64,000 nucleotides of DNA from positions 1 through 64,000 of the IMG/VR virus record IMGVR_UViG_3300028797_000009; one strand, given 5' to 3'. Below are positions 1 to 64,000 of this stretch, one piece after another. The position numbers were made by a program, and so were the translations under genes. The notes under the pieces are model-generated. The model was not told the origin of the DNA and made no database searches. It saw only the letters and a program-made list of their open reading frames with translations. The DNA is from a virus (taxonomy: Duplodnaviria > Heunggongvirae > Uroviricota > Caudoviricetes). The stretch's first letter is position 1; the number at the start of each line of letters is the position of its first letter.

Positions 1-512
1 CAATCCGTACCTGCCGAAGCCATTTTGCTTCCTGGTAAACTTTGACAAACTCCGTAAGCACCTGATGATTTATTGGTTGCCGTAGGATTACAATTAGACT
101 CTTTTTGGAAGATGAAGTAAGCATTTGCCATATCGGTAATTCCTGCCTGTGTCATCCAATCTTTACAGGTTCCAGGGATACTGACTTCTGTTGAGGCAAG
201 TTTTGCTTGCTCCTGTGCCTTCTTTTGAGCGTCTAGTTTGGCTTGTAGTTTTTCCTCCAATTCCTTTTTCTCTTGTTCGAGTTTTGTCTTCTCATCATTA
301 AGATTTTTGTTCTCCGTTTCAAGATTTTTGATGTCTTGCTCGGATTGATGTTGAAGTTCCTCGAAGTTTGAGGAAGAATTGTCTAGCTCAACTCTTAATG
401 TTCTAATGTTATGGATTGCTAATCCAGCGAATCCTAGGATTAAGATTGATAGGATAATCTTTGCTAGAAAACCCACCACACCTAATGATTCGGCTTTATT
501 AGGTTGTTTCAT
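1..512 (-). CDS. Membrane-anchored coiled-coil protein with C-terminal SLT/lytic-transglycosylase-like motif (5' part only; the gene runs off the window start)
   Basis: My reverse-strand translation from ATG at 512-510 with GAGGT RBS: MKQPNKAESLGVVGFLAKIILSILILGFAGL (TM), a long KNLETENKNLNDEKTKLEQEKKELEEKLQAK coiled coil, then KESNCNPTATNKSSGAYGVCQSLPGS, which resembles the SLT E-S..NP.A...SGA.GhxQ motif. No in-frame stop down to position 1. Not in the ORF track because it is edge-truncated. Confidence 0.45.
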   Translation of the reverse strand, partial: MKQPNKAESLGVVGFLAKIILSILILGFAGLAIHNIRTLRVELDNSSSNFEELQHQSEQDIKNLETENKNLNDEKTKLEQEKKELEEKLQAKLDAQKKAQEQAKLASTEVSIPGTCKDWMTQAGITDMANAYFIFQKESNCNPTATNKSSGAYGVCQSLPGSKMASAGTD

Positions 513-563
513 AACGCTTACCTCACTCTATTAATTACTTAACACCAAGGTTGAGGGAAGTAA

Positions 564-881
564 TTATCTTTTACTCCGTTTAAGGTTATTACTCTTCACA
601 AACGCATCGATTGAATAATAAGCTGCAAGTAGAGCTTGTGGAATGAGTAGAACCTTGGTGGCTACTCCGTCCAGATTCATCAAGATGATGTATGTGCTGT
701 AAACGATTGAGCAAACTGCCAAAAGTTTACTGAAGCCAATTATACCACGGAAAGCGGTATGTATGCCTTCTATACGAGCCTTTTTGCGACGGTTCCTAGC
801 GTTAAGACCAGTTGATTCGCTTAATTGTGCGTCCAACTCGGCGATTTCGTCGTATTCGTCTTTTACTTTGATTTGTTTCAT
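564..881 (-). CDS. small membrane protein (hypothetical)
   Basis: 105-aa ORF with a hydrophobic C-terminal segment LLAVCSIVYSTYIILM; lies in the leftward operon. Confidence 0.45.
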   Translation of the reverse strand: MKQIKVKDEYDEIAELDAQLSESTGLNARNRRKKARIEGIHTAFRGIIGFSKLLAVCSIVYSTYIILMNLDGVATKVLLIPQALLAAYYSIDAFVKSNNLKRSKR

Positions 882-940
882 ATATATCCTTTCTTTTATT
901 GTTATTGGTGTAAAGGTGATACCCTAACCTTTACATTTTT

Positions 941-969
941 ATTATATATGAAAAGTATCAAAATGTCAA
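941..969 (-). promoter_or_regulatory. sigma70-like promoter of the conserved phage promoter/leader family (minus strand)
   Basis: Reverse complement reads cATTGACAttttgatacTTTTCATATATAATaaaaatg, followed by a hairpin (gtaaaggt..acctttac) and an AAAGAAAGGAtatatATG RBS. Same cassette as at 18783, 19214, 20569, 34833. Confidence 0.5.
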
Positions 970-987
970 TGGTTATTTTTAATTTCG

Positions 988-1989
988 TCAAAAATTGTTT
1001 CGATATTTGAGGTAGATTTTGTTCGTGAATGTTCTAATCCTGCCTTTGCGAAGGTTGTATATCTGGGATTTGTCGAATTTATCTATCTCGGATGTGCCAA
1101 GTTCTTTGTCTGTAAGTTTAGAATATTTGTCGTAAAGATGATAAAGTCGTTTTGTTTCGGTGTGGATTTTGCTGTCTAATTCGTTTTGCCAAGAAAGCAT
1201 TTGCTTCATAAATTCATCGGGAATATCTAAGTCCTCAACACGACCACCTTTATAGCAAAGTTCCCATACTCGATTTTTAGTGCAATCTGAAATCATACGG
1301 TGCATATTTAGGAACCATTCGGTTTTGAGTTTTACTCTATCTTCGGTGTTTTGATTAAAAGCAACGACTCCTTCGACTTCCATTGTGAGATATTTTTTAG
1401 CTTGTTCGAATGTAAATTTTTGTGCAATTTCGAATGGGCAATTGGTAGGGTTGGGGATAACTTCGTGCCCGTTTACCCGCATAGCCCAACAGACTAATCT
1501 AGGGGTTGGATGTTTAGTGACTATAATTCCAGCATCTTCTTCAAAATTCTGAAGTAGTTCGCAAAAGTATTCAGTATTTTCCTGTAATTTGCCTCTAATT
1601 TCGTCCGTGATGAAGTTTTCAGCGAAAAAGGTATATTTATTACAGAATGAACCTCGGGATGAGGTTATAAGCCCATAATGGCTGTCTTTTTTAATGGAAA
1701 TATAGTATCCGTCTAGTTTTTCGGATATAACACAATTTTTTAGGTCAAGATGGGGAGCAAATTTTTCTGAAGCATTAAAGAATTTTTTAGGACCTTGGAT
1801 AATTATTTGGTTGTCGTCAGAAATAACTAGCCCTCTGGTGTGAATGGTAATATTATCCCATTTCTCCTCCCATGTTGTTTTTTGGGTGTAGTTATAGATG
1901 GCGATAGGTAAATCAGGATGATGGGATTTGCGAATATATCCTTTGTCGCAATAGTCGGATAGTTTAGTGAAGAACTCCTGATTAAACAT
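988..1989 (-). CDS. ATP-dependent polynucleotide ligase family (probable RNA ligase)
   Basis: 333 aa. Covalent nucleotidyltransferase motifs: I SEKLDGYY (KxDG), III TEYFCELL, IV EGVVAF, V VKLKTEW. Size and order fit Rnl-type ligases. Confidence 0.6.
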   Translation of the reverse strand: MFNQEFFTKLSDYCDKGYIRKSHHPDLPIAIYNYTQKTTWEEKWDNITIHTRGLVISDDNQIIIQGPKKFFNASEKFAPHLDLKNCVISEKLDGYYISIKKDSHYGLITSSRGSFCNKYTFFAENFITDEIRGKLQENTEYFCELLQNFEEDAGIIVTKHPTPRLVCWAMRVNGHEVIPNPTNCPFEIAQKFTFEQAKKYLTMEVEGVVAFNQNTEDRVKLKTEWFLNMHRMISDCTKNRVWELCYKGGRVEDLDIPDEFMKQMLSWQNELDSKIHTETKRLYHLYDKYSKLTDKELGTSEIDKFDKSQIYNLRKGRIRTFTNKIYLKYRNNF

Positions 1990-2552
1990 TAACCCTCCGA
2001 GTTGTATTTTGTGTATGCGTTTTGTGCGTCATTGTATGATTCAACCATATTGGCTAATTTTCTACTGCCAGCAAAGAGGTTTACATATCTGTCATAAATA
2101 ACCTGCATACGATTGAGATGGAATTTCCATTCGATTTCTTGTCTTTGGGCTTTAATGTATTTGGGTTGAGTTTTTACCCAACATTCACGGTCCTTGGCTG
2201 AACTAAGTCCGAGATTTTCCTTTTCCTCATTACAAATTTTCCATAACTCTGCAAGAATGGTTGCCGTATCTAATTTCGCATATTCATATGAACGTTGAAG
2301 TTTGGCGAGGAATAGACCTGCCTCGGCAATCATATCTGGGTCGTGGGAAAGATGGAAACGAATATCCTCTTCAGAGAAAGATTCAAAATCACCATTTCGA
2401 ATTGCTTTGAGCATCACTTGTTGGGCTTCCTCAACCTTTGTGACATATTTTTGGAGTCGCTCAATGCGTTTCTGTTCCGATTCGGTTAAAACAGGCTCTT
2501 CGATTCGTGAGGCGATTTTGAGTGCTTCAACTTGGGGTAGTTTCGTTTCCAT
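1989..2552 (-). CDS. hypothetical protein
   Basis: 187-aa ORF; stop/start overlap with the upstream ligase gene suggests translational coupling. Confidence 0.5.
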   Translation of the reverse strand: METKLPQVEALKIASRIEEPVLTESEQKRIERLQKYVTKVEEAQQVMLKAIRNGDFESFSEEDIRFHLSHDPDMIAEAGLFLAKLQRSYEYAKLDTATILAELWKICNEEKENLGLSSAKDRECWVKTQPKYIKAQRQEIEWKFHLNRMQVIYDRYVNLFAGSRKLANMVESYNDAQNAYTKYNSEG

Positions 2553-2561
2553 ATAACTCCT

Positions 2562-3107
2562 TTACCAACTTGCTCTATAAATAAAACTGGTTGACCAATC
2601 GTCTTTTTCCTCCAAGTATGGAGTGAGATATTTAACGGTTGATTCTAGGTCTTGGAGATAATACTCATCGTACTCGGTAGAGCCGAAGAAAAATCCAGAT
2701 GTGGTTGGGAGTAAATCTTCTGCTTCAGTAGTATCTTTTAAGTATCTTACGGTTTCTTGTTTCTCCTCGTTAGTGAGAATGTCTTTGTAGGTGATTTCTT
2801 TTTTGGCGATATTTTCCTTATTGTTAAGAATTCTATTGCACCTTGCGACTAATTCCATTAAGTCTGCTCTTGACACATATATATCTTGGCATTCATCAAC
2901 TCCCTCTCCGCAATGCTGTATAAAGAAGTTATGAATTTGGTTTGCTTTTCGCCAATATGCAATTTCTTCTTCGACATATCTAACTTTTTTAGTGTCAACT
3001 TGGTTTTCTGTCTCGAAGCCTTTTTTATGGAGTTTGATTGAAAACTCTAACTCCTTGTCATAAGGCGAGATGTAAGTTTTTTTATAAAGATATGAGTCTA
3101 GTCCCAT
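2562..3107 (-). CDS. hypothetical protein
   Basis: 181-aa ORF, first gene downstream of the minus-strand promoter at 3139-3169. Confidence 0.5.
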   Translation of the reverse strand: MGLDSYLYKKTYISPYDKELEFSIKLHKKGFETENQVDTKKVRYVEEEIAYWRKANQIHNFFIQHCGEGVDECQDIYVSRADLMELVARCNRILNNKENIAKKEITYKDILTNEEKQETVRYLKDTTEAEDLLPTTSGFFFGSTEYDEYYLQDLESTVKYLTPYLEEKDDWSTSFIYRASW

Positions 3108-3138
3108 TTTTTTATCCTTTCTTTTACTTTGATATTTT

Positions 3139-3169
3139 GATTATATATGAAAATTGACTATACTTCAAG
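3139..3169 (-). promoter_or_regulatory. sigma70-like promoter of the conserved family (minus strand)
   Basis: Reverse complement: TTGAAGtatagtcaaTTTTCATATATAATcaaaat ... AAAGAAAGGATAAAAAAATG. Confidence 0.45.
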
Positions 3170-3706
3170 TAGTTTTTTGAATTTTTCTTGGATTTCTGGG
3201 TCTGGGTATAATCTTTTTACTATATAAGCGAGGTCATCATCTTTAATATCTGGGTTGTAAAGGAGAAGGTCGCACCAATCTCTTTCGGTGATGAAAAATC
3301 CCCATTGGGTTTGAGCAATAATTTCCGGGCTTAATTTTTCTGCCACTTGGAGATGGTGTTTTTCTCCAAAAGATTTACATTCCACAAAACCGTCTGAATT
3401 GACAAGTCCATCTGGTGAATAACCGATATTGGAGAATTTGTCGTTAATGATAAATCCAGCATTGTAGATTGGAGTATATACTTCTGAATAAATTTCTTTT
3501 GAGTCGGCTTCTAGGATGTGCCCACGATATGTCCAATAATTTCCTCTGAAAGAATTTTCGTTTTTGGCTTTTTCTTCGAGGATTGATTGAGGGGAATGAC
3601 CTCGCAAAAGTTTAATAGCGTCTGTGCCAGTTAAGTATTGTTTGCGAAGGTTGTGCCACTCTTGTGAACCTTGTTTAACCTCGTCCTCTGGGATGATGTT
3701 AATCAT
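3158..3706 (-). CDS. YqaJ/lambda-exonuclease-like PD-(D/E)XK nuclease
   Basis: 182 aa. N-terminal QGSQEWHNLRKQYLTGTDAIKLL is typical of YqaJ-type viral recombination exonucleases. DGLVNSDGFVECKSF gives the D..E.K catalytic triad. Confidence 0.6.
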   Translation of the reverse strand: MINIIPEDEVKQGSQEWHNLRKQYLTGTDAIKLLRGHSPQSILEEKAKNENSFRGNYWTYRGHILEADSKEIYSEVYTPIYNAGFIINDKFSNIGYSPDGLVNSDGFVECKSFGEKHHLQVAEKLSPEIIAQTQWGFFITERDWCDLLLYNPDIKDDDLAYIVKRLYPDPEIQEKFKKLLEV

Positions 3707-4328
3707 TTTTCTTTGCTTTCATCCTAGCGATTAACTCGGCTTTACGGTTTGAACTATCTTTAATAATTTGTTCCGCTTCCGAATCGGTGAATTCTAGATT
3801 ATTTAAGTCAACATCAAGTTCTGGATAATATTGTTCAATAGCCATTTTCTCCCAATCTTCCGTTTTGTATGGGTTAGCAAAATCTGGAAGTTTTGGCTCC
3901 GTTGCGAAAGTCTTGAATTCGGTTAATGGGTACCATTGATTTGGGATATAGTAGAGATAACGACCAATGCCAAACTGAACTGCCGCCCTCTTTAATGCGT
4001 CCGAACAACCACCTTTGAATGGGGTGACTTTCTCGGTGTATTCGCCACCATCTGATTTTGTAATCCAAGTTCCGTCTGGCATACGAATACTTAATTCGCA
4101 AACTACACCTTTTTCGTATGGTGTCATTTTACATTGCCAGCCATTGATTCCGCAGACATCATCTAGTCTTTTTTGGACTTCACGGGAATCAATATAGAAA
4201 AGGGCGATTCCTTTTTTCTTATCTTTTGATGTAGCACCGACACGATATTTTACAAACTTCGGGTCGAATGGGTTTTTGAGCGCTTTGAGTAGTGCTTGCT
4301 CTGCTGTTAATTTTTCCGTTTCTTTCAT
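3699..4328 (-). CDS. Single-strand annealing protein, Rad52/Sak-like
   Basis: 209 aa. ALFYIDSREVQKRLDDVCGINGWQCKM resembles the Rad52/Sak core. Paired with the exonuclease immediately downstream, as in two-component recombinase modules. Confidence 0.5.
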   Translation of the reverse strand: MKETEKLTAEQALLKALKNPFDPKFVKYRVGATSKDKKKGIALFYIDSREVQKRLDDVCGINGWQCKMTPYEKGVVCELSIRMPDGTWITKSDGGEYTEKVTPFKGGCSDALKRAAVQFGIGRYLYYIPNQWYPLTEFKTFATEPKLPDFANPYKTEDWEKMAIEQYYPELDVDLNNLEFTDSEAEQIIKDSSNRKAELIARMKAKKND

Positions 4329-4459
4329 CTTGGTTGCCTCCTTTATTTTGTTTCTATTATAAAGTATTTTTGAAAATTTGTAAAGTTTAAGAGAAAAGCG
4401 TAAGTTGAATTATCTCTGTTAATCATTTATAATGGGATAAAGTAAGTGGGAGGTAAAAA

Positions 4460-5263
4460 ATGATGGAGGAAAGCCATCAAAGAGAACTAAAAGGGATTTG
4501 GATTCCGATAGAGATATGGGATGATGAAAACCTAACGAGGTTAGAGAGAGATTTGTGGGCAGAGATATTTCAATTGGATGGGGAAGAAGGGTGTGTGGCG
4601 AGTAATGAATATCTTGCGAAGGTTTTGAGGTGTGATAAATGTTCGGTAACAAAAGGTATATCCAAGTTGAAGAAACTTGGTTATATTTTTCAGGAAAGTT
4701 TTGATGGTCGGGTAAGAGTATTGCGAAGTAGTTATAGATTGCAGGTATCGGTGAAAAGTAGTAGGCAGAGTAGGGAAAAGTCAGTAGGCAGGGTTGGTGA
4801 AAATCAGTACGCAGGGTCGGTAAAAAGTAGTAGTATAGAATATAATATAGAAAATAGATTAGAGAATAGTTTAGATAATTCTAATATAACGTCAGAAATT
4901 AAAATTTCTGATGGTCCTCGGAAAAAAGAATTGCCAGAAGAAGCATACAATTTGGCAGAACACTTGAAGGATAAAATTTTAGAACATCAGCCAACAGCGT
5001 GTATTAATCGAAATTATCGTGAGAGTTGGGCAAAGGATTTTGAAAAGGCACACAGGTTAGATAAAAGAGATTGGGATAAGATGTTCACGATGATTGATTT
5101 CTGTTTTGATGTGAGTGATTTTTGGGGACCTAATATTCGAAGTGGTGCGAAATTAAGACAGCATTATGACCAGATTGAATCGCAGATTCAGCGATATGTG
5201 AATAAAAATGGAACGATTGTAGTAGGGCAGGGAGATATTGATTATTCTTCCCCTCTGTTTTAG
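4460..5263 (+). CDS. putative replication initiator / replisome-organiser-like protein (N-terminal winged helix)
   Basis: 267 aa. N-terminus WIPIEIWDDENLTRLERDLWAEIFQL...LAKVLRCDKCSVTKGISKLKKLGYI looks wHTH-like. First rightward gene after the divergent promoter region 4329-4459. Confidence 0.3.
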   Translation: MMEESHQRELKGIWIPIEIWDDENLTRLERDLWAEIFQLDGEEGCVASNEYLAKVLRCDKCSVTKGISKLKKLGYIFQESFDGRVRVLRSSYRLQVSVKSSRQSREKSVGRVGENQYAGSVKSSSIEYNIENRLENSLDNSNITSEIKISDGPRKKELPEEAYNLAEHLKDKILEHQPTACINRNYRESWAKDFEKAHRLDKRDWDKMFTMIDFCFDVSDFWGPNIRSGAKLRQHYDQIESQIQRYVNKNGTIVVGQGDIDYSSPLF

Positions 5264-5288
5264 AATTTAAGGAAAGGAGATAAAAGAA

Positions 5289-5861
5289 ATGGATAAGAGT
5301 TTGGAATTAAGAGATAAAATCAACGAAAATGGGGATTTGATTGTTGATAAAACTGAAAATGGTGGCTTGATTACGGAAGTCGTGAAGTATGGTGTAATTA
5401 AGTTTTATGGTGATGATAAAGAATATCGAGTATCGTATAAAACTTTGTGGGATATAACGAATAAGCCAGAGAATTTTAAGGGGAATATTGTAATCCCAGA
5501 ATTGCATATGAAAGTTCCGTTGAGTAGTATTTGTTTCCAACAAATTCGTGAAGAGAAGAATATTATAAAAAAATCGTTCACTAAATTGCCGACAGAGGAT
5601 TTTGTATGTTTGGCTACGGAAGTTGGAGAAGAATTTAAGCCAGCAGGATTATCTGAGCGTGAAGCAAAGAAGAAAATGGATGAGTATTGGTTAATTCAAG
5701 CACATTATATTGAGCAAAATGGGGTTAAAAGATTCGATTATAATTTTAATCATGTTAAGTCGGCTATATTGGTGAGGTGTGTGGAAGATGGTGTTTTTGC
5801 CGTGAGTAAATCGTTTTCGTATGGTGAAGAAATTATGAGTAATGGGCTTGATAATTTATGA
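5289..5861 (+). CDS. hypothetical protein
   Basis: 190-aa ORF with a GGAG RBS upstream. Confidence 0.5.
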   Translation: MDKSLELRDKINENGDLIVDKTENGGLITEVVKYGVIKFYGDDKEYRVSYKTLWDITNKPENFKGNIVIPELHMKVPLSSICFQQIREEKNIIKKSFTKLPTEDFVCLATEVGEEFKPAGLSEREAKKKMDEYWLIQAHYIEQNGVKRFDYNFNHVKSAILVRCVEDGVFAVSKSFSYGEEIMSNGLDNL

Positions 5862-5994
5862 AATTTTAGTTATAATGGAAACATAGTAGATATGAAAATA
5901 TTTGCTCGCACATAAAACTTAAACATCAATCAAAATTCGTGGCCTAGGTTTTGTTAATCTGACCTAGGGTAAAAATAAAAATTCTTCACTATTA

Positions 5995-6030
5995 CCCCAT
6001 TCCCCTCGCTTTTGAGAATGGGGCTTTTTT
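5995..6030 (+). terminator. rho-independent terminator
   Basis: ccccattc/gaatgggg stem followed by a TTTTTT run. Confidence 0.6.
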
Positions 6031-6045
6031 GTTATAATGGTCTAG

Positions 6046-6939
6046 ATGTTAAAAGTAATTGACCATACAAATCATCCATCGTGGACTCCAATCAATGTTA
6101 GATTGGGTAGGGAAAATGGGGCAAAGACCTATTCGATGGATATAGTAAAATTTTATGCTCCTGTCTTTAAGCGTGTTTTTGCTGGAAGAGGAAAAGTTTT
6201 GTTAATTACTGTCCAAAATTGGAACTCGTGTGAAAAATGGAGGGGGTATGATAAGATTTTCGTATTTGTTCACGAAAGAGGTGGGACAGAGGAGGTTCGT
6301 GTTAAAAAGCGTGAAGCACTAAAAAAATTTGCCGAAGTTAACTCTCAATCAGAAGTTTGGTTTATTGTATGGTGCCCACAGCACGAAAAAGAGTTGAAGG
6401 ATGAAGGGCTAAATTGTTTCTATTTGCCGATGGCAATTGATGTGGATAAATTTCTTCCATATAAGTCAATTAATAAGAATTTGGGTAAAAAATTCATCTA
6501 TTATGGGAATTTGTTGAACGATAAAGTTCCGGCGTTTATGAAGTTGAAAGTAATGGTGGAATCAAATGGCTGGAAATTAGATTATATCTCGATGGATAGG
6601 CTGAACGGTTATGGGTTTCGGTTAAGCCCAGATAAGATTCGGAGAAGGTTAGCGAGGTATAAATATGGCTTTGCTGTTGGTCGTTCTGCACAGGAATTAT
6701 CTGTAATGGGGGTGAAGGTAGTGTGTTACTCAACAAATGATGTGATGTTCGCTAGAACGGATGAAGAATCGAAAAAATTGTTAGAGCAGAATAATACTTC
6801 TTGGGGAGAGGGATTGACTTTGGAAGAATTTAGTAAGTTTTTGGATGAAAAAGAGTTGGATAAAATTCAGCCAAGGTTTAATGATTGTAAAAATATTGCG
6901 AAGGTTTTAGAGAAAAAATTGCTAGACATCGTAAATTAA
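6046..6939 (+). CDS. hypothetical protein
   Basis: 297-aa ORF downstream of a ttgttataatgg promoter-like element. Confidence 0.5.
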   Translation: MLKVIDHTNHPSWTPINVRLGRENGAKTYSMDIVKFYAPVFKRVFAGRGKVLLITVQNWNSCEKWRGYDKIFVFVHERGGTEEVRVKKREALKKFAEVNSQSEVWFIVWCPQHEKELKDEGLNCFYLPMAIDVDKFLPYKSINKNLGKKFIYYGNLLNDKVPAFMKLKVMVESNGWKLDYISMDRLNGYGFRLSPDKIRRRLARYKYGFAVGRSAQELSVMGVKVVCYSTNDVMFARTDEESKKLLEQNNTSWGEGLTLEEFSKFLDEKELDKIQPRFNDCKNIAKVLEKKLLDIVN

Positions 6940-6949
6940 TATATGTTAT

Positions 6950-7340
6950 ACTCTTAACAAGAGGAATTTTACAGACAAGGTTGTGGCACGGTAGTCAGGA
7001 ATAACGGGAGTTTAAGATGTCCCACTGAAAAATAAGAGTCATAAGCACCTGTAAACCGTGATGGGTAACGAGTGGTAAGATTCTCCCTAGAAAGCCCCTT
7101 AATTCTTTGAAAATAGTAGCATAATAAGTTCGTCCAAGCGACTAATGCTGATTGGTTGCCAGAAATGGCTGTTGATGGGAGGTGATGAGCTGAAGTCAGA
7201 ACGCAGAAATGCAATCAGTCATCAACCAGGCTTATGACGCAAGACATATTCTAGCTTGGGAGCCTGCATATGTGGGAAAAGGCCGAGAGGTAGTTCCTAC
7301 CTATTTTCAAGGAGTTAGGGGGTTTTTGATTTTTTCTAAC
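6950..7340. ncRNA. candidate structured non-coding RNA (GC-rich, ORF-poor island)
   Basis: About 390 nt with much higher GC than the flanks and many local hairpins (e.g. aggtagttcctacct). Only short, low-complexity ORFs. Ends in ggggtttttgatttttt just before the promoter and RBS of the HicA gene. Confidence 0.25.
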
Positions 7341-7372
7341 TTTTTTGTTATAATGGAAAGGAAAGGAGGAAA

Positions 7373-7564
7373 ATGTCAAAAACATCAGAATATAAAGCGT
7401 TAATTAAAATGGTCGAGAAAGACGGGTGGTATCTGATAAGGGATAATGGGCATAAACAGTTCAGGCATCCCATAAAGAAAGGAAAAGTCACGATACCTCA
7501 TGATATTACGAAAAATATCAAAATGTCAGTTCTTAAACAGGCTGGTTTATGGAAGAGGGGATGA
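7373..7564 (+). CDS. hicA: HicA-family mRNA interferase toxin (orphan)
   Basis: 63 aa: KALIKMVEKDGWYLIRDNGHKQFRHPIKKGKVTIPHDITKNIKMSVLKQAGL matches the HicA/YcfA signature. Strong aaaggagg RBS and a TATAAT-like box upstream. Confidence 0.65.
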   Translation: MSKTSEYKALIKMVEKDGWYLIRDNGHKQFRHPIKKGKVTIPHDITKNIKMSVLKQAGLWKRG

Positions 7565-7723
7565 TTTAGTATAGACGGCATACGAAGTTCCTAAATGAAA
7601 ATCGCTTCGAAAAAAAGTTTAGAGTAGTATGTTGGACCCGAAGGCAGTTTTCGGCATCTCCACCATTGTGATATAATGTAGAAGCAAAACTATTAGCAAC
7701 CAATTTATAATTATGGAGAGTGT

Positions 7724-7761
7724 GGCTCTTTGAGCCTGCTCTCCTTTTTTGTGGAGGTTTT
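7724..7761 (+). terminator. hairpin plus T-tract (terminator or attenuator)
   Basis: ggagagtgtggctctttgagcctgctctcc followed by ttttttg; it overlaps the ATG at 7720 reported in the ORF track. Confidence 0.35.
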
Positions 7762-8235
7762 ATGAGTTATAGAACAAGGGCTAGGAGATTGGCGACTAAT
7801 AACAGAGAGTATATAAACTACTCACTAGATGGTTTAGGGAAGTGTACTTTTTGTAGTCCTCACGGTGGGGATAATTGTGGCAACCGTTCTCTGTGGGGGA
7901 AAAAGGTGGCAATGAAAAATTATTATAGAACAGGTAAAAAACGAAAGGAATATCCGAAATATATGCGAAAATGGTATGACAAACATTATATGAGCGAAGA
8001 AGATAGAGAGTATTATCGAAGGCGAGATAATCAGTATTACGATGTAAATAAAGGTGATTTGGCTAGCGCTCTTGATGGTTTATGTAAATGTATAAAACGG
8101 GAAAAGAATTATTATTCCTCATCTTTGTTTAATAAGTTTTACTCGAACTATGATAAATCTGGCTCAATCTATATGGAGAATGATATTCTTAATGTCACAA
8201 TTACTTTTTCAGCTAAAAGGAAAAAGGTGGTTTGA
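7762..8235 (+). CDS. hypothetical Cys-rich protein
   Basis: In-frame part of ORF 7720..8235. I prefer the ATG at 7762 (ggagg RBS; it follows the hairpin). Contains a CTFCSPHGGDNCGN cysteine cluster. Confidence 0.4.
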   Translation: MSYRTRARRLATNNREYINYSLDGLGKCTFCSPHGGDNCGNRSLWGKKVAMKNYYRTGKKRKEYPKYMRKWYDKHYMSEEDREYYRRRDNQYYDVNKGDLASALDGLCKCIKREKNYYSSSLFNKFYSNYDKSGSIYMENDILNVTITFSAKRKKVV

Positions 8236-8278
8236 CAGTATAAATGAAAACTGTTATTTTGAGGTGAAAGGAGGTAAA

Positions 8279-8647
8279 ATGTTAGAAGGTGCTTTTGGTA
8301 TACAAGATGGTGGCTACTATTTTTGGGCTGATGGTAAATCAAGACGATTTGCTTCGAATGATGAGTCGTCAAAATATGAAGATATACCGTATAAAGTAAT
8401 AACGAATGAGGATGCGTGTATTTTGTTTTTTAGACCACGATTATGGTTTATGAAAAAAGATTTTGATGTCCAAAAAATCGTCGTGTCTAGAAATAATGAT
8501 GATTGGTCTGACCCTGTTAAAGCGTTTTATGCCGCATATTTCTTGGCAAAGAGTGGTTTATCGAGGACGAAGGCGAATAAGTTTATTGATGCGATTTTGG
8601 AAGATTATTATAAATCTAAAAAGTCAAAGAAGATTGAAGTAAAATGA
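8279..8647 (+). CDS. hypothetical protein
   Basis: In-frame part of ORF 8150..8647. The ATG at 8279 follows gaggtgaaaggaggtaaaATG and avoids an out-of-frame overlap with the upstream gene. Confidence 0.4.
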   Translation: MLEGAFGIQDGGYYFWADGKSRRFASNDESSKYEDIPYKVITNEDACILFFRPRLWFMKKDFDVQKIVVSRNNDDWSDPVKAFYAAYFLAKSGLSRTKANKFIDAILEDYYKSKKSKKIEVK

Positions 8648-9471
8648 AAACCAGTTATTTAGAAGATGCGAAAATTCTTGCTTTTGATTTGGAGGTGAGT
8701 CCTAATCGTGGCTGGTTTTATGGTCAGTATGATGTTTTACCTATTAAAATTGAGCAACCACCAATCCTGTTAGCGATGAGTTGGAAATGGATTGGAGAAA
8801 AGGGAAATCCACAAGGTTGTATTATTTCAGATTTTAACCAATCAGATAATTATGATGATTCTGGGATTGTAAGTCAATTATGGGATTTGTTGAATGAAGC
8901 GAATATCGTAGTCGCTCATAATGGTAAACGATTTGATGAGAAGGTAGCAAACGCCTTCTTCGTAAGGCATAATATGAAACCGCCTACGCCGTATCAATCA
9001 TTTGATACTCTCCAAACGGCTAGAAAATATTTCAAGTTCGATAATAATAAATTAGATTACTTAGGTAAATTGCTGGTTGGGGAAGGTAAGACTGATATAA
9101 CTTATGGTGATTGTTGGGATAAAATGCTCCACGGGACAAAAAAAGAAAAGAAAAAATATGGGGAATTAATGCGTCATTATTGCTGTAATGACGTTGTTTT
9201 ATTGGAAAAGATTTATTATAAACTCTTGCCTTGGGCTACAAATCACCCTAATGTTGCGTTGGCTGCTGGGGTAGAGTTTATCTGTCCTCGTTGTGGGAAT
9301 GATTCGGAATTTAGAGTTAAAGCGTATCGTAGAACGGGTGTTCAGGTTAATGCTATTCAGTATGAATGTATGAACTGTCATGGATATGTCACTAGACCTC
9401 TTACAAAAGAAGAGCGTGATGAAATGGATGATAGAGGATGTAGAAGGAGTGTCTATCGTAATCTGTCCTAG
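8644..9471 (+). CDS. DEDDh (DnaQ-like) 3'-5' exonuclease with C-terminal zinc ribbon
   Basis: Exo I FDLEVS, Exo II VAHNGKRFD, Exo III RHYCCND (H-x4-D). C-terminus CPRCGN...CMNCHG is a four-Cys ribbon. Confidence 0.55.
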   Translation: MKTSYLEDAKILAFDLEVSPNRGWFYGQYDVLPIKIEQPPILLAMSWKWIGEKGNPQGCIISDFNQSDNYDDSGIVSQLWDLLNEANIVVAHNGKRFDEKVANAFFVRHNMKPPTPYQSFDTLQTARKYFKFDNNKLDYLGKLLVGEGKTDITYGDCWDKMLHGTKKEKKKYGELMRHYCCNDVVLLEKIYYKLLPWATNHPNVALAAGVEFICPRCGNDSEFRVKAYRRTGVQVNAIQYECMNCHGYVTRPLTKEERDEMDDRGCRRSVYRNLS

Positions 9472-9572
9472 TGCTATACTAAAATTAGGAGAGATTATAA
9501 ATGGAAAAAGACGAAGAGCAAAAGGTCCTAAATATTCTAGCCGAAGAATTAAAGGAATGTAACGAAAAGTAG

Positions 9573-9601
9573 TTGATTTTCTAAGAATTTCCATATATAA
9601 T
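9573..9601 (+). promoter_or_regulatory. promoter (conserved family variant)
   Basis: TTGATTttctaagaatttcCATATATAATg. Confidence 0.4.
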
Positions 9602-9607
9602 GTAATT

Positions 9608-9735
9608 GTGATGGAAAAATCCAAAAAGGATTTTACAAACATCATTGGAGTTTAACCTCGTCGATTCGTCTCTCTAATCGAAGAGGAAACATGGAGGGAA
9701 ATTAACCCCAATGCGATAGGGGTTAATTTTAACTT
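9608..9735 (+). ncRNA. candidate short transcript / leader RNA ending in a strong terminator
   Basis: No ORF of 25 codons or more. Internal hairpin tcgattcgtctctctaatcga, then a terminal ttaaccccaatgcgataggggttaa stem followed by a T-run. Confidence 0.25.
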
Positions 9736-9801
9736 GATTTTTGAGATAAAATCATATATACTAAAAAGTAAGAAGTGGGAGTGTAAAGAGAAAGGAGTTA
9801 A

Positions 9802-9960
9802 ATGAAAAAACTAGGTCGTCCAAAGAAAGCAGACGAAGATAAAGTAAAAAATCATATTATTTCTATCGATTACGAAGATTATGTGAAAATTAGAGATTAC
9901 TGTTCTAGAAATAATATAATGATTAAGACTTTGATTTCAGAACTGATTGTGGATTTGTAA
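9802..9960 (+). CDS. small ribbon-helix-helix-like DNA-binding protein
   Basis: 52 aa (below the ORF-track cutoff): MKKLGRPKKADEDKVKNHIISIDYEDYVKIRDYCSRNNIMIKTLISELIVDL. The pattern (basic N-terminus, beta-strand, two helices) is typical of Arc/CopG. aaaggag RBS. Confidence 0.35.
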   Translation: MKKLGRPKKADEDKVKNHIISIDYEDYVKIRDYCSRNNIMIKTLISELIVDL

Positions 9961-9980
9961 TATGTTATCATCTTTTTTAG

Positions 9981-10262
9981 ATGATAAAAATAAAAAGACA
10001 AAAAATAACTTGGATAATCGAAGATTCTAGAATAGTGGCTTGTAATAAATATCAAGCGACTAGTTATAATTTATTAGGCTCTAATTCAAAAAAGGATTTG
10101 TTCTCGATGAAAGACGAGCTGTTAAAAATAGATGTTGGGAATAATTGGGTGGAAGTATTAGAGTTATCTGCTAAACACCATCTTACTGGTGTTTCGACAA
10201 GAGTAAATAAGGAGTGGCTAGATGGAGAGGACTCAATATTGGAAAAATGTCTTGACTTATAA
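9981..10262 (+). CDS. hypothetical protein
   Basis: 93-aa ORF. Confidence 0.35.
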   Translation: MIKIKRQKITWIIEDSRIVACNKYQATSYNLLGSNSKKDLFSMKDELLKIDVGNNWVEVLELSAKHHLTGVSTRVNKEWLDGEDSILEKCLDL

Positions 10263-10584
10263 TAAGTTGCAAACTACTGTTTTAATTTTAGAAAAATTGT
10301 CCGAAGAAGAGATAGAATTTATCGAAAATAATAAACTGGTTCATTTTTTGTTGGTTAATCAGGATAATAACTTAAATTTTAGTAATGTGTTGTATGTTCG
10401 GGAAGGCTATTCTCCTGATAACTTAAAAAATATAAATTATTGCTTTTATCGTGGGAATGATAAAAATGTATTGTTTCCTGTTCTTTCTTCAGGAATTTCT
10501 GTAATTGATGATTTGTCTAAAATTGGAGAACAGACTAGTCTAGAAAGAATCGATAATTTTGAGTTGGCTACCTCTATTGTTTGA
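10222..10584 (+). CDS. hypothetical protein
   Basis: 120-aa ORF. Confidence 0.4.
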   Translation: MERTQYWKNVLTYNKLQTTVLILEKLSEEEIEFIENNKLVHFLLVNQDNNLNFSNVLYVREGYSPDNLKNINYCFYRGNDKNVLFPVLSSGISVIDDLSKIGEQTSLERIDNFELATSIV

Positions 10585-11209
10585 CACCAATATAAATAAA
10601 AACTACAATCAAATTATGGAATATCTAGTATTTGATATTAAGACCGAACAACATCTAAAAAATGTGAAAGCTAGTCTTGTAAATATGACTCCTGAATTTA
10701 ATAGCCAGACGAATATTTTAATTTGTGTGGAAGATGAGAGTTTATTCTTGGATGTAAGGAGTGTTAGAGAATTCTTGGTGCCAGGGTTGTATGGTGAAAT
10801 TTTAATCTCTTTTACTAAAAATTTTGTAGATGAAGTTAAAGAAAATATCCTTGGAGCAAATGGGGATATTATTTTTATAAAACCAGAGCATGTTTTAGGT
10901 TATGGGGCTTACAAGAAGTTCTTGTTGGATAGTATGGTTTATAAGTATGGTCTTATCGCTTGCCAAACGCATAATAAGTGCTTAAAATCTGATGATTTGT
11001 ATGATGAGTTAAATATTCACGAAGAAGATTTGAGCGAGTCTGTTTCTAATGGTGTGTATTATATTGATAATACTAAGGATTGTAGTTTTATGATTAAGGC
11101 AGAAAATTTACGGTATTGGTTAGATGATGGTAATCTAGGTATCTACTTAAAACGGTTGGGGTATCAGAATTATGTCGATAAAGATATACCCGTCAAGGAG
11201 GTAAAATAA
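10559..11209 (+). CDS. hypothetical protein
   Basis: 216-aa ORF. Confidence 0.45.
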   Translation: MSWLPLLFDTNINKNYNQIMEYLVFDIKTEQHLKNVKASLVNMTPEFNSQTNILICVEDESLFLDVRSVREFLVPGLYGEILISFTKNFVDEVKENILGANGDIIFIKPEHVLGYGAYKKFLLDSMVYKYGLIACQTHNKCLKSDDLYDELNIHEEDLSESVSNGVYYIDNTKDCSFMIKAENLRYWLDDGNLGIYLKRLGYQNYVDKDIPVKEVK

Positions 11210-11211
11210 AA

Positions 11212-12084
11212 ATGCAGAAAATCATAATGTTGAAAGGATTGCCGGCTTCGGGGAAGAGTACTTGGGCTAGGCAAATGGTGCTGGATAATACCTCATTTGT
11301 GAGGGTTAGCAAGGATGATATTAGAAAAGATTTCTTGGGGGCTTATTCACAAAAGAAAGAGAAATTAGTCTTAAAATTGCGGGATTGTATTATTTTAGAA
11401 TCATTGAAAAACAAAAAGAGTGTGATTGTAGATGATACAAATTTGAACCCTATTCACGAGGAGCATTTAAGACAACTAGCAAAAGAAAATAATGTTGGGT
11501 TCGAGGTGAATGAATCCTTCCTAAAAGTAAGCCCAGAGGAGTGTGTAAAAAGAGATTTGGGCCGTCTAGATTCGGTTGGGGAAAGAGTCATTTATAAGAT
11601 GTATTATGATTATCTTGCCCCTGACCCGATTGTAAAAATTGAAAAAAGCAAAAAACCACGCTGTGTAATCTGTGATATTGATGGGACTTTGGCTCATAAT
11701 TTGAGTGGAAGAAATATCTATGATTACAGTCGGATTAAAGAAGATACCCCTGACCCATTGGTCTGTGCTGTGATTGACGCTTTGGATTTTACTTTTGGTG
11801 AGGATTATTTAGATATTATTATTGTTTCGGGTAGGGATGATTCCTGTCAACAAGAAACAGAAGAATGGTTAGAGAATAATGATATTCCTTATACCGCCCT
11901 GTTGATGCGTGAAACTGGGGATAAGAGAGATGATGCTGTTGTAAAAGAGGAAATCTATCATAAATATATTGAGCCGAATTATTGTGTTCTTGGCGTGATT
12001 GATGATAGGAATCGAGTAGTGCGTAAATGGGAATCGTTAGGCCTTAAAGTGATGAAGGTAGGAGGTTTATATAATGAGTTCTAA
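11212..12084 (+). CDS. pnk: Polynucleotide 5'-kinase / 3'-phosphatase (T4 Pnk-like)
   Basis: 290 aa. N-terminal P-loop LKGLPASGKSTWARQM is the kinase part. C-terminal HAD motif CVICDIDGTLAHN (DxDGT) and later VSGRDD form the phosphatase part. Architecture matches T4 Pnkp. Confidence 0.75.
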   Translation: MQKIIMLKGLPASGKSTWARQMVLDNTSFVRVSKDDIRKDFLGAYSQKKEKLVLKLRDCIILESLKNKKSVIVDDTNLNPIHEEHLRQLAKENNVGFEVNESFLKVSPEECVKRDLGRLDSVGERVIYKMYYDYLAPDPIVKIEKSKKPRCVICDIDGTLAHNLSGRNIYDYSRIKEDTPDPLVCAVIDALDFTFGEDYLDIIIVSGRDDSCQQETEEWLENNDIPYTALLMRETGDKRDDAVVKEEIYHKYIEPNYCVLGVIDDRNRVVRKWESLGLKVMKVGGLYNEF

Positions 12085-12280
12085 AGATGATAAAGATGGT
12101 AGGATTAAAGAGTTAGAAAATAAGATTGCTCTTCTTGAAAAAGATTTAGAGATTGAGCGATTAAAAAATAAAATTAATGTGTTAGAGAAAGAACAGGAGC
12201 ATAAGGTGCTTCCTTGGGAAATCATCGATAATGGAGGGGGGAGAAGGAAATATCCGCCGTGGCCAGAGGTATGGGTATAA
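12074..12280 (+). CDS. hypothetical coiled-coil protein
   Basis: 68 aa, heptad-rich: IKELENKIALLEKDLEIERLKNKINVLEKE. Confidence 0.4.
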   Translation: MSSKDDKDGRIKELENKIALLEKDLEIERLKNKINVLEKEQEHKVLPWEIIDNGGGRRKYPPWPEVWV

Positions 12281-12498
12281 GAGATAAGAAAACAAAAAAA
12301 GAATTTGTCCGGTATTTAAGAAACTGTAAAAGTCAGAGATTTTTTCAGGCAGTAGTGAATTTTACGAAGGAAAATTTGGACTCTGATATAAAATCGGTTT
12401 ATGCTGGGAAAGACACGGTTTCTATGACGGGTAAAATCGGGAATAAATACGAGGATACATTTTTTTGGGAGTGTGATGATAAACTCGGAAGAAATTGA
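12259..12498 (+). CDS. hypothetical protein
   Basis: 79-aa ORF. Confidence 0.35.
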   Translation: MARGMGIRDKKTKKEFVRYLRNCKSQRFFQAVVNFTKENLDSDIKSVYAGKDTVSMTGKIGNKYEDTFFWECDDKLGRN

Positions 12499-13198
12499 TG
12501 TTGTTTATGTATTCAAAAATGTAGGCAGCACAGAGGAGTTGAAATATTCTATTCGTTCCGTTGCTGAAAATTGGCCTCATAGAAAAATCTGGATTATCGG
12601 GGATAGACCAATCTGGATTAATGATAATGTGGGTTTTATTAGGACTTATGGGAATAATAAAAATCGGTACAGTGATGTGAATAGTAAACTTCGGTTCGCT
12701 TGTAGGGATAGGAGAATTTCGAATCCATTTTGGTTGTTTAATGATGATTTCTTTATATTGGATAAAATGGATGTATCTTCCTATAAAGTGTTTTATGAAG
12801 GAACATTAGAAGAAAAAGAACAAAGATTGAGGAATAAGTTCCCTAGTTTGAAGACTTGGAGGTATGTTGAGGGGTTTCCTTATGCTAAGAAGGTGCTTAA
12901 AATTAATAAATGCTCCTCATTCAAAAATTTTGAAACCCACGTCCCAATGTTAATTTATAAGAAGGAGATGAAAAAAGTTCTTGATGCTTATCCAGATTGC
13001 GTATGTCGTAGGTCTATTTATATGAATTTGTATCATCAAGACGAAGGCGAGCCTCATTGTGATGTAAAGAGATATGAAAAAAATAGCATAGTGAGGATGG
13101 ATGACGTGCTTGTTTCGACTGACGAAAATACATTTAAGGGGCAAGTTGGAGATTATATAAAAAATAAATTTAATAAAAGGAGTATATATGAACGATAA
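12473..13198 (+). CDS. Stealth-family-like sugar-phosphate transferase (putative)
   Basis: 241 aa. DVVYVFKNVGS resembles Stealth CR1. EELKYSIRSVAENWPHRKIWIIGD resembles CR2 (ELRYSLRS..PW.RKI.IVT). FETHVPMLIYKK resembles CR3 (THxP). Confidence 0.4.
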   Translation: MMINSEEIDVVYVFKNVGSTEELKYSIRSVAENWPHRKIWIIGDRPIWINDNVGFIRTYGNNKNRYSDVNSKLRFACRDRRISNPFWLFNDDFFILDKMDVSSYKVFYEGTLEEKEQRLRNKFPSLKTWRYVEGFPYAKKVLKINKCSSFKNFETHVPMLIYKKEMKKVLDAYPDCVCRRSIYMNLYHQDEGEPHCDVKRYEKNSIVRMDDVLVSTDENTFKGQVGDYIKNKFNKRSIYER

Positions 13199-13219
13199 TG
13201 AAAAAAAGATGAGATAGTT

Positions 13220-13420
13220 TTGGATGAGAAGGATGTAAAAATCCAGGAATTAGAAAATCAGTTGAATGGTTTGAACGCCGCTTATGAAAGTCTAAATTCA
13301 AGTTTCAATAGTATTCTAAATATGTTTAGGTTTACGGTAGGTATTGCCTATAATGCCCATCCAGATAACGATAAAATTAGGGCTATGGTGGATAAATTAT
13401 TTACGATTGAAGGGGAATAA
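13220..13420 (+). CDS. hypothetical protein
   Basis: 66-aa ORF. Confidence 0.4.
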   Translation: MDEKDVKIQELENQLNGLNAAYESLNSSFNSILNMFRFTVGIAYNAHPDNDKIRAMVDKLFTIEGE

Positions 13421-13558
13421 TGGACGATAAAACACCTATTGGTATAGATAATTCTGGTCAGATTGTGGTTAAGAACCGTGCGTATAGAAGGCGTTGGAGA
13501 AATAGGGCAGAATTAGAAGGATTAAAAAGTAAAAAATTTTATACGAAGAAGAGGAATA

Positions 13559-13891
13559 ATGGAAAAAAATCTAGAAATAGCAAGAAATATTCTAAATAAG
13601 ATTGTTAAGAAGTTGGGCCGAAGTGATTTGGATTGGACCGTCCAGGTTAGTATCCATTCGTTGAAGCCAAACGTGGTGAATTATTGTGCTCAAATCGAGG
13701 CGCCGGCAAATGGTTTACAACCGATTACTTGGATTAAAGGTTCTTGGGAAGAATTAATTGAGGCATTGAAAATTTCTGAAAAGGGTTTAGACCAGGAAGC
13801 AGTAGAAAAGGCTTGGCATGAAGCCGAGATTGAAAGAGCAAAAGCCCTTATTAAATATCACGAGGAGTGTTTGAAGTCTAACGAAAGTTAG
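13559..13891 (+). CDS. hypothetical protein
   Basis: 110-aa ORF. A basic 59-aa alternative ORF at 13420..13599 overlaps its start. Confidence 0.45.
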   Translation: MEKNLEIARNILNKIVKKLGRSDLDWTVQVSIHSLKPNVVNYCAQIEAPANGLQPITWIKGSWEELIEALKISEKGLDQEAVEKAWHEAEIERAKALIKYHEECLKSNES

Positions 13892-13933
13892 AGTATAATA
13901 GAGGAGTAAATTTAATGCCAAGGAGGAAATCAG

Positions 13934-14299
13934 ATGGCAACAAATACAGTAGTCCTCGAAGGACGTTTAACAAAAAAACCAGAAATCAAAGCAACAAGTT
14001 CGGGAAAGAAAGTGTGTTCTTTCACTCTTGCGAATGATAAGAGGGGAAAAGAAGATACAAATTTCATTGATTGTACGGCTTGGGAAGGTCGTGGCGAAAC
14101 GATTGCTAAATACTTTGATAAAGGTAGCCAGATTGTAATTACCGGTCATTTGGACCAGCAAGTCTGGGAAAAAGATGGTCAAAAGCGAAGTAGACTAGAA
14201 GTCGTAGTAGATGATTTCAGTTTTATCGGTAAGCGTGAAGGGAAGAGCGAAGAAACTTCTTCTGATGACCATATTGATATTTCAGAGATTCCTTTCTAG
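13934..14299 (+). CDS. ssb: Single-stranded DNA-binding protein (SSB)
   Basis: 121 aa. OB-fold pattern VVLEGRLTKKPEIK...FIDCTAWEGRGE...VITGHL and an acidic tail ending DDHIDISEIPF (DIPF-type SSB C-terminus). Confidence 0.8.
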   Translation: MATNTVVLEGRLTKKPEIKATSSGKKVCSFTLANDKRGKEDTNFIDCTAWEGRGETIAKYFDKGSQIVITGHLDQQVWEKDGQKRSRLEVVVDDFSFIGKREGKSEETSSDDHIDISEIPF

Positions 14300-14319
14300 A
14301 TTGATAATACGAGAAAAAT

Positions 14320-14346
14320 AGCCCTCAGAAATGGGGGTTATTTTTT
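14320..14346 (+). terminator. rho-independent terminator
   Basis: aaaaatagccc tcagaaatg ggggttatttttt; the symmetric A/T flanks suggest it could work in both directions. Confidence 0.5.
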
Positions 14347-14443
14347 GTGTGATATAATAGCGGCAGTTTTAGCCTTCCCCAGATGCTAAACGGAAACACT
14401 CTGGAATGAGTTAAACAGAAACAGCAAAATAATAGGAGAAGAT

Positions 14444-15070
14444 ATGAAAAGTCTTAAAGACGTTAAGATGGGTTGGGTAGCAGTTACCGCCATCGTTTCT
14501 TATGCGATTATCGCCGTGGTTACGGATATGTTCGCAAATAAAATGTTAAACATAGGTGGTCTAACCCTTGCTGGTGGTATTCTTTTGATTCCATTCAGTT
14601 TTACGATTAGGGATTTGATTCACAAGCAAATTGGCTTCAAGAATGTGAAGAAGGTAGTATGGGTTACTGCTTTAGTAAATCTTGTAGTAGCAATTTTGTT
14701 AATTGTTTTGGATTTGATTCCATCGGCGGTTCCTGGGCAACAGGAAGCATGGCATTCCCTTATGGGTGCTTCGTGGCGAGTAATTATTGCGTCATTTATT
14801 GCTCAGTTAGTGGCTGACCTTGGTAATACCTATGTCTATCAATGGGTGTGGGATAAATTAGGTAATAAACATGTATGGTTGAGAACTGTGGTTTCTAACC
14901 TTCCAGCAACATTCTTGGATTCAGCATTGTTTAGTTATATTGCCTTCTTGGGTGTATTGCCAGCAGATATTATCTGGGCTTCGGTGTTAAGTTCGTTCTT
15001 GGTAAAGTATGTGTTGTCGTTAGTAGCAACTCCGTTGACATATTTGAGCGAAGATAAAAAGAAGAAATAA
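14444..15070 (+). CDS. YhhQ/DUF165-family queuosine-precursor (preQ0/preQ1) transporter-like membrane protein
   Basis: 208 aa, multi-TM. DMFANKMLNIGGLTLAGGILLIPFSFTIRDLIHKQIG resembles the YhhQ core. It sits directly upstream of the queC/dpdA genes. Confidence 0.5.
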   Translation: MKSLKDVKMGWVAVTAIVSYAIIAVVTDMFANKMLNIGGLTLAGGILLIPFSFTIRDLIHKQIGFKNVKKVVWVTALVNLVVAILLIVLDLIPSAVPGQQEAWHSLMGASWRVIIASFIAQLVADLGNTYVYQWVWDKLGNKHVWLRTVVSNLPATFLDSALFSYIAFLGVLPADIIWASVLSSFLVKYVLSLVATPLTYLSEDKKKK

Positions 15071-15095
15071 AACTAACTAATCTGGGGTATAATTT

Positions 15096-15368
15096 ATGGA
15101 TATTTTAGAAATTTTCGGTTTATTGGCTACGATTACGGTGTTCGTATCGTTTTTGCCAAAAAATATTAAGTTTATTAGATGGGCGAATTTAATTGGAAGT
15201 GTCTTTTTCGTAATCTATGGTTTCGGGATTGGTGCTTTTTGGACGGGCTTTATGAATGCTTGTTTGATTTTCGTTCAGTTGTATCATCTATTTAAGATTT
15301 ATAAAGGAGAGAAAAAGTGCCAGGCAAAATCAACTCGCTCTCGGAAGAAGAGCAAAAAAGTTATCTAA
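15096..15368 (+). CDS. small membrane protein (hypothetical)
   Basis: 90 aa with two hydrophobic helices; overlaps the next gene by 52 nt. Confidence 0.35.
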   Translation: MDILEIFGLLATITVFVSFLPKNIKFIRWANLIGSVFFVIYGFGIGAFWTGFMNACLIFVQLYHLFKIYKGEKKCQAKSTRSRKKSKKVI

Positions 15369-15694
15369 ATAATACTTATGGGATTTCCTCAATTAAATTA
15401 TATGAGGAGATTCAACATAAATGCCCTCTTGGTGAGCAAGTAGGTGTCACAAAATATGAGATGACAATTCGCCCAGGTAAGAAGTTGGCTGAATTTATCG
15501 CTCTCCATTGGGAGATTCAAGAGATGATGGGACAAACCTTTACGCTTGAAAGTGGTGCGGCGAGAGTAATGGAAATTGTTAAAAAGTATTATTCAGACGC
15601 AAAAGAGATTAAAGTAAAAGCATCCTGCCCAACGAATAGGCATATGGCAGTTGATGTAGAAGTGGAATATAAGAATGAAAGTTCAACTTTATAG
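15317..15694 (+). CDS. QueF-like T-fold protein (possible QueF-L type)
   Basis: GTG start with aaaggagag RBS. HKCPLGEQVGVTKYEMTIRP lines up with the QueF CP.TGQPD...IEYIP region, but the E(S/L)K(S/A)hK NADPH motif is absent, as in QueF-L. Confidence 0.3.
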   Translation: MPGKINSLSEEEQKSYLNNTYGISSIKLYEEIQHKCPLGEQVGVTKYEMTIRPGKKLAEFIALHWEIQEMMGQTFTLESGAARVMEIVKKYYSDAKEIKVKASCPTNRHMAVDVEVEYKNESSTL

Positions 15695-16382
15695 TGGGGG
15701 GATGGATTCTTGGTTAATTAGCCATTTATGGAAGCCAGACTTAAAAATCTATATTGATATTCATGGGGATTATAGCGAGGCAGAAAAGAAAAGGTTGCCG
15801 GATGATGTAAAGATTATCGATATGCCACTTTTGGGGGAATTTGAATTACCAAACAAATTCGTTCCGTTGAGAAATCTCTATTTTATAATGATTGCTTCTC
15901 ACTATGGTGATGAGATTTGTCTTGGAGCAACTGCTGGTGATGGTAGTAAAGATAAAAATCTCGACTTTTTGAATTATATGGAAGATTTGCTCAACTTCTT
16001 CTGGAATGATAAAAAAGTTCATAAGACACTAAAAGTTGAGAAGAGATTTGCGAAGATGAGTAAGGGGGAGATTCTTCGGGAGTATCTAAAAATGGGTGGT
16101 TCGATTGAGGATGTGAGGAGAGAGTCTTTCTCTTGTTACACCCCTATTGATGACAAAGAGTGTTTTGATTGCTATCCTTGTTTCCGTAAGTTCGCTATGC
16201 TTCTTGCGAATGGTTGCGAGTATTCAGATGAAGAAATGGCGAAGATGTGGGATTTTGTCCAAAGAAAAATTATCCCAACAAAAGAGGAAGGCGGGTACGA
16301 AGGTACTTACTATACTGACCGTGGAGAAGAAAGTAAGGATTTGATAAAAGCAGTTGAAATGCTTAAAGAAAAGTATGCCTAA
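15675..16382 (+). CDS. queC: 7-cyano-7-deazaguanine synthase QueC-like
   Basis: 235 aa. PP-loop VQLYSGGMDS. C-terminal zinc-binding cluster CYTPIDDKECFDCYPCFRKFAML (four Cys, as in QueC). Confidence 0.7.
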   Translation: MKVQLYSGGMDSWLISHLWKPDLKIYIDIHGDYSEAEKKRLPDDVKIIDMPLLGEFELPNKFVPLRNLYFIMIASHYGDEICLGATAGDGSKDKNLDFLNYMEDLLNFFWNDKKVHKTLKVEKRFAKMSKGEILREYLKMGGSIEDVRRESFSCYTPIDDKECFDCYPCFRKFAMLLANGCEYSDEEMAKMWDFVQRKIIPTKEEGGYEGTYYTDRGEESKDLIKAVEMLKEKYA

Positions 16383-16710
16383 AATCGTAGCGATAGATTA
16401 TGATGATACCCTGACGGAGTATAGGCCGTTTCCAGAAACTGCTCCGTTCAGGGAAGAGGTGTTCGATTATATCCCCTTGCTAGCCGAGAAATACACGCTT
16501 GTATTATGGACGGCTCGTGAGGGGGTTTATTATGATGAATGTGTTAAGAGATTAGAAGAAGTCGGACTTTTAGATTATATTCAGTTAGATAATGATAAAT
16601 TCAAACACGGTAAAACTGGGAAAATTGTAGCCGATTACTATATAGACGATAAAGCCCTCTTTGGTATAATTGACTGGAAAGAAATTTATGAATATCTGAT
16701 GGAGGTTTAA
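16354..16710 (+). CDS. small HAD-superfamily phosphatase-like protein
   Basis: 118 aa. Motif I IVAIDYDDTLTE (DxDxT); later VLWTAREG. Confidence 0.4.
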   Translation: MKCLKKSMPKIVAIDYDDTLTEYRPFPETAPFREEVFDYIPLLAEKYTLVLWTAREGVYYDECVKRLEEVGLLDYIQLDNDKFKHGKTGKIVADYYIDDKALFGIIDWKEIYEYLMEV

Positions 16711-17531
16711 TGCTTTTATTCTTTGCTGGGGCTGAGGGGGATGATTTTGTAAAAATACTTCGGGATAATGGTGTTACTAATGCTCTCGAAAGTTTTTGGT
16801 CTCTAAAAATGAAGAACCCATGTCATCATCGTATATTTGAGAATCATCTGTTGGATTCGGGTGGTTTTGCTGCTAGGCAGCGTGGTGTGGAAGTTGATGT
16901 CGTAAAGTATGCTGAATATATTAAAAAATATGATGTGAAGTTTGCGTTTAATCTGGATGTGCGTGATTTAGATATTAGTTTGGCTAATCAGCGTTATTTA
17001 GAGAAGAATACTAATGCGTATATTATTCCGATTTATCACGGTCCGGAATGGGTGAATGAAGATACTAGGGATTTGTTGGAGTATTATATCGAGTTCTATC
17101 CATATATCGGGCTTGGTGGTATTGCTGGGAAAGAAACTGGTAAGCAAAATTTGGAGAGGTTTCTAAATTATGTGTTCAAGAGGACTAGGGACAAAACTAT
17201 GGTCCACGGCTTAGGTGTTACAAGTAAGAGGATGTTATATAATTATCCATTTGCGACTTGTGATTCTACGAGTTGGCTTGCCGTTAGCCAATATGGGAGA
17301 AGTGCTGTATATAGCGAAAATATGAGCAGGGTTCGTAACAAGCGTTTGAATTGGAAAGAGCGTATATTTGATGATGTTGTCTTTTATAAAAATTTGAATG
17401 ATGAGATTACGAGAATTTGGAAGAAAAGAGGGGTAAATTGGGGGGATAAATTAGACTATGAAAAATTAATTTCTATGAGGAAAGAAGCACCAAGTTATAG
17501 AGAATGGAAAGAAGGAAGAAATGCGAAATAA
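16710..17531 (+). CDS. dpdA: tRNA-guanine transglycosylase-like protein (DpdA-like 7-deazaguanine DNA transglycosylase)
   Basis: 273 aa. HLLDSGGFAA matches the TGT catalytic DSGGFQ motif; YIGLGGIAG matches the TGT substrate-pocket GLAVGG. No CxCxxC..H zinc site, as in phage and bacterial DpdA. Confidence 0.6.
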   Translation: MLLFFAGAEGDDFVKILRDNGVTNALESFWSLKMKNPCHHRIFENHLLDSGGFAARQRGVEVDVVKYAEYIKKYDVKFAFNLDVRDLDISLANQRYLEKNTNAYIIPIYHGPEWVNEDTRDLLEYYIEFYPYIGLGGIAGKETGKQNLERFLNYVFKRTRDKTMVHGLGVTSKRMLYNYPFATCDSTSWLAVSQYGRSAVYSENMSRVRNKRLNWKERIFDDVVFYKNLNDEITRIWKKRGVNWGDKLDYEKLISMRKEAPSYREWKEGRNAK

Positions 17532-18123
17532 AGATTTTGACCCGAGTAGGATAAAAAAGGTTTCAATTGATGATGTAGAACCCAACGATTATAATCCGAA
17601 GAAGAAGGATACGGCTGAATATAAAAAGATTGTGGAATCATTAAAATTGAATGGTTTGAAGCAACCTATTTTTGTTAGAGAAGTCGAAGAAAATGATAAA
17701 TATGTCATCGTTGATGGCGAGCAACGTTGGACAGCGGCGAAAGAGTTGGGGTATAAAGAAATTTATATCTACGATTTTGGGTATATCTCAGAAGAAGAAG
17801 CAAAGGCATTGACAATCTGGATGGAAGTCCAGGTGCCATTTGATGAGTTAGAATTGGCTACTTTAATTGTTGAGATGAAAGATTTAGATATTGATTTACC
17901 GTATACCAAAAAAGAGATTGATGATTTTGTGGCTATGGCTGATTTTGATTTCACTACGCCTGTTAAGGAGGCGAAACAGGATGATGGTTTAATGGAATTA
18001 AAGATTCGAATGACTAAATCCCAATTTGATTTCGTAAAAGATTGTGTAGATAAAGTGGCTAAAAGTAAAAATTGCGAGCAAGCAGAAGCCCTGATGATTT
18101 TGTGTGGAGGTGTAGATGAATAA
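17521..18123 (+). CDS. ParB-like nuclease-domain protein (DpdB-like?) paralog 1
   Basis: 200 aa. IFVREVEENDKYVIVDGEQRWTAAKELGY is the ParB/Srx GxxR-box region. Confidence 0.55.
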   Translation: MRNKDFDPSRIKKVSIDDVEPNDYNPKKKDTAEYKKIVESLKLNGLKQPIFVREVEENDKYVIVDGEQRWTAAKELGYKEIYIYDFGYISEEEAKALTIWMEVQVPFDELELATLIVEMKDLDIDLPYTKKEIDDFVAMADFDFTTPVKEAKQDDGLMELKIRMTKSQFDFVKDCVDKVAKSKNCEQAEALMILCGGVDE

Positions 18124-18733
18124 AGATTTTAACCCAGAGAATATTAAAAAAGTTCCAATCGAGTTGATTCACCCGAATGGATATAACCCAAAAGCAGTTG
18201 AGAGTAAAGAATATTATGATGTTCTTGAAAGCTTGAAACAAAATGGGTTGATGAGTTTTATTTTTGTTCGAGAAGTTGACGGGATAGATGGGTTCGAGAT
18301 TGTAGATGGTGAGCATAGGTATTTAGCCGCAAAAGAATTAGGTTATAGCGAGATGTATATTTATAATCTTGGTAGAATTTCCGAAGAAGAGGCAAAAGCC
18401 CTGACTTTGTGGTTTGAAGTTCAAGTTCCGTTCGATAATGTCGAGTTGGCTCCGATTGTGGTCGAGCTGACGAAATTGGATATTAAATTGCCTTATACAG
18501 AAGAGCAAATCGAAAAATTCTCCGAATTGCAGAAGTTTGATTTTGACGACTATGATGAGGATGAACCCGTAAAAGAAGAGGAAGGATTTAATAATTTTAC
18601 GGTTAGGGTAACGCAAGAACAGTTCAATTTTATTCAAAATAAAATTAAAGAAGTTATGGATTTTGAGGGGGTGAGCGAAGGGCGAGCGTTGGAATTGATT
18701 GTCGCCGATGGATTCGCAGGGTTTGAAGAGTAA
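18116..18733 (+). CDS. ParB-like nuclease-domain protein paralog 2
   Basis: 205 aa, clearly paralogous to the previous gene (IFVREVDGIDGFEIVDGEHRYLAAKELGY; identical domain order; acidic C-terminal tail). Confidence 0.55.
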   Translation: MNKDFNPENIKKVPIELIHPNGYNPKAVESKEYYDVLESLKQNGLMSFIFVREVDGIDGFEIVDGEHRYLAAKELGYSEMYIYNLGRISEEEAKALTLWFEVQVPFDNVELAPIVVELTKLDIKLPYTEEQIEKFSELQKFDFDDYDEDEPVKEEEGFNNFTVRVTQEQFNFIQNKIKEVMDFEGVSEGRALELIVADGFAGFEE

Positions 18734-18743
18734 TTAATCTGTA

Positions 18744-18772
18744 AAAACCACCATTTTAGGTGGTTTTTTGTT
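18744..18772 (+). terminator. rho-independent terminator
   Basis: aaaaaccacc atttta ggtggtttttt. Confidence 0.65.
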
Positions 18773-18782
18773 GGAAAAGTAT

Positions 18783-18810
18783 TGATTTTTTGCGAGTTTT
18801 GATTTATAAT
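18783..18810 (+). promoter_or_regulatory. conserved-family promoter plus leader
   Basis: TTGATTttttgcgagttttgaTTTATAATgAAAATGGGGGAAG...AAAGAAAGGAAAAATATG. Confidence 0.5.
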
Positions 18811-18847
18811 GAAAATGGGGGAAGAAAAATTAAAAGAAAGGAAAAAT

Positions 18848-19189
18848 ATGGACAATATATTAAATGCTTATGCGAGAGTCCCGGCAATAGCAGAAGAAAT
18901 TGGCTACGAGATGAAAACAACTTGGTGGGGAGATTTTACGGTAGCCGAGTTAATAGATGGCGAGAAGGGTATTAAAGATACATTTAATCGTGCCTGGAAG
19001 TATTGGAGAGATGATAAAGTTTATACAACCGAGTTGTCGTTGGTATTGAATTGGAAGTCTTGGTATTGGGCAGAGAAAAACGCAAAATTAAGCCAGTTAT
19101 ATGTTGAATTATGGCATAAAATTGACTCTTATGTTCTAGATAATTGGAAAGGCGAAGATTTGAAGTATTATCTTCGAACAACCGATTAA
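18848..19189 (+). CDS. hypothetical protein
   Basis: In-frame part of ORF 18809..19189. The ATG at 18848 follows the family RBS AAAGAAAGGAAAAAT. Confidence 0.45.
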   Translation: MDNILNAYARVPAIAEEIGYEMKTTWWGDFTVAELIDGEKGIKDTFNRAWKYWRDDKVYTTELSLVLNWKSWYWAEKNAKLSQLYVELWHKIDSYVLDNWKGEDLKYYLRTTD

Positions 19190-19213
19190 AATCTAAAAAA
19201 TCCTCAGAAAAAG

Positions 19214-19243
19214 TCTTGATTTCTGGGGATTTTTCATATATAA
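19214..19243 (+). promoter_or_regulatory. conserved-family promoter plus leader
   Basis: cTTGATTtctggggatTTTTCATATATAATaAAAATGGGGGGAGGAAAGATAATAAAGAAAGGATATAAAATG. Confidence 0.5.
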
Positions 19244-19284
19244 TAAAAATGGGGGGAGGAAAGATAATAAAGAAAGGATATAAA

Positions 19285-19503
19285 ATGAAAACAAAGTTAG
19301 TTTTAGAGATTAATGCGAATGAGGGTTATAGTATTAATCAAGTTAGTGGAAGAATAACGGTTGGTGATTTGAAGCGTTATTTGGAAGATGTAGATGATGA
19401 TGTAGAAATTGTCACAAAAGATTTGAATAATAGTTATGGCGCCGATTGGGGTGTGGTTTGTGATTATTATGAAGAAGATGCTGATAAAGAGGAAGAATAT
19501 TAG
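19285..19503 (+). CDS. hypothetical protein
   Basis: In-frame part of ORF 19144..19503; ATG chosen from the family RBS. Confidence 0.4.
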   Translation: MKTKLVLEINANEGYSINQVSGRITVGDLKRYLEDVDDDVEIVTKDLNNSYGADWGVVCDYYEEDADKEEEY

Positions 19504-19514
19504 AAAGGGTTGTC

Positions 19515-19775
19515 ATGAAACATATTAAAAGTATCTATTTTCATCCAGGTGGGGATAATGAAGAGTATTGGGAGCTTCAAAATAAGGTGATGAAAGAAGG
19601 TAAATCAATTCTTGGGTTCTTTAAGAATGAAAATGGCGATAAAGAAGATTGGTATGCAGGTGGGTGGCACGGTGATTTTCTAGTAGGTATTTATAGGTAT
19701 AAAGGCAAGGTTTATTGTCTTGAAGATGATATGGAATATGGAATCCCTTATTCGATTCAAATTTGGAGCAAGTAA
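19515..19775 (+). CDS. hypothetical protein
   Basis: 86-aa ORF. Confidence 0.4.
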   Translation: MKHIKSIYFHPGGDNEEYWELQNKVMKEGKSILGFFKNENGDKEDWYAGGWHGDFLVGIYRYKGKVYCLEDDMEYGIPYSIQIWSK

Positions 19776-20122
19776 TGATTGATAATGCGTTGCCGATAGA
19801 TTATCCAGAGTTTATTCCTGCTGAATTTGGTGAGGATAAAATTCTGGTAGTAGATGATGGGGATTATGTCGTGGATGAATATGGTCATCTATTAGAAATT
19901 ACGATTGGCAATAAAAGATATGCCGAATCGGATAAATATTATGACCAAGAAGTAAATGTTCATTATTATCGAGCAAAATATCTAGGTAATAAGGATGATT
20001 GTCTAGGATATGCTAATCAAATAAGAAAAGCGACCAAAGAGGAGGTTAAAAAGGTAAAAGAATGGCTTTCGGGGGGTATTAAGTATAAAGTAATGTCTAA
20101 TGGGCAATTATCGTTTATTTAA
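19763..20122 (+). CDS. hypothetical protein
   Basis: 119-aa ORF. Confidence 0.4.
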   Translation: MEQVMIDNALPIDYPEFIPAEFGEDKILVVDDGDYVVDEYGHLLEITIGNKRYAESDKYYDQEVNVHYYRAKYLGNKDDCLGYANQIRKATKEEVKKVKEWLSGGIKYKVMSNGQLSFI

Positions 20123-20131
20123 GGAGGTTAT

Positions 20132-20521
20132 ATGAGGGAAATTACAGCGAGAGAGTATAGAGAGTGTATAAACACTGCTTTGAAAAATAAAGATGGTGTA
20201 GTCTATTTTAAGCTAGGTAAAACTAGTAAAGGCCAGACGATTGCTTTGGTTATCGGTTGGGAAGTTGGCTACGAATGGGGTGAGAGGTATCAGATTAGGG
20301 ATTTTTCCGGAACGGTTTATACGCTTGTGGGTAAAATTGCCGTGAATACTGATGATTTACAATGCGACTATGATTGGGATTGGATGATGCCTTGGAATAA
20401 AGATAACGATATTTATGATACGAATGTAGCAATTGATGATACTGTTACACAGTTAGAGTGGTTCCAAGATGAAGCCGAAATTATAGAGAAAATGCTTAGA
20501 GATGGGGTATTATTTGTCTAA
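20132..20521 (+). CDS. hypothetical protein
   Basis: 129-aa ORF with a ggagg RBS. Confidence 0.45.
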   Translation: MREITAREYRECINTALKNKDGVVYFKLGKTSKGQTIALVIGWEVGYEWGERYQIRDFSGTVYTLVGKIAVNTDDLQCDYDWDWMMPWNKDNDIYDTNVAIDDTVTQLEWFQDEAEIIEKMLRDGVLFV

Positions 20522-20568
20522 AAACCTCAAAAAAGTGCCAATTTTGCCTAAAAAATCCAAAAAACCTA

Positions 20569-20598
20569 TTGATTTTTCTTGACTTTTCATATATAATG
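20569..20598 (+). promoter_or_regulatory. conserved-family promoter plus leader
   Basis: aTTGATTtttcTTGACTTTTCATATATAATGAAAATGGGGGAAGGGGGAAGATAAAGGTAAAAAGAAAGGAAAAATATG. Confidence 0.5.
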
Positions 20599-20643
20599 AA
20601 AATGGGGGAAGGGGGAAGATAAAGGTAAAAAGAAAGGAAAAAT

Positions 20644-20883
20644 ATGGAAAATCGTTTTAAGAAAATAGTTAAAATGATGGAAGAGCAACTTGTTGACGAG
20701 ATTATGGAAAGTGTCGAGTTGCAAGGTTTGGAAAATGAAGAAGAAATCCAAGAATATTTGGATGACGGATTTTATAGTTCATCATTTGCTGAGTTTTGTG
20801 AAGAGAATGGCGGTGATTTGTATTTTTCGGCGGTATGGAAAAATAATAAGCCTTATGTAAGCGTTTCGGCTTGGGGCGAGTAG
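20644..20883 (+). CDS. hypothetical acidic protein
   Basis: 79-aa ORF. Confidence 0.4.
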   Translation: MENRFKKIVKMMEEQLVDEIMESVELQGLENEEEIQEYLDDGFYSSSFAEFCEENGGDLYFSAVWKNNKPYVSVSAWGE

Positions 20884-21005
20884 AAAGGGTAAATTATGGT
20901 AGTTATAGCAAGGAGTGAAATTAAAAGAATGGAAAATCATATCCTAGATGAAGAAACGGGTATGACCGAATTAGATGCTTTTGAAGCAAATCATTGTTAT
21001 GAGGA

Positions 21006-21257
21006 TTGGCAAGTGATAGAAGATATGGAGGCAAAATGAGTATAAGTTTGCGAGAAGTATTTGAAAATGCAGGTTTCGATATAACTAAAAATATCGAAGA
21101 TGCTAAGTGGCTTTTAGGGAAGAAGAGGGAATTTGAAGAGTTAATCGAAGAGGCAGAAGATTTGAGGGATGCGTATGATGAATATATCGATTATACATTG
21201 GAATGGGATTTAACCCCATATTCGTTTGAAGAATGGTTAGAAAGGAGAAAGAAATGA
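21006..21257 (+). CDS. hypothetical protein
   Basis: 83-aa ORF. Confidence 0.4.
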   Translation: MASDRRYGGKMSISLREVFENAGFDITKNIEDAKWLLGKKREFEELIEEAEDLRDAYDEYIDYTLEWDLTPYSFEEWLERRKK

Positions 21258-21499
21258 AAGAATTCAAAAATTGGCACGATATTCAAGATTGGGCAAAGGA
21301 AAATGGTTTCAAAAATATCGTGAAAAGGATGCAGATTAATAATGATTGTTGGATGTCATCTGGCGAATTTGGTAGGAGCCAAGTTCAGATTTGTGATGCT
21401 TTGAGGTTTGCCGATACGGAGGATGAGCGTCTAATGATTGCTGAAAAGATTGAAGAGGATTTGGAATCTGATTTTGTGACAACTGGTAAGTTGGCATAA
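21254..21499 (+). CDS. hypothetical protein
   Basis: In-frame part of ORF 21233..21499; ATG at 21254 follows aaaggagaaagaa and overlaps the upstream stop in an ATGA arrangement. Confidence 0.4.
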   Translation: MKEFKNWHDIQDWAKENGFKNIVKRMQINNDCWMSSGEFGRSQVQICDALRFADTEDERLMIAEKIEEDLESDFVTTGKLA

Positions 21500-21557
21500 A
21501 AAGTATTGAACTTATGCTAGTTAACATTTATAATATTAATTAAAAAGGAGGTAATTA

Positions 21558-22235
21558 ATGGGAACAACTAAACAAGGTGCTTTTGAGATGAAATATCATC
21601 ATATCGATGCACCAACAAAACAAGATGATGAATATGGCCGAGAACATCATAAAAGGATTTTAAGTCTTAATGATTTCCGAACGCCGTTATTAGAATATTT
21701 GAGCGATAAACCGTGGATTATGAAGCGTAAATTGGATGGCGAAAATTTGCGTGTTATGTGGGATGGCGAGCAAGCATTGTGGAATGGTAAAAGCGATAAT
21801 TTCCAATGTAGTTCGGCTTTAACGGATTATATGAATAATACTTTTCTTGAAGAAGTTTTTGAGGAAAAGTTTGGTCGAGATAAGCGAGTTTATATCTTCG
21901 GTGAGCATATGGGTCCGAAGTCGCAGGGGAATGAATTGGGATTAGGAAATAGTGAATGTGTTATTTATGATGTAAAGGTTAATGGCACTTGGTTAAAACC
22001 ATTGGATATTATTAGTGTGGCAGGGTATTTTGGGTGTAAAACTTGCTACGATTTTATGGGTGATATTCCAATGGATTTGAGTAAGACATTATCTGAGTAT
22101 ATTGCCGAGGTGTCCTCGGGGATTTATAAAGATTGGGAGGGGATTGTTTGCGTCCCATTAGTAGAATGCTGTTATCCAACAGGGGAGCGTGTGATTTGTA
22201 AGATTAAAAATAAAGACTATTTGAAAAAGGATTAG
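21558..22235 (+). CDS. Minimal ATP-dependent ligase-family nucleotidyltransferase (RNA/DNA ligase-like)
   Basis: 225 aa. Motif I MKRKLDGENLRV (KxDG), III RVYIFGEHMG, IV WEGIVCVP, V ICKIKNKDY. aaaaggagg RBS. Confidence 0.55.
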   Translation: MGTTKQGAFEMKYHHIDAPTKQDDEYGREHHKRILSLNDFRTPLLEYLSDKPWIMKRKLDGENLRVMWDGEQALWNGKSDNFQCSSALTDYMNNTFLEEVFEEKFGRDKRVYIFGEHMGPKSQGNELGLGNSECVIYDVKVNGTWLKPLDIISVAGYFGCKTCYDFMGDIPMDLSKTLSEYIAEVSSGIYKDWEGIVCVPLVECCYPTGERVICKIKNKDYLKKD

Positions 22236-22237
22236 AT

Positions 22238-22429
22238 ATGGATTTTGATAGGTCTGGTAGAGTTGAAGATAGTCTGAATGATATAAGGATTGCCTTGTTA
22301 ATTATTGCTGGCGAGAAGTGTGGTATATCCGATAGAGATTTTCGACATTGTTCAAGGGCTTGGCTTAGGGAAAAATTGGGTAGGTTTGAAAGTAACGTCT
22401 ATGAAAAAGAGATGTATGAGGACGATTAA
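22238..22429 (+). CDS. hypothetical protein
   Basis: 63-aa ORF. Confidence 0.35.
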   Translation: MDFDRSGRVEDSLNDIRIALLIIAGEKCGISDRDFRHCSRAWLREKLGRFESNVYEKEMYEDD

Positions 22430-22506
22430 AAGAAGGGAGGATAAGGTTTTCAGGATGGCAAGTATATATATGTAGGAAATTTTGAAATTCTAAATTAGGA
22501 GGTAAA

Positions 22507-22968
22507 ATGACGTGGGAAAGAATGGTTACTGTTGATGAAGAGAGGGAAGCTCTGATTAAACAAGGGGAATTAACCAAAATTAAGTATGGCTGGAAGGCAT
22601 TAAAAAAGAAGAAGTTTGATGTCACACAGAAGGTGATAATGGAACTTCTTGATTCATATAACACTAGTCCGATTAAAGCCACGGATTTGTGGGCGATTAA
22701 GTATTATTGCCAGATAGCAAGTCCGAATTCGCCGACAGAACTAGAAGAGTTGGCAAAAGAATATTTGAGGCAGAGAAACGAAACTTATCAGATTAGGAAT
22801 AAGGAAATCGTTTCTCATTTTAATAAGTATCAGTTAGGAATTCTGGATGAATCTTTCGAGGATTGGAAGAGGATTACAGGCCATAATGGTGATAGTGCTC
22901 AAAAGATGTTTTTGGGGTGGCTAAAAGGTAATTTAGCAAGCCTAGAAGAAAGGATGGCAGAGGAATGA
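22507..22968 (+). CDS. hypothetical protein
   Basis: 153-aa ORF with a ggagg RBS. Confidence 0.45.
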   Translation: MTWERMVTVDEEREALIKQGELTKIKYGWKALKKKKFDVTQKVIMELLDSYNTSPIKATDLWAIKYYCQIASPNSPTELEELAKEYLRQRNETYQIRNKEIVSHFNKYQLGILDESFEDWKRITGHNGDSAQKMFLGWLKGNLASLEERMAEE

Positions 22969-23174
22969 AAAAAGAAGATTATACGAACCAATCTGGGTAT
23001 TGCCCGAAGTGCCAAAGTATGAATCTAGAATATCAACCGATAGAATTTTGTGATAGTGCTGGTTATTATCCGTATGAATGTCGGGATTGTGGATTACGAG
23101 GCGAGGAGTGGTATAACCTTTCATTTATTGGGCATAATATTTTTACTGAAAATGGAGATGTAATTGAATTATGA
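22965..23174 (+). CDS. zinc-ribbon protein
   Basis: 69 aa; CPKCQS...CRDCG. Confidence 0.4.
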   Translation: MKKEDYTNQSGYCPKCQSMNLEYQPIEFCDSAGYYPYECRDCGLRGEEWYNLSFIGHNIFTENGDVIEL

Positions 23175-23348
23175 AAACGGTTTTAACACTTTTATTACTA
23201 GTGATTCAAACATTAGGTTTAGGGGGTTTAAGTATTTGGGCGGAGTTTTTGGGGATGAGATGGCTTGCCATTATATTGGTAATTATTTGTGCATTTTCCT
23301 TATCCTCTGTTACTTTTGCTGAGAAGGTGGATAAAAAAAGGAGTTAAA
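23172..23348 (+). CDS. small membrane protein
   Basis: 58 aa (below the track cutoff): MKTVLTLLLLVIQTLGLGGLSIWAEFLGMRWLAIILVIICAFSL, two TM segments. Confidence 0.3.
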
Positions 23349-23438
23349 AAATGACAGCGGAAGAAATTCATAAAAAAATGGTGGAAGAATTTGGCGAAGG
23401 ATATGGTGGGGATTTTGAAATTACCTCGGAGGTGTCTA

Positions 23439-23651
23439 ATGCTTAAACGATTTGCTGATGTCGGGGAGGTATGGGTGTGTCGTTATTGTGGCAAATATGT
23501 TCATGGCGACAGGTATGATTTTGACGACCCTTCCTGTATGTTAAATGCCGTGTTATGTTATGACGATTTGAAATTAGATGAGAATGGTAATTTATTGCCT
23601 GGTGGAGCAACTCCAATCGAGGGAGATGATGAAGCTCTTTGTAAGTCTTAG
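23439..23651 (+). CDS. hypothetical Cys-containing protein
   Basis: In-frame part of ORF 23391..23651; ATG at 23439 follows a ggaggtg RBS. Contains VCRYCGKYVHGD. Confidence 0.35.
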   Translation: MLKRFADVGEVWVCRYCGKYVHGDRYDFDDPSCMLNAVLCYDDLKLDENGNLLPGGATPIEGDDEALCKS

Positions 23652-23770
23652 TTTGACGATTATAGTAGTAATAATAATTTTGGCTTTAATTTCGAGTAAT
23701 TTTGGCGATAATGATGGTTGAAAAATATTAAATTTTCGTTTATAATGGAATAAAGAAAGGAGGATAAAAA

Positions 23771-23929
23771 ATGTTTGGATTAGCAACAGTAATCTTTGTG
23801 GTAGTAGGGATAATATTTGCCTGTCAGAACTTAGATATGCCGATGGCGAAAGCGTTATTGGCAATTGGGATTGTATGGGTAATAATATTATTTATCGAAG
23901 TGGCGAAGAAAACAGGAGAAAAGAAATAA
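23771..23929 (+). CDS. small membrane protein
   Basis: 52 aa: MFGLATVIFVVVGIIFACQNLDMPMAKALLAIGIVWVIILFIEVAKKTGEKK. Promoter ttataatgg and aaggagg RBS upstream. Confidence 0.35.
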   Translation: MFGLATVIFVVVGIIFACQNLDMPMAKALLAIGIVWVIILFIEVAKKTGEKK

Positions 23930-24124
23930 ATGGGTGTTCTATTAAGTTTGGATGGAGAAAAAGACGAAGGATTGATTCAAAAACTTCGGGCTTATGAAAT
24001 AACGAAGGAGCCAGAACTTGCCGTAGAAATCTGTGAGGATTTGTTGGATAAAATGCCAGATGAAGAACGGATTAACGATAGAATGGTATTCCAATCGAGT
24101 ATTTTGAGGGAGGATGAACGATGA
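23930..24124 (+). CDS. hypothetical protein
   Basis: 64-aa ORF. Confidence 0.35.
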   Translation: MGVLLSLDGEKDEGLIQKLRAYEITKEPELAVEICEDLLDKMPDEERINDRMVFQSSILREDER

Positions 24125-24277
24125 CCGAAGAACAAATTAATTTCTTCGTTGATTGGATTGAGGGGTGGAAGAAGAGAAAGAGTATATCGGAAGCATTTGA
24201 TATTGTGGAAACGCTTTATTCGGTATTAACCGAAGAAGAGGGTGAAGAAGAATAAAAGGTTAAAAGAAAGGGTAATT

Positions 24278-25084
24278 ATGCCGAATTGGGTTATAAATAA
24301 AGTAAGATTTGAAAGTGAGAAGGTCTTAAAAGATTGTATTTCTAAAAGGAAATATAAGAATTATGAGAACACGGCTTGCGAGGAAGAATATTTCGATTTT
24401 GAAAAAGTCCTTCCAATGCCAAAGAGTTTAAGTCTTATAAGTGGAACAATTGAACAAGAAGCAGTTTATTATGCCTTGTTTATGATGAATCAGGATGAAT
24501 ACCTAAAAACTGTCGAGATGTTAAAGAAAGCACCTCGATTTTTCTACGGAAATTATTACGAGGAGATTGAATCGTATAATAAGCGCAGGCTAGATATAGA
24601 CAGATTGAAACAATTGGATGAAGATATTAAAAACTTTGTGTCTGCTCCAAAAGATAAAAGAGATTCATTGAAAACTTTTGCGTCATTGAATGATATAGAT
24701 TTTGATGGACTAGGTATTCATAATTTAGAAGAATTAGGAAGAGCTTATATTAAAAATGTCCAAGATTATGGCGAAAGTAATTGGTATGATTGGCATAATA
24801 AAAACTGGGGGACAAAATGGAATGCTTGTGAAACGATTGTTTTGAATGAAAATGAGGTTGAGTTCCAGACAGCGTGGTCAACGCCAGAGCCGATTATAAA
24901 GGCGATTAGTAAGAAATATCATACGAGGGTGGAAGTAGAATATGCTGATGAAGATTTAGGCTCAAATTGTGGTTCGTATGTTTATAATTGTGGCGAATTG
25001 GTGGATGATGCGGATGGCAACTATGAATTTGCTTGCGAAACTTGGGGATATGACCCAGAGGAGATGAAGGAGGAAGATGAATAA
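24278..25084 (+). CDS. hypothetical protein
   Basis: In-frame part of ORF 24242..25084; ATG at 24278 follows AAAGAAAGGGTAATT. Confidence 0.45.
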   Translation: MPNWVINKVRFESEKVLKDCISKRKYKNYENTACEEEYFDFEKVLPMPKSLSLISGTIEQEAVYYALFMMNQDEYLKTVEMLKKAPRFFYGNYYEEIESYNKRRLDIDRLKQLDEDIKNFVSAPKDKRDSLKTFASLNDIDFDGLGIHNLEELGRAYIKNVQDYGESNWYDWHNKNWGTKWNACETIVLNENEVEFQTAWSTPEPIIKAISKKYHTRVEVEYADEDLGSNCGSYVYNCGELVDDADGNYEFACETWGYDPEEMKEEDE

Positions 25085-25274
25085 TTTGTTTGGCGAGCCA
25101 ATGGGGGATTATGGTAAAAGAGCTTATCTTGAAAATGGCGAGATTAAAGAGGATGTTAGATTTTTAAGTGAAAAACTTGATGCTCTTGTGGGATATTTTG
25201 GGTTGAAATTTGTTAAGGATGATTACGGCGAGGTATTTGTTATAAAAAATAAAGACTTGGGAGGTGAAGAATGA
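25077..25274 (+). CDS. hypothetical protein
   Basis: 65-aa ORF. Confidence 0.35.
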   Translation: MNNLFGEPMGDYGKRAYLENGEIKEDVRFLSEKLDALVGYFGLKFVKDDYGEVFVIKNKDLGGEE

Positions 25275-25483
25275 GTTATGTAGCAGAAGTCGAAGATATT
25301 AGTAAGGCATATGAAGAGTATCGGCAAGCGTCAGAACAATTAAGTAATGTCTTATATAGTGCGAAGGATAATGCTCAACTTTCTATTGACCAAGTGTTAA
25401 CTTGTATGCAACTAAGTGCTCAATTAACGGCTGATAAGTATAAGATTGAGCGAGATATAAAAGAATTGTTAGGAGGAGAATAA
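25271..25483 (+). CDS. hypothetical protein
   Basis: 70-aa ORF; C-terminus ...KELLGGE*. Confidence 0.35.
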   Translation: MSYVAEVEDISKAYEEYRQASEQLSNVLYSAKDNAQLSIDQVLTCMQLSAQLTADKYKIERDIKELLGGE

Positions 25484-25625
25484 TGGCACTTCTATTCTTA
25501 ATTGGGATGGGCTTTATAGGGTTGGCGTTTGTTTGTGTGTTTTGTTGGCTATTTGTAGTGGTTTTGAATGTAATCTTGCTGGGGATTGAAAAATTACTTA
25601 CTTGGATTTTTGGGAGGAAAAAGTA

Positions 25626-25841
25626 ATGGCTTATAAAATTGAGATTTGGAGATACCACGAAGTTGTAGATGAGTACGAGGATGAATCTGTTGAGAATGTT
25701 TTGAAGTGGTATAGGAATCATTGGAAAAGAACATACGATTTTGGTGATTGTTTCTTTGATTTGCTTGAAAATGGTAAAGAGGTGGATTGGGATACACAAT
25801 ATGAGCTTGGGTTTTTTAGAGATGAAGGGGAGGAGTGGTGA
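25626..25841 (+). CDS. hypothetical protein
   Basis: In-frame part of ORF 25602..25841 (MAYKIEIW...). Confidence 0.35.
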   Translation: MAYKIEIWRYHEVVDEYEDESVENVLKWYRNHWKRTYDFGDCFFDLLENGKEVDWDTQYELGFFRDEGEEW

Positions 25842-26080
25842 TGGCTACTTTGGCTATAAATTATAACCCTTGTGTTTGTATTACTCAAAGCCATAAAGAA
25901 GTAAAATTAAAACAGCATAAGTGCCCGAATTGTGGGGCGAGTATAGATATAAGAAAATTTGTGCCAGATGGGTATGAAGTAGATAGATATGGTAATAAAA
26001 GTGCTGTGTTTTATGAGCGGAATTGCGTGAAATGTGATTTCTGTCGTTCTAAATTTGAACTTTGTGAGGAGGAAAAATGA
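25835..26080 (+). CDS. zinc-finger protein
   Basis: 81 aa; CPNCGAS...CVKCDFC. Confidence 0.4.
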   Translation: MVMATLAINYNPCVCITQSHKEVKLKQHKCPNCGASIDIRKFVPDGYEVDRYGNKSAVFYERNCVKCDFCRSKFELCEEEK

Positions 26081-26280
26081 GAAATAAAGATTTTTATAGT
26101 AGACTGCCTGGTATGGTATGTGTCCTATTGGACGATATTATTGAAAAATATGGTGATAGAGAAGGGTTTGATGAAGCGTGGGAGAATTACCGTTCACATA
26201 TTCTATCTTCAAGTATGGATGATATGAGGATGCCGCAAGCCTTTTTCAAAGATGTTATGGCTAATAAGGAGGAAGAATGA
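26077..26280 (+). CDS. hypothetical protein
   Basis: 67 aa; ends ...NKEEE*. Confidence 0.35.
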   Translation: MRNKDFYSRLPGMVCVLLDDIIEKYGDREGFDEAWENYRSHILSSSMDDMRMPQAFFKDVMANKEEE

Positions 26281-26612
26281 CAAGTTATGAATTTGAATAT
26301 GCACTAGTATATATAGCCGAGCAAATTATTAAAACATTTGGGAAGGATGTCGGGGTGCAAGTGTTGAAGCAAAAACCAGCTGAGCCACTTTTCAAGGATG
26401 AGAAAATCAGGGAAGCAGTTAAGAATTGGGTATTAACAAATTATAAAAACCACATGATTATTGAATTTGATAGCAATATGAATGGATTTTATATGTTCTT
26501 GGATAATACTGATTTAAGTTTATGTGGTATTACATTCCAACCAGATATTGAGTTAGGTTTAGAAGAAAGAGAATACACCTTCGCCGAACTCTGTGGGGAG
26601 TCAGAGCAATGA
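26277..26612 (+). CDS. hypothetical protein
   Basis: 111 aa; ends ...ELCGESEQ*. Confidence 0.4.
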   Translation: MTSYEFEYALVYIAEQIIKTFGKDVGVQVLKQKPAEPLFKDEKIREAVKNWVLTNYKNHMIIEFDSNMNGFYMFLDNTDLSLCGITFQPDIELGLEEREYTFAELCGESEQ

Positions 26613-26845
26613 ATATAATAAATAGAGTAGCAGATTTTGCAGATAGTGTTGTCAAAAATGCAAAAGACCAACAGAGTCATGTTCGGCTAATATTAGATGA
26701 TACTTCAAGAGAACATTATATTCACGAAGATTATGTAAAGAAAGTTTTGATGGAGATGTTGGCTATTGAATTATTGAGTGTTAAAAGGGAATCAACAGAG
26801 CGACTTATAAATAAGATTAGAGAACTCTGCGGGGAGGAGGAATGA
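26609..26845 (+). CDS. hypothetical protein
   Basis: 78 aa; ends ...RELCGEEE*. Confidence 0.4.
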   Translation: MNIINRVADFADSVVKNAKDQQSHVRLILDDTSREHYIHEDYVKKVLMEMLAIELLSVKRESTERLINKIRELCGEEE

Positions 26846-27204
26846 GCAAAAAAGTAGAAATGTATAAATGCGATGGCTGTGGGCATCCTTACCCAACGGA
26901 ATATGATGCAAAACGCTGTGAGTTTGAACACCAAAAACTTGACTTTGCGAATTATATGTTAGAACAAGGTGCAAATCTTGGTTACATCAAATATGAAACA
27001 GCTACGCTCCATGATTTACCTGATGAATTGAAAGATGTAACGAAAGATACGCTCTTTAAGATTAGTTATTTGCAATGTAATGATGGCTATGTGTATAGAG
27101 TAATTAGTATAAAATACAGTGGTGTCGAAGTCCAAAACTCAGAAGATTATTACAAAGCTACAGTTAAATACACGGAATTAGTCAGGGGGATGGAGAAGAA
27201 ATGA
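26842..27204 (+). CDS. hypothetical zinc-ribbon protein
   Basis: 120 aa; CDGCGHPYPTEYDAKRCEFEH. Confidence 0.4.
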   Translation: MSKKVEMYKCDGCGHPYPTEYDAKRCEFEHQKLDFANYMLEQGANLGYIKYETATLHDLPDELKDVTKDTLFKISYLQCNDGYVYRVISIKYSGVEVQNSEDYYKATVKYTELVRGMEKK

Positions 27205-27401
27205 GTATTAATACAGTTATTAGGCATCACAACAATATATTAAAAGATGCTAAAGAATCTGTTGAAGAGGCAATTAGGTGTGTTAAGCATGCAAAAGATT
27301 ATCGTTGGGAAGAGGGTTTTTATCCGTACGATGCCATTATAGGAGAGTGTGAAATTGTTATCCAACGTATAAACGAACTCTGCGGGGAGGAGGAAGAATG
27401 A
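27201..27401 (+). CDS. hypothetical protein
   Basis: 66 aa; ends ...NELCGEEEE*. Confidence 0.4.
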   Translation: MSINTVIRHHNNILKDAKESVEEAIRCVKHAKDYRWEEGFYPYDAIIGECEIVIQRINELCGEEEE

Positions 27402-27580
27402 AGAAGCCTAAAATCTTTAATGAGTGGTTTGATATGGTCTATCCTGTTTCAGAATGGGGTGAATATGAAACCTCTGAAATTTGGAGTGAAGAAGAACGTG
27501 ATAAATGTTACGATTTCTTGGAAGAATTATTGAAGGTCGAGAATTTAGACGAACATTGTGGAGAGGAGGGAGAAGAATGA
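27398..27580 (+). CDS. hypothetical protein
   Basis: 60 aa; ends ...EHCGEEGEE*. Confidence 0.35.
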   Translation: MKKPKIFNEWFDMVYPVSEWGEYETSEIWSEEERDKCYDFLEELLKVENLDEHCGEEGEE

Positions 27581-27744
27581 TTTATAGAAGTAGTAAGCGT
27601 GAGTTCGATGCTGGAGTGTTAGTATTAGTCGGTTTGATTATTTTTACAGCCATTATCTGTGTTACGACAATTGTATCACGCTCCGCTGATTATAAACATA
27701 TCGAAAAGATGGAACAGATTAAAACTTGTAAGGAGGAAGAATGA
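27577..27744 (+). CDS. small membrane protein
   Basis: In-frame part of ORF 27505..27744: MIYRSSKREFDAGVLVLVGLIIFTAIICVTTIV..., ends ...KTCKEEE*. Confidence 0.35.
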   Translation: MIYRSSKREFDAGVLVLVGLIIFTAIICVTTIVSRSADYKHIEKMEQIKTCKEEE

Positions 27745-27908
27745 AACCTACTAAACGAGCAAAATATTATATCGCAGGGTATAAGGATGGATTTTGGCAA
27801 GGGTATCATTACGCTATTAGCAAGCTTATTGATGGCAATGATGCAGACGAGATGGCAACTGAGAAAACTAAACACATAACTGATTTTAAGCTGAAGGAAA
27901 AAGAATGA
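27741..27908 (+). CDS. hypothetical protein
   Basis: 55 aa (below the track cutoff): MKPTKRAKYYIAGYKDGFWQGYHYAISKLIDGNDADEMATEKTKHITDFKLKEKE. Confidence 0.3.
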   Translation: MKPTKRAKYYIAGYKDGFWQGYHYAISKLIDGNDADEMATEKTKHITDFKLKEKE

Positions 27909-28306
27909 GAGAACAAAAGTTTAGGGTGTGGGATAAAGACCTCGCTAAATATCTTGAAGGATGCGAAATTGACGGCCTGATGGCCGAACTTTCCTCTGAA
28001 GGTGATGGTAGAGGTATAGTTATTAAACAGATATGTCCTGCTCGCTATAAATTTGAGCAATACACAGGTCTAAAAGACAAGAATGAAAAAGAGATATATG
28101 ATGGGGATATTGTAGAGGCACGCTGGTATAGAGCAAAACACGCACGATTCGATACGAAAGGTAAAGTCAAGTTTAGCGAAGGTTGGTTCTATATAGATGA
28201 TGACCCAGACGGAGATGATAGCCTTGGTGTGCCGATTCATAACTGTTATAACATTAAGGTTATCGGTAATGTACACGAAAACCCTGAACTATTGGAGGAA
28301 GAATGA
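27905..28306 (+). CDS. YopX-family protein (paralog 1)
   Basis: 133 aa. KFRVWDK...YTGLKDKNEKEIYDGDIVE...VIGNVHENPELL. Confidence 0.6.
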   Translation: MREQKFRVWDKDLAKYLEGCEIDGLMAELSSEGDGRGIVIKQICPARYKFEQYTGLKDKNEKEIYDGDIVEARWYRAKHARFDTKGKVKFSEGWFYIDDDPDGDDSLGVPIHNCYNIKVIGNVHENPELLEEE

Positions 28307-28608
28307 GTAAGTATGGAAAATGCCATTGTCAAGGTGTAAATTTTGGCTCGTATGGGAATCAAGTTAGTATGAGGCATCCATCTGGGGAATGGGTGTGTAT
28401 TGATTGTTGTATTGCAACAGAAATAGCTGACTTATGGCATGAAGGTGTAAATACTTTAGGAAGCTGTTGTGGGCATAGGAAGCTCGCCCCTACTGTCGTG
28501 GTGGCTAAGGAAAGCTATCAGAAGATGACAGAATTAGGCTATCAGAGCAAAACTAATAAATTCGGGGTAGTTGAGTGGCAACTAAAAACTAAATGGGGTA
28601 AAGAATGA
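28303..28608 (+). CDS. Cys-rich hypothetical protein
   Basis: 101 aa with 9 Cys: CHCQG..CIDCC..CCGH. Confidence 0.4.
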   Translation: MSKYGKCHCQGVNFGSYGNQVSMRHPSGEWVCIDCCIATEIADLWHEGVNTLGSCCGHRKLAPTVVVAKESYQKMTELGYQSKTNKFGVVEWQLKTKWGKE

Positions 28609-29042
28609 GAAGTTTGAAGTTTAGAGCATGGGATAAAGTCACAAAGAGATATTGGAATGTTGGTGGGCTTGGTTTTGAAAAAGATAGGCTTATCGAGGTG
28701 TATCTTGATAATTATCCTACAACTTTAGAGGGTAATGAAGATTGTAAAAAACCAGACGAGGTTATTCTCGAGCAATATATAGGCCTGAAAGATAAGGATG
28801 GTAATGAGATATACGAGGGGGATATAGTGCAAATAGATAGTATAGATGAACTGAGGGTGGGTTTTGTCGACCTATTATATGACCAGTATTGTATTGTATA
28901 TGGCGAGGATGATGAGGGGCGTAAAATCGTGGCTGAGTTTTATTACTATTCTAAGCCAGAGGAAAATTGTAAGGTTATCGGTAACATTAATGAAAATCCT
29001 GAGTTATTGGAGGGCGAGAATGAGCAAAAAAACAGAGGATGA
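28605..29042 (+). CDS. YopX-family protein (paralog 2)
   Basis: 145 aa. LKFRAWDK...YIGLKDKDGNEIYEGDIVQ...VIGNINENPELL. Confidence 0.6.
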   Translation: MRSLKFRAWDKVTKRYWNVGGLGFEKDRLIEVYLDNYPTTLEGNEDCKKPDEVILEQYIGLKDKDGNEIYEGDIVQIDSIDELRVGFVDLLYDQYCIVYGEDDEGRKIVAEFYYYSKPEENCKVIGNINENPELLEGENEQKNRG

Positions 29043-29349
29043 AAAAGCAATTGATGATTTTGTGGAATTGCTAAAAAATATGGTTGAAATTCCTGGCAAG
29101 AGAACTGTGATGATTGATGGTCGCTGGTTTGAGATTGACACTAATTTCGACCCTCCACTTGTTAAAGAATTGGAGGAAGATATTCCTTCGCCATATTGTG
29201 ATGTCTGTGGACATTGTGGGGAGATTGGTTGCTGTGGGGTTTCGTGTTTTTTGGAAAACCACGTTAGAGGAAAGACTAATTGTAGATATGAAGATGAGAT
29301 TATAGATGAAATTGAAGAGTGGTTTGATATGGAGAAGGAGGAAAAATAA
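29020..29349 (+). CDS. Cys-rich hypothetical protein
   Basis: In-frame part of ORF 28864..29349; the ATG at 29020 follows a ggagggcgagaATG RBS. Contains CDVCGHCGEIGCCGVSC. Confidence 0.4.
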   Translation: MSKKTEDEKAIDDFVELLKNMVEIPGKRTVMIDGRWFEIDTNFDPPLVKELEEDIPSPYCDVCGHCGEIGCCGVSCFLENHVRGKTNCRYEDEIIDEIEEWFDMEKEEK

Positions 29350-29430
29350 CTTATATTAATGCTCGAAAGAGTATATTGTCGATTGACAGTATAAATAAAA
29401 AATAGTACCATTGAAAAGAAGGAGATATGA

Positions 29431-30333
29431 ATGAGTAAGAAGAAAAACAAATTTCTAAAACATTTTATGTTTTCGCCAATCGTGGATAAGAAAAGGCCAG
29501 GCGATTTTGATGGCGATATGACTACTTATGAGATGTACGAGGAGGCAAGGGAAAAATCTTTTGGCAGGGTTGTTAGAACTTATGTAGAACTTGTCGCATT
29601 GCTTATTGTAGTTATTATTGTATTGACGGGTTCTTGGTTCACTGTTGGTGCTGGTGAGATTGGTGTAGTCACAAGGTTTGGCGAAGTCCAACGAATCGCC
29701 GAGTCTGGTTTCAATTTTAAGTTGCCATTGGTTGATTCTGTGGTGATTATGGAAACACGTATCCAGAAAGAAGAAGTAAAATCTTCGGCGGTAACGAAGG
29801 ATTTGCAGGATGCAGAAGTCACCTTAGCGTTGAATTATTCGATTGATAAAGAAACTGCGTTGAAGTTGTATAAAGAAGTAGGTATTAATTATAAAGATAA
29901 TATTATTAATCCTGTCCTTCACGAATCAGTAAAAGCAGGGACGGCACAATATACAGCCGAAGGCTTAATTACTAGTCGTTCAGAGGTAAAAGAGAAGATT
30001 TTGGAAGTAGTTAAAAATCGTCTCGAAGGTTATGGAATTGTAATTTCTGATTTGAATATTACAAACCTAAATTTCTCTGATGCTTTTAATTCTGCAATTG
30101 AGGAAAAAGCAGTCGCTCAACAACAAGTTGAAAAAGCAAAACAGGATTTGGAAAAGGTAAAGATTGAGGCAGAACAGAAGATTGCGAAAGCCCAAGCAGA
30201 AGCCGAAGCACAACGGCTACAGCAACAAACGCTCACCGAACTAATGATTAAAAAAATGTGGATTGAGAAATGGAACGGTGAGTTGCCAAAAACTAGTGCA
30301 GGGGATTCTCAGTTTTTAATCGACCTCAACTAG
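29431..30333 (+). CDS. SPFH/band-7 (prohibitin/HflKC-like) membrane protein
   Basis: 300 aa. N-terminal TM VELVALLIVVIIVLTGSWF, band-7 core GEIGVVTRFGEVQRIAESGFNFKLPLVDSV, then a long Ala/Gln/Glu-rich coiled coil. Confidence 0.65.
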   Translation: MSKKKNKFLKHFMFSPIVDKKRPGDFDGDMTTYEMYEEAREKSFGRVVRTYVELVALLIVVIIVLTGSWFTVGAGEIGVVTRFGEVQRIAESGFNFKLPLVDSVVIMETRIQKEEVKSSAVTKDLQDAEVTLALNYSIDKETALKLYKEVGINYKDNIINPVLHESVKAGTAQYTAEGLITSRSEVKEKILEVVKNRLEGYGIVISDLNITNLNFSDAFNSAIEEKAVAQQQVEKAKQDLEKVKIEAEQKIAKAQAEAEAQRLQQQTLTELMIKKMWIEKWNGELPKTSAGDSQFLIDLN

Positions 30334-30376
30334 TATAATTGAATAAGAAGCCAAAAAAATAAAGGAGGGGTTATTT

Positions 30377-30592
30377 ATGGTTTGGTTCAGTTCAATAACG
30401 ACCGAGAAGATTGATAGTAAGGAACTTTACGACAGTCTAGAACGCTTTGGGATTAGCGTCACCGACATTGGAACTATGGTTTATGTTCATGGCGATGTTG
30501 AGTTAAAAAATGTTCCGTGCGTGGTAGAAATCTGCATGAAACATGGGTTGAAAGAATTTGAACTTAACAAGAGTAAAGAAAAAAGGGCTTAG
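30377..30592 (+). CDS. hypothetical protein
   Basis: 71-aa ORF with an aaaggagggg RBS. Confidence 0.4.
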   Translation: MVWFSSITTEKIDSKELYDSLERFGISVTDIGTMVYVHGDVELKNVPCVVEICMKHGLKEFELNKSKEKRA

Positions 30593-30595
30593 CAC

Positions 30596-30630
30596 ATTAT
30601 GGACCCCTCTTCGTGAGGGGTTTTTCTTGG
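30596..30630 (+). terminator. rho-independent terminator
   Basis: acccctcttcgtgaggggt followed by a T-tract. Confidence 0.6.
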
Positions 30631-30657
30631 GTATAAATAGTGTATAATGAAAATCAT

Positions 30658-30734
30658 CAGGGAGTAGAAAAGTTGGAGTTTTCGCCTCGCCTGGAACGAG
30701 GAGGTCGCAAGTTCAAGTCTTGCCTCCCTGACCA
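30658..30734 (+). tRNA. tRNA, anticodon TGG (Pro-like), atypical anticodon loop
   Basis: Hand fold: acceptor cagggag/ctccctg, A73, CCA encoded; D stem gaaa/tttc; anticodon stem cctcg/cgagg with loop cctggaa; T arm gcaag-ttcaagt-cttgc. C33 and A37 are unusual for tRNA-Pro. Confidence 0.55.
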
Positions 30735-30743
30735 ATATAGATT

Positions 30744-30820
30744 GGCTCGCTAGCCCAACTGGTAGAGGCATATGTCTTAGGAACATATTAGTCAGAGTTC
30801 GAATCTCTGGTGAGCCACCA
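30744..30820 (+). tRNA. tRNA, anticodon TAG (Leu-reading) with a short (class-I-like) variable arm
   Basis: Acceptor ggctcgc/gtgagcc (one G-U), A73, CCA; anticodon stem tatgt/acata, loop cttagga (U33, UAG, G37); variable region only ~5 nt; T arm cagag-ttcgaat-ctctg. Confidence 0.5.
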
Positions 30821-30824
30821 ATAT

Positions 30825-30899
30825 TGGCTAGTAGCTCAATGGTAGAGCATTCGGCTGTTAACCGAAGGGTTACAGGTTCGACCCCTGTCTAGCCAGCCA
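30825..30899 (+). tRNA. tRNA-Asn (GTT)
   Basis: Acceptor tggctag/ctagcca, G73, CCA; D arm gctc-aatggta-gagc; anticodon stem ttcgg/ccgaa, loop ctgttaa; T arm acagg-ttcgacc-cctgt. Confidence 0.7.
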
Positions 30900-30973
30900 A
30901 GGTTCCTAGTTCAATGGTAGAATGAAAGTCTCCAAAACTTTTGATGGTAGTTCGAATCTATCGGAGCCTGCCA
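30900..30973 (+). tRNA. tRNA-Trp (CCA)
   Basis: Acceptor aggttcc/ggagcct (one G-U), G73, CCA; anticodon stem aaagt/acttt, loop ctccaaa; T arm atggt? then agttcgaatct. Confidence 0.6.
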
Positions 30974-31006
30974 TATTAGAAAATTTGTGGTATAATCTAT
31001 TGAAGC

Positions 31007-31251
31007 CTCCGAGCCTAGTGGAATATTACACAAGTAAATCGGCAGAGTATAATGGGATGTTAACTGATGGCTCTAATACCAGAGGACTCTGCACCGTGAT
31101 ATAATATCTGTACAGACCTGCGGACAATAAGACGGGAATAATCTGTGCTAGGAGTGGCGACCTAGTAAAATAAATTCGCCTCATGATAAGAACACAGCGG
31201 GCTGACGTTAGTCTTGGTCCACCAGATAGTAGGGCTTGCCCCTACTTTTTT
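31007..31251 (+). ncRNA. candidate structured ncRNA downstream of the tRNA array
   Basis: Starts after a gtggtataatc promoter-like box. About 245 nt, GC-richer than the flanks, with several hairpins (ctaggagtggcgacctag; ggcga..tcgcc). Ends in gtagggcttgcccctac followed by a T-run. The only ORF (30922..31104) overlaps tRNA-Trp and looks spurious. Confidence 0.3.
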
Positions 31252-31301
31252 ATTGTGCTATGATGAAAGAGCATATTAACAATTAAATAAAAGGAGTTTT
31301 T

Positions 31302-31772
31302 ATGGAAGAAAATAAAGCCCAAGAGGCCCTAAAAGAATCCACAAAAATTGAAACCGTAGATTCGGTTGAATATAAATGTTATCTTATCTTGGGAAGTAGC
31401 CCAATCCATTCAAGTCAGAGGATTGATATCACAGAGTCTATCCCAGATGAATTAATCGAAGAATATTATGGATATACTCCTGGCGAGAATAAAACGCTAG
31501 ATGGTATCTCTGCTTCGGTTATTGGGGTAGAAGAAACAATCTCATATGATGACGAAAATGGTGAACATCTAGAATTGCCATTAGCAAATCCAATGGGGAT
31601 TTTTGTGTCAATTCAGCAGAAAATTAATACTGCCCTGCAAGCATCCATCGTGAACGAGAGGCAACTAAATGCCTTAATCTGTATTATTGATGGTATTTTT
31701 AAGCAATGCGAATATGAGAGGCAATTAGGGGTAGAGTCGGCAATCAAAAGTGCAAGTAAAAAATCCTCTTGA
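31302..31772 (+). CDS. hypothetical protein
   Basis: 156-aa ORF with an aaaaggag RBS. Confidence 0.5.
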   Translation: MEENKAQEALKESTKIETVDSVEYKCYLILGSSPIHSSQRIDITESIPDELIEEYYGYTPGENKTLDGISASVIGVEETISYDDENGEHLELPLANPMGIFVSIQQKINTALQASIVNERQLNALICIIDGIFKQCEYERQLGVESAIKSASKKSS

Positions 31773-31811
31773 TTTTTTGAAAGTTTTGATTTAGAATGAA
31801 AATATAGTTCT

Positions 31812-32044
31812 TTTATACCTTCATCAAAGGGGAGGGCGGTGTGATAACGGCTATATAGACGACGGTTGAAAGTAGTAAAGCCACACCACGTCGTGTAACT
31901 TATAAAGACTTGCGCAGGTTTTTATAATACGGTGGAGATAGTCCCTGAATAGCAACTTCTCATCTGGGGTGAAAAGCCCAAAGAAGAACTATATAACCAC
32001 CATTCGTGCTTTATCTTTCCGGAAGCAAGAGTGGTGGTTTTTTG
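31812..32044 (+). promoter_or_regulatory. structured 5' leader with intrinsic terminator (riboswitch- or attenuator-like) upstream of the GT2 gene
   Basis: Promoter ttgattttttgaaagttttgatttagaatg at ~31775-31805. Then about 230 nt with no credible ORF, hairpins (acgacg..cgtcgt), and a long terminal stem aaccaccattcgtgc...gcaagagtggtggtt followed by a T-run ending 14 nt before the GT2 start. Confidence 0.35.
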
Positions 32045-32058
32045 ATATAATTTTAACG

Positions 32059-32697
32059 ATGAATAAACTTTCAATTATAATTCCTCACTACAATACTCCG
32101 AAGTTGCTGATGGTGCTATTAGACAACTTGGTGGAGCAACAGAAGAAATTCCCGCAAACAGAAATTATTGTGGTGGATGATGGTTCTACATTTGGCGTGG
32201 GATGGTTAGGAAGATATAAAACGGTCAGAGTTATAAAACAAAGAAATCAAGGGGTTTCGTCTGCAAGAAATCGAGGATTGAAGTTTGCCGAGGGCAACTA
32301 TATTACTTTTATCGATTCTGATGATAATGTGGTAGATGATTATCTAGAAAAGATTTATAGAGAGATTAATAAAGGTGGCTGGGATTATATGTATTTTAAG
32401 TTCTGGCTATGTGATAAGGGCGAGCAAAGGCCGTGTAAGTTTCGGGACCAATTATTGAAAAATTATACTTGTTGGGGGTATGTCTATACTCGAAGGTGTA
32501 TAAATGGGGAAAGGTTTAACACTAACTTAAATGTTGGGGAAGATACGGATTGGCTTCATAGGGTATTAGTGGGGAAGAAGTGCCATTTCTTGGATGATTT
32601 TCTTTACTACTATCAATGGGATGCCAATAGAGAAAGCCTCTGTAAAAGGTTTAGGAGAGGCGAAATCGGCAAATATAAGGTTCCCCCTACTAGTTAA
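32059..32697 (+). CDS. Family-2 glycosyltransferase (GT-A)
   Basis: Start MNKLSIIIPHYNTPKLL (ORF track 31969 extended 5'). IIVVDDGST, then DxD-like FIDSDDNVV; classic GT2 N-terminal half. Confidence 0.65.
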   Translation: MNKLSIIIPHYNTPKLLMVLLDNLVEQQKKFPQTEIIVVDDGSTFGVGWLGRYKTVRVIKQRNQGVSSARNRGLKFAEGNYITFIDSDDNVVDDYLEKIYREINKGGWDYMYFKFWLCDKGEQRPCKFRDQLLKNYTCWGYVYTRRCINGERFNTNLNVGEDTDWLHRVLVGKKCHFLDDFLYYYQWDANRESLCKRFRRGEIGKYKVPPTS

Positions 32698-32855
32698 ATA
32701 GGTCGAGTTGATAATTATATCGTCTTTGGTTCTAAATCCTGTCAGAACGTAAAATAAGGGGGTTAGACGGGATTTTTTGGTGCTTTCAAATACGGGGATG
32801 ATATGAAGCCGATATGAAGGGGGGATATGAAGCAATATGATAGAATGAAACTGTT

Positions 32856-33353
32856 ATGGCAGAATATGATAGGAGATATATAGAGTGGCTAAAAACGCAG
32901 GACCCAGCCACGCTAACTCCAGAAGAACGCAGGTTGCGAAACTTGAAGCCAACAAAAGATGGTGAGGTGAGAAATCCTGTCGGAGGTAAAAAAGGTGTCC
33001 AGCATTGGTCGTCCTATTTTAGAAAATTTATGGATGACGAAGATTTTTTTAAGACATTTGTTAAGAGTGTTCCAAAAGAATGGGAACAGTTGATACAGGG
33101 TTCATCTGGCAAGGCGATAGCCGCCGCTTTGGTCGCTAGTACTTCGGTAAAATGTATGAAAGCGATTGCCGAAGGTAAAGAGGTTGATAAAGACACGAGG
33201 GAGATGATTGCTCTTATAAACAAAATTGGCTATGGTGATAAAGTCGTGTTCGAGGCAGATGACGGTTTCTTTAATAAGACTAATCTGACATTTAATGTCC
33301 TTCCTGATAGAGAAGATAAGTCAGAAAGCGAAGAAGATAAATCAGAAGAGTAG
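32856..33353 (+). CDS. terS: Terminase small subunit (putative)
   Basis: 165 aa directly upstream of terL; basic N-terminus with an HTH-like region; acidic Ser/Glu-rich tail. Confidence 0.5.
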   Translation: MAEYDRRYIEWLKTQDPATLTPEERRLRNLKPTKDGEVRNPVGGKKGVQHWSSYFRKFMDDEDFFKTFVKSVPKEWEQLIQGSSGKAIAAALVASTSVKCMKAIAEGKEVDKDTREMIALINKIGYGDKVVFEADDGFFNKTNLTFNVLPDREDKSESEEDKSEE

Positions 33354-33359
33354 GTTTTA

Positions 33360-34781
33360 ATGGATTCTTACTCTATATCCAGAAAACAGCAAAAATTTTT
33401 GGAACTGCTAGAAGATAAGACTCTGATTGAATTATTAGTAGGAGGCTCGGCTGGTGGTTCTAAGACTTTTTGTATTTGTTTGGCAATCCTGCTAACCTGT
33501 AAAAAATATCCAGGGGCTAGGATTTTTGTGGGAAGAAAGACGTTAAAATCTTTGAGGCAATCTACGATTAATACTCTTTTAGGGAAAGTCCATCCTCTTT
33601 TGGGGATTGGGGATACAGAGTTTCATTTTTCCTCGCAAAGTCAGGAATTGTTATATAAGAATGGCTCATTGGTGATTTTTGGTGAATTGGATTATAACCC
33701 ATCGGACCCAGATTTTGCTAGGGTGGGTAGTTTGGAAATTGACATGGCATTTATTGATGAGGCGGGCGAGATTACTCTTCAAGCGAAAAATGCGATTAAA
33801 TCTCGTGTAGGCCGTGGTATTTTGAATTCCGAGTTCGGTATTCCTGGTAAGGTGATTTTGTCCTGTAACCCGAGTATTAACTTTTTAAGGCAAGAATATT
33901 ATGACCCGTATGAAAAACTAGGGGGTGGGGATTTCCAGAAATGGAATATTGGCAAAATGGATATTGACGGGGTAAAACAAGATGTTTTTCGGGGTTTTTT
34001 GAGGATTTCGGCAAAGGATAATCCGTTTCTCCCTCAATCGTATATAGATAACCTCTCCACTTTGCCAGATAGAGAGAGAAAGCGTCTTTTGGAAGGTAAT
34101 TGGAATTATGCCGATGAAGATGACTCGCTATTCAAATCTGGGCTATTAGAAAAGTGTATTGCTTACGAATTGCCAAAGCCGAGTGAAAAATTTAGCAAGT
34201 TTATAGGGGTGGATTTAGCAGATAAAGGTGGCGATAAGACTATCTTTTCTTTGATAGATAATGGCGTGCTTGTTGCTCAAAGAAGGTCTAGTGTTCAGAT
34301 GAATTGGGTAAAGGAGAGCGAATTGCCTCTTTCCAGATTGGTGGCAGATGAATTGATAGAATTCGCCCAAAGAAATGGTTTTAGCCAAAAAGAAGCTCGC
34401 CATATTGCTGTTGAGTGTAATGGTGTCGGCGTAGGGGTAAGAGATTGTTTGAAAGAGCGTGGCTGGTATTTGACGGAGTATATCGCAACGCATAAATCGA
34501 GGTCAGAGGGGTATTATAAGCTGATGTTAGATATGGATTCGGGAAATATAAAGATTATTGAGAATCTAAATGCTCTGGATGAGTTGAGGAAGCAGTTGGC
34601 TGCTCATTCCTACGAGATGGTTAATCAGGAGCCAAGTGTGGTAAAGAAGGATAAAATCAAGCAGGTTGTAGGCCATTCGCCAGATGAGGCAGACTCTTTT
34701 ATGATTGCTAACTGGGTTAAAAACCAGATAACAAATCCAGAAAATGACCCTCATAGGAACCTAAATCGCCTCGGAATTTAG
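33360..34781 (+). CDS. terL: Terminase large subunit
   Basis: 473 aa. Walker A VGGSAGGSKT, Walker B MAFIDEAGE, then a C-terminal nuclease-like region (ADKGGDKT...). Confidence 0.8.
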   Translation: MDSYSISRKQQKFLELLEDKTLIELLVGGSAGGSKTFCICLAILLTCKKYPGARIFVGRKTLKSLRQSTINTLLGKVHPLLGIGDTEFHFSSQSQELLYKNGSLVIFGELDYNPSDPDFARVGSLEIDMAFIDEAGEITLQAKNAIKSRVGRGILNSEFGIPGKVILSCNPSINFLRQEYYDPYEKLGGGDFQKWNIGKMDIDGVKQDVFRGFLRISAKDNPFLPQSYIDNLSTLPDRERKRLLEGNWNYADEDDSLFKSGLLEKCIAYELPKPSEKFSKFIGVDLADKGGDKTIFSLIDNGVLVAQRRSSVQMNWVKESELPLSRLVADELIEFAQRNGFSQKEARHIAVECNGVGVGVRDCLKERGWYLTEYIATHKSRSEGYYKLMLDMDSGNIKIIENLNALDELRKQLAAHSYEMVNQEPSVVKKDKIKQVVGHSPDEADSFMIANWVKNQITNPENDPHRNLNRLGI

Positions 34782-34832
34782 GGTTTTAGGGGTAAAAAAG
34801 TCCAAAAAATGTCAATTTCGTGGGTAAAACCT

Positions 34833-34863
34833 CTTGATTTTTTGGTACTTTTCATATATAATG
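34833..34863 (+). promoter_or_regulatory. conserved-family promoter plus leader
   Basis: cTTGATTttttggtacTTTTCATATATAATGAAAATGGGGGGAGAAAGAGATAAAAGAAAGGAAAATTATG. Confidence 0.5.
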
Positions 34864-34900
34864 AAAATGGGGGGAGAAAGAGATAAAAGAAAGGAAAATT

Positions 34901-35185
34901 ATGAAATATAGAATTTATCAACCAAAAGAAATCAATTTCTTGGTAGATGATAGCAAAATAAACTATTTCAAGGATGATTATGTTCAAACTTATGAAGATG
35001 AGTTGAATGAAGAAATCGCCAAAGAAGATAAAGATTGGATTTTGGAGAGATTGTTTGAAATATTCAACATTCGTCGCCCAGAAGATTTCAAAGGACATAG
35101 TTTATCGTGTAATGATATTGTCGAATTAGACGATAAAGCCTATTTATGTGATGTTATTGGTTGGAAAGAAATTAATTTTGCGTAA
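34901..35185 (+). CDS. hypothetical protein
   Basis: 94-aa ORF behind the family promoter. Confidence 0.45.
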   Translation: MKYRIYQPKEINFLVDDSKINYFKDDYVQTYEDELNEEIAKEDKDWILERLFEIFNIRRPEDFKGHSLSCNDIVELDDKAYLCDVIGWKEINFA

Positions 35186-35201
35186 AAGGAAGGAGAAAGA
35201 C

Positions 35202-35411
35202 ATGAAAATTATTAATTTAGGCGAATTGGGATTAGGATATAGGGAATTAGCCGAGTTGGCAGAGATGTTGACCGAGTTGTCCGATAAAGGTAGGTTATAT
35301 GGTCAAGAATTTGATTTGGATAGTTTGCATATCGGATGGGATGATAAGCGACCGGAAGTTATCTTATTTGATGATTATGGTGCTACGACCGAAGAAGAGG
35401 AGGAAGAGTAA
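35202..35411 (+). CDS. hypothetical acidic protein
   Basis: In-frame part of ORF 35148..35411; ATG at 35202 follows aaggaaggag; ends TTEEEEEE*. Confidence 0.4.
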   Translation: MKIINLGELGLGYRELAELAEMLTELSDKGRLYGQEFDLDSLHIGWDDKRPEVILFDDYGATTEEEEEE

Positions 35412-35653
35412 TGTTAAAAGGTTATATAGTCTGGAATCAAACAACTTATGATACGGGTTATCAGTTCTTTGGTGTTTATCGAACAAGGGAAGAAGCCGAA
35501 GCAAAACTACGAGAAGTAGTGAAAAAACGATTTGGCAAATTGCCGAGAGATTGGGATGAATTAATCGAATGGGAAGGGGATGAAGATTCATTCAATATCA
35601 CAAAGTTTGATGGGAATGAAGAATTAAAACTATTGTCTAAAGAGGAAGGTTAA
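35411..35653 (+). CDS. hypothetical protein
   Basis: 80-aa ORF. Confidence 0.4.
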   Translation: MLKGYIVWNQTTYDTGYQFFGVYRTREEAEAKLREVVKKRFGKLPRDWDELIEWEGDEDSFNITKFDGNEELKLLSKEEG

Positions 35654-35667
35654 AAGAAAGGATTATT

Positions 35668-35943
35668 ATGCGTGAGTTTATGGTTCAAGTGTGTAAGTGG
35701 CGAGATAAAGTAAATGGCAACACTTATCACAATGTAGTGGTTATTCTTGATGACCATAATTATTTGAGGAGTGGGTTTAAGTATGGGTATGGCAACCAGT
35801 ATATCGAAACGGCTATGGATTTGATTCGTGAGCGTTATCCTTATGCGAAGATTAAGGAAAATCAGATTATTACGATTTACGAAGAAACAGTTTCGTCTAA
35901 AAAAGCGTGCGAAAATTTTCGAGGTGTCTTAATCTTGGATTAA
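35668..35943 (+). CDS. hypothetical protein
   Basis: 91-aa ORF. Confidence 0.4.
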   Translation: MREFMVQVCKWRDKVNGNTYHNVVVILDDHNYLRSGFKYGYGNQYIETAMDLIRERYPYAKIKENQIITIYEETVSSKKACENFRGVLILD

Positions 35944-36034
35944 AGCAAAATTGCCTCACGAAAGTGGGGCATTTTTTTGTATAAATCGAGTGATAAAATA
36001 ATTCTACTAACAAAAATAAAACAAGGAACTTTCT

Positions 36035-36454
36035 ATGAAAATAGTGTATGAAAAACCAGAGGATGCCACTCCATTTGACTTGGATAGGTATTATAAATCG
36101 TTAAATAGATACGGGAAAGTTCCAAAAGAAATTATTGCGGAAGAGATTGAAAATTTGCGAAACCAGTTTAGCGATACAATCCACGTTTCTTGTCTTGTTA
36201 ATTTAGGTGCTAGGTTAATTGAGGATGAAGATAGGGCTAGGGAGTATTGGGAAGCACACGCAAAGAATCTAGTAGGTTTTGAGAGATTAAGGCGAATTAC
36301 TGGATATTTGGTAGGAACGCTTGACCGTTGGAATGATGGTAAAAAGGCTGAAGAGCGAGAAAGAGTGAAGCATTCTGTCGGTCAATATACAGTAGAAGAA
36401 AAGATTGAGCGAGAGAAGAAGAAACAAGAACAAATCGTAAGTAGTGAGGAATAA
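36035..36454 (+). CDS. hypothetical protein
   Basis: 139-aa ORF. Confidence 0.45.
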   Translation: MKIVYEKPEDATPFDLDRYYKSLNRYGKVPKEIIAEEIENLRNQFSDTIHVSCLVNLGARLIEDEDRAREYWEAHAKNLVGFERLRRITGYLVGTLDRWNDGKKAEERERVKHSVGQYTVEEKIEREKKKQEQIVSSEE

Positions 36455-36478
36455 TTTTCTGCTATACTAATAACTAGA

Positions 36479-37348
36479 ATGAAAAAGGAAAAATATCTAG
36501 CAATTCTAGGCAAAGTTGAAGAGTTAGAAATGGCTCTCAATGGGAATGGAGGAGGTAATCCTAATCACGACGAATTAGGAAGGTTTACTACTGGTCCTGG
36601 TGGTAAAGTTGAAAAAACATCTGGCAAAGGTGAGTTTACTTTGAGTAAAGACGCTCAAAAAGTTTTTGACGAGGTTGATGATTGGACGGATGGTGCTTAT
36701 AAAAAGGATTTGAAGAAAATCTATGACGAGTTTAGTGAACTTGGTGTAGATGTTGATAAAATCAAGTTCGAAACGAATACCAATAAACTGCCAGGTAGTA
36801 TGGGGGATTATATTAAAGTACATAAAAATTTAGGGGGGTGTGCTACTACCAAGAAAAATCTCGAAGCGGTTATCTGGCTAAATAGAGATGACCAAGAAGA
36901 CTATATTCCTATGAGCGGTAGGAAAAAGTATCTCGAAGGCAAAGATGTTAAAGACCAGCCACATGGTGTTGATAGTACTGCTCTGGGGATTATAAGACAT
37001 GAATTAGGGCATATAGTGGCGGCTACTGTGTATATGAATAGTCGTGGTCGAAAAGCAACAGGTGGCTCGTTGAATATGGGTGCCGTGAGGATTGATGCTA
37101 ATCAAAGATTTAAGAAGATATTTGGTAATAATTACGATTATAACAAACTAAAAATGTCTAGGTATGGTTTGACTAACCACGGAGAAGCAATAGCCGAAGC
37201 GTTTTCTAATCCAGATTTTTCGGAGGATACAAGGAAGATTTATGATTATTACAAAAAGGAGTTGTCGAAAATTAAGAGCAAAAATGCTATTGAGAAAGAT
37301 TCTGAATGGATTATTCTTTGTGATGGGTATCCAAAGGACAGAGAATGA
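36479..37348 (+). CDS. Putative head-packaged effector: Gly-rich N-terminal motif plus HExxH zinc-metallopeptidase-like domain
   Basis: 289 aa. N-terminus LAILGKVEELEMALNGNGGGNPNHDELGRFTTGPGGKVEKTSGKG is a variant of the motif shared with 37631, 42929 and 44480. C-terminal region GIIRHELGHIVAA contains HExxH. Confidence 0.5.
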   Translation: MKKEKYLAILGKVEELEMALNGNGGGNPNHDELGRFTTGPGGKVEKTSGKGEFTLSKDAQKVFDEVDDWTDGAYKKDLKKIYDEFSELGVDVDKIKFETNTNKLPGSMGDYIKVHKNLGGCATTKKNLEAVIWLNRDDQEDYIPMSGRKKYLEGKDVKDQPHGVDSTALGIIRHELGHIVAATVYMNSRGRKATGGSLNMGAVRIDANQRFKKIFGNNYDYNKLKMSRYGLTNHGEAIAEAFSNPDFSEDTRKIYDYYKKELSKIKSKNAIEKDSEWIILCDGYPKDRE

Positions 37349-37650
37349 TAGTATTCTATACAGCGTCATGTGAGGGGTGTTCTGGTAATAGAGCATTGGC
37401 AAATATGAAGGTTCGCTGTGAAAAAGCAGGTCTAAAATTCCAAGAGAGGCGAACAATCTTCTTTTATGTGTTTGAAAATGAGGCAAATGAGATAATGGAA
37501 AAGTCTGGGGTAAAACTACCTTTCTTCTATGGCACAGAATCGGGGAATGTTTTAGTAGGGAATTCGTTTACTCCACTTGATGATATAGATAAACTAATTG
37601 ATGCTGAATTAGAAGCACAGAAAGGCAAAGATGAAGAAACAGGTCTATGA
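37345..37650 (+). CDS. thioredoxin/glutaredoxin-like CxxC protein
   Basis: 101 aa. VFYTASCEGCSGN (CxxC at the start of helix 1) and KLPFFYGTESGNVLVG (the cis-Pro and GG region of glutaredoxin-like folds). Confidence 0.4.
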   Translation: MIVFYTASCEGCSGNRALANMKVRCEKAGLKFQERRTIFFYVFENEANEIMEKSGVKLPFFYGTESGNVLVGNSFTPLDDIDKLIDAELEAQKGKDEETGL

Positions 37651-38254
37651 AGAACTATCTAAAAAGGTGGGTATCTTAGATGTATTGATAAATGGGGGAA
37701 AAGGAAGTGGAAATTTTGGGCATGCCGGTCGTCCAGGTAAAAGAGGTGGCTCTGGTAAAGGTGGTAAAGGTGTCGGAGCGATGGTCCGTGGGGTGAAGTC
37801 TTATAACCCTGATGAAGAGATGGATGGTGGCTTTACTGTGAATATAAATAAAGGCAATTCTTATGTCCTAGGAGAGTCTGAGGGCTTCGCTGTGGGTGGT
37901 TTTGGGACAGAGAAGATTGTTGATAGTAAAGACTTCCTAAATCCGAAGAAACGAATGAAGATTTTAAGGGATTATTACAAGGAGAATGAAAAAGCATTAA
38001 AAGAGAAAGGGGCTTGTCTTGGCGGTTGGGTGCCTTCGAGCGGGGACTTAAAAGGTAAATTAGTGCTTGATGTTTCTAGGGTGTTTAAGAGTGAAAAAGA
38101 GGCGGCAAAATGGGCTGTTAAAACTGACCAAGATAGTATTACGGATTTCAAGGGAGTAGATTGGCCATCGACAAAGGACTTGGTTAAGAAGTATGGTTTA
38201 GAGAAAGAAGCGGAAAAATCCAAAGGGATGAGAGCCGCTGAAAGAAATGCTTGA
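37631..38254 (+). CDS. Putative head-packaged protein with the conserved Gly-rich N-terminal motif
   Basis: 207 aa. YEELSKKVGILDVLINGGKGSGNFGHAGRPGKRGGSGKGGKG; the remainder is uncharacterised. Confidence 0.45.
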   Translation: MKKQVYEELSKKVGILDVLINGGKGSGNFGHAGRPGKRGGSGKGGKGVGAMVRGVKSYNPDEEMDGGFTVNINKGNSYVLGESEGFAVGGFGTEKIVDSKDFLNPKKRMKILRDYYKENEKALKEKGACLGGWVPSSGDLKGKLVLDVSRVFKSEKEAAKWAVKTDQDSITDFKGVDWPSTKDLVKKYGLEKEAEKSKGMRAAERNA

Positions 38255-38306
38255 TTTTCCAGAGTTTTTCGTTTATAATGTTTATTAATATAAGTTAAAG
38301 GGTAAT

Positions 38307-38543
38307 ATGGCAAGGAAAAAGTCAGATAAGCAAGAATGGATGAAAGTTCCTGATTGGTTGAAAAAGGTTAGCGATAAGGAAGTTGCTAGTTCGGTTTTTG
38401 CTATTATGTTCAATTGGGAAATGTCTGGTCCAGATGAGTTTGACGATTTGCGTGAATACATCAAAGATATTTTTGACGATTTGAGTGATAAGCAGGTTGA
38501 TGAAGTTGCTGATTTATTGATTGAGCATAAAGTGGTTGAATAA
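38307..38543 (+). CDS. hypothetical acidic protein
   Basis: 78-aa ORF. Confidence 0.4.
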   Translation: MARKKSDKQEWMKVPDWLKKVSDKEVASSVFAIMFNWEMSGPDEFDDLREYIKDIFDDLSDKQVDEVADLLIEHKVVE

Positions 38544-38667
38544 TTCTTGTTTTTGGTTTATAATAAGATTGTTCGGATTATTTATTAATTTATAATCTGA
38601 ATCTTGTATGTATTGCAGAGAAGGCTCGTGAATTGCGGGCTTTTTCTGTTATTGCTAAAATATTAGT

Positions 38668-39204
38668 ATGAAAAAGTTGCCAGTATGTAAAATTTGTGGT
38701 GGCCCACATTATGCCTACGCCTGTTTTAGAAATCCGAAGAGAAAATCGGCATTTAAGGCTCATTTTAGGGGCGTAGAGCGAACTAAACAAAAAAAGATGG
38801 CTAATGGTACGTTCACGGCACAAGACCGTCGTAAAGATTTGATTTATAAGTTAGATTTGGCGGTTAGTAGATATGTTCGCCAATATTATGCCGATAAAAA
38901 CGGGATTTGTACCTGCTACACCTGTGGAAAGAGGGTTCCTTGGAAGGGGGCTGATTGTTCGCATTATATTTCTAGGAGGTTTAATGGGACTAGGTTCGAT
39001 TTAGATAATCTTCGGGTATGTTGTCAGTATTGTAATCGGATTCTACATGGTAATTTAGATGAATATAAGAAGCATCTAATTAAAGATATTGGTAAAAAGA
39101 GAGTTGACGATTTGTGGGTAAAGAAGGATAAAAAAATTACGACACCGGAGCTGGAAGAATTACTAAAAAAGTACCAAAATCTCTTGAAAAATATGCACAA
39201 GTGA
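38668..39204 (+). CDS. HNH endonuclease
   Basis: 178 aa. N-terminal CKICGGPHYAYAC. HNH core CSHYISRRFNGTRFDLDNLRVCCQYCN..LHGN (His, Asn, Asn, and a CxxC pair). Confidence 0.6.
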   Translation: MKKLPVCKICGGPHYAYACFRNPKRKSAFKAHFRGVERTKQKKMANGTFTAQDRRKDLIYKLDLAVSRYVRQYYADKNGICTCYTCGKRVPWKGADCSHYISRRFNGTRFDLDNLRVCCQYCNRILHGNLDEYKKHLIKDIGKKRVDDLWVKKDKKITTPELEELLKKYQNLLKNMHK

Positions 39205-39244
39205 TTTATAATTATAAATGTAAAGTATTAAAAGAAAGGAATTT

Positions 39245-39568
39245 ATGGCTAGAAATGAAATTCTTACCAAAAACAAATATAAAGAGATAAAACAATATCA
39301 GAAGAAAACGGGTAAAGATAATAAGTCCGTTTCGGATAAATTTGGTTATAGTTTAGCGACTATTAGCCGTATAAGAAGTTCGAATAACTACAAAGGTTAT
39401 AAAGCCAAAGTTCAAGCAAAGAAACCTGCGGCGGAAAAAGAATTGGAAGAGTTCTTGAAAAATCCGAAGGTTGATGAGTCTTTGGAAGAGTTGGCGGCTA
39501 AATTTGTAGGTAAGCAAAAGAAGGCAAAGCCGACATTTTGGCAGAAGTTAAAGGCTCATTTCTGCTAA
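39245..39568 (+). CDS. small HTH DNA-binding protein
   Basis: 107 aa; SVSDKFGYSLATISRIRS is a helix-turn-helix. Confidence 0.4.
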   Translation: MARNEILTKNKYKEIKQYQKKTGKDNKSVSDKFGYSLATISRIRSSNNYKGYKAKVQAKKPAAEKELEEFLKNPKVDESLEELAAKFVGKQKKAKPTFWQKLKAHFC

Positions 39569-39596
39569 TTAGAAATAATGCTATAATAAGGGCGAA

Positions 39597-39878
39597 ATGG
39601 ATAAAGTAGCCCTTATTTTTATATCGATTCTTGGTTTTTGGAAAATTTACGATTTATTTTTTCCAGAGAAAACTTCTTTGGGGAAGAAATTGGTTAAAAA
39701 GATTATCGAGTATAAACTTCTCAAGGCCTTCTATAAAGATTTTATATACGATATAATAAATAAAGATACAGTATCTCGACAAACGCTAGATGAATGGCTT
39801 AATGTTGAGTACGAATCTTGGCTTGCTACAAAGGTAAAATCGGGTGAGTTATCTGATATAATTAAAACTAAAGAGTAA
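39597..39878 (+). CDS. hypothetical protein
   Basis: 93-aa ORF with a hydrophobic N-terminus. Confidence 0.4.
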   Translation: MDKVALIFISILGFWKIYDLFFPEKTSLGKKLVKKIIEYKLLKAFYKDFIYDIINKDTVSRQTLDEWLNVEYESWLATKVKSGELSDIIKTKE

Positions 39879-39894
39879 TGCTTGCAGGTGCTAA

Positions 39895-42800
39895 ATGGGA
39901 ATTAGAGAAAAAATTGTAAATGCCCTTGGCGGAACTGTGGCCAAGAAAACCACGAATACTGCTTACGGGAATGATTTTTTGAAGTATGGGAATAGAGCTA
40001 ATCCTCTTGTTGGGGATTGGTCAGAGGTGAAGATTTCTGATGAGGATATGTATAAAGGGTATTCCTACGCAGTAATCCAGAAACGAGGTAATAAAGTTGC
40101 TTCTTTGGCAAAGTCTAATCTAAAAACTTGGGCAAAACCAGAGGTTGTTGATGCTTATCAGAAGAAAAATCAAACTCCGTATCATCCGTATTTGAAATTG
40201 ATTGAAGATTCGAAAAAGTTTACAACCAAGCAGTTTTATAAAAATATTTCTATTTATCTTGATTTAGCTGGTGTGTATTTTTTGGGTGTAGTAAGGGCAA
40301 AGCGTGAATCTAATGATAAAACGAAGTTCCCTGATATTATTACTGACGCAAAAGAATTTATTATGCTCAACCCATATGAAATACGTAGGGTTGTAAACAA
40401 AGATGGTATCGTGGCTGGCTATATTGAGCGAAAGAAAGATGGTCGTTATCGTGAATGGCCGAAGCATATGATTATCGAGATGAAGGAGTTAAATCCTTTC
40501 GAGAGTGAAAAGAGCCAATGGTCTATGACCGATGCGGCGAAAGAGGCTGTTTACACAATCAACCAATCTGCCGATTATACTCGTCAAAGTTTGAATGGTA
40601 ATATCGAAGCACCTGGGATTATTACCACGGATGTGATTTTGACGGATGAGGATTTTGCTAACTTCAAGGCTCGTGTTCAAGAGCATAAGAAGGGTGAACC
40701 TCTATTTGGTAATGGTGCTGGTGCTATTAAGTGGGATTCAATGCAGGTTGATTTGGATAGAGCCGCTTTAATGGATATTAACGAGATTAATAGGACGACC
40801 TTATTCGCAGTAAGCGGTACTTCTAAAACAGCATTAGGCATTGAGCAAAGTGGCACCACTAGGGATACGGCAAATGTCCAGCGTGAGCAGTTGATGAGTG
40901 ATACGATTCAACCTCGTTTGGAAGATATTGTGGATTTCTTGAATTTGGATTATCGTCAGATGTACCCTCGTGAATATGAAACAACTGGGTACTTGATTGA
41001 AGTTGAGAGTGCTGTGAGCCGAGATTATAGCACGGAAACCGCCGCTGTCGGTATGCGTGAGGCACAATTTAATCTGTTCAAATTGGTTGCTGATTCGGGT
41101 TATACTGACGAGTCCGCTGTCCAATATGCTGATGGTGAGATTGAACTTTCTGATTTGGAAGTTGACGAAGAGAAGAAGAGAAAAGCCGAAAAGCAAGCCG
41201 AAGCGATGGTAAAGATTCGTGAAGGCGGTAGTAATGATGATGAAGAGCAACCCGATGGCGGAAATAACCCGTCAGATGATAATGGTGGTGGGGGTAATTC
41301 TCCAAAAACTAGTGGGGAAGAGGACGAGGAAAATAGTCTAGATGGCTATGAAAATATTCCCGGAACGCTTGGTGAATTAGTCAAGATGGATAAAGAGTTG
41401 TCTAATAATGATACTGAGTGTGAGGAAGAGGGTGAGTGTCATAAACCTGCCCCTGTTCAAGTCTATGAGAATGATTTGAGCGTGGTAGATGTAAAAGTAT
41501 TAGATGAGAGTTATAACGCTTTTTTAGACCGTGTTAAAGAAGTCCAGAGGGAAACTCTAAGGGCTTCTGAAACTAAACTAACAGTAAATGCTTTCACAGA
41601 AAACGATATTATCACTGAGAAGAAAAAGAAACAGCTTACTGAAAAGTTGAAAAATGCTCTAAAACAATATTGGTGGATTTTGGTTCCTCTATTTGGTACT
41701 AATGCTGTAAACCAGCGGAATAATGAGTTCGGCGAGAATTACGTCTTTAAATTTACTAATGAGATGAAGGGTATCGTAGAGGATAACGCTCAAAGAGTGG
41801 CCGAAGGTCATATGGAAACAATTTTAGATGATGTCTTATCTGCGAGTAATGCCGCTTTCACAAAGGTAGTAGAAACTGCTGCTGGTGAATTATTGATTAA
41901 GGCGTATAAAGCAAGTCCAGATAAGTATGCCGATTTCTTCGACCATATTCCAACGATTGACGAAGCAATTCGTGTGATTAGGAAAACGGATATTTTGGAG
42001 CGTAATCGTAAGATTTATGAAAAAGCCAATAAGATGGCTCGTGAAGGTTATGACCGTCAAAAAATTATAAAGTCTATCCGTGAAGAGTATAAGGAAGTTG
42101 GGCAGAATAGGGCAATCTTAATTGCTCAAAATGAAACTTCTAGGGCATTTGGTAAATCTCAATATGAGGCTGATTATCAGTTCTTGAATTCAATTGGAAA
42201 ATTACAGAATGCTTATAAAGAGATGTATAGCCGAACTGGTAATCCTTGTAAATACTGTAAGGCATTGATTGATAAAGGCCCGATTCCGTTCACAGAGAAT
42301 TTCTTGAATAAGGGCGAATCGATTACCGTAAACTCCAATGGTAAAGTATCTACCTTTACCGCTGATTATGAGGCAATTGAAGGTGGAAATGTCCATCCTA
42401 GGTGTTTCTGTTCATATAGGTTAGTGTTCAAAGATAATAAAGTGGAGAACGAAAATGGTGTCAGGGCAAGTTTACTTGATGGCGGGTATAATTTGTCTAC
42501 TTGGATTGGTAATAATGCTTTTGTTAGGGAGCAGGAAAAGGAAATAAATACTACTGTCGATATTGTGGATGGTGAAAAAACTATTCATATTGATTTGGAT
42601 GATTTAGAAGAAAAGAAAGAAGAGTCCGAAGAAGTAAAAGAGGTAGAAGAAACTTCGGAGATTGAGCCAGAAGTTCCAGATGCGTATTTCGAAACAACAT
42701 TTGTGGGTGATGATTATAAAATGCCACTTGATGAAGAGGGTGAAGCAAGAATTCAGGCTATTCGTGATGGTATTAACGAGGAAAAGACGGTTATGCCGAT

Positions 42801-42966
42801 TATTTGCCGAAGAGTTGAAGAAGGCAAATATGCTGTCGAGGCTGGTCTTGAAAGATTAAGGGCATATTATTTGGAGAAGAAAGAACCTGTTATTAGGTCA
42901 TTTACCACACCTCAGGATTGTTTGAAGTATGTTGAGGAACACGCCGATGAATTTGAGATTGTCTAG
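39895..42966 (+). CDS. Giant head protein: portal-like N-terminal region, acidic Gly linker, MuF (SPP1 gp7-like) head-morphogenesis domain, and an extra C-terminal domain
   Basis: 1023 aa. A linker ~aa 440-480 (DDEEQPDGGNNPSDDNGGGGNSPKTSGEEDEENS) separates an N-terminal ~440-aa region from a MuF-like region carrying the hallmark NPCKYC...(34 aa)...HPRCFCS motif. About 170 aa of unknown function follow. Confidence 0.5.
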   Translation: MGIREKIVNALGGTVAKKTTNTAYGNDFLKYGNRANPLVGDWSEVKISDEDMYKGYSYAVIQKRGNKVASLAKSNLKTWAKPEVVDAYQKKNQTPYHPYLKLIEDSKKFTTKQFYKNISIYLDLAGVYFLGVVRAKRESNDKTKFPDIITDAKEFIMLNPYEIRRVVNKDGIVAGYIERKKDGRYREWPKHMIIEMKELNPFESEKSQWSMTDAAKEAVYTINQSADYTRQSLNGNIEAPGIITTDVILTDEDFANFKARVQEHKKGEPLFGNGAGAIKWDSMQVDLDRAALMDINEINRTTLFAVSGTSKTALGIEQSGTTRDTANVQREQLMSDTIQPRLEDIVDFLNLDYRQMYPREYETTGYLIEVESAVSRDYSTETAAVGMREAQFNLFKLVADSGYTDESAVQYADGEIELSDLEVDEEKKRKAEKQAEAMVKIREGGSNDDEEQPDGGNNPSDDNGGGGNSPKTSGEEDEENSLDGYENIPGTLGELVKMDKELSNNDTECEEEGECHKPAPVQVYENDLSVVDVKVLDESYNAFLDRVKEVQRETLRASETKLTVNAFTENDIITEKKKKQLTEKLKNALKQYWWILVPLFGTNAVNQRNNEFGENYVFKFTNEMKGIVEDNAQRVAEGHMETILDDVLSASNAAFTKVVETAAGELLIKAYKASPDKYADFFDHIPTIDEAIRVIRKTDILERNRKIYEKANKMAREGYDRQKIIKSIREEYKEVGQNRAILIAQNETSRAFGKSQYEADYQFLNSIGKLQNAYKEMYSRTGNPCKYCKALIDKGPIPFTENFLNKGESITVNSNGKVSTFTADYEAIEGGNVHPRCFCSYRLVFKDNKVENENGVRASLLDGGYNLSTWIGNNAFVREQEKEINTTVDIVDGEKTIHIDLDDLEEKKEESEEVKEVEETSEIEPEVPDAYFETTFVGDDYKMPLDEEGEARIQAIRDGINEEKTVMPIICRRVEEGKYAVEAGLERLRAYYLEKKEPVIRSFTTPQDCLKYVEEHADEFEIV

Positions 42967-51200: not shown

Positions 51201-52328
51201 GAGAGATGGATTAACCCTACTTCTTGGCCGATTACTTCATTAGTAAATAGAACTTTGTCCAATTCAGCGGCTACCACAGGTTTTAGGTATTTGAGAGCCG
51301 TTTATCCTACTTCAAGTGGCTTGAATAATAATACTTATAAGATTGGTAGCGAAATTGCTAACTATAACTCTACGGCTAGAACAATCCAGGTTGATGTATT
51401 TAAGACACATTCAAGTGTTATTTGGAATGAAACTAAACCGAGTGGAGCTATTTACACAAGCTCAACATATCAAGCGAACAACTCTGTTGCGACTTATTCT
51501 ACTCGTGGATGGGTGTTTAGGGCACCTTCCAGCTTTAATGCTAATACTGCCGATGCCGCCACAAGAGTTTCGTCCTATGAAAGTGTGACAATCAACTCCT
51601 CTGTGATTAAAAGTGGCGAAGCATTAACTGGTGGCTACTTGGCTTATCAGGCTGATGATGGATTAATTTATGATATTGGGAATAACACACCAAATGTCGT
51701 TGCTAATGAAAATGGTAGAATTGGTCTGATTACGACTGATTATAACGCAAATACTGCGATTGACACTAGGTATTTTAGGTCTGTAACGAATTTAAGTTCA
51801 ACTCAGGTAGGGTATGTTTCGCACGATACCTTTGCGTTGGGGAATAGGGTATTTTGGCGATTCTTAATGGACGCTAATGGAAAGATTCATTCGGATAACT
51901 ATTTGTCCACAAGTATGTCATCTGGTTATACTTGGTTGCCTATCGGTGTTGCTACGGCAAGTAATACAGTTTATCTAGATACGAGAAAGCCAGTATTCTA
52001 TACGATTGATTCAAATGGAAAAATTTCTCATATCAACGGGGTTGTGCTTGCTGGTTCTGGTGGTGGAGGTGGCGGTTCCTATACTGCCGGTAATCATATT
52101 TCGATTGTGAATGATGTAATTTCTGCTGTCGATTATGTCCATTCTGACACCTTAACGGCGGCAACTACTCCGACTGGGACAGTAACTACTGCGATGATTG
52201 CTGATGGTGCGATTACGAGGGATAAGTTGGCGAGTGATGCAAAGTTTACTCTTACAATGTCAACGACAGATATAAGTGAAGGCTCTGCGTTGGCCGCAAA
52301 TACTTTGTATGGGGTTTATAACGTATAG
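48273..52328 (+). CDS. Large modular tail fibre / receptor-binding protein
   Basis: 1351 aa. A ~350-aa module appears twice (aa ~95-440 and ~905-1250: F.W.ISDTTYR..YQMDNTGW...AYRITVTG.GI.Q.CD...RW..PT..P.TS......S.TTGFRYLRAVYPT). Three copies of the 35-aa TVNNATLTIQKNGTTV.TFTANASSN.TANIT motif, plus SGGTMTG and KLDGIATGAEVN fibre motifs. C-terminus TMSTTDISEGSALAANTLYGVYNV. Confidence 0.75.
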   Translation: MDWPQILTTITEGNAISTVVDAPWVSVTSVNGMTGDVVVEPVVKEFQANHYYPKDTVITYNGELYSARANFTSGNSFNVANWKLLSDDQDFAVQEGSTQPVFENMVPIQSFEWDISDTTYRALYQMDNTGWTQTNMEVVVAYRITVTGSGIDQVCDVIDRWFSPTTRPVTSILAKTLSQSASTTGFRYLRAVYPTNSYVNNINYPIGQEIQPYNATARHIRVDVYKTDTGVVWNTTKPSASIYKGSSTYQSASVIEVYASRGWVFRGCANVAVNSADTSGCITDYERAMVGSSVVLAGEALTAGYFAYLADDGKVYMMNNTTKNISVGESKIGWISNGVNSGAAISNSYWRTISRPNSTQYGYFSHDTMALGDRVYLRCTRDANGKIHSDNYLASGMSAGYTWMPLGVMTASNTFYADTRNPMFYTINSSGKLTHINGEEIVDSTYTVNNATLTIQKNGTTVQTFTANASSNKTANITMDKTDVGLGNVDNTSDANKPISTATQTALNNKLSLTGGTMTGATYGYYPATASTMVGNEYNVLLNGGDRYTFTQSGTGTLSDGQVKALFDGRLAPQYSSDGVNPNDPYVLLIEGLPDIHTQTGGVFGWTCRYWVPTSFKVELYDNYQSRGWVTIVEKTNTATKELFVDLWRTTGGGSYTKARITIYDSNGSVGANGYRRWGISEIFFCHPEAISAYEYASVDKANSATKATQDANGDVITTTYAKKTEIPTVNNATLTIQKNGTTVKTFTANASSNVTANITVPTKTSDLTNDSNFPVDASYVHTDNNFTTTLKNKLDGIATGAEVNQNAFSNVKVGSTTVAADSKTDTLELVAGSNVTLTPDATNDKVTIAASVPTVNNATLTIQKNGSTVNTFTANASSNVTANITVPTKTSDITNDSNFITDSNAQIMASGQGTVAPCFDGMTPIKTFTWSVSDTTYRPVYQMDNTGWAYDNMDIDVAYRITVTGTGINQICDIHERWINPTSWPITSLVNRTLSNSAATTGFRYLRAVYPTSSGLNNNTYKIGSEIANYNSTARTIQVDVFKTHSSVIWNETKPSGAIYTSSTYQANNSVATYSTRGWVFRAPSSFNANTADAATRVSSYESVTINSSVIKSGEALTGGYLAYQADDGLIYDIGNNTPNVVANENGRIGLITTDYNANTAIDTRYFRSVTNLSSTQVGYVSHDTFALGNRVFWRFLMDANGKIHSDNYLSTSMSSGYTWLPIGVATASNTVYLDTRKPVFYTIDSNGKISHINGVVLAGSGGGGGGSYTAGNHISIVNDVISAVDYVHSDTLTAATTPTGTVTTAMIADGAITRDKLASDAKFTLTMSTTDISEGSALAANTLYGVYNV

Positions 52329-52366
52329 TGAATGATAAAATATAACTAGTATTATGGAGATAAATA

Positions 52367-53602
52367 ATGGCACAGCCGTTAGGAAGTTCGATTGAAACAC
52401 AAATTGTAGATGGTCCTAATCTGGTTTCACAAGTTCAGGAAAATCAGAATATACTTCAGACTGTCGTTCAGGATGTGCCTCAAATTCAGACTGTATTGAC
52501 CGATAATGTAAATAATGTTTCTTCGGTGATTAATGCTCCATTCGTGGAGGTAACATCGGTAAATGGGATGACTGGTGATGTCATAACCGAACCGATTATG
52601 CAGAATTATCAAAACAACCACTATTATCCACAAAATACGATTGTTAACTATAATGGAGTAATTTATTGGGCAAAAAATACTTTCACTTCTGGTAGCAGTT
52701 TCGATTCGACAAAATGGAATACGGTGTCTGTTCAGGCATATAAAAGTTTGAATGGGCAATTGCAATTAAATAGTTATCGTAGGTCTGTTATAGCATTATG
52801 CGAAGTGTCTACTACTAATAACACTGAAAAAAATTCATATAGTAGTGGTAGACTTACATTCCACCGATACAATGGCTTGAATGGTATGGTTGAATTAGAT
52901 TTTAACGTTGAAAACCAGTATAGTAAAGCTTATTACTTTAATGCGTCATATTATTCTAATTTGAATTATTTGCCTGCAACGGGGGTAAGTCTTGATAGTG
53001 ACCAAGGTTTCAGATTTTGCACGTTTAAATATAATGATGTGTGGTATGGTGGCATAGACATTTTTATGGGCAATGCCTCATTGAGTTACATAGCATTTGA
53101 GGGGGTGGGTAATTTTACACCATTTGGGTTGGATTATTACAAGACAAGTGGCAGTGGAACTGCTGAAGTGTTAAATCAAGAAGTTTATGATAGTTTGAAT
53201 TATACACAATTTGATTGGAATAGGGCCGTTATTGGTGCAAGGTCGCTTAATACTGATACTGGTTGGATAAAGAAAAATAATACCTATACTGCCACTTTGC
53301 CGGATAAAGATGGAACCATCGCTATGACTTCGGATATTCCAGCGGCTCAAATTCAATCCGACTGGAACCAGACTACAACCACTGCTTTAGATTATATTAA
53401 GAATAAACCTACGATTCCTACGGTTAACAATGCTACTTTGACAATTCAGAAAAATGGGACGAATGTTCAAACCTTTACCGCAAATGCAAGTAGCAACAAA
53501 ACTGCAAATATAACCGTTCCTGTGATTACTGCAAGCACGACAGATATTGGGGAAGGGGCAACGTTAACTACTGGGGATTTGTATTGTGTATATGATGCTT
53601 AG
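52367..53602 (+). CDS. tail fibre protein (shorter paralog)
   Basis: 411 aa. N-terminal region (VTSVNGMTGDVITEP...NHYYPQNT..YNG.IY) is shared with 48273; one TVNNATLTIQKNGTNVQTF repeat; conserved C-terminus TASTTDIGEGATLTTGDLYCVYDA. Confidence 0.65.
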   Translation: MAQPLGSSIETQIVDGPNLVSQVQENQNILQTVVQDVPQIQTVLTDNVNNVSSVINAPFVEVTSVNGMTGDVITEPIMQNYQNNHYYPQNTIVNYNGVIYWAKNTFTSGSSFDSTKWNTVSVQAYKSLNGQLQLNSYRRSVIALCEVSTTNNTEKNSYSSGRLTFHRYNGLNGMVELDFNVENQYSKAYYFNASYYSNLNYLPATGVSLDSDQGFRFCTFKYNDVWYGGIDIFMGNASLSYIAFEGVGNFTPFGLDYYKTSGSGTAEVLNQEVYDSLNYTQFDWNRAVIGARSLNTDTGWIKKNNTYTATLPDKDGTIAMTSDIPAAQIQSDWNQTTTTALDYIKNKPTIPTVNNATLTIQKNGTNVQTFTANASSNKTANITVPVITASTTDIGEGATLTTGDLYCVYDA

Positions 53603-53610
53603 GGGGACTG

Positions 53611-54807
53611 ATGGCTAACTTTAATGAGTATCACATCAGCCCTGACAGTATATATAGCACCGCTAACCAAAGCGTTAAAGCGGTTGCTTATCTAACGCAG
53701 AGTGTAGATGTTGCGAACAGAAAAGTGACCGTTACCCTCCGTGCTTTGATTGGGTGTTATAGAAATTCTGCTTGGAATTGTTCGGCTGGTTCTAATGTTT
53801 TAGGACAAAGTTATACACTTTCGGGGGATTTGGATGGAGCAACCACTTCCACCGGTAGTGCTGGTCTAAAAAATGGTGGCTCTACTGTCTATATGGTCGC
53901 TGGGGGGACTTATACATGGGACAGTGGTTTAACTGGTCTTTCGGAAGGTTATAGTCGAAGATTTGTGTCTAAAGATTATAACTATAATGATAATGGTGAT
54001 GCAATCACGGGGAATTTTAGTGTCACCATTAACAATGGTGGTGCGACCATTTCTGGCTCTTTCACCACAAGTTCAATCGACCCGAAGTATTCCGACCCAG
54101 AAGGGTTAGATGTTAGTGTTAGTAGTAAAACAGATACTTCTGTTACGATGTCTGTTTCTGTGACGAATTATGGTTATCCACCATCTGAAACAGGGAGATA
54201 TTTGCAAACCGCAGTTCTGGGTTCTTCCACTTATGGGAGTCCTTATAGGTATGCGAATGTGTCAAATGCGACTTCTGGGAGTTTAACTATATCAAACAGT
54301 TCAAGTACGGGAAGTCCTTCTCTTACAATTGCTGGTAACACAGAATACTACTATGGTGCGTTAGCAAACAACACCCATAATGAAGTGAATATTGTAAAAG
54401 GAACAGTTGTCACTAGACCAGCGTATATCACGAGTGTTTCAACAATGGACAGAGGGCATGGAGATATTACTTTTAGTGTTAATCATGCCGCTGAGGGTTC
54501 AAAATATACTGTTCAAAACAAATATTCTTTAGACCAATCAACTTGGACAAATATGGGGGATTCGGTTACTCTAAATTTTGAAGATACGACCACAGTATAT
54601 TTTAAGCGTAGTAGCACAGCAGGGGATACAACGGTTAGTAGTAAGACCGTAACACCTCATTTCAACCGTTTTGTGTATATAGGAGTGGGGAATCAAGCGA
54701 AGAAGGCAAAAAAGATTTATATCGGAGTGAATGGTCAAAGTAAAGAGGTTAAAAAGGTATATGTTGGAGTAGGAGGTGTGGCAAAATTAGCGTATGAAAA
54801 GTCTTGA
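53611..54807 (+). CDS. fibre-associated protein with C-terminal K.Y.GV.G triple repeat (paralog of 61667)
   Basis: 398 aa. N-terminus ...TQSVDVANRKVTVTLRAL matches 61667 (...SQTVDSANRKVYIIVITL). C-terminus KKIYIGVNGQSKEVKKVYVGVGGVAKLAYE. Confidence 0.5.
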   Translation: MANFNEYHISPDSIYSTANQSVKAVAYLTQSVDVANRKVTVTLRALIGCYRNSAWNCSAGSNVLGQSYTLSGDLDGATTSTGSAGLKNGGSTVYMVAGGTYTWDSGLTGLSEGYSRRFVSKDYNYNDNGDAITGNFSVTINNGGATISGSFTTSSIDPKYSDPEGLDVSVSSKTDTSVTMSVSVTNYGYPPSETGRYLQTAVLGSSTYGSPYRYANVSNATSGSLTISNSSSTGSPSLTIAGNTEYYYGALANNTHNEVNIVKGTVVTRPAYITSVSTMDRGHGDITFSVNHAAEGSKYTVQNKYSLDQSTWTNMGDSVTLNFEDTTTVYFKRSSTAGDTTVSSKTVTPHFNRFVYIGVGNQAKKAKKIYIGVNGQSKEVKKVYVGVGGVAKLAYEKS

Positions 54808-54840
54808 TATAATGTAATCAGCTAAAAAGGATATAAACAA

Positions 54841-55122
54841 ATGGAAGATAAAGAAATTAAAAGACTTCTACAATTAAGGTCTAATCCTCATTTTCAGATG
54901 TCCGCTAGTGAGATGGATAAAATTCGAGAATGGGAAAAAGAACAAGAAAAAATTGAAATTAAGGAAGTGAAGAAGATTGAAGCCCCAGAGGGTTTTGAAT
55001 ATTCCGAAGGTATCGGTACCGAGGCTGGTCCAGCGTTAGTTCCGAAGAAAAAACGTAATAAAAAGACTAAAAATATCGTTAAAGAAGAAGAAAAAGAAAT
55101 CGGAGATATTGAGGAGAATTAA
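54841..55122 (+). CDS. hypothetical Lys/Glu-rich protein
   Basis: 93-aa ORF. Confidence 0.4.
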   Translation: MEDKEIKRLLQLRSNPHFQMSASEMDKIREWEKEQEKIEIKEVKKIEAPEGFEYSEGIGTEAGPALVPKKKRNKKTKNIVKEEEKEIGDIEEN

Positions 55123-55350
55123 GTGGACGAATCGAGGTTATTGCCTGTCCGTTGTCCAGGGATGGTGATGGACAAAAGTAAGGGGGAGTTAATAAAATGT
55201 AATAAGCTTTGCGTGAAAGTTTATCCAGGTTCTAGTGGTGAAATACAATGTCGCCATTGTAAATTAAGATTCCACTTCTATGTAGATTCTCAGGCCAAAA
55301 GTATTCTTTCCGTGAAAGCAAAACCAGTAAAGGGAATAGATGAAAAGTAG
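55123..55350 (+). CDS. zinc-ribbon protein
   Basis: 75 aa, GTG start; CPG..C..C...CRHC. Confidence 0.35.
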   Translation: MDESRLLPVRCPGMVMDKSKGELIKCNKLCVKVYPGSSGEIQCRHCKLRFHFYVDSQAKSILSVKAKPVKGIDEK

Positions 55351-55984
55351 TTATCTCATTAAAGCAAATTTAGTAGACGATAAAGAAAAAAGTTCTCAAT
55401 TGCCGGATAGAAACGTTAGAGTCGCCATCAATGTTGAACAAGCAAAAGAAATAATCGGCAGTATTACCCCAACTCCAGAGCCAGAAGCCACTCATATTAA
55501 GGTTTCGGGCCAATATTCTAGCTATAATTGGCTTGGTATTTTTGACAGCAATGATATGAGGGCTTATCTTGATGGGAATTTGAGTTTCTATTCGACTGAC
55601 GTGATGTGGGAGAAGGATGATGGGACTAAACTTTCAAACTCGGATATTTATCATGCAATGCAGAACGGTGAAAAGTTTGCGTTAGACTTCTCGCTTGGGG
55701 CAGTGATGGATTATATTCAAACTCCTACAGCCGCTGGTTTTTCTTACTATTTGCCACCAAGCAGTTCTCCTAACAATCTTATAATTCCTGGTGTGGCCTT
55801 AGTCAGCAAGACTGGGACTGGGGAAGTTGACCCAAATGGCGATGGTCAGTTTTCTGCGGTCTATGGGGCTTACTATGGCTATGGAGCCACTACGTTAACA
55901 ATGGGCTTTAATTCCCATACTGTTGATGGTCAAAAAACTGTAGAGTTTTATGCGACTATGCCTGGCAATTTTGACCGTAGTTAA
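55340..55984 (+). CDS. putative structural protein
   Basis: 214-aa ORF inside the fibre cluster. Confidence 0.45.
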   Translation: MKSSYLIKANLVDDKEKSSQLPDRNVRVAINVEQAKEIIGSITPTPEPEATHIKVSGQYSSYNWLGIFDSNDMRAYLDGNLSFYSTDVMWEKDDGTKLSNSDIYHAMQNGEKFALDFSLGAVMDYIQTPTAAGFSYYLPPSSSPNNLIIPGVALVSKTGTGEVDPNGDGQFSAVYGAYYGYGATTLTMGFNSHTVDGQKTVEFYATMPGNFDRS

Positions 55985-56036
55985 TTGTGGATAACCTGGG
56001 ATATTGATTTTATCTTATTTTGCTATAATTTAGGTA

Positions 56037-56309
56037 ATGTTTGATAATAAAATCGATGCCAATTCGCATCCTGTACGGGTTTATGAAGTTCAGGGGGAGC
56101 AGTTTACTGCCAATTCACACCCATATCTTGTAAAATTTGCTGGGGGAACAGATTATTATACGAAGGATGAGATTGATGGTATTATCGATTTTTATGATTC
56201 GAATAATGATGGGATTGTAAACGCTGCCGACTACGCCTATGATGGACCGGGCGGAGGTGGCGACCCAGATAGAATAACGAATCAGGATATAAATAATATC
56301 GTAAGTTAA
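56037..56309 (+). CDS. hypothetical protein
   Basis: 90 aa; Gly-rich DGPGGGGDPD. Confidence 0.4.
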   Translation: MFDNKIDANSHPVRVYEVQGEQFTANSHPYLVKFAGGTDYYTKDEIDGIIDFYDSNNDGIVNAADYAYDGPGGGGDPDRITNQDINNIVS

Positions 56310-56319
56310 GGGAATAAAA

Positions 56320-57648
56320 ATGGCAAAATATCTAGATTATGACGGATTAATCTACTACCATTCCAAGATTACAGGTTTTCTTGATGGAAAAGTAGATAAG
56401 GTGATGGGTAAAGGTCTTTCCGAGAATGACTTTACAGACACTCTAAAAACTAAATTGGACGGTATCGCCGCAGGTGCCGAAGTAAATGTCCAGCCAGACT
56501 GGAATGAAACTACGACTACCTCTGATGCGTATATTCAGAATAAACCAAGTTTAGCAACAGTAGCAACTTCTGGTTCGTATAATGATTTATCTAATAAACC
56601 AACGATACCTACTGTTAATAATGCGACCTTAACCATTCAGAAAAATGGAACTACAGTAAAAACCTTCACGGCAAACGCATCTAGCAACGTAACGGCAAAT
56701 ATTACTGTTCCTACTACCGCCGCTGATGTTTCTGCTTTACCTGCTTCCACAAAGTATGGCTCCACGATTTTGGTAGATATTGATGATGAATATAAAGCCG
56801 TTTCTAGCCCATCTGGCAATCCAAAAAGCCAAGGATGGTATGAAAGAAGTGGCACTTCTCCTAACTATGTTTATACCCTTACAAATGATACCTCGGTAGT
56901 ATCTGGAAAAACTTATTACACTGGTCCAACTTATGTAATTACCACGACTTTGAAAGACCAAGATGGAAATACTCTTGGCTCTGCTCAGATTATCGACCTC
57001 CCACTTGAAAGTGTGGTGGTGAGTGGTAGCTATGATGCTCAAACGAAAGAAGTAATTTTAACCCTTAAAGATGGTTCGCAAATTCGATTTAGTGTGGCTG
57101 ATTTGGTGTCTGGTTTACAGACGGAAATCACTTCTTCAAATAAATTGAGTTCTGATTTGGTAGATGATACTAATAAGACGCATAAATTTGCTACCTCCTC
57201 GCAACTTAGTAAATTGGATGGATTGGCAAATATTAAATCGATTGGTTCCAATCTCTCGTTAAGTAGTGCTGGACAGTTGTCTGCAACTGATACAACTTAT
57301 TCTGATTTTACTGGTGCTAATGGTTCTAGTGCTGGTACTCACGGTTTGGTCCCTGCTCCTGCCGCTACCGACAATACAAAGTTTTTGAAGGGTGATGGGA
57401 CTTGGGCTTCTGCTTTGGCAGATTTACCGATTGCCTCTGCTAGCACACTTGGTGGTATTAAAGTAGGAACTCACTTATCGATTAATTCTACTTCTGGTGT
57501 ATTGTCGGCTGACTGGCCAACGATTGACTCTACATTTAGTACTACTAGCACCAATGCCGCTCAAAGTAAGGCAATTTATAACTGGATTGTGGCGAATTTA
57601 CCAACAACTGCAATTACGAATTCCGAAATTGATACAATAGTAGCGTAA
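56320..57648 (+). CDS. tail fibre protein
   Basis: 442 aa. N-terminal LSENDFTDTLKTKLDGIAAGAEVN fibre motif, KPSLATVATSGSYNDLSNKPTIP linker, one TVNNATLTIQKNG repeat. Confidence 0.65.
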   Translation: MAKYLDYDGLIYYHSKITGFLDGKVDKVMGKGLSENDFTDTLKTKLDGIAAGAEVNVQPDWNETTTTSDAYIQNKPSLATVATSGSYNDLSNKPTIPTVNNATLTIQKNGTTVKTFTANASSNVTANITVPTTAADVSALPASTKYGSTILVDIDDEYKAVSSPSGNPKSQGWYERSGTSPNYVYTLTNDTSVVSGKTYYTGPTYVITTTLKDQDGNTLGSAQIIDLPLESVVVSGSYDAQTKEVILTLKDGSQIRFSVADLVSGLQTEITSSNKLSSDLVDDTNKTHKFATSSQLSKLDGLANIKSIGSNLSLSSAGQLSATDTTYSDFTGANGSSAGTHGLVPAPAATDNTKFLKGDGTWASALADLPIASASTLGGIKVGTHLSINSTSGVLSADWPTIDSTFSTTSTNAAQSKAIYNWIVANLPTTAITNSEIDTIVA

Positions 57649-57659
57649 GGAGGTTTTCT

Positions 57660-60600
57660 GTGGCTGCTAAAAAATATTTAGATGAAACGGGTTTAGAGCA
57701 TTTTTGGGATAAGACCGCCTATAAGTATGGTATTGAGCGTATTGAAGGCACACAGAGTGCTTCTACTAACGCTTGGACTGGCACTTCGCTAGATAAAAAC
57801 TGTGCGAGTAGTACTATTCCAACTGGTAAAGTTATCGTTTATAAGCTCCCGTATGCTGGCACTAGTTCTGCCGCCACGCTCAATTTAACACTTCCGGATG
57901 GTACTACCTCTGGTGCGAAGAATGTTAAATATAATACTGGTAGCAACGTAACCACCACTTATGGTGCCAACTGTGAAATCTTCATGGTTTATGATGGTAC
58001 TAACTGGAAGTGCGCCCCTTGGTATGATTCAAACAACTATGACCGTGTTAGGCATAACTGTGCCGTTAAAGCCGCCGCCGCTATTACTAATGGTACTATC
58101 TGTGTTGGCACATCTGCTGGTTATAAGATGGCCGCTAGTGGCACTACGTTTGATATCGGTTATCCAATTTTGAGGGCTGGAGAAGCCGTCTCATCTGGTA
58201 GCACGAGTTCAGCATTTTATGATGTTCTCACTGCTAACCTTCAAACAACTAAGAGTGGCTGGACTGGTACTGCCTATACGCAAACTTGGCTAGTCGGCAC
58301 ACTCTCTGGCACGACATTCACGATTGATTCTGCTGTTTTTACGCAGACCATCCCATCAACCGCTGATGGTAAGGTTTATACCCCTATCGGGATAACTTAC
58401 GATACAAAACAGATTTATCTTCACCCAACTAATGAATATTGGGAATATCGTAATGGCGCATTTAGCCCAATCTCTACTTGTCCGACATTAGCCACTGTGG
58501 CTACGAGCGGAAGTTATAATGACCTCTCCAACAAACCAACCATTCCTGCGGCTCAGGTGAACTCAGATTGGAATTCGTCATCTGGTGTATCTCAAATTTT
58601 GAACAAGCCAACATTAGCTACGGTTGCTACCTCTGGTTCTTATAACGACTTGTCTAATAAACCAACCATCCCTACTGTGAATAACGCCACTTTAACTATT
58701 CAGAAGAATGGTACCACGGTTAAGACATTCACAGCTAATGCCTCCTCAAATGTTACTGCAAATATCACAGTTCCAACAAATAATAATGAGTTAACAAATG
58801 GTGCTGGGTATATTACTTCATCGGGTAGTATTACGGGTAATGCCGCTACCGCTACGAAAGCAACTCAAGATTCTGATGGGAATGCGATTAATACAACTTA
58901 TTTAAAGAAGTCTGGCGGTACTATGACCGGTGCTATTACTAGGGCATTAGCGAGTTCTGGGACGATTGCTGATACAAATTTGTTTACCGTCACAGGTTCA
59001 ACTGATGGTTTTGGGGTAAATTATTCTTCTACTACTGCCGATGTTGGAATTACCACTCTATATACAACCGATGACGCAAATGCGAAACTGAGTTTAGGGA
59101 ACAAGATTAGTAGCACCTATAAAGAGGCAATTAGTATTGTTAATGGCTCTGCTACGGTTACTGGTAGCGTATCTGGAAATGCTGGAACTGCCACAAAGTT
59201 AGAAACTGCCAGAACGATTGGGATTGGGACTGGTGCTACGGGAACGGCAACTTCTTTTAATGGAACGGCTAATATTACAATTCCGATTACTGATGTAAAA
59301 GAGTCATATGTAAGTTGGGGAGGCAAACAACTTACAAATAATATGATTAGCCCAGACGATATGGGTTGTATTGATGAATTTGGACATAATAAGCTAGCAT
59401 TCTTGCCTGCTTCTTGTATTGATGTTGCTTATACAACTGATGGTGGTACTACTTGGGTGGATTATGGCTTGACGGATGCTCAAAAAGTGAAAATGGTCAC
59501 TACCTCTGGTGTGAGTATGTATGTGGGTGGTAGCTCAGATAATGCCACTGCCGACAATATTGCTAATTTGAAGTTAAGAGTTAGAATTGCTGCTGGGCCA
59601 ACTAGTGGTGGTAAAGTCTATACTGCTGCCAAAAAACTTCTGATAAATTTTTCTAGTCAAGGTGCTGGTGGGAATAAGGTTCAAATTAGACATAGAACAA
59701 TTGCTAATTATATTGCTGGGACTGATACTTGGATAAATGTCGGAACTTATGATATTGCTGGCGGTTCAGGTTGGAATTCGTATCCGTATGTGAGTACATT
59801 TGGTGGTAGTTTTAGTACCCAGACTGGACAAATTGGTCAGTTGGAATTTATCTTTTATTGCACCACTTTAGGAACGTGGGGGTTGAAAAAACCGTGTGCT
59901 ATTGATTTTAGGATGATTGGTGCTACTAACTGGACAATGCCAAGTGAAATGGCTAGGGCAGGGCATATTTATACATTCGATGAAAATCAGGTAACGACTT
60001 TTCCTGCTGATGTGATTGTTACGGGTAGAGTATATCCGAGCGCAGATAATTCAAAAGATTGTGGTGCTGGAACGAAGAGATGGAAAGATATTTATTTATC
60101 TGGCGCATTGAAAAATAATACATATACTTGGTCTTTGCCAAGTAAAACAGGAACGGTTGCCTTAACCTCGGATTTGCCAACAGTTAATAATGCTACGCTT
60201 ACCATCCAAAAGAATGGTACTAACGTCCAGACTTTCACGGCTAACGCAAGTTCGAATGTTACGGCTAATATCACGGTGCCAACAAAGACTTCTGACTTGA
60301 CTAATAATGGAGCAGATAATACTTCGACTTATATTGAAACCGATGACGCTCAAATTATGGCCGCTGGTCAAGGCAATGTTATCCCGTGTTTTGATGGTAT
60401 GACGCCAATTAAGACTTTTACCTGGACAGTCGCCGATACGACTTATAGACCTATTTACCAATTTGACAATACTGGTTGGACTAGGGATAATTTGAACAAA
60501 ACCTTAGCGTATAGAATTACGGTTACAGGGACTAATATTAAACAGGTGGTAGATGTGAATGAGCAGTGGTTTGACCCATTGAGCTGGCCTGTTACGAGCG

Positions 60601-64000: not shown

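What the first reader, a model, noticed from the sequence alone, without database searches (positions are those of the whole stretch)
14444..18733. 7-deazaguanine DNA-modification cluster: transporter, QueF-like, QueC, HAD, DpdA-like TGT and two ParB-like paralogs
Contiguous genes encode a YhhQ-like precursor transporter, a T-fold QueF-like protein lacking the NADPH motif (QueF-L-like), QueC (PP-loop plus Cys4), a DpdA-like transglycosylase (DSGGF catalytic Asp, no zinc site) and two ParB-like proteins. In the bacterial Dpd systems, ParB-like DpdB works with DpdA to insert preQ0 into DNA. Phage DpdA clusters are known, but a tandem DpdB-like pair plus a salvage transporter and no FolE/QueD/QueE is unusual. 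It implies that precursor (CDG, preQ0 or preQ1) is scavenged from the host or medium. The phage genome is probably hypermodified (dPreQ0, dADG or dG+), which would also explain the absence of restriction-evasion genes.
Basis: partly seen in the sequence, partly recalled or inferred. Interest (0 to 1): 0.8.

Follow-up and report, generated by a model that had tools for sequence, protein, structure and literature searches.

The report
Phage 7-deazaguanine DNA-modification operon, salvage type
An uncultured ~86-kb phage carries a tight eight-gene operon that most likely swaps guanines in its own DNA for a 7-deazaguanine base built from scavenged precursor, and its base-swapping enzyme belongs to a compact class that is almost always encoded next to a ParB-like partner, here present in two copies.

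Summary
The contiguous + strand genes are:
- a YhhQ transporter
- a QueF/QueF-L-like T-fold protein
- a QueC-like ATPase
- a small HAD phosphatase
- a zinc-less TGT-fold DpdA
- two ParB N-domain paralogs, 49% identical

No FolE, QueD or QueE was found in 82.5 kb of the ~85.7-kb phage genome.

New points from this work:
- The ParB proteins are not DpdB orthologues (14 bits against a cut-off of 300).
- ParB linkage is nevertheless the rule for this compact DpdA class. Of 40 distinct DpdAs, 37 have a ParB gene directly downstream, against 2 of 39 for the other DpdAs retrieved (mainly 9g/Queuovirinae-like).
- Tandem ParB pairs, and one doubled DpdA-ParB unit, recur in several lineages.
- Clusters with QueC, DpdA and YhhQ but no FolE/QueD/QueE nearby recur in at least four lineages.
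- HAD is fused to QueC in relatives.
- The T-fold protein keeps the thioimide Cys but lacks the QueF/QueF-L catalytic Asp and the NADPH motif, so the final base cannot be predicted.

Verdict: a real feature and a new variant of a known kind. The chemistry and the role of ParB are inferred, not shown.

The parts
14444..15070 (+). YhhQ/COG1738 7-deazaguanine precursor transporter (208 aa)
   Evidence: Pfam Vut_1 at 1e-34. TIGR00697 at 94.9 bits, above its cut-off of 50.95. Multiple hydrophobic segments. Conserved at the head of the cluster in L001-L007, L018 and L019.
15096..15368 (+). 90-aa membrane protein with about three hydrophobic helices and a basic tail. It resembles one half of YgjV and may be a second transporter subunit.
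   Evidence: Pfam Imp-YgjV at 23.8 bits against a cut-off of 23.5, matching the C-terminal half of the model. Hydropathy profile. Homologue present directly after yhhQ in L001-L007, L018 and L019, and without yhhQ in L020/L021.
15317..15694 (+). QueF/QueF-L-like T-fold protein (125 aa, GTG start). The N-terminus MPGKIN is conserved in relatives.
   Evidence: 81 homologues, none with a Pfam domain. Invariant residues include H34, C36, P37, E59, H64, E78, C104, N107 and H109. AlphaFold2 pLDDT 91.9. Foldseek top hit is QueF-L 5jyx, TM 0.74/0.88. 5 of 42 members of the extended family hit Pfam QueF. hhalign maps C36, E59 and E78 onto QueF Cys55, Glu78 and Glu97; the position of Asp62 is Gly43.
15675..16382 (+). 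QueC-like PP-loop ATPase (235 aa) with a Cys4 zinc motif
   Evidence: Pfam QueC at 54.5 bits. TIGR00364 at 36.8 bits, below its cut-off of 150. SGGMDS at 7-12 and C154/C163/C166/C169. 654 homologues, all listed ones carrying PF06508. Only 27-29% identical to the QueC of the closest phage relatives.
16354..16710 (+). Small cap-less HAD-type phosphatase. The listed ORF is 118 aa; the likely true start is the ATG at 16375.
   Evidence: DYDDT motif. NF046079 BT0820-family at 4e-15, below its cut-off. phrog_1238 at 2.5e-18. A homologous HAD domain is fused to the N-terminus of QueC in L023 (E 1e-12) and more weakly in L019 and L018. The L001 QueC begins MRRVYDMDGV....
16710..17531 (+). Compact DpdA-like DNA-guanine transglycosylase (273 aa)
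   Evidence: phrog_887 at 3e-36. About 30% identity to annotated phage DpdAs including 9g, CAjan and Iggy. hhalign to mycobacteriophage CRB2 DpdA gives probability 99.3%. AlphaFold2 pLDDT 92.9, and all 50 listed Foldseek hits are TGTs. Invariant residues include D49, S50, G51, D83, H110, H166, G167 and D185. Only two Cys. No Pfam, NCBIfam, PADLOC-DpdA or PDB sequence hit.
17521..18123 (+). ParB N-domain protein 1 (200 aa). Its start overlaps the end of dpdA by 11 nt.
   Evidence: Pfam ParB_N at 54.8 bits. GEQRWTA matches GxxRxxA. PDB sequence hits to ParB/Noc N-domains at 6e-8. DpdB models score only about 14 bits. All motifs conserved across 44 DpdA-linked ParBs are retained.
18116..18733 (+). 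ParB N-domain protein 2 (205 aa), a tandem paralogue
   Evidence: Pfam ParB_N at 43.4 bits. 49% identical to ParB1 over the full length. GEHRYLA motif. Tandem pairs also occur in L002-4, L018, L048 and L049.

Best explanation
This is a translationally coupled phage operon that replaces guanines in the phage's own double-stranded DNA with a 7-deazaguanine base after replication. The phage cannot make the deazapurine skeleton, because it lacks FolE, QueD and QueE.

Proposed steps:
1. YhhQ, possibly together with the small three-helix membrane protein, imports a precursor from the medium. Alternatively the phage draws on the host pool.
2. The QueC-like ATPase, working with the HAD phosphatase, converts a carboxy or amido precursor (CDG or ADG) to preQ0, or otherwise tops up the preQ0 pool.
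3. The compact, zinc-less DpdA exchanges G for the base in DNA. The ParB-like proteins assist it, acting as nucleotide-dependent DNA-loading or targeting partners. This is analogous to the DpdB ATPase of bacterial Dpd systems but not orthologous to it. The two paralogues may act as a heterodimer or as alternative partners.
4. The QueF-L-like T-fold enzyme attacks the nitrile through its conserved Cys and converts preQ0 or dPreQ0 to the final base. My ranking is dG+ first, then dPreQ1 or dADG.

The modified DNA would resist host restriction.

**Shown here:** gene identities, folds, conserved residues, absence of the early pathway, and conserved gene linkage.

**Inferred:** every biochemical step, the nature of the imported compound, the role of ParB and the final base.
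For: - Gene identities and folds.
- Operon packing, with gaps of -52 to +25 nt.
- No FolE, QueD or QueE in 82.5 of ~85.7 kb.
- The same gene order in related metagenomic phages L001-L007 and L018. A relative, L019, carries QueE, QueD and FolE between the small membrane protein gene and the T-fold gene. This places the T-fold enzyme in a preQ0 context.
- DpdA-ParB linkage: 37 of 40 distinct compact-class DpdAs have a ParB_N gene starting -400 to +2000 nt downstream, against 2 of 39 for the other DpdAs. The linkage holds whether the pair lies beside the terminase gene (L014-L017) or 15 kb from it (the window).
- The pair appears twice in tandem in L031 (DpdA-ParB-DpdA-ParB). ParB alone is duplicated in several lineages, and both copies are kept: the L002 and L018 P1 copies are 57% identical and the P2 copies 58%, against 33% between P1 and P2 within L002.
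- Both window paralogues keep GxxRxxA and all family-conserved motifs.
- Bacterial DpdA needs the ParB-superfamily ATPase DpdB to insert preQ0 (PMC10164549).
- ParB domains are often fused or linked to phage DNA-modifying enzymes (PMC12783734; phrog_498).
- HAD-QueC fusions in relatives link those two genes.
- Clusters with QueC, DpdA and YhhQ but no early genes nearby recur in L066, L072 and L103. This argues that QueC is needed in the salvage route.
- Every phage shown so far to carry 7-deazaguanines in its DNA encodes a DpdA (PMC10516641).
Against: - No chemistry was measured.
- DpdA is recognised only by a PHROG profile, by weak similarity to phage DpdAs and by fold. Pfam TGT, NCBIfam and PADLOC DpdA models do not hit it.
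- The ParB proteins fail the DpdB models. ParB-like genes are common in phages for other reasons, such as packaging, partition or nuclease activity.
- I know of no report, and found none, that phage DpdAs tested by expression in E. coli need a ParB partner. This rests on my recollection of that work.
- If YhhQ imports preQ0 as in E. coli, QueC would be unnecessary, so the imported compound is unclear.
- The T-fold protein has an invariant Gly where QueF and QueF-L have the catalytic Asp, so it may not perform either known reaction.
- The ParB HMM was seeded from this family. It could miss unrelated ParB types next to other DpdAs, which would inflate the contrast.
Confidence: 0.65

Rival explanations
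1. The ParB-like proteins do not help DpdA. One option is ParB-type nucleases that attack unmodified host DNA while the phage's deazaguanine DNA is immune, giving a phage-side self/non-self pair. Another is partition, packaging or transcription factors that merely sit beside dpdA.
For: - PHROG families hit by both proteins include 'ParB-like partition nuclease' and 'nuclease'.
- In L014-L017 the ParB gene lies just upstream of the terminase/portal module.
- I know of no report that phage DpdA1 enzymes need a ParB partner when expressed in E. coli (my recollection).
Against: - The linkage follows DpdA rather than the terminase: in the window the terminase gene is 15 kb away.
- The linkage holds for 37 of 40 compact-class DpdAs, often with overlapping stop and start codons.
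- DpdA and ParB appear twice in tandem as a unit in L031.
- The nuclease version still implies a functional tie to the modification.
Confidence: 0.2
2. The pathway is as described, but the end product is not dG+. One option is that the T-fold enzyme reduces the nitrile, giving dPreQ1 as in Streptococcus phage Dp-1. A second is that it hydrates the nitrile, giving dADG. A third is that it makes a base not yet described. A fourth is that it is inactive and the DNA carries dPreQ0.
For: - Phage proteins that HHpred called QueF-L turned out to accompany dPreQ1 in Dp-1 and HVTV-1 (PMC6884629).
- The catalytic Asp position is an invariant Gly.
- A second Cys (C104) and three His (H34, H64, H109) are invariant in the close family. 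This is unlike QueF-L, which has a single conserved Cys.
- In L001 an SHMT gene sits inside the cluster, hinting at one-carbon chemistry in some relatives.
Against: - Dp-1 gp1 is a canonical 173-aa QueF with the ESKSLKLY NADPH motif. The window protein is 125 aa and has I and H in place of the two Lys.
- Its closest solved structure is QueF-L.
Confidence: 0.3
3. The module acts on RNA, not DNA. In this reading a phage TGT-like enzyme and salvage genes remodel queuosine-family modification of host or phage tRNAs to tune translation. The phage carries four tRNAs and a tRNA-repair gene set.
For: - The fold is that of tRNA-guanine transglycosylases.
- tRNA genes lie at 30658-30973, and PNKP plus two RNA ligase genes are present.
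Against: - The protein lacks the zinc subdomain of TGT.
- It groups with phage DpdAs.
- Every phage DpdA examined so far accompanies DNA modification (PMC10516641).
- It is coupled to DNA-binding ParB domains.
- Of the four phage tRNAs, only tRNA-Asn(GTT) has a Q-type anticodon.
Confidence: 0.06
4. The cluster is a decaying remnant of a full preQ0 pathway. Having lost FolE, QueD and QueE, it no longer modifies anything.
For: Relatives such as L019-L021 carry the full pathway.
Against: - All eight ORFs are intact and tightly packed.
- Catalytic residues are invariant across dozens of homologues.
- The same reduced layout is conserved across diverged relatives whose DpdAs are 28-54% identical to the window's.
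- The reduced layout arose in at least four lineages, each time together with a transporter.
Confidence: 0.04

Closest known systems
Phage DpdA1 clusters of Queuovirinae (Enterobacteria phage 9g, CAjan, Seurat, Pseudomonas phage Iggy, Alteromonas phage R7M)
   Same: DpdA homologue with about 30% identity over the catalytic core. DSGG and HG.G motifs and a D-S-x-x-W-type motif are shared. It sits next to a QueC-family gene. The purpose is post-replicative G to 7-deazaguanine exchange for restriction evasion (PMC6884629).
   Different: Those clusters carry FolE, QueD, QueE and a Gat-QueC fusion. Their DpdAs are longer, about 305-315 aa in the annotated isolates. They have no ParB neighbour and, in the three regions I inspected, no transporter. 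The window DpdA is 273 aa, has a distinct N-terminal 46 residues and is ParB-coupled.
Streptococcus phage Dp-1 queuosine-like cluster (gp1-gp7; DNA carries dPreQ1)
   Same: A phage cluster that combines a QueF-family T-fold protein, QueC, a precursor transporter and DpdA (PMC6884629).
   Different: Dp-1 has the full FolE/QueD/QueE set. Its transporter is QueT rather than YhhQ. Its QueF is canonical, at 173 aa with the NADPH motif. It has no ParB and no HAD gene.
[quoted passage not shown]
   Same: A ParB-superfamily gene lies immediately adjacent to dpdA in a phage. The CRB2 authors already suggested it could be a dpdB homologue (PMC6392294).
   Different: ParB lies upstream rather than downstream, and there is a single copy. 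Its motif is GNHTLLA, with no Arg at the GxxRxxA position. It is barely similar to the window ParBs (E 0.058). The DpdA is 329 aa and the full pathway is present.
Bacterial Dpd system, modification half (DpdA, DpdB, DpdC; Salmonella Montevideo)
   Same: A TGT-fold DpdA with an Asp general acid and an Asp nucleophile, working with a ParB-superfamily NTPase. yhhQ is sometimes embedded in dpd clusters (PMC10164549, PMC5699537).
   Different: DpdB is a DGQQR/DndB-type protein of about 350-370 aa with an SspE-like C-terminal domain. The window proteins are 200-aa canonical ParB N-domain proteins that fail the DpdB models. The window has no DpdC and no restriction genes DpdD-K.
Archaeal archaeosine synthase QueF-L (Pyrobaculum calidifontis; 5jyx, 5k0p)
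   Same: Best structural match, with TM 0.74/0.88 and rmsd 1.7 A. Similar small size. The Cys lies in a CP motif. The QueF NADPH motif is absent.
   Different: Sequence identity is only 17%. The general acid/base Asp seven residues after the Cys is an invariant Gly. There are extra invariant His and Cys residues. The presumed substrate is DNA or the free base, not tRNA.

Membership tests
DpdA (DNA-guanine transglycosylase, TGT superfamily) | TGT-type TIM-barrel fold | tested here: met
   AlphaFold2 pLDDT 92.9 and pTM 0.91. All 50 listed Foldseek PDB hits are bacterial, archaeal or eukaryotic TGTs, with probability 1.0 and TMq about 0.64.
DpdA (DNA-guanine transglycosylase, TGT superfamily) | Catalytic Asp in the DSGG motif plus a nucleophile Asp. 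In S. Montevideo DpdA the active-site residues are Asp95, Asp130, His181 and Asp256. | tested here: met
   D49 (DSGGF), D83, H110 and D185 (DSTSW) are invariant in 34 homologues. The spacings 49 to 83 and 110 to 185 match 95 to 130 and 181 to 256. The motifs align with CRB2 DpdA at 99.3% probability. The residue mapping to the solved DpdA rests on spacing only.
DpdA (DNA-guanine transglycosylase, TGT superfamily) | Recognition by curated sequence models (Pfam TGT PF01702, NCBIfam and PADLOC DpdA) | tested here: not met
   No hit in Pfam, NCBIfam or PADLOC DpdA, or in PDB sequence or profile searches. The only hits are phrog_887 at 3e-36 and phrog_7068 at 6e-12.
DpdA (DNA-guanine transglycosylase, TGT superfamily) | Exchanges guanine in DNA for a 7-deazaguanine | not testable with these tools
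   Needs an enzyme assay or nucleoside mass spectrometry.
DpdB (ParB-superfamily ATPase partner of bacterial DpdA) | Matches the DpdB equivalog model and has the architecture of about 350-370 aa with an SspE-like C-terminal domain | tested here: not met
   NF041060 scores 14.1 bits against a cut-off of 300. PADLOC DpdB scores 13.6 bits. Both hit ParB1 only, over about 40 residues. The proteins are 200 and 205 aa.
DpdB (ParB-superfamily ATPase partner of bacterial DpdA) | DGQQR/DGQHR nucleotide-binding motif | tested here: inconclusive
   The window proteins have DGEQR (ParB1) and DGEHR (ParB2). These also fit the ParB GxxRxxA box (PMC10164549).
DpdB (ParB-superfamily ATPase partner of bacterial DpdA) | Encoded next to dpdA | tested here: met
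   There is an 11-nt overlap with dpdA in the window. ParB lies downstream of 37 of 40 compact-class DpdAs.
ParB N-terminal (ParB/Srx) domain, PF02195 | Pfam gathering score and the GxxRxxA box | tested here: met
   54.8 and 43.4 bits against a cut-off of 26.3. GEQRWTA and GEHRYLA. PDB sequence hits to ParB, Noc and Spo0J N-domains. NTPase activity was not testable.
QueC (7-cyano-7-deazaguanine synthase) | PP-loop SGGxDS and the C-terminal Cys4 zinc motif | tested here: met
   SGGMDS at 7-12 and C154-x8-C163-x2-C166-x2-C169. Pfam QueC at 54.5 bits against a cut-off of 22.
QueC (7-cyano-7-deazaguanine synthase) | Equivalog-level match (TIGR00364 or NF008317) | tested here: not met
   36.8 bits against 150.3, and 24.2 bits against 378. 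The family assignment is safe. The exact reaction (preQ0 synthase, ADG-stopping QueC*, or an amidine-forming variant) is not.
QueF-L (archaeosine synthase, T-fold amidinotransferase) | T-fold with closest similarity to QueF-L or QueF | tested here: met
   Foldseek hits 1-12 are QueF-L, followed by QueF, DHNA and FolE. 5 of 42 extended-family members hit Pfam QueF PF14489, best E 3.3e-5.
QueF-L (archaeosine synthase, T-fold amidinotransferase) | Conserved thioimide-forming Cys (Cys21 in QueF-L, Cys55 in QueF) | tested here: met
   C36 in the CP(L)G motif is invariant in 25 close and 42 distant homologues. hhalign aligns it to the QueF Cys.
QueF-L (archaeosine synthase, T-fold amidinotransferase) | General acid/base Asp seven residues after the Cys | tested here: not met
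   Position C36+7 is G43, invariant in 25 of 25 close homologues. It is not an Asp in the consensus of the about-104-aa relatives. The mapping comes from gap-free but low-probability hhalign alignments. The nearly invariant E40 might substitute. I therefore do not file the protein as QueF-L.
QueF-L (archaeosine synthase, T-fold amidinotransferase) | Lacks the QueF NADPH motif E(S/L)K(S/A)hK(L/Y)(Y/F/W) | tested here: met
   The aligned segment is E59-F-I-A-L-H-W-E. The Glu is kept and both Lys are replaced. The motif definition is from my own knowledge. Dp-1 gp1 shows ESKSLKLY at this position.
YhhQ/COG1738 queuosine-precursor transporter | Equivalog model TIGR00697 | tested here: met
   94.9 bits against a cut-off of 50.95. 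Substrate specificity (preQ0, preQ1, queuine or CDG) is not testable here.
HAD-superfamily phosphatase (BT0820-like, cap-less) | DxDxT nucleophile motif and a family model | tested here: inconclusive
   DYDDT at residue 15. NF046079 scores 56.4 bits against a cut-off of 165. phrog_1238 at 2.5e-18.

The most novel reading that the evidence does not exclude
The compact phage DpdA is an obligate two-component enzyme. Its ParB-like partner would be a CTP- or ATP-gated DNA clamp that loads DpdA onto DNA or moves it along, and that sets which guanines are exchanged. Paralogous ParBs, or duplicated DpdA-ParB units, would widen the range of target motifs or raise the density of modification. In addition, the Asp-less QueF-L-like enzyme, together with the QueC-HAD pair, would make a 7-deazaguanine derivative from salvaged CDG or ADG that is not among the eight known in DNA.
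Probability: 0.2. Interest if true: 0.8.

Novelty: new variant of a known kind. Interest (0 to 1): 0.6.

Why it matters
Phage 7-deazaguanine DNA modification is an established anti-restriction strategy, but two questions remain open. One is why bacterial DpdA needs the ParB-like ATPase DpdB. The other is why the DpdA3 and DpdA4 enzymes could not be made to work in E. coli (PMC10516641).

The first result here bears on both. A large, uncultured class of compact phage DpdAs is almost always encoded with its own ParB-type partner, and that partner is unrelated to DpdB at the family level. This points to convergent or ancient use of a ParB module to bring a transglycosylase to double-stranded DNA. 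It also gives a concrete three-protein set (DpdA, ParB1, ParB2) to test.

The second result concerns salvage. Clusters that keep YhhQ, QueC and DpdA but lack FolE/QueD/QueE recur in several lineages. This suggests that gut or rumen phages exploit the environmental or host deazapurine pool, and that the salvaged compound may enter the pathway upstream of preQ0.

The third result concerns chemistry. The Asp-less QueF-L-like family and the HAD-QueC fusion are candidates for undescribed steps.

For metagenomics, such genomes are likely to be modified at G positions. This affects restriction-based and nanopore-based analyses.

Tried and rejected
- **Nucleotide search of phage isolates.** Megablast of the 4.3-kb region found nothing.
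- **First viral-contig scan.** A scan with the single DpdA protein found nothing. The alignment-based scan worked.
- **PDB sequence and profile searches.** For DpdA they gave only chance hits. For the T-fold protein they gave spurious polyubiquitin repeat hits. Fold comparison was needed for both.
- **T-fold protein among phage isolates.** tblastn with the T-fold protein and with a distant relative (P0159) found no match.
- **The 'FolE+QueF' Pfam label on 286-aa proteins of L014 and others.** I first took these as a source of QueF sequences. They are a fusion of FolE with an N-terminal domain that, by its VDDLYDSGTT motif, looks like a phosphoribosyltransferase.
- **HAD labels.** My 'HAD' HMM became contaminated by HAD-QueC fusion proteins and then labelled all QueCs. 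Those labels are not used. The fusion itself was verified by BLASTP.
- **Riboswitch search.** No preQ1 riboswitch or any other Rfam family lies upstream of yhhQ.
- **Promoter and terminator scans.** The sigma-70 promoter and terminator scans were not clearly above chance, and Bacteroidota-type promoters are not covered.
- **T-fold protein as a minimal FolE or a DpdL-like decarboxylase.** Rejected. L019 has a true FolE beside it. The best fold matches are QueF-L and QueF. The QueD/DpdL His motifs are absent.
- **ParB as a terminase-associated gene.** Rejected as the main reading, because the linkage follows DpdA when the terminase gene is 15 kb away.

Full report
**1. The observation**

The region 14444-18733 holds eight + strand ORFs with gaps of -52 to +25 nt, which is an operon-like, translationally coupled layout.

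- **YhhQ, 14444-15070.** Pfam Vut_1 at 1e-34. TIGR00697 'queuosine precursor transporter' at 94.9 bits against a cut-off of 50.95.
- **QueC-like, 15675-16382.** It passes the Pfam QueC threshold at 54.5 bits. It has the PP-loop SGGMDS and a C-x8-C-x2-C-x2-C motif. It stays far below the QueC equivalog cut-offs.
- **HAD, 16354-16710.** A small HAD-type protein with a DYDDT motif.
- **Two ParB N-domain proteins, 17521-18123 and 18116-18733.** They are 49% identical over their full length, and both carry a GxxRxxA box.
- **Missed gene, 15096-15368.** A 90-aa protein with about three hydrophobic helices and a basic tail. It weakly resembles one half of YgjV and is conserved next to yhhQ in relatives.

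**2. The two genes without curated-model hits**

*DpdA-like protein, 16710-17531.* It has no Pfam, NCBIfam, PADLOC-DpdA or PDB-sequence match. Other evidence places it clearly.
- It hits phrog_887 at 3e-36.
- It is about 30% identical to annotated DpdAs of phages 9g, CAjan, Seurat and Iggy.
- It aligns to mycobacteriophage CRB2 DpdA with 99.3% probability.
- A confident AlphaFold2 model (pLDDT 92.9) has tRNA-guanine transglycosylases as all 50 listed PDB neighbours.
- D49 (DSGGF), D83, H110, H166 and D185 (DSTSW) are invariant in 34 homologues.
- The spacing of D49, D83, H110 and D185 mirrors Asp95, Asp130, His181 and Asp256 of the solved Salmonella DpdA (PMC10164549). This mapping is an inference.
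- There are only two Cys, so there is no TGT-type zinc site.

*T-fold protein, 15317-15694.* It belongs to a family of 81 metagenomic proteins, none with a Pfam domain.
- Its model (pLDDT 91.9) matches archaeosine synthase QueF-L best, with TM 0.74/0.88 and rmsd 1.7 A. QueF, DHNA and FolE follow.
- An exhaustive profile search found about 70 more distant proteins of about 104 aa.
- Of 42 sampled members of this extended family, 5 hit Pfam QueF.
That mapping puts C36, E59 and E78 on QueF Cys55, Glu78 and Glu97. Both Lys of the NADPH motif are replaced.
- Position Cys+7, the general acid Asp of QueF and QueF-L (PMC5485725), is an invariant Gly.

I therefore call it QueF/QueF-L-like, not a QueF-L.

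**3. Absence of the early pathway**

Loci recovered with the window's terminal proteins are 100% identical to the window over their overlaps of 11-12 kb. They belong to contigs of 85,696 and 85,682 bp from two samples, so the window is part of a phage of about 85.7 kb.

The evidence for absence is as follows.
- Pfam scans of 40 window ORFs in all found no GTP cyclohydrolase I, QueD/PTPS or QueE radical-SAM protein.
- The precomputed Pfam labels on both flanks show none either.
- HMMs I built from 60-70 phage FolE, QueD and QueE sequences found none in 82.5 kb.

No preQ1 riboswitch precedes yhhQ.

**4. Comparative context**

The same order recurs in related uncultured phages: SSB, YhhQ, small membrane protein, an optional dCMP-deaminase-like gene, T-fold, QueC, DpdA, then one or two ParB genes (L001-L007, L018).

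A relative from a different sample, L019, has QueE, QueD and FolE between the small membrane protein gene and the T-fold gene. This places the T-fold enzyme in a preQ0 context.

An alignment-based scan of IMG/VR returned 80 DpdA loci.
- Forty distinct DpdAs align to the window protein from residue 5 or earlier to residue 230 or later (median 270 aa). Of these, 37 have a ParB_N gene starting -400 to +2000 nt downstream on the same strand. One of the three exceptions is cut by the contig end.
- Among the 39 other DpdAs (median 309 aa, aligning mostly over residues 47-196), only 2 have a ParB gene.
- Annotated Queuovirinae regions confirm the absence of ParB there.

The coupling holds whether the pair lies beside the terminase gene (L014-L017) or 15 kb from it (the window).

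L031 has DpdA-ParB-DpdA-ParB. L002-4, L018, L048, L049 and the window have DpdA-ParB-ParB. In L002 and L018 the two copies form old orthologous groups: 57-58% identity within a group against 33-36% between groups. In L049 the duplication is younger, at 57%.

All 44 distinct linked ParBs share an NPK box, the GxxRxxA box, a third conserved segment and a C-terminal LPY...FD segment. Both window paralogues keep all of these.

**5. Relation to DpdB and prior notice**

Bacterial DpdA requires the ParB-superfamily ATPase DpdB to insert preQ0 (PMC10164549). The window ParBs score only about 14 bits on the DpdB models and are half the length. They resemble chromosomal ParB/Noc N-domains and the ParB domains fused to phage DNA methyltransferases. 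The relation to DpdB is therefore analogy within a superfamily.

ParB domains are recurrent companions of phage DNA-modifying enzymes (PMC12783734).

In cultured phages, mycobacteriophage CRB2 has ParB-like gp1 directly upstream of DpdA, and its authors suggested a dpdB homologue (PMC6392294). That ParB is barely similar to the window's.

The two main surveys of phage 7-deazaguanine systems do not mention ParB in their main text.

**6. QueC, HAD and the salvage logic**

HAD domains homologous to the window HAD are fused to the N-terminus of QueC in L023 (E 1e-12) and more weakly in L019 and L018. The 343-aa QueC of L001 begins with a DMDGV HAD motif. The two proteins therefore probably work together. 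A pyrophosphatase or phosphatase role is my speculation.

The window QueC is only 27-29% identical to the QueC of its closest phage relatives, although the T-fold protein (about 65%) and DpdA (42-48%) are much closer. It belongs to a large family of 654 homologues. The gene seems to have been replaced rather than lost.

Clusters with QueC, DpdA and YhhQ but no FolE/QueD/QueE within the fetched flanks occur independently in three other places:
- L066 and L072, with a distant T-fold relative and no ParB;
- L103, with ParB-methyltransferase fusions upstream.

Persistent retention of QueC in salvage-type clusters suggests one of two things. Either the salvaged or host-derived compound enters upstream of preQ0 (CDG or ADG), or QueC has a second role. 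E. coli YhhQ is known for preQ0 and preQ1 transport, so this remains unresolved.

Phage-encoded YhhQ and dependence on host or exogenous precursor were already discussed by Hutinet et al. (PMC6884629). Dp-1 carries a QueT transporter in its cluster.

**7. Most likely mechanism and rivals**

The best-supported reading has four steps:
1. precursor import or host supply;
2. conversion by QueC(-HAD);
3. ParB-assisted DpdA exchange of G in phage DNA;
4. conversion of the nitrile by the T-fold enzyme.

The result would be restriction-resistant DNA.

I put about 0.65 on the overall model and about 0.5-0.55 on ParB being a true DpdA partner. No single end product gets more than about 0.35; dG+ is first, then dPreQ1, dADG or dPreQ0.

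The rivals, set out in full in their own section, are:
- ParB as an unrelated protein or a nuclease;
- a different end product;
- tRNA as the target;
- a decaying remnant.

**8. Host and setting**

The terminase is closest (27-32% identity) to those of phages of Bacteroidota: Cellulophaga, Flavobacterium, Bacteroides and Polaribacter. This is only a weak hint of a Bacteroidota host.

**9. Verdict**

It is a new variant of a known kind of system. Its value lies in four things:
- the near-obligate ParB coupling of a compact DpdA class, with recurrent duplication;
- the salvage architecture;
- a diverged QueF-L-like family;
- the HAD-QueC link.

None of the biochemistry is shown.

Noticed in passing
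window 4000-46000: Very strong + strand GC skew of 0.26-0.46, with G far exceeding C on the coding strand, across the early and middle genes. It drops to about 0.1-0.2 in the structural region after 46 kb.
   Followed up: no
window 11212-12084 (+), 988-1989 (-), 21558-22235 (+): A tRNA-repair-like gene set: a polynucleotide kinase-phosphatase (AAA_33 plus HAD_PNKP), an Rnl1-type RNA ligase and a second RNA_ligase-family protein. This suggests a counter-defence against host anticodon nucleases.
   Followed up: no
window 12473-13198 (+) and 31969-32697 (+): A Stealth_CR2-like protein (below the Pfam cut-off) and a family-2 glycosyltransferase. Relatives L005/L006 have a GT2 gene right after the gene syntenic with the Stealth-like one, upstream of SSB. 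The target could be DNA or the cell surface.
   Followed up: no
window 30658-30973: Four clustered tRNA genes: Pro-TGG, Leu-TAG, Asn-GTT and Trp-CCA. Asn-GTT is a queuosine-type anticodon.
   Followed up: no
window whole; L008-L010 flanks: The phage is about 85.7 kb. No DNA polymerase, primase or replicative helicase was recognised by Pfam among the ORFs scanned or in the precomputed flank labels. Only SSB, Rad52, a YqaJ exonuclease and an RNase H-like exonuclease were found. Several very large ORFs (1023-1351 aa) have no Pfam hit or were not scanned.
   Followed up: partly
L001 12438-13790: A serine hydroxymethyltransferase gene sits between dpdA and parB in a 108-kb relative, a contig binned as 'Acetobacter sp.' MAG. 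This hints at folate one-carbon chemistry, such as methyl- or formyl-preQ1, in that phage.
   Followed up: no
L002 7519-7986; L005 7534-8001; L101 9986-10429: A dCMP/cytidine-deaminase-family gene is embedded in the deazaguanine cluster of several relatives. It lies between the small membrane protein gene and the T-fold gene, or after FolE. It is absent from the window.
   Followed up: no
L014 3427-4287 and about 25 other loci: The FolE genes in many DpdA loci are about 280-300 aa, because an N-terminal domain with a VDDLYDSGTT motif is fused to GTP cyclohydrolase I. From that motif I take it to be phosphoribosyltransferase-like. The precomputed weak 'QueF' Pfam label there probably reflects FolE/QueF homology.
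   Followed up: partly
window 15675-16382 compared with L001 and L002 QueC: The window QueC is only 27-29% identical to the QueC of the closest phage relatives. It is 46-74% identical to hundreds of other metagenomic QueCs. This indicates replacement of the gene by a different QueC lineage within a conserved cluster.
   Followed up: partly
L103 2417-4995: Two adjacent large proteins with ParB N-domains lie just upstream of a QueC, GT2, DpdA, YhhQ cluster. One is a ParB_N plus N6_N4 methyltransferase fusion. The gene after them is a separate N6_N4 methyltransferase. This is another case of ParB domains accompanying DNA-modifying enzymes.
   Followed up: no
window 27905-28306, 28605-29042, 29431-30333: Two YopX-family paralogues and an SPFH/Band-7 protein lie just upstream of the tRNA cluster.
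   Followed up: no

Follow-up and report, generated by a model that had tools for sequence, protein, structure and literature searches.

How small accessory genes are assembled into blocks and reshuffled in phages is a long-standing question; the genes are often ORFans and are often found with anti-defence genes. The window analysed here, 64,000 nt of a Caudoviricetes virus (IMG/VR record IMGVR_UViG_3300028797_000009, positions 1 to 64,000), contains an array of this kind in which several unrelated genes end alike. The locus raises the question of whether the junctions between the genes are boundaries at which cassettes are exchanged.

The junctions of the array

The array (23771–29349, on the plus strand like all of its genes described below) comprises about 20 small, mostly overlapping, tightly packed genes, as judged from the open reading frames and their junctions. 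Our gene list for it is the same as independent gene calls on identical public contigs. It is probably one transcription unit; promoter-like sites, defined by consensus match only in a promoter scan, are located at 23718–23746, before the array, and next at 29383–29411. At 13 junctions between 24121 and 28605, the stop and start codons overlap by 4 nt (ATGA), and the independent gene calls agree. At the junctions found by a simple gene caller, GGAGG, AGGAGG, or AAGGAGG is positioned in the upstream open reading frame, 3–8 nt before the ATG. The genes joined at ATGA are predicted to be translationally coupled.

As the first-pass annotation had pointed out, and as is directly visible, the same bases specify C-terminal residues, the Shine-Dalgarno sequence, and the overlapping stop/start. 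Since the ribosome-binding site (RBS) lies inside the upstream gene and the ATGA overlap sets its frame, GGAGG is read as Glu or Gly codons, and the E-rich ends of the upstream proteins are forced.

Five junctions are of the ELC/EHC type. The gene of a 79-aa zinc-ribbon-like protein (25841–26080) ends in FELCEEEK (junction 26057–26080, GAACTTTGTGAGGAGGAAAAATGA). A 111-aa protein (26277–26612) ends in EYTFAELCGESEQ (junction 26586–26612). The next gene (26609–26845) encodes a 78-aa ORFan with no match but itself among 5.8 billion proteins; it ends in IRELCGEEE, and its junction (26822–26845) is the first copy of an exact 21-mer, followed by TGA. It is followed by a two-gene cassette (26842–27401) composed of a 120-aa gene (26842–27204) and a 66-aa gene (27201–27401) that ends in INELCGEEEE; the right junction of the cassette (27375–27401) holds the second copy of the 21-mer. 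Finally, a 60-aa gene (27398–27580) ends in DEHCGEEGEE (junction 27551–27580, GAACATTGTGGAGAGGAGGGAGAAGAATGA). The adjoining gene (27577–27744) encodes a 55-aa membrane-type protein that ends in KTCKEEE, then an ATGA junction; its homolog in L153 ends in KTCQEEEE.

Two copies of the exact 21-mer GAACTCTGCGGGGAGGAGGAA are present (26822 and 27375), where 100 shuffles predict 0. The degenerate 15-mer GAACWYTGYGRRGAG occurs five times (26057, 26586, 26822, 27375, and 27551) against 0.13 expected, each time at a gene 3' end, but the pattern was drawn from these five sites and its statistic is partly circular. GARGARGARTGA is found five times against 0.16 expected.

The initial count was of eight or more such junctions in a row. 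The five ELC/EHC-type junctions (26057–27580) are not consecutive, being interrupted by the unrelated junctions at 26277 (NKEEE) and 27201 (GMEKK), and eight is reached only by pooling three tail types. The supposed variants TTATTGGAGG are simply where two YopX paralogs end, in the conserved sequence ENPELLE. Both YopX genes give full-length matches to PF09643 (gathering cut-off 22.4 bits): paralog 1 (27905–28306; E = 4.5e-23, 82.1 bits) ends in ENPELLEEE with junction GAACTATTGGAGGAAGAATGA, and paralog 2 (28605–29042; E = 9.8e-24, 84.2 bits) reads through the ATGA at 29020, which is thus not its stop, and runs 23 nt into the next gene. YopX/ELCG hybrid tails, ENPELCGEEE(E), are present in L019 and L219.

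The two YopX genes are true paralogs (pairwise E = 3e-16), and the RBS frame does account for E-rich tails. It might therefore be supposed that all the genes are diverged duplicates, or that their ends are alike owing to a strong RBS alone. However, the other gene bodies have no similarity past the last 10–15 residues, and chance falls far short of explaining the exact 21-mer and 27-mer. Paralogy or chance is thus largely refuted for the ELCG junctions and is the least probable of the explanations considered.

Very little more probable is an RNA element, in which the bases 5' of the RBS fold to mask the Shine-Dalgarno sequence, or otherwise regulate translation, until the upstream ribosome comes. 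The minimum-energy fold of several junctions does contain a 4-bp hairpin, CUCU-GCGG-(G/A)GAG. Its stem is broken by the CTA Leu variant, however, the fold energies are no better than those of shuffles (z from -0.19 to +1.33), and the Rfam matches are tRNAs only.

The ELCG family and the distribution of the junction

A large family of uncharacterised phage proteins, with the pattern EPLIKDEKIRKAVRAWAE ... YTIxELCG, has ELCG as its conserved C-terminus. A profile search yields 529 cluster representatives, and the family has no Pfam, PHROG, NCBIfam, or GenBank-phage match, so that a sizeable protein family missing from these collections is flagged. The 111-aa protein belongs to it (BLAST E = 9e-26 to L042; alignment A1): its central block, AEPLFKDEKIREAVKNWV, corresponds to the family block, and its C-terminus has YTIxELCG followed by a short acidic tail. 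The 78-aa and 66-aa proteins were considered as further members and rejected, since body homology is absent; only their last 10–11 residues align to the family (hhalign probability 30–33%), and BLAST aligns 15 aa only.

Profile and homology searches retrieved 163 family proteins, of which 145 carry ELCG within 25 residues of the end. The residues after it differ: EEEE in 58, EEE in 22, and others such as KGENDGMY, GGE, ESEQ, and VDDD. The codon bias of the tail is no stronger than that of the internal conserved block of the family, indicating no extra constraint at the nucleotide level, a point against the reading favoured below. In one family, ELCG is conserved at the protein level.

In uncultivated phages, the junction (21–27 bases) recurs at more than 100 places. 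In metagenome DNA, 65 stretches together hold 69 copies of the exact 27-mer, and 52 different six-residue N-termini come after it. Of the 85 IMG/VR matches to the back-translated motif, about 62 lie where a gene ends. In 101 non-redundant copies, 12 clusters of mutually unrelated upstream gene bodies are combined with 61 clusters of downstream genes; most loci were located via the motif itself, which inflates the apparent sharpness of its left edge. The comparison with other genomes that the first-pass annotation had proposed thus places the motif at gene boundaries in both related and unrelated phage contigs.

Three copies survive as untranslated relics. In L003 (position 1266), five in-frame codons precede the motif; in L168, a TGA is immediately 5' of TGCGGAGAGG; in L050, 11 codons precede the junction. 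P0008/P0009 have an in-frame fusion scar in which ELCGEEE is followed by 21 aa and KEKEEE. L028 encodes a fusion protein, a KGG-repeat body joined to DGYTIAELCGEEEE.

A shared C-terminal tag had also been suggested, i.e., ELCGEEE(E) would be a short linear motif for partner binding, targeting, or degradation, kept by protein-level selection on several unrelated proteins. The conservation of ELCG in the family whatever comes after it is consistent with such a role, as are the variable wobble positions (TGC/TGT; CTC/CTA/CTT) and the presence of ELCG in most homologs of the 66-aa protein. In an AF2 model of the 111-aa family member, YTF forms a strand and AELCG a short helix, and the acidic end after it is disordered. 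On the other hand, 3 of 14 homologs of the 66-aa protein have Ile or Leu in place of Cys, and the motif is internal in two; the DNA is retained in the untranslated relics; the same RBS stands without ELC at many neighbouring junctions (ILKGEEEE, FFGEEEE, ELKGEEEE); and the peptide was not found in a literature search. What stands of the suggestion is the conservation within one family; a functional tag on unrelated proteins is unlikely.

Cassette endpoints in related contigs

ORFan genes are bordered by the motif, and insertion, deletion, or replacement endpoints between relatives fall at it. The 26842–27401 cassette is 89.7% identical to L156 at the nucleotide level over 26833–27402 of the window; the homology starts in the left RBS and stops 1 nt past the right TGA. 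Homology ends at 27401 in L153 and L157, and at 27396 in L154. Homologs of the 66-aa gene occur in nine contexts, with nine different right neighbours.

In L161 and L162, cassettes of the window are in a different order, and every breakpoint is at a junction. The five novel joints of L162 are all at the RBS/ATGA, each re-forming an overlap junction that contains neither a spacer nor a truncated remnant. One of its switches lies within 17–20 nt common to two junctions. In particular, the L162 homolog of the 60-aa gene ends in EHCGEEEK and is followed by a homolog of gene 26077–26280; this tail is a hybrid of EHCG from gene 27398–27580 and EEEK from gene 25841–26080, the right half of the joint being the junction of the latter gene. 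In L160, homology to the 111-aa gene extends from the core block (26382) to ELCG (26598), so that its N-module swap also begins inside a conserved block.

Shared cassette ends and the joints of L161 and L162 do not prove homology-driven exchange, because selection for intact genes gives gene-border breakpoints in any mosaic phage region. Cassettes could be moved by illegitimate recombination under such selection, with the motif travelling as the translation-initiation region of the next gene and taking no part in exchange. The relics fit this account, as L003 and L015 have the same downstream gene, MSDW(V/I)TNE, and different upstream sequences, indicating that the motif moved with the downstream gene; the L028 protein, too, resembles a deletion or fusion event. 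There is also no clear concerted evolution among the junction copies: those within a genome are not clearly more alike than those between genomes over 27 nt (p = 0.21), and the p = 0.009 for a 21-nt version comes from a length picked post hoc and only 10 pairs. Against a passive marker are the five of five clean joints of L162, the switch inside a stretch common to two junctions, and the L160 swap starting within a conserved block; such joints are seldom expected from random breakpoints. We consider a passive marker possible but doubtful.

The reading we favour, with a probability of about 55%, is that the junction is a portable translational-coupling unit that doubles as a short homology for cassette exchange. 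The array would be a polycistronic accessory-gene block joined by a standard junction, in which a strong GGAGG-type RBS is placed 4–8 nt ahead of an ATG overlapping the TGA of the upstream gene. ELCG is the conserved last structured element of one abundant uncharacterised phage family, and its codons, which directly abut the RBS, form with it a 27-nt island, GAACTCTGYGGRGAGGAGGAAGAATGA, common to many phages of the same habitats. Gene bodies recombining into arrays would take on the island, in frame or as an untranslated relic. An island present at two loci would offer short homology for exchange, probably via a phage Rad52-like annealing protein. Exchange at the island would swap one whole side, with the reading frame, RBS, and stop/start overlap preserved.

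A candidate enzyme is encoded in the window. The gene at 3699–4328 (minus strand) matches PF04098 (Rad52/22 family; E = 7.8e-17, 62 bits against a gathering cut-off of 20.3), and its product is a predicted Rad52-like single-strand annealing recombinase.

The early proposal of a cassette-shuffling boundary therefore holds in that cassettes shared with relatives end at junctions and the partners are highly diverse; that the motif serves as a homology substrate and has a causal role in exchange, rather than merely marking it, is what we infer. A stronger version, in which the 27-nt ELCGEEEE/RBS/ATGA unit has been selected as a dedicated site of exchange (integron-like, annealing-based, with coupling kept), and/or ELCGEEEE is a C-terminal signal by which the same phage or host partner recognises many unrelated accessory proteins, seems improbable. 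The breadth of the junction, with 12 upstream and 61 downstream kinds, renders the hypothesis directly testable.

Comparison with known systems

Translational coupling at ATGA overlaps is textbook in phage and bacterial operons, and the junctions here have the same 4-nt overlap and the Shine-Dalgarno sequence inside the upstream gene. To our knowledge, an ordinary coupling junction does not recur as a conserved 27-mer between unrelated pairs of genes in different genomes, unlike here.

Linker sequences between modules were postulated decades ago, but we know of few clear examples, the promoter-early stem-loop (PeSL) cassettes of T4-type phages being the best known. PeSLs are short repeated regulatory motifs at ORFan borders in hyperplastic regions, as here; they likewise end in a Shine-Dalgarno sequence and start codon, and modular shuffling by recombination between copies has been proposed (Arbiol et al. 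2010, PMC2839356; Comeau et al. 2014, PMC4122927). A PeSL lies between genes and is made up of a sigma-70 promoter and a terminator stem-loop, whereas the junction here has no intergenic space, promoter, or stable hairpin. No sigma-70-type promoter coincides with a junction, the 50 promoter-like sites of the region are no excess over shuffles (43.5 +/- 6.5), and at the junctions a search for a stable stem-loop gives only the 4-bp hairpin, with the z-scores quoted above. The candidate linker sits inside the upstream coding sequence, being protein end, RBS, and stop/start overlap at once; it would keep translational coupling, in contrast to the transcriptional autonomy of PeSLs, and exchange at it would leave the array automatically in frame and translationally coupled.

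Rad52-like phage recombinases use short, diverged homology, with a minimum of about 30 bp for Red-beta (De Paepe et al. 2014, PMC3945230). The phage here resembles that system of relaxed recombination in encoding a Rad52-family protein and in having mosaic segments flanked by short islands of higher identity. Here, however, the recombinase would have to act on islands of 21–27 nt, reaching about 40 nt inside the family, which are at or below the Red-beta length of PMC3945230, and this counts against the favoured reading.

Integron cassettes (attC/IntI) offer an analogy only, as arrays of small, promoterless, exchangeable cassettes with a recurring site. Unlike there, exchange here presumably relies on general or annealing recombination; no attC-like inverted repeat or hairpin is present at the junctions, and no integrase domain was found among the window proteins scanned (a subset of the open reading frames).

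In the modular theory of Susskind and Botstein for lambdoid phages, short conserved module-junction sequences are said to have been proposed as sites of homologous exchange between unrelated modules, and boundary sequences have reportedly been described for HK620-type phages. Lambdoid linkers belong to temperate coliphages and mostly lie between genes or at their starts, whereas the candidate linker here is dual-coding for a C-terminus and an RBS/ATGA, is spread over more than 100 places in uncultivated phages, and joins single small genes.

Organization of the array and its surroundings

The array is composed of about 20 small genes on the + strand (23771-29349; 65, 70, 47, 71, 79, 67, 111, 78, 120, 66, 60, 55, 55, 133, 101, 145, and 109 aa) with almost no intergenic space, and independent gene calls on public copies give the same gene list. 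Thirteen of its junctions are ATGA stop/start overlaps, against only about three others that a rough gene caller picks up in the rest of the 64 kb. Promoter-like sites, which are consensus matches only, lie on both sides (23718-23746 and 29383-29411). Inside the array, and about 0.8 kb before its first ELC-type junction, lies the gene of a DUF1281_C (Api92-like ferredoxin-like) domain protein (24278-25084, +), which has a 62% identical relative in another phage locus, L051.

The source contig is a phage contig of 85.7 kb with 37.5% G+C, and its genes include a large terminase and four tRNAs. No close relative is found among 50,697 GenBank phage records, which give only 47-nt YopX or tRNA matches. 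Four public assemblies contain the window sequence, each at 100% identity. Because all public copies of the contig are 100% identical across the array, its strain variants carry no presence/absence information. A host scan of genomes gives two MAG matches only, one in Clostridia and one in a bin labelled Saccharibacteria.

A Band_7/SPFH gene (29431-30333) lies near the array, and a four-tRNA cluster (Pro-TGG, Leu-TAG, Asn-GTT, Trp-CCA; 30658-30973, +) follows shortly downstream of both. When synteny is followed through the Band_7 gene, the upstream genes of the best IMG/VR relative (L077, 64% identity) are unrelated. Elsewhere in the window, two RNA-ligase-family proteins and a polynucleotide kinase/phosphatase (988-1989, -; 11212-12084, +; 21558-22235, +) form an RNA-repair gene set, which points to repair of tRNAs attacked by host anticodon nucleases. 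Vut_1 (queuosine-precursor transporter-like) and QueC-like proteins (14444-15070 and 15675-16382, +) may belong to a 7-deazaguanine pathway that modifies DNA or tRNA. Two very large + strand ORFs of 1351 and 1335 aa (48273-52328 and 57660-61667) have near-identical ends (..NTLYGVYNV and ..NTLYGVYS) and are probably paralogs that serve as tail or fibre proteins. GC skew on the coding (+) strand is +0.26 to +0.46 from 4000 to 46000, a strong excess of G over C, and falls beyond about 46 kb.

Recurrence of the junction and the acidic tails

Within the window, the exact 21-mer GAACTCTGCGGGGAGGAGGAA occurs twice (26822 and 27375), with no copies expected. A degenerate 15-mer occurs five times (26057, 26586, 26822, 27375, and 27551) against 0.13 expected, a statistic that is partly circular, as the pattern was built from those same five sites. 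All five copies are at gene 3' ends. The first-pass annotation had described at least eight consecutive junctions that reuse one motif. The recurrence is real; the number eight is an overcount, because the five junctions are interrupted by those at 26277 (..NKEEE) and 27201 (..GMEKK), and because the TTATTGGAGG variants belong to a conserved end (ENPELLE) that two true YopX paralogs have in common. Outside the array, two adjacent ParB_N-domain proteins are encoded at 17521-18123 and 18116-18733 (+), and the first ends in ..LMILCGGVDE at an overlap junction, a tail of Cys-Gly-RBS type.

The ATGA overlap requires that the last sense codon of the upstream gene end in A. With the frame thus fixed, a GGAGG-type site 4-8 nt upstream reads as GAG GAG GAA (E-E-E) or GGA GGT (G-G), as the sequence itself shows. 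The frame of the RBS therefore explains the terminal EEE, GEE, KEEE, and similar endings, and no protein function is needed. As for other roles of the junction, an RNA structure or Rfam family was looked for and rejected as unsupported, and programmed frameshifting was dropped since inspection found no slippery heptamer in GAGGAGGAAGAATGA.

The ELCG family and other carriers of the junction

A scan of IMG/VR with back-translated ELCGEE gives 85 matches, spread over 76 loci. In about 62, a stop follows within 7-12 codons, and for about 55 of those the match is to the C-terminal sequence (DGE)xYTIxELCGEEEE of a single protein family. Gene 26277-26612 of the window belongs to this family (E 9e-26 to L042, and supported by an alignment). 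Searching 1.84 billion cluster representatives with a profile gives the family 529 members at E <= 0.001, 111 of them at E <= 1e-10. It frequently occurs in 2-3 copies on one contig and is frequently a neighbor of YopX (loci L001-L076, L160, and L188-L252; window 26277-26612). At least three alternative N-terminal modules (MKLRNKKTGEI.., MSKYKGLFTFDEDNHRYVP.., and MTSYEFERALVYIAEQIIKTFGKD..) are joined to a central block, EPLIKDEKIRKAVRAWAE, and the conserved tail YTIxELCG; the family itself is mosaic.

Among 163 family proteins found by homology or profile search and not via the DNA motif, 145 keep ELCG within the last 25 residues while the residues that follow differ (EEEE in 58, EEE in 22, and others including KGENDGMY, GGE, ESEQ, and VDDD). 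In this family, conservation of ELCG is therefore at the level of the protein, and the acidic end tracks the junction instead. The codon bias of the tail is not above that of the internal block, giving no sign of an extra nucleotide-level constraint. An AlphaFold2 model of moderate confidence (pLDDT 71.7) predicts a strand that includes YTF and a short helix at AELCG, with a disordered end after it. The model has no fold match in BFVD at E <= 0.001, and the family has no significant match in Pfam, PHROG, or NCBIfam. Neither the family nor gene 27201-27401 has a tblastn match in the 50,697 GenBank phage records.

Unrelated genes carry the same tail. One is the ORFan gene 26609-26845, for which searches found only itself among 5.8 billion proteins and no relatives in IMG/VR; another, gene 27201-27401, has 14 homologs (73-89% identity). 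Both match the ELCG family over the last 10-11 residues only. Other carriers are a KGG-repeat protein, HTH proteins, several small ORFans, and YopX proteins in which ..ENPELCGEEE(E) replaces the usual ..ENPELLEEE (L019, 1584-1955; L219, the gene ending at junction 988-1014). These two YopX ends are hybrids of two junction types, which have GAACT.T..GAGGA.GAATGA in common. Coincidental CxxCG zinc knuckles may account for a few ELCG tails; C-x-L-C-G is present in some zinc-ribbon proteins (in L158; L153, 14011-14196; window 25841-26080).

At the nucleotide level, the exact 27-mer GAACTCTGYGGRGAGGAGGAAGAATGA is found in 69 copies on 65 stretches of metagenome DNA, and with 25 of its bases fully specified, effectively no copy would be expected by chance. 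For a pooled set of 101 non-redundant junctions with this form, we clustered the neighboring genes by BLAST. Upstream, the gene bodies form 12 clusters: the main family accounts for 76 bodies, the gene-27201 family for 4, and the remainder are one pair and nine singletons. Downstream, the genes form 61 clusters. On its own, the RBS core GGAGAGGAGGAAGAATGA is also found behind about 16 unrelated gene ends; there is thus a continuum from the RBS core to the ELCG-extended island. A shared C-terminal peptide tag, as had been proposed for these tails, is a minor possibility: variants with Ile or Leu in place of Cys, copies in which the motif is internal, and three untranslated relic copies of the junction (L003 position 1266, L168, and L050) all weaken it. 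The string ELCGEEE was not found in the literature searched.

Cassette exchange and comparison with PeSLs

The junctions were compared with other phage loci, most of them picked by searching for the motif itself. In L156, homology to window 26833-27402 (89.7% nucleotide identity) spans genes 26842-27204 and 27201-27401, and its limits are inside the RBS on the left and 1 nt past the TGA on the right. L153, L154, and L157 have only gene 27201-27401 in common with the window, and the right end of homology is 27401 in L153 and L157 and 27396 in L154. In its nine contexts, every right neighbor of this gene is different, and among eight left neighbors the only one shared is that of the window and L156. 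Its homologs P0008 and P0009 have an in-frame 21-aa extension beyond ELCGEEE that looks like a fusion scar. In L185, an Acb2/Tad1-hairpin (anti-CBASS/anti-Thoeris sponge-like) protein is encoded at 2225-2374, two genes downstream of another homolog, which hints that such arrays carry anti-defence cargo.

L161 and L162 contain window cassettes in a changed order: the tail of gene 25841-26080, YopX 27905-28306, 27201-27401, two novel genes, 27398-27580, and 26077-26280. All five novel joints are at the RBS/ATGA, and the overlap junction is re-created at each. At one joint, the switch lies inside 17-20 nt common to the EHCG and ELCE junctions, and the resulting tail is a hybrid (..EHCGEEEK). In L160, an N-module swap in a family gene runs from the conserved internal block to ELCG, pointing to a general coincidence of exchange points with conserved islands.

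Breakpoints at gene borders also arise by illegitimate recombination followed by selection, and the island length of only 21-27 nt is a weakness of a reading based on homology. In a test for concerted evolution, junction copies within a genome do not clearly resemble each other more than copies from different genomes do (p = 0.21 over 27 nt; p = 0.009 over 21 nt, a length chosen post hoc). The window encodes a predicted Rad52/22-family single-strand annealing protein (3699-4328, -; PF04098, E 7.8e-17), and relatives encode ERF and YqaJ. Rad52-like phage recombinases promote exchange at short, diverged homology (PMC3945230). Our leading reading, which we consider slightly better than an even bet (about 0.55), gives the junction two roles: it would couple the translation of neighboring genes and, as a linker of short homology, allow in-frame exchange of single-gene cassettes.

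Among described systems, the junction comes closest to the PeSLs of T4-type phages, repeated regulatory motifs found at the borders of ORFans and proposed to mediate modular shuffling (PMC2839356). The window junction is not a PeSL, as it has no promoter and no stem-loop and is not intergenic. Unlike a PeSL, it lies inside coding sequence, and the linkage kept is translational, not transcriptional. The junction would nevertheless work similarly.

Follow-up and report, generated by a model that had tools for sequence, protein, structure and literature searches.

We found that the 1023-aa open reading frame (ORF) encoded downstream of terL in a 64,000-nt stretch of viral DNA (IMGVR_UViG_3300028797_000009:1-64000, hereafter the window) is a phage portal protein with a long C-terminal extension, which consists of a linker, a MuF module, a second linker and a domain of predicted ParB/sulfiredoxin (ParB/Srx) fold (Table 1). 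A preliminary description of this DNA had proposed a layout of portal, disordered acidic linker, MuF domain and extra C-terminal domain, and all four parts were confirmed. The observed features of the ORF exceed chance by far, the portal-MuF architecture is kept across hundreds of its metagenomic homologues, and 12 full-length relatives span an identity range of 65-97%. As an explanation of the whole, we favor a natural portal-MuF-ParB/Srx fusion in which the portal backbone would serve as the loader of accessory domains into virions, with a probability of roughly 0.78. The fusion protein joins a described class thought to bring enzymes into the capsid, and probably on into the host; portal-MuF fusions, and effectors fused to MuF or portal, are already known, and the present protein adds one member.

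Table 1. Parts of the fusion ORF and neighboring genes, with positions counted from the first nucleotide of the window.
Feature	Coordinates	Strand	Content or evidence
Whole fusion ORF, 1023 aa, ATG start	39895..42966	+	Portal, linker, MuF, linker, ParB/Srx-like domain
Portal domain, aa 1-425	39895..41169	+	Pfam PF04860, phrog_2662
Linker 1, aa 426-514	41170..41436	+	Acidic Gly/Asn/Ser/Pro-rich core; conserved CxC just before MuF
MuF/SPP1-gp7-like head-morphogenesis module, aa 515-850	41437..42444	+	Transitive Pfam matches, AF2/Foldseek
Conserved post-MuF segment, aa 851-905	42445..42609	+	Clade mean identity 73%, pLDDT <50
Acidic linker 2, aa 906-929	42610..42681	+	D or E at 12/24 residues
Predicted ParB/sulfiredoxin-fold domain, aa 930-1023	42682..42963	+	AF2 model, Foldseek PDB, weak ParB_N
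terL, large terminase subunit, upstream anchor of the packaging module	33360..34781	+	PF04466 E 3.9e-8, phrog_2 E 2e-31
Leader-bearing gene, 289 aa	36479..37348	+	GNPNHDELGRF, then HELGH...EAIAEAFSNPDFS zincin-like peptidase module
Leader-bearing gene, 207 aa	37631..38254	+	NGGKGSGNFGHAGRPGKRGGS, then uncharacterised module
Downstream gene, 464 aa, 20-nt overlap with the fusion ORF	42947..44341	+	Leader variant GNPYHDKIGRF, C-terminal ART-like module
Two-module ORF, 747 aa	44480..46723	+	Gly-rich leader twice (aa ~28, ~323)

The earlier proposal that the N-terminal ~440 aa are the portal was borne out by PF04860 (Phage_portal, HK97-type), which matched aa 88-369 at 52.7 bits against a curated cut-off of 39.1 (E 4.8e-14), and by phrog_2662 'portal protein' (E 1.7e-19). 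This is the best conserved part of the protein, with a mean identity of 87% among close relatives, and a precomputed PF04860 match is present in 119 of the 120 listed relatives, the exception being P0052; in distant relatives, similarity to the query is lost at about aa 425-490. The fusion gene sits 5.1 kb downstream of terL, a synteny that relatives share, and no portal-sized ORF lies between the two genes (largest ORF 289 aa), as had been remarked at the outset. Nor did any other large ORF of the 64-kb window match a portal family (genome ~85.7 kb).

The odd composition of linker 1 had raised the suspicion that a frameshift, either programmed or an error of sequencing or assembly, links what are really separate portal and MuF genes, a reading for which no support was found and to which we give practically no credence. 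The exact 1023-aa protein recurs on four contigs of up to 85.7 kb from independent assemblies (JGI, Logan, ENA), and among the best 120 homologues at least 118 have portal and MuF in a single ORF. One reading frame is kept in the 12 relatives across linkers of variable length, including the indel-rich linker 1 (mean identity 53%; a mean of 16.6 indel columns, none of which breaks the frame). Positions 41170-41436 contain neither an alternative + strand ORF nor a + strand terminator-like site, and promoter-like and terminator-like sites show no enrichment in 39000..47500. A related portal-MuF fusion lies on a Cellvibrionaceae MAG contig, and another is probably present in a Mycolicibacterium genome. 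Of the two alternatives first offered, an unusual natural fusion or a frameshift joining two genes, the contigs, relatives and homologues reject the second; judged from these sequences, the fusion is natural and selected. It is less unusual than was supposed, because portal-MuF fusions are documented (PMC7302621; PMC5512222).

Acidic residues outnumber basic ones in linker 1 (D+E = 27, K+R = 10), and the acidic stretch placed by the preliminary description at ~aa 440-480 was located at aa 448-481 (DDEEQPDGGNNPSDDNGGGGNSPKTSGEEDEENS, nt 41236-41337). The MuF module that follows bears RAILIAQNETSRAF at aa 739-752 and the conserved RA..IA.NE..RA and CxxC...HPxCxC motifs, and the hallmark expected at aa ~790-850 is present as CKYC (aa 785-788) and HPRCFC (aa 834-839). 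The query's own MuF region gave no Pfam match at E<=0.01; phrog_2468 'head morphogenesis' matched it at E 0.0033, and 17 of 24 family members matched PF04233 (best E 1.8e-5 to 2.6e-5) with no rival family recurring, although the best score among these relatives (25.8 bits) falls under the gathering cut-off of 29.6. The AF2 model of the module (pLDDT 84.5, pTM 0.77) returned 26 Foldseek matches in BFVD at E<=1e-3 (best 5.2e-7, ~320-380 alignment columns), and every named match was a head-morphogenesis, minor-capsid or MuF protein or a MuF fusion, among them further portal-MuF fusions of 817 and 696 aa. Jamet et al. (2017) use position directly after the portal as a contextual criterion for MuF, and here that position takes the form of an in-frame fusion. 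The assignment of aa 515-850 as a full-length MuF/SPP1-gp7-like module is supported by the transitive Pfam matches and by the structural model.

About 173-184 residues follow the MuF core, close to the ~170 aa originally estimated, and beyond linker 2 (mean identity 31%, variable length among relatives) the C-terminal tail is predicted to be a ParB/Srx-fold domain. The AF2 model, which was built on a shallow alignment of 12 sequences, reaches a pLDDT of 80-90 over aa 930-1023, and its top 49 Foldseek PDB matches are all ParB, Noc, PadC, KorB, Srx, SbnI or SerK (probability up to 1.00, best E 2.5e-3), including CTP- or CDP-bound ParB and Noc. Pfam ParB_N (PF02195) scored 14.1 bits on the query, below its cut-off of 26.3, a profile of the domain met ParB and Noc among PDB sequences at E 0.2-1, and the domain gave no match to Pfam ddrB-ParB. 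Searching 1.84 billion proteins with the profile produced five relatives, four of which weakly match ParB_N or ParBc_2; all five have DGxHR...A[FY], with canonical DGxHR in P0122-P0126, and the remote homologues that match ParB_N bear DGxHR...RAFYLE. The query carries the motif AGLERLRAYYLE at aa 983-994, and in its clade, where the motif reads (A/S)G(L/I/M)(E/D)RLRA, the Gly and a conserved Arg are retained and the Asp/His (or Glu/Arg) replaced.

The predicted beta-alpha-beta-beta-alpha-beta-alpha fold is the same as that of the ParB/Srx superfamily (ParB, Noc and KorB N-domains, PadC, sulfiredoxin, SbnI), and the query's Gly-x-x-Arg and following Arg-Ala align with ParB GERRxRA. However, the query domain is minimal (~94 aa), its sequence matches to the superfamily are all sub-threshold, and it is without the first Arg and Glu of GERR, or the Asp and His of DGxHR. 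Because this canonical Asp and His are replaced, the predicted catalysis is uncertain, and given the non-canonical (A/S)Gx(E/D)R motif the activity may differ from that of ParB-type nucleases. The protein stops 29 residues past the motif, so the HTH DNA-binding and C-terminal dimerisation domains of true ParB are absent, and the tail is a predicted ParB/Srx-fold domain and not a partition protein. The domain most likely binds nucleotide or DNA. The initial idea that the tail is a possible effector or toxin holds only in part: the tail has a predicted ParB/Srx fold, and the slot that it occupies houses ADP-ribosyltransferases and other enzymes in relatives.

Two variable slots were found on the portal-MuF backbone: the first separates portal from MuF, and the second follows MuF. 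In relatives, the first slot, which lies within linker 1, receives inserts of 119-574 aa, and 34 insert clusters and 53 tail clusters were distinguished among 120 proteins. In relatives, Pfam matches put Acb1/2H phosphoesterase between portal and MuF and ADPrib_exo_Tox after MuF, where HExxH (zincin) peptidases also occur; one and the same ParB-like cassette is found after MuF in P0033 but between portal and MuF in P0037. A tail is entirely absent from other relatives, which are 840-880 aa long. The backbone is a family scaffold with two permissive slots for shuffled enzyme cassettes. Most cargo modules in relatives are preceded by a conserved Gly-rich leader, NGGxGSGNFGHxGRPGxxGGS, which is also known in neighboring genes in the variant GNPxHDxxGRF and which begins four separate genes flanking the present portal gene. 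The 1023-aa protein itself has no Gly-rich leader and no recognisable cleavage motif.

Several neighboring genes encode modules found within the fusion proteins of relatives. The zincin-like module of the 289-aa gene, which matches Pfam ATLF weakly and under the cut-off (E 7.6e-4), is fused after MuF in relatives, and the ART module fused in relatives forms a separate downstream gene in the present phage. This 464-aa gene, whose start is identical in the gene calls of L010 and L001, shows an ADP-ribosyltransferase-like signature (R / STS / QxE); its aa 276-420 (in the numbering of the 470-aa translated ORF) share 47% identity with the C-terminal tail of portal-MuF protein P0062 (E 8e-33), its module also matches the tails of PF03496-positive P0061, P0035 and P0024, and the gene itself matches phrog_3895 (E 1.5e-4) and PF03496 (E 0.015). 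The 747-aa ORF has a P-loop, GGCASGKG, in its second module and is represented by two separate genes in relative L001. The isolates that match terL best are phages of Bacteroidota (27-32% identity); INPHARED contained no isolate relative, and the family is a large metagenomic group of phages of about 65-96 kb, probably with Bacteroidota hosts. With PNKP, RNA ligases, QueC and tRNAs among its genes, the phage resembles a virulent one rich in counter-defence functions.

In established portal structures the subunit C-terminus faces the capsid interior, so the 12 portal subunits would hold 12 copies of the MuF and ParB-like parts inside the head, beside the DNA end. The covalent backbone would act as an integral vehicle by which accessory domains enter each virion, and this cargo would act at the onset of infection, by analogy with the ART, Acb1-like 2H and zincin modules of relatives and with published proposals for MuF and portal effectors; the ParB/Srx domain could secure or shield the end of the genome, or could bind or nick DNA once entry has taken place. 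A domain that stays covalently tethered could not exit the capsid, which counts against delivery to the host. We also considered a broader scheme, which we regard as speculative and rather doubtful, in which the portal is a covalent 12-copy carrier of shuffling counter-defence cargo, the leader a targeting or cleavage signal and the ParB/Srx domain a DNA- or nucleotide-directed cargo. A shared leader of ~40 aa (an amphipathic helix, then the Gly-rich motif or its variant) would mark every cargo module, fused or separate, for capsid targeting and/or cleavage, and might be read by the leader-bearing zincin peptidase. If this scheme is true, the ParB/Srx domain would be cargo of a kind not recognised before, directed at DNA or nucleotides and delivered or positioned by the portal. 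The closest analogy to the leader is the capsid-targeting sequence (CTS) of T4, and on this analogy the leader's role in targeting or cleavage is conjecture. T4 IPI-III and Alt are head-internal cargo, including an ADP-ribosyltransferase, that have a short shared N-terminal signal, are loaded into the prohead and are injected with the DNA; the T4 CTS is short, differs in sequence from the leader, is removed by the gp21 protease and belongs to cargo without a portal fusion.

A refinement of the fusion reading, and not an exclusion of it, is that the product is a polyprotein: once the head is assembled, a phage protease, either a prohead protease or the zincin peptidase of 36479..37348, would cut the acidic linkers, leaving in the head a portal of normal size alongside a free MuF and a free ParB-like protein, the last two to be ejected with the DNA. 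The length, acidity, low conservation and many indels of the two linkers are what exposed cleavable spacers would be expected to show, the leader-bearing HELGH gene lies 2.5 kb upstream and relatives carry its module on this backbone, and the ART and Acb1 of relatives need the host cytoplasm to act. The head-packaged DdrB and DarA of P1 do undergo proteolytic processing, whereas the vRNAP of N4 is a peptidase-bearing cargo that is packaged unprocessed (PMC5512222). Set against processing are the sub-cut-off ATLF match behind the peptidase assignment, the lack of leader and cleavage motif in the 1023-aa protein, and a search of the window that turned up no prohead protease; on balance we hold it to be a tentative idea with somewhat less than even odds. 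We think it unlikely that the MuF and ParB-like parts instead stay on the portal crown and never leave the capsid, binding the last-packaged DNA end or nucleotide to help with packaging termination, DNA retention or the timing of ejection and having no effector role in the host. Such a role would suit ParB N-domains, which are nucleotide-dependent DNA-clamping modules, as well as the altered DGxHR nuclease-type motif, the missing leader and cleavage motif, and the maintenance of the ParB/Srx domain within the clade (39-96% identity, 28 invariant positions). It also has a precedent in SPP1 gp7, a DNA-binding, portal-bound head protein that efficient infection requires and that is not a toxin (PMC5576092). 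However, the domain lacks the HTH of true ParB and must be dispensable for assembly, since the 840-880 aa relatives are tailless, and the same slot bears plainly host-directed enzymes (ART, Acb1-like 2H) in relatives, which together with cassettes moving between slots points to exchangeable cargo and away from a structural component.

Far less probable still is that the protein is a MuF polymorphic toxin of the Jamet, Bxa or Apk2 type, an antibacterial C-terminal toxin of a lysogen paired with a downstream immunity protein. MuF does lie N-terminal to a variable domain, the tails of relatives are extremely polymorphic and their ART tails resemble Bxa-type toxins (PMC11699363), and the likely Bacteroidota hosts overlap with those of Bxa homologues. 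But the next gene is the overlapping 464-aa ART-like protein and not a small immunity-like ORF, the ParB/Srx active-site motif is non-canonical, the gene content is like that of a virulent phage, the scanned ORFs include no integrase or other lysogeny marker, and no close relatives of the MuF region were found as prophages in 185,579 species genomes, which yielded only two distant loci. Known MuF polymorphic toxins (PMC5576092; Bxa, PMC11699363; Apk2) share with the present protein a MuF N-terminal to an enzymatic or variable domain and a location near portal and terminase genes, but they are not fused to the portal, have immunity genes downstream and are typically encoded by temperate phages or prophages, whereas the present MuF is fused to the portal and has a ParB/Srx tail.

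The portal-MuF-ParB/Srx fusion can also be set against systems in which the parts are separate or simpler. SPP1 gp6 and gp7 occur in the same order, portal then MuF, with presumed association at the portal vertex and an alignable RA..(I/L)(A/T)ARxE motif, and gp7 binds the portal (PMC5576092, citing Stiege 2003 and Vinga 2006). They are, however, separate proteins in non-covalent contact, with 1-2 gp7 per capsid according to the same source, while the covalent link found here implies 12 MuF copies per head; similarity of the present MuF to a single SPP1 gp7 sequence was marginal (hhalign E 0.0057, probability 6%). Microbacterium phages of Subclusters EA3, EA5 and EA8 and Cluster EB likewise encode portal and then a MuF-like minor capsid module in a single gene of the packaging/head module (Jacobs-Sera et al., 2020, PMC7302621). 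These actinobacteriophage proteins are small, have no further C-terminal domain or insert slot reported for them and showed no detectable sequence similarity to the present protein in INPHARED searches, whereas the present protein adds two acidic linkers, a predicted ParB/Srx domain and a family with hypervariable cargo.

The same concept, head proteins fused to enzymatic domains for delivery, underlies the polyvalent proteins, for which MuF- or portal-fused 2H, Nudix, ART and PBECR domains are proposed to be head-packaged and injected (Iyer et al., PMC5512222 and PMC9503650), and MuF itself has been proposed as a capsid-targeting domain (PMC11699363). The passages of PMC5512222 that were consulted make no mention of a Gly-rich leader or a two-slot organisation. 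In the network of polyvalent-protein domains, the ParB-superfamily, ART and metallopeptidase domains are hubs; the ParB there is of a DdrB-like family, unlike the present domain, which has no Pfam match to that family and bears (A/S)Gx(E/D)R instead of DGxHR. As in polyvalent proteins, portal, MuF and a predicted ParB-superfamily domain are joined here within the packaging module, and relatives add ART, 2H/Acb1 and HExxH domains.

The ORF at 39895..42966 on the + strand starts with ATG and runs for 1023 codons, as the preliminary description had located it, and its N-terminal region, suggested there to be the portal, is a portal protein. Phage_portal (PF04860) scores 52.7 bits over aa 88-369, which exceeds Pfam's curated cut-off of 39.1 bits, and the PHROGs match for this part is 'portal protein' (E=1.7e-19). 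No separate portal gene lies between the large terminase gene (terL) and the fusion ORF, as had also been proposed; ORFs in that interval do not exceed 289 aa (one is NinG/HNH-like), and the other large ORFs of the 64-kb window gave no portal-family match. The portal is the most conserved part of the protein, with a mean identity of 87% across 12 close relatives, and similarity to more distant relatives is interrupted at about aa 425-490 by BLAST mapping. A phmmer search of portal aa 1-440 against the PDB returned nothing at E≤0.1, and megablast and tblastn searches of the fusion ORF against 50,697 phage records gave 0 matches, so the lineage has no cultured relative among those records and no annotated reference that could be used.

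Beyond the portal, we found the acidic linker quoted in the earlier description at aa 448-481 and the Cys/His hallmark it had attributed to MuF at aa 785-788 (CxxC) and 834-839 (HPRCFC). The query MuF region matched no Pfam family, and its PHROGs match was phrog_2468 'head morphogenesis' (E=0.0033). Its identity to family members ranges from 43 to 71%; of 24 such members, 17 individually match PF04233 Phage_Mu_F (best E=2.6e-5), at scores below the gathering score for strict Pfam membership, and no other Pfam family recurs in more than two of those 24. An AlphaFold2 (AF2) model of aa 515-860 with the 24-sequence alignment as input is confident (pLDDT 84.5, pTM 0.77) and matched 26 BFVD proteins at E≤1e-3 over approximately 320-380 alignment columns; all named matches are head-morphogenesis, minor-capsid, MuF or MuF-fusion proteins, and two of the matches are further long 'portal' proteins (817 and 696 aa). 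When the family MuF alignment was compared by hhalign with the single sequence of SPP1 gp7, the MuF prototype, coverage was limited to the RA..IARxE motif (E=0.0057, probability 6%), which is too weak alone. Comparison of the MuF profile and model with solved structures produced no resembling structure, with non-specific matches mostly to generic helical proteins; no solved MuF structure appears to exist. Together, the family matches and the model indicate that aa 515-850 constitute a complete MuF module. A separate MuF product from an internal start at Met497 is not supported, as this Met is not conserved (Leu in the homologue P0003).

The extra C-terminal domain anticipated after MuF was also found: it spans 94 aa and is separated from MuF by a 55-aa segment that is conserved but poorly modelled and by an acidic spacer of 24 aa. 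ParB_N matched the query at a sub-threshold level (Pfam, E=0.049), and a 12-sequence profile searched against the PDB reached ParB and Noc at E=0.2-1, aligning AGxxRLRA over AGERRLRA. AF2 models aa 930-1023 at pLDDT 80-90 with the order beta-alpha-beta-beta-alpha-beta-alpha, and the best 49 Foldseek matches in the PDB are all ParB, Noc, PadC, KorB, sulfiredoxin, SbnI or SerK (best E=2.5e-3, probability up to 1.00), suggesting that the C-terminal part is a ParB/sulfiredoxin-fold (ParB/Srx) domain. A word-index search with the ParB-like profile returned a single 58-aa fragment; searched exhaustively against 1.84 billion representatives, the profile found five relatives (E=3.5e-6 to 3.5e-4), four with weak ParB_N or ParBc_2 matches and all five with DGxHR followed by A-F/Y (RAFYLE or near variants). 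The query clade carries (A/S)Gx(E/D)RLRAYYLE, in which the Gly and the conserved Arg are retained and the Asp and His are replaced. Domain order among these remote relatives is MuF, intein, leader-like stretch and ParB-like domain in P0126, and an ART-PolyVal (ADP-ribosyltransferase) domain followed by the ParB-like domain in P0124; P0125 and P0123 are small proteins beginning with a Gly-rich leader.

We place the probability of a portal-MuF-ParB/Srx architecture at about 0.9. The preliminary description had left open whether the ORF is a natural portal-MuF fusion or two genes joined by a sequencing error or programmed frameshift, and the data decide for a natural fusion: four contigs, from JGI, Logan and ENA and up to ~85.7 kb long, carry an identical copy of the 1023-aa protein, the single reading frame is kept in 12 full-length relatives of 65-97% identity, and the 120 best homologues include at least 118 with portal and MuF in a single ORF. 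On this evidence, and with no alternative + strand ORF across the linker, we reject a frameshift or artefact. Across the 12 relatives, mean identity is 53% for linker 1 (between portal and MuF), which has 16.6 indel columns on average, and 31% for linker 2 (before the ParB/Srx domain). A promoter and terminator scan of 39000..47500 found sites no more often than in shuffled sequence, with no + strand terminator-like site in the linker. Elsewhere, a Cellvibrionaceae MAG contig encodes a 773-aa portal-MuF fusion (PF04860 at 68 bits plus PF04233), and a Mycolicibacterium genome encodes a 726-aa protein that is probably another. A programmed frameshift into the downstream ART gene was likewise rejected; no X XXY YYZ slippery site is present in the 20 nt of overlap, and the relatives' gene calls show a normal start there. 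For annotation, long 'portal' ORFs of this type should be neither split nor flagged as frameshifts.

In established portal structures, the portal C-terminus (crown) faces the capsid interior. Because the crown faces inward, the extension should lie inside the head, where it would put 12 copies of MuF and the ParB-like domain beside the DNA end. According to PMC5576092, gp7 of SPP1 binds its portal non-covalently in 1-2 copies, whereas MuF attachment in the query would be hard-wired by fusion, at a predicted 12 copies. For 2H, Nudix, ART and PBECR domains joined to MuF or to portal, packaging in the head followed by injection has been proposed (PMC5512222 and PMC9503650), and MuF has been termed a capsid-targeting domain (PMC11699363); on these grounds, the ParB/Srx domain may be cargo whose target, at an early stage of infection, is DNA or nucleotides. 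We consider a cargo-carrier function of the backbone somewhat favoured, and give release and injection of the query ParB/Srx domain about even odds. The query has neither a leader of the kind that heads accessory modules in relatives nor a recognisable cleavage site. The protein may be a polyprotein from which the ParB-like domain is cut out within the acidic linkers, or the domain may serve structurally, remaining tethered and acting on the packaged DNA end. With the backbone as a carrier, the gene shows that a portal can be extended to hold what would be extra domains inside the head.

Portal-MuF fusions are already known, having been documented in Microbacterium phages (PMC7302621), and the fusion of effectors to MuF and to portal is likewise well established. 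As far as we have checked, the novelty lies in the predicted joining of portal, MuF and ParB/Srx, in a ParB motif that departs from the canonical one, in the organisation into two slots and in the leader shared between modules, and these specifics belong more to the family than to the fusion ORF. The architecture is conserved and the family is modular, with a constant portal, a variable region, a constant MuF and a variable tail (BLAST mapping). The portal/MuF gap is a plain linker in the query and holds inserts of 119-574 aa in 74 relatives, tails after MuF span 0-941 aa, and the 120 proteins yield 34 insert clusters and 53 tail clusters. By Pfam, the insert slot holds Acb1-like 2H phosphoesterases (PF23474/PF13563) and the tail holds ADPrib_exo_Tox (PF03496). 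Scans of the homologues P0067 and P0089 placed the anti-CBASS Acb1-like PF23474/PF13563 module between portal and MuF, and precomputed PF13563 and PF23474 matches occur in most of P0090-P0120 and several others; in these relatives the portal protein itself thus carries a likely cyclic-oligonucleotide-degrading enzyme. HExxH zincin-like modules were seen in some tails by motif inspection. A leader-tagged ParB-like cassette with the canonical EGRHRLEAAILEG sits in the tail slot of P0033 (aa ~1036) and the insert slot of P0037 (aa ~635), indicating that cassettes move between slots. Seven relatives (P0044, P0048, P0066, P0035, P0080, P0074 and P0078) carry large insertions directly before the first Cys of the MuF HPxCxC that appear to be inteins, with a starting Cys, a LAGLIDADG-like block and an ...SGN ending followed by Cys (motif inspection only); P0048 gave no Pfam intein at E≤0.01, and the remote MuF protein P0126 matches Intein_splicing. 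The family is a rich natural source of candidate enzymes for delivery by the virion, drawn from phages that are abundant but uncultivated; among them are ADP-ribosyltransferases, Acb1-like anti-CBASS phosphoesterases, peptidases, P-loop kinases and ParB-like domains.

In relatives, the leader stands ahead of most accessory modules, occurring 35 times in the insert slot and 60 times behind MuF. It consists of an amphipathic helix and then either NGGxGSGNFGHxGRPGxxGGS or the variant GNPxHDxxGRF; some modules carry GNPxHDxxG(R/Q)F in place of the main form, and Acb1-type inserts have no leader. The window has five copies, all on the + strand and each near a module N-terminus; the four genes that contain them lie on either side of the portal gene, and leader codons start near nt 36557, 37709, 43013, 44561 and 45446. 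A tblastn search of the consensus against phage records gave no match, perhaps from low-complexity masking, and a search of a large protein collection returned only proteins of 37-81 aa, mostly on short contigs. We did not find the leader described in Iyer 2017 (PMC5512222), and a literature search on Flandersviridae portal and ART proteins was unproductive. The leader may serve as a signal for capsid targeting or cleavage, in which case it would offer a simple sequence rule for recognising head cargo in metagenomic data and a means of loading foreign proteins into the capsids of phages.

Features of the window other than the fusion ORF
Feature	Position	Strand	Basis or remark
PNKP (polynucleotide kinase-phosphatase) and two RNA ligase-like genes	988..1989 (-), 11212..12084, 21558..22235		
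QueC-like gene	15675..16382		PF06508, E=1.4e-14
Four tRNA genes (Pro-TGG, Leu-TAG, Asn-GTT, Trp-CCA)	30658..30973		clustered just upstream of packaging module
Large terminase (terL)	33360..34781		PF04466 and phrog_2
Leader gene, 289 aa, HELGH and downstream EAIAEAFSNPDFS	36479..37348	+	peptidase-like module; weak Pfam ATLF (anthrax lethal factor-like), E=7.6e-4
Leader gene	37631..38254	+	leader motif
Leader gene, ART-like	42947..44341	+	leader and ART-like C-terminus
Two leader-tagged modules in one frame, 747 aa	44480..46723	+	leader twice

The zincin-like module of the HELGH protein is also fused after MuF in several relatives, and this protein is a candidate processing peptidase for head cargo. 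The C-terminus of the ART-like leader gene shares 47% identity with the fused tail of P0062 (E=8e-33); the same cargo thus exists both as a fusion to portal-MuF and as a leader-tagged gene next to it. The 747-aa frame corresponds to two genes in the 83%-identical relative locus L001 (14640-15503, 287 aa; 15552-16901, 449 aa) and may be a fusion or use an internal start at Met295; its second module has the P-loop GGCASGKG and is possibly of Zeta-toxin/kinase type. A small module with the motif NGR(I/V)HDxxG(Q/K)(F/Y)M(S/T)KAGF has a 114-aa gene of its own behind the fusion ORF at locus L003 (14274-14618) and forms the extreme C-terminus of fusion proteins P0021 and P0050, a further case of one element being fused or separate by genome. 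Between terL and portal at locus L007 (2660-4612), a relative of P0027, lies a 650-aa ART-PolyVal and Zeta_toxin protein, another polyvalent-type cargo gene of the portal neighbourhood.

The best isolate matches of terL are Bacteroidota phages at 27-32% identity (Cellulophaga phi10:1, Flavobacterium 11b and Bacteroides phage Versailles), and GC content across 36000..47000 is about 32-44%, mostly near 37%. Among the window ORFs scanned we saw no integrase, and a search of 185,579 species genomes found no close copy in a prophage. PNKP, identified by PF25109 (E=7.9e-41) and a P-loop kinase domain, likely forms with the RNA ligases a tRNA/RNA repair set against host anticodon nucleases, and the QueC-like gene hints at 7-deazaguanine modification of phage DNA. 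PNKP, the two RNA ligases, QueC and the four tRNAs are a combination typical of counter-defence-rich virulent phages.
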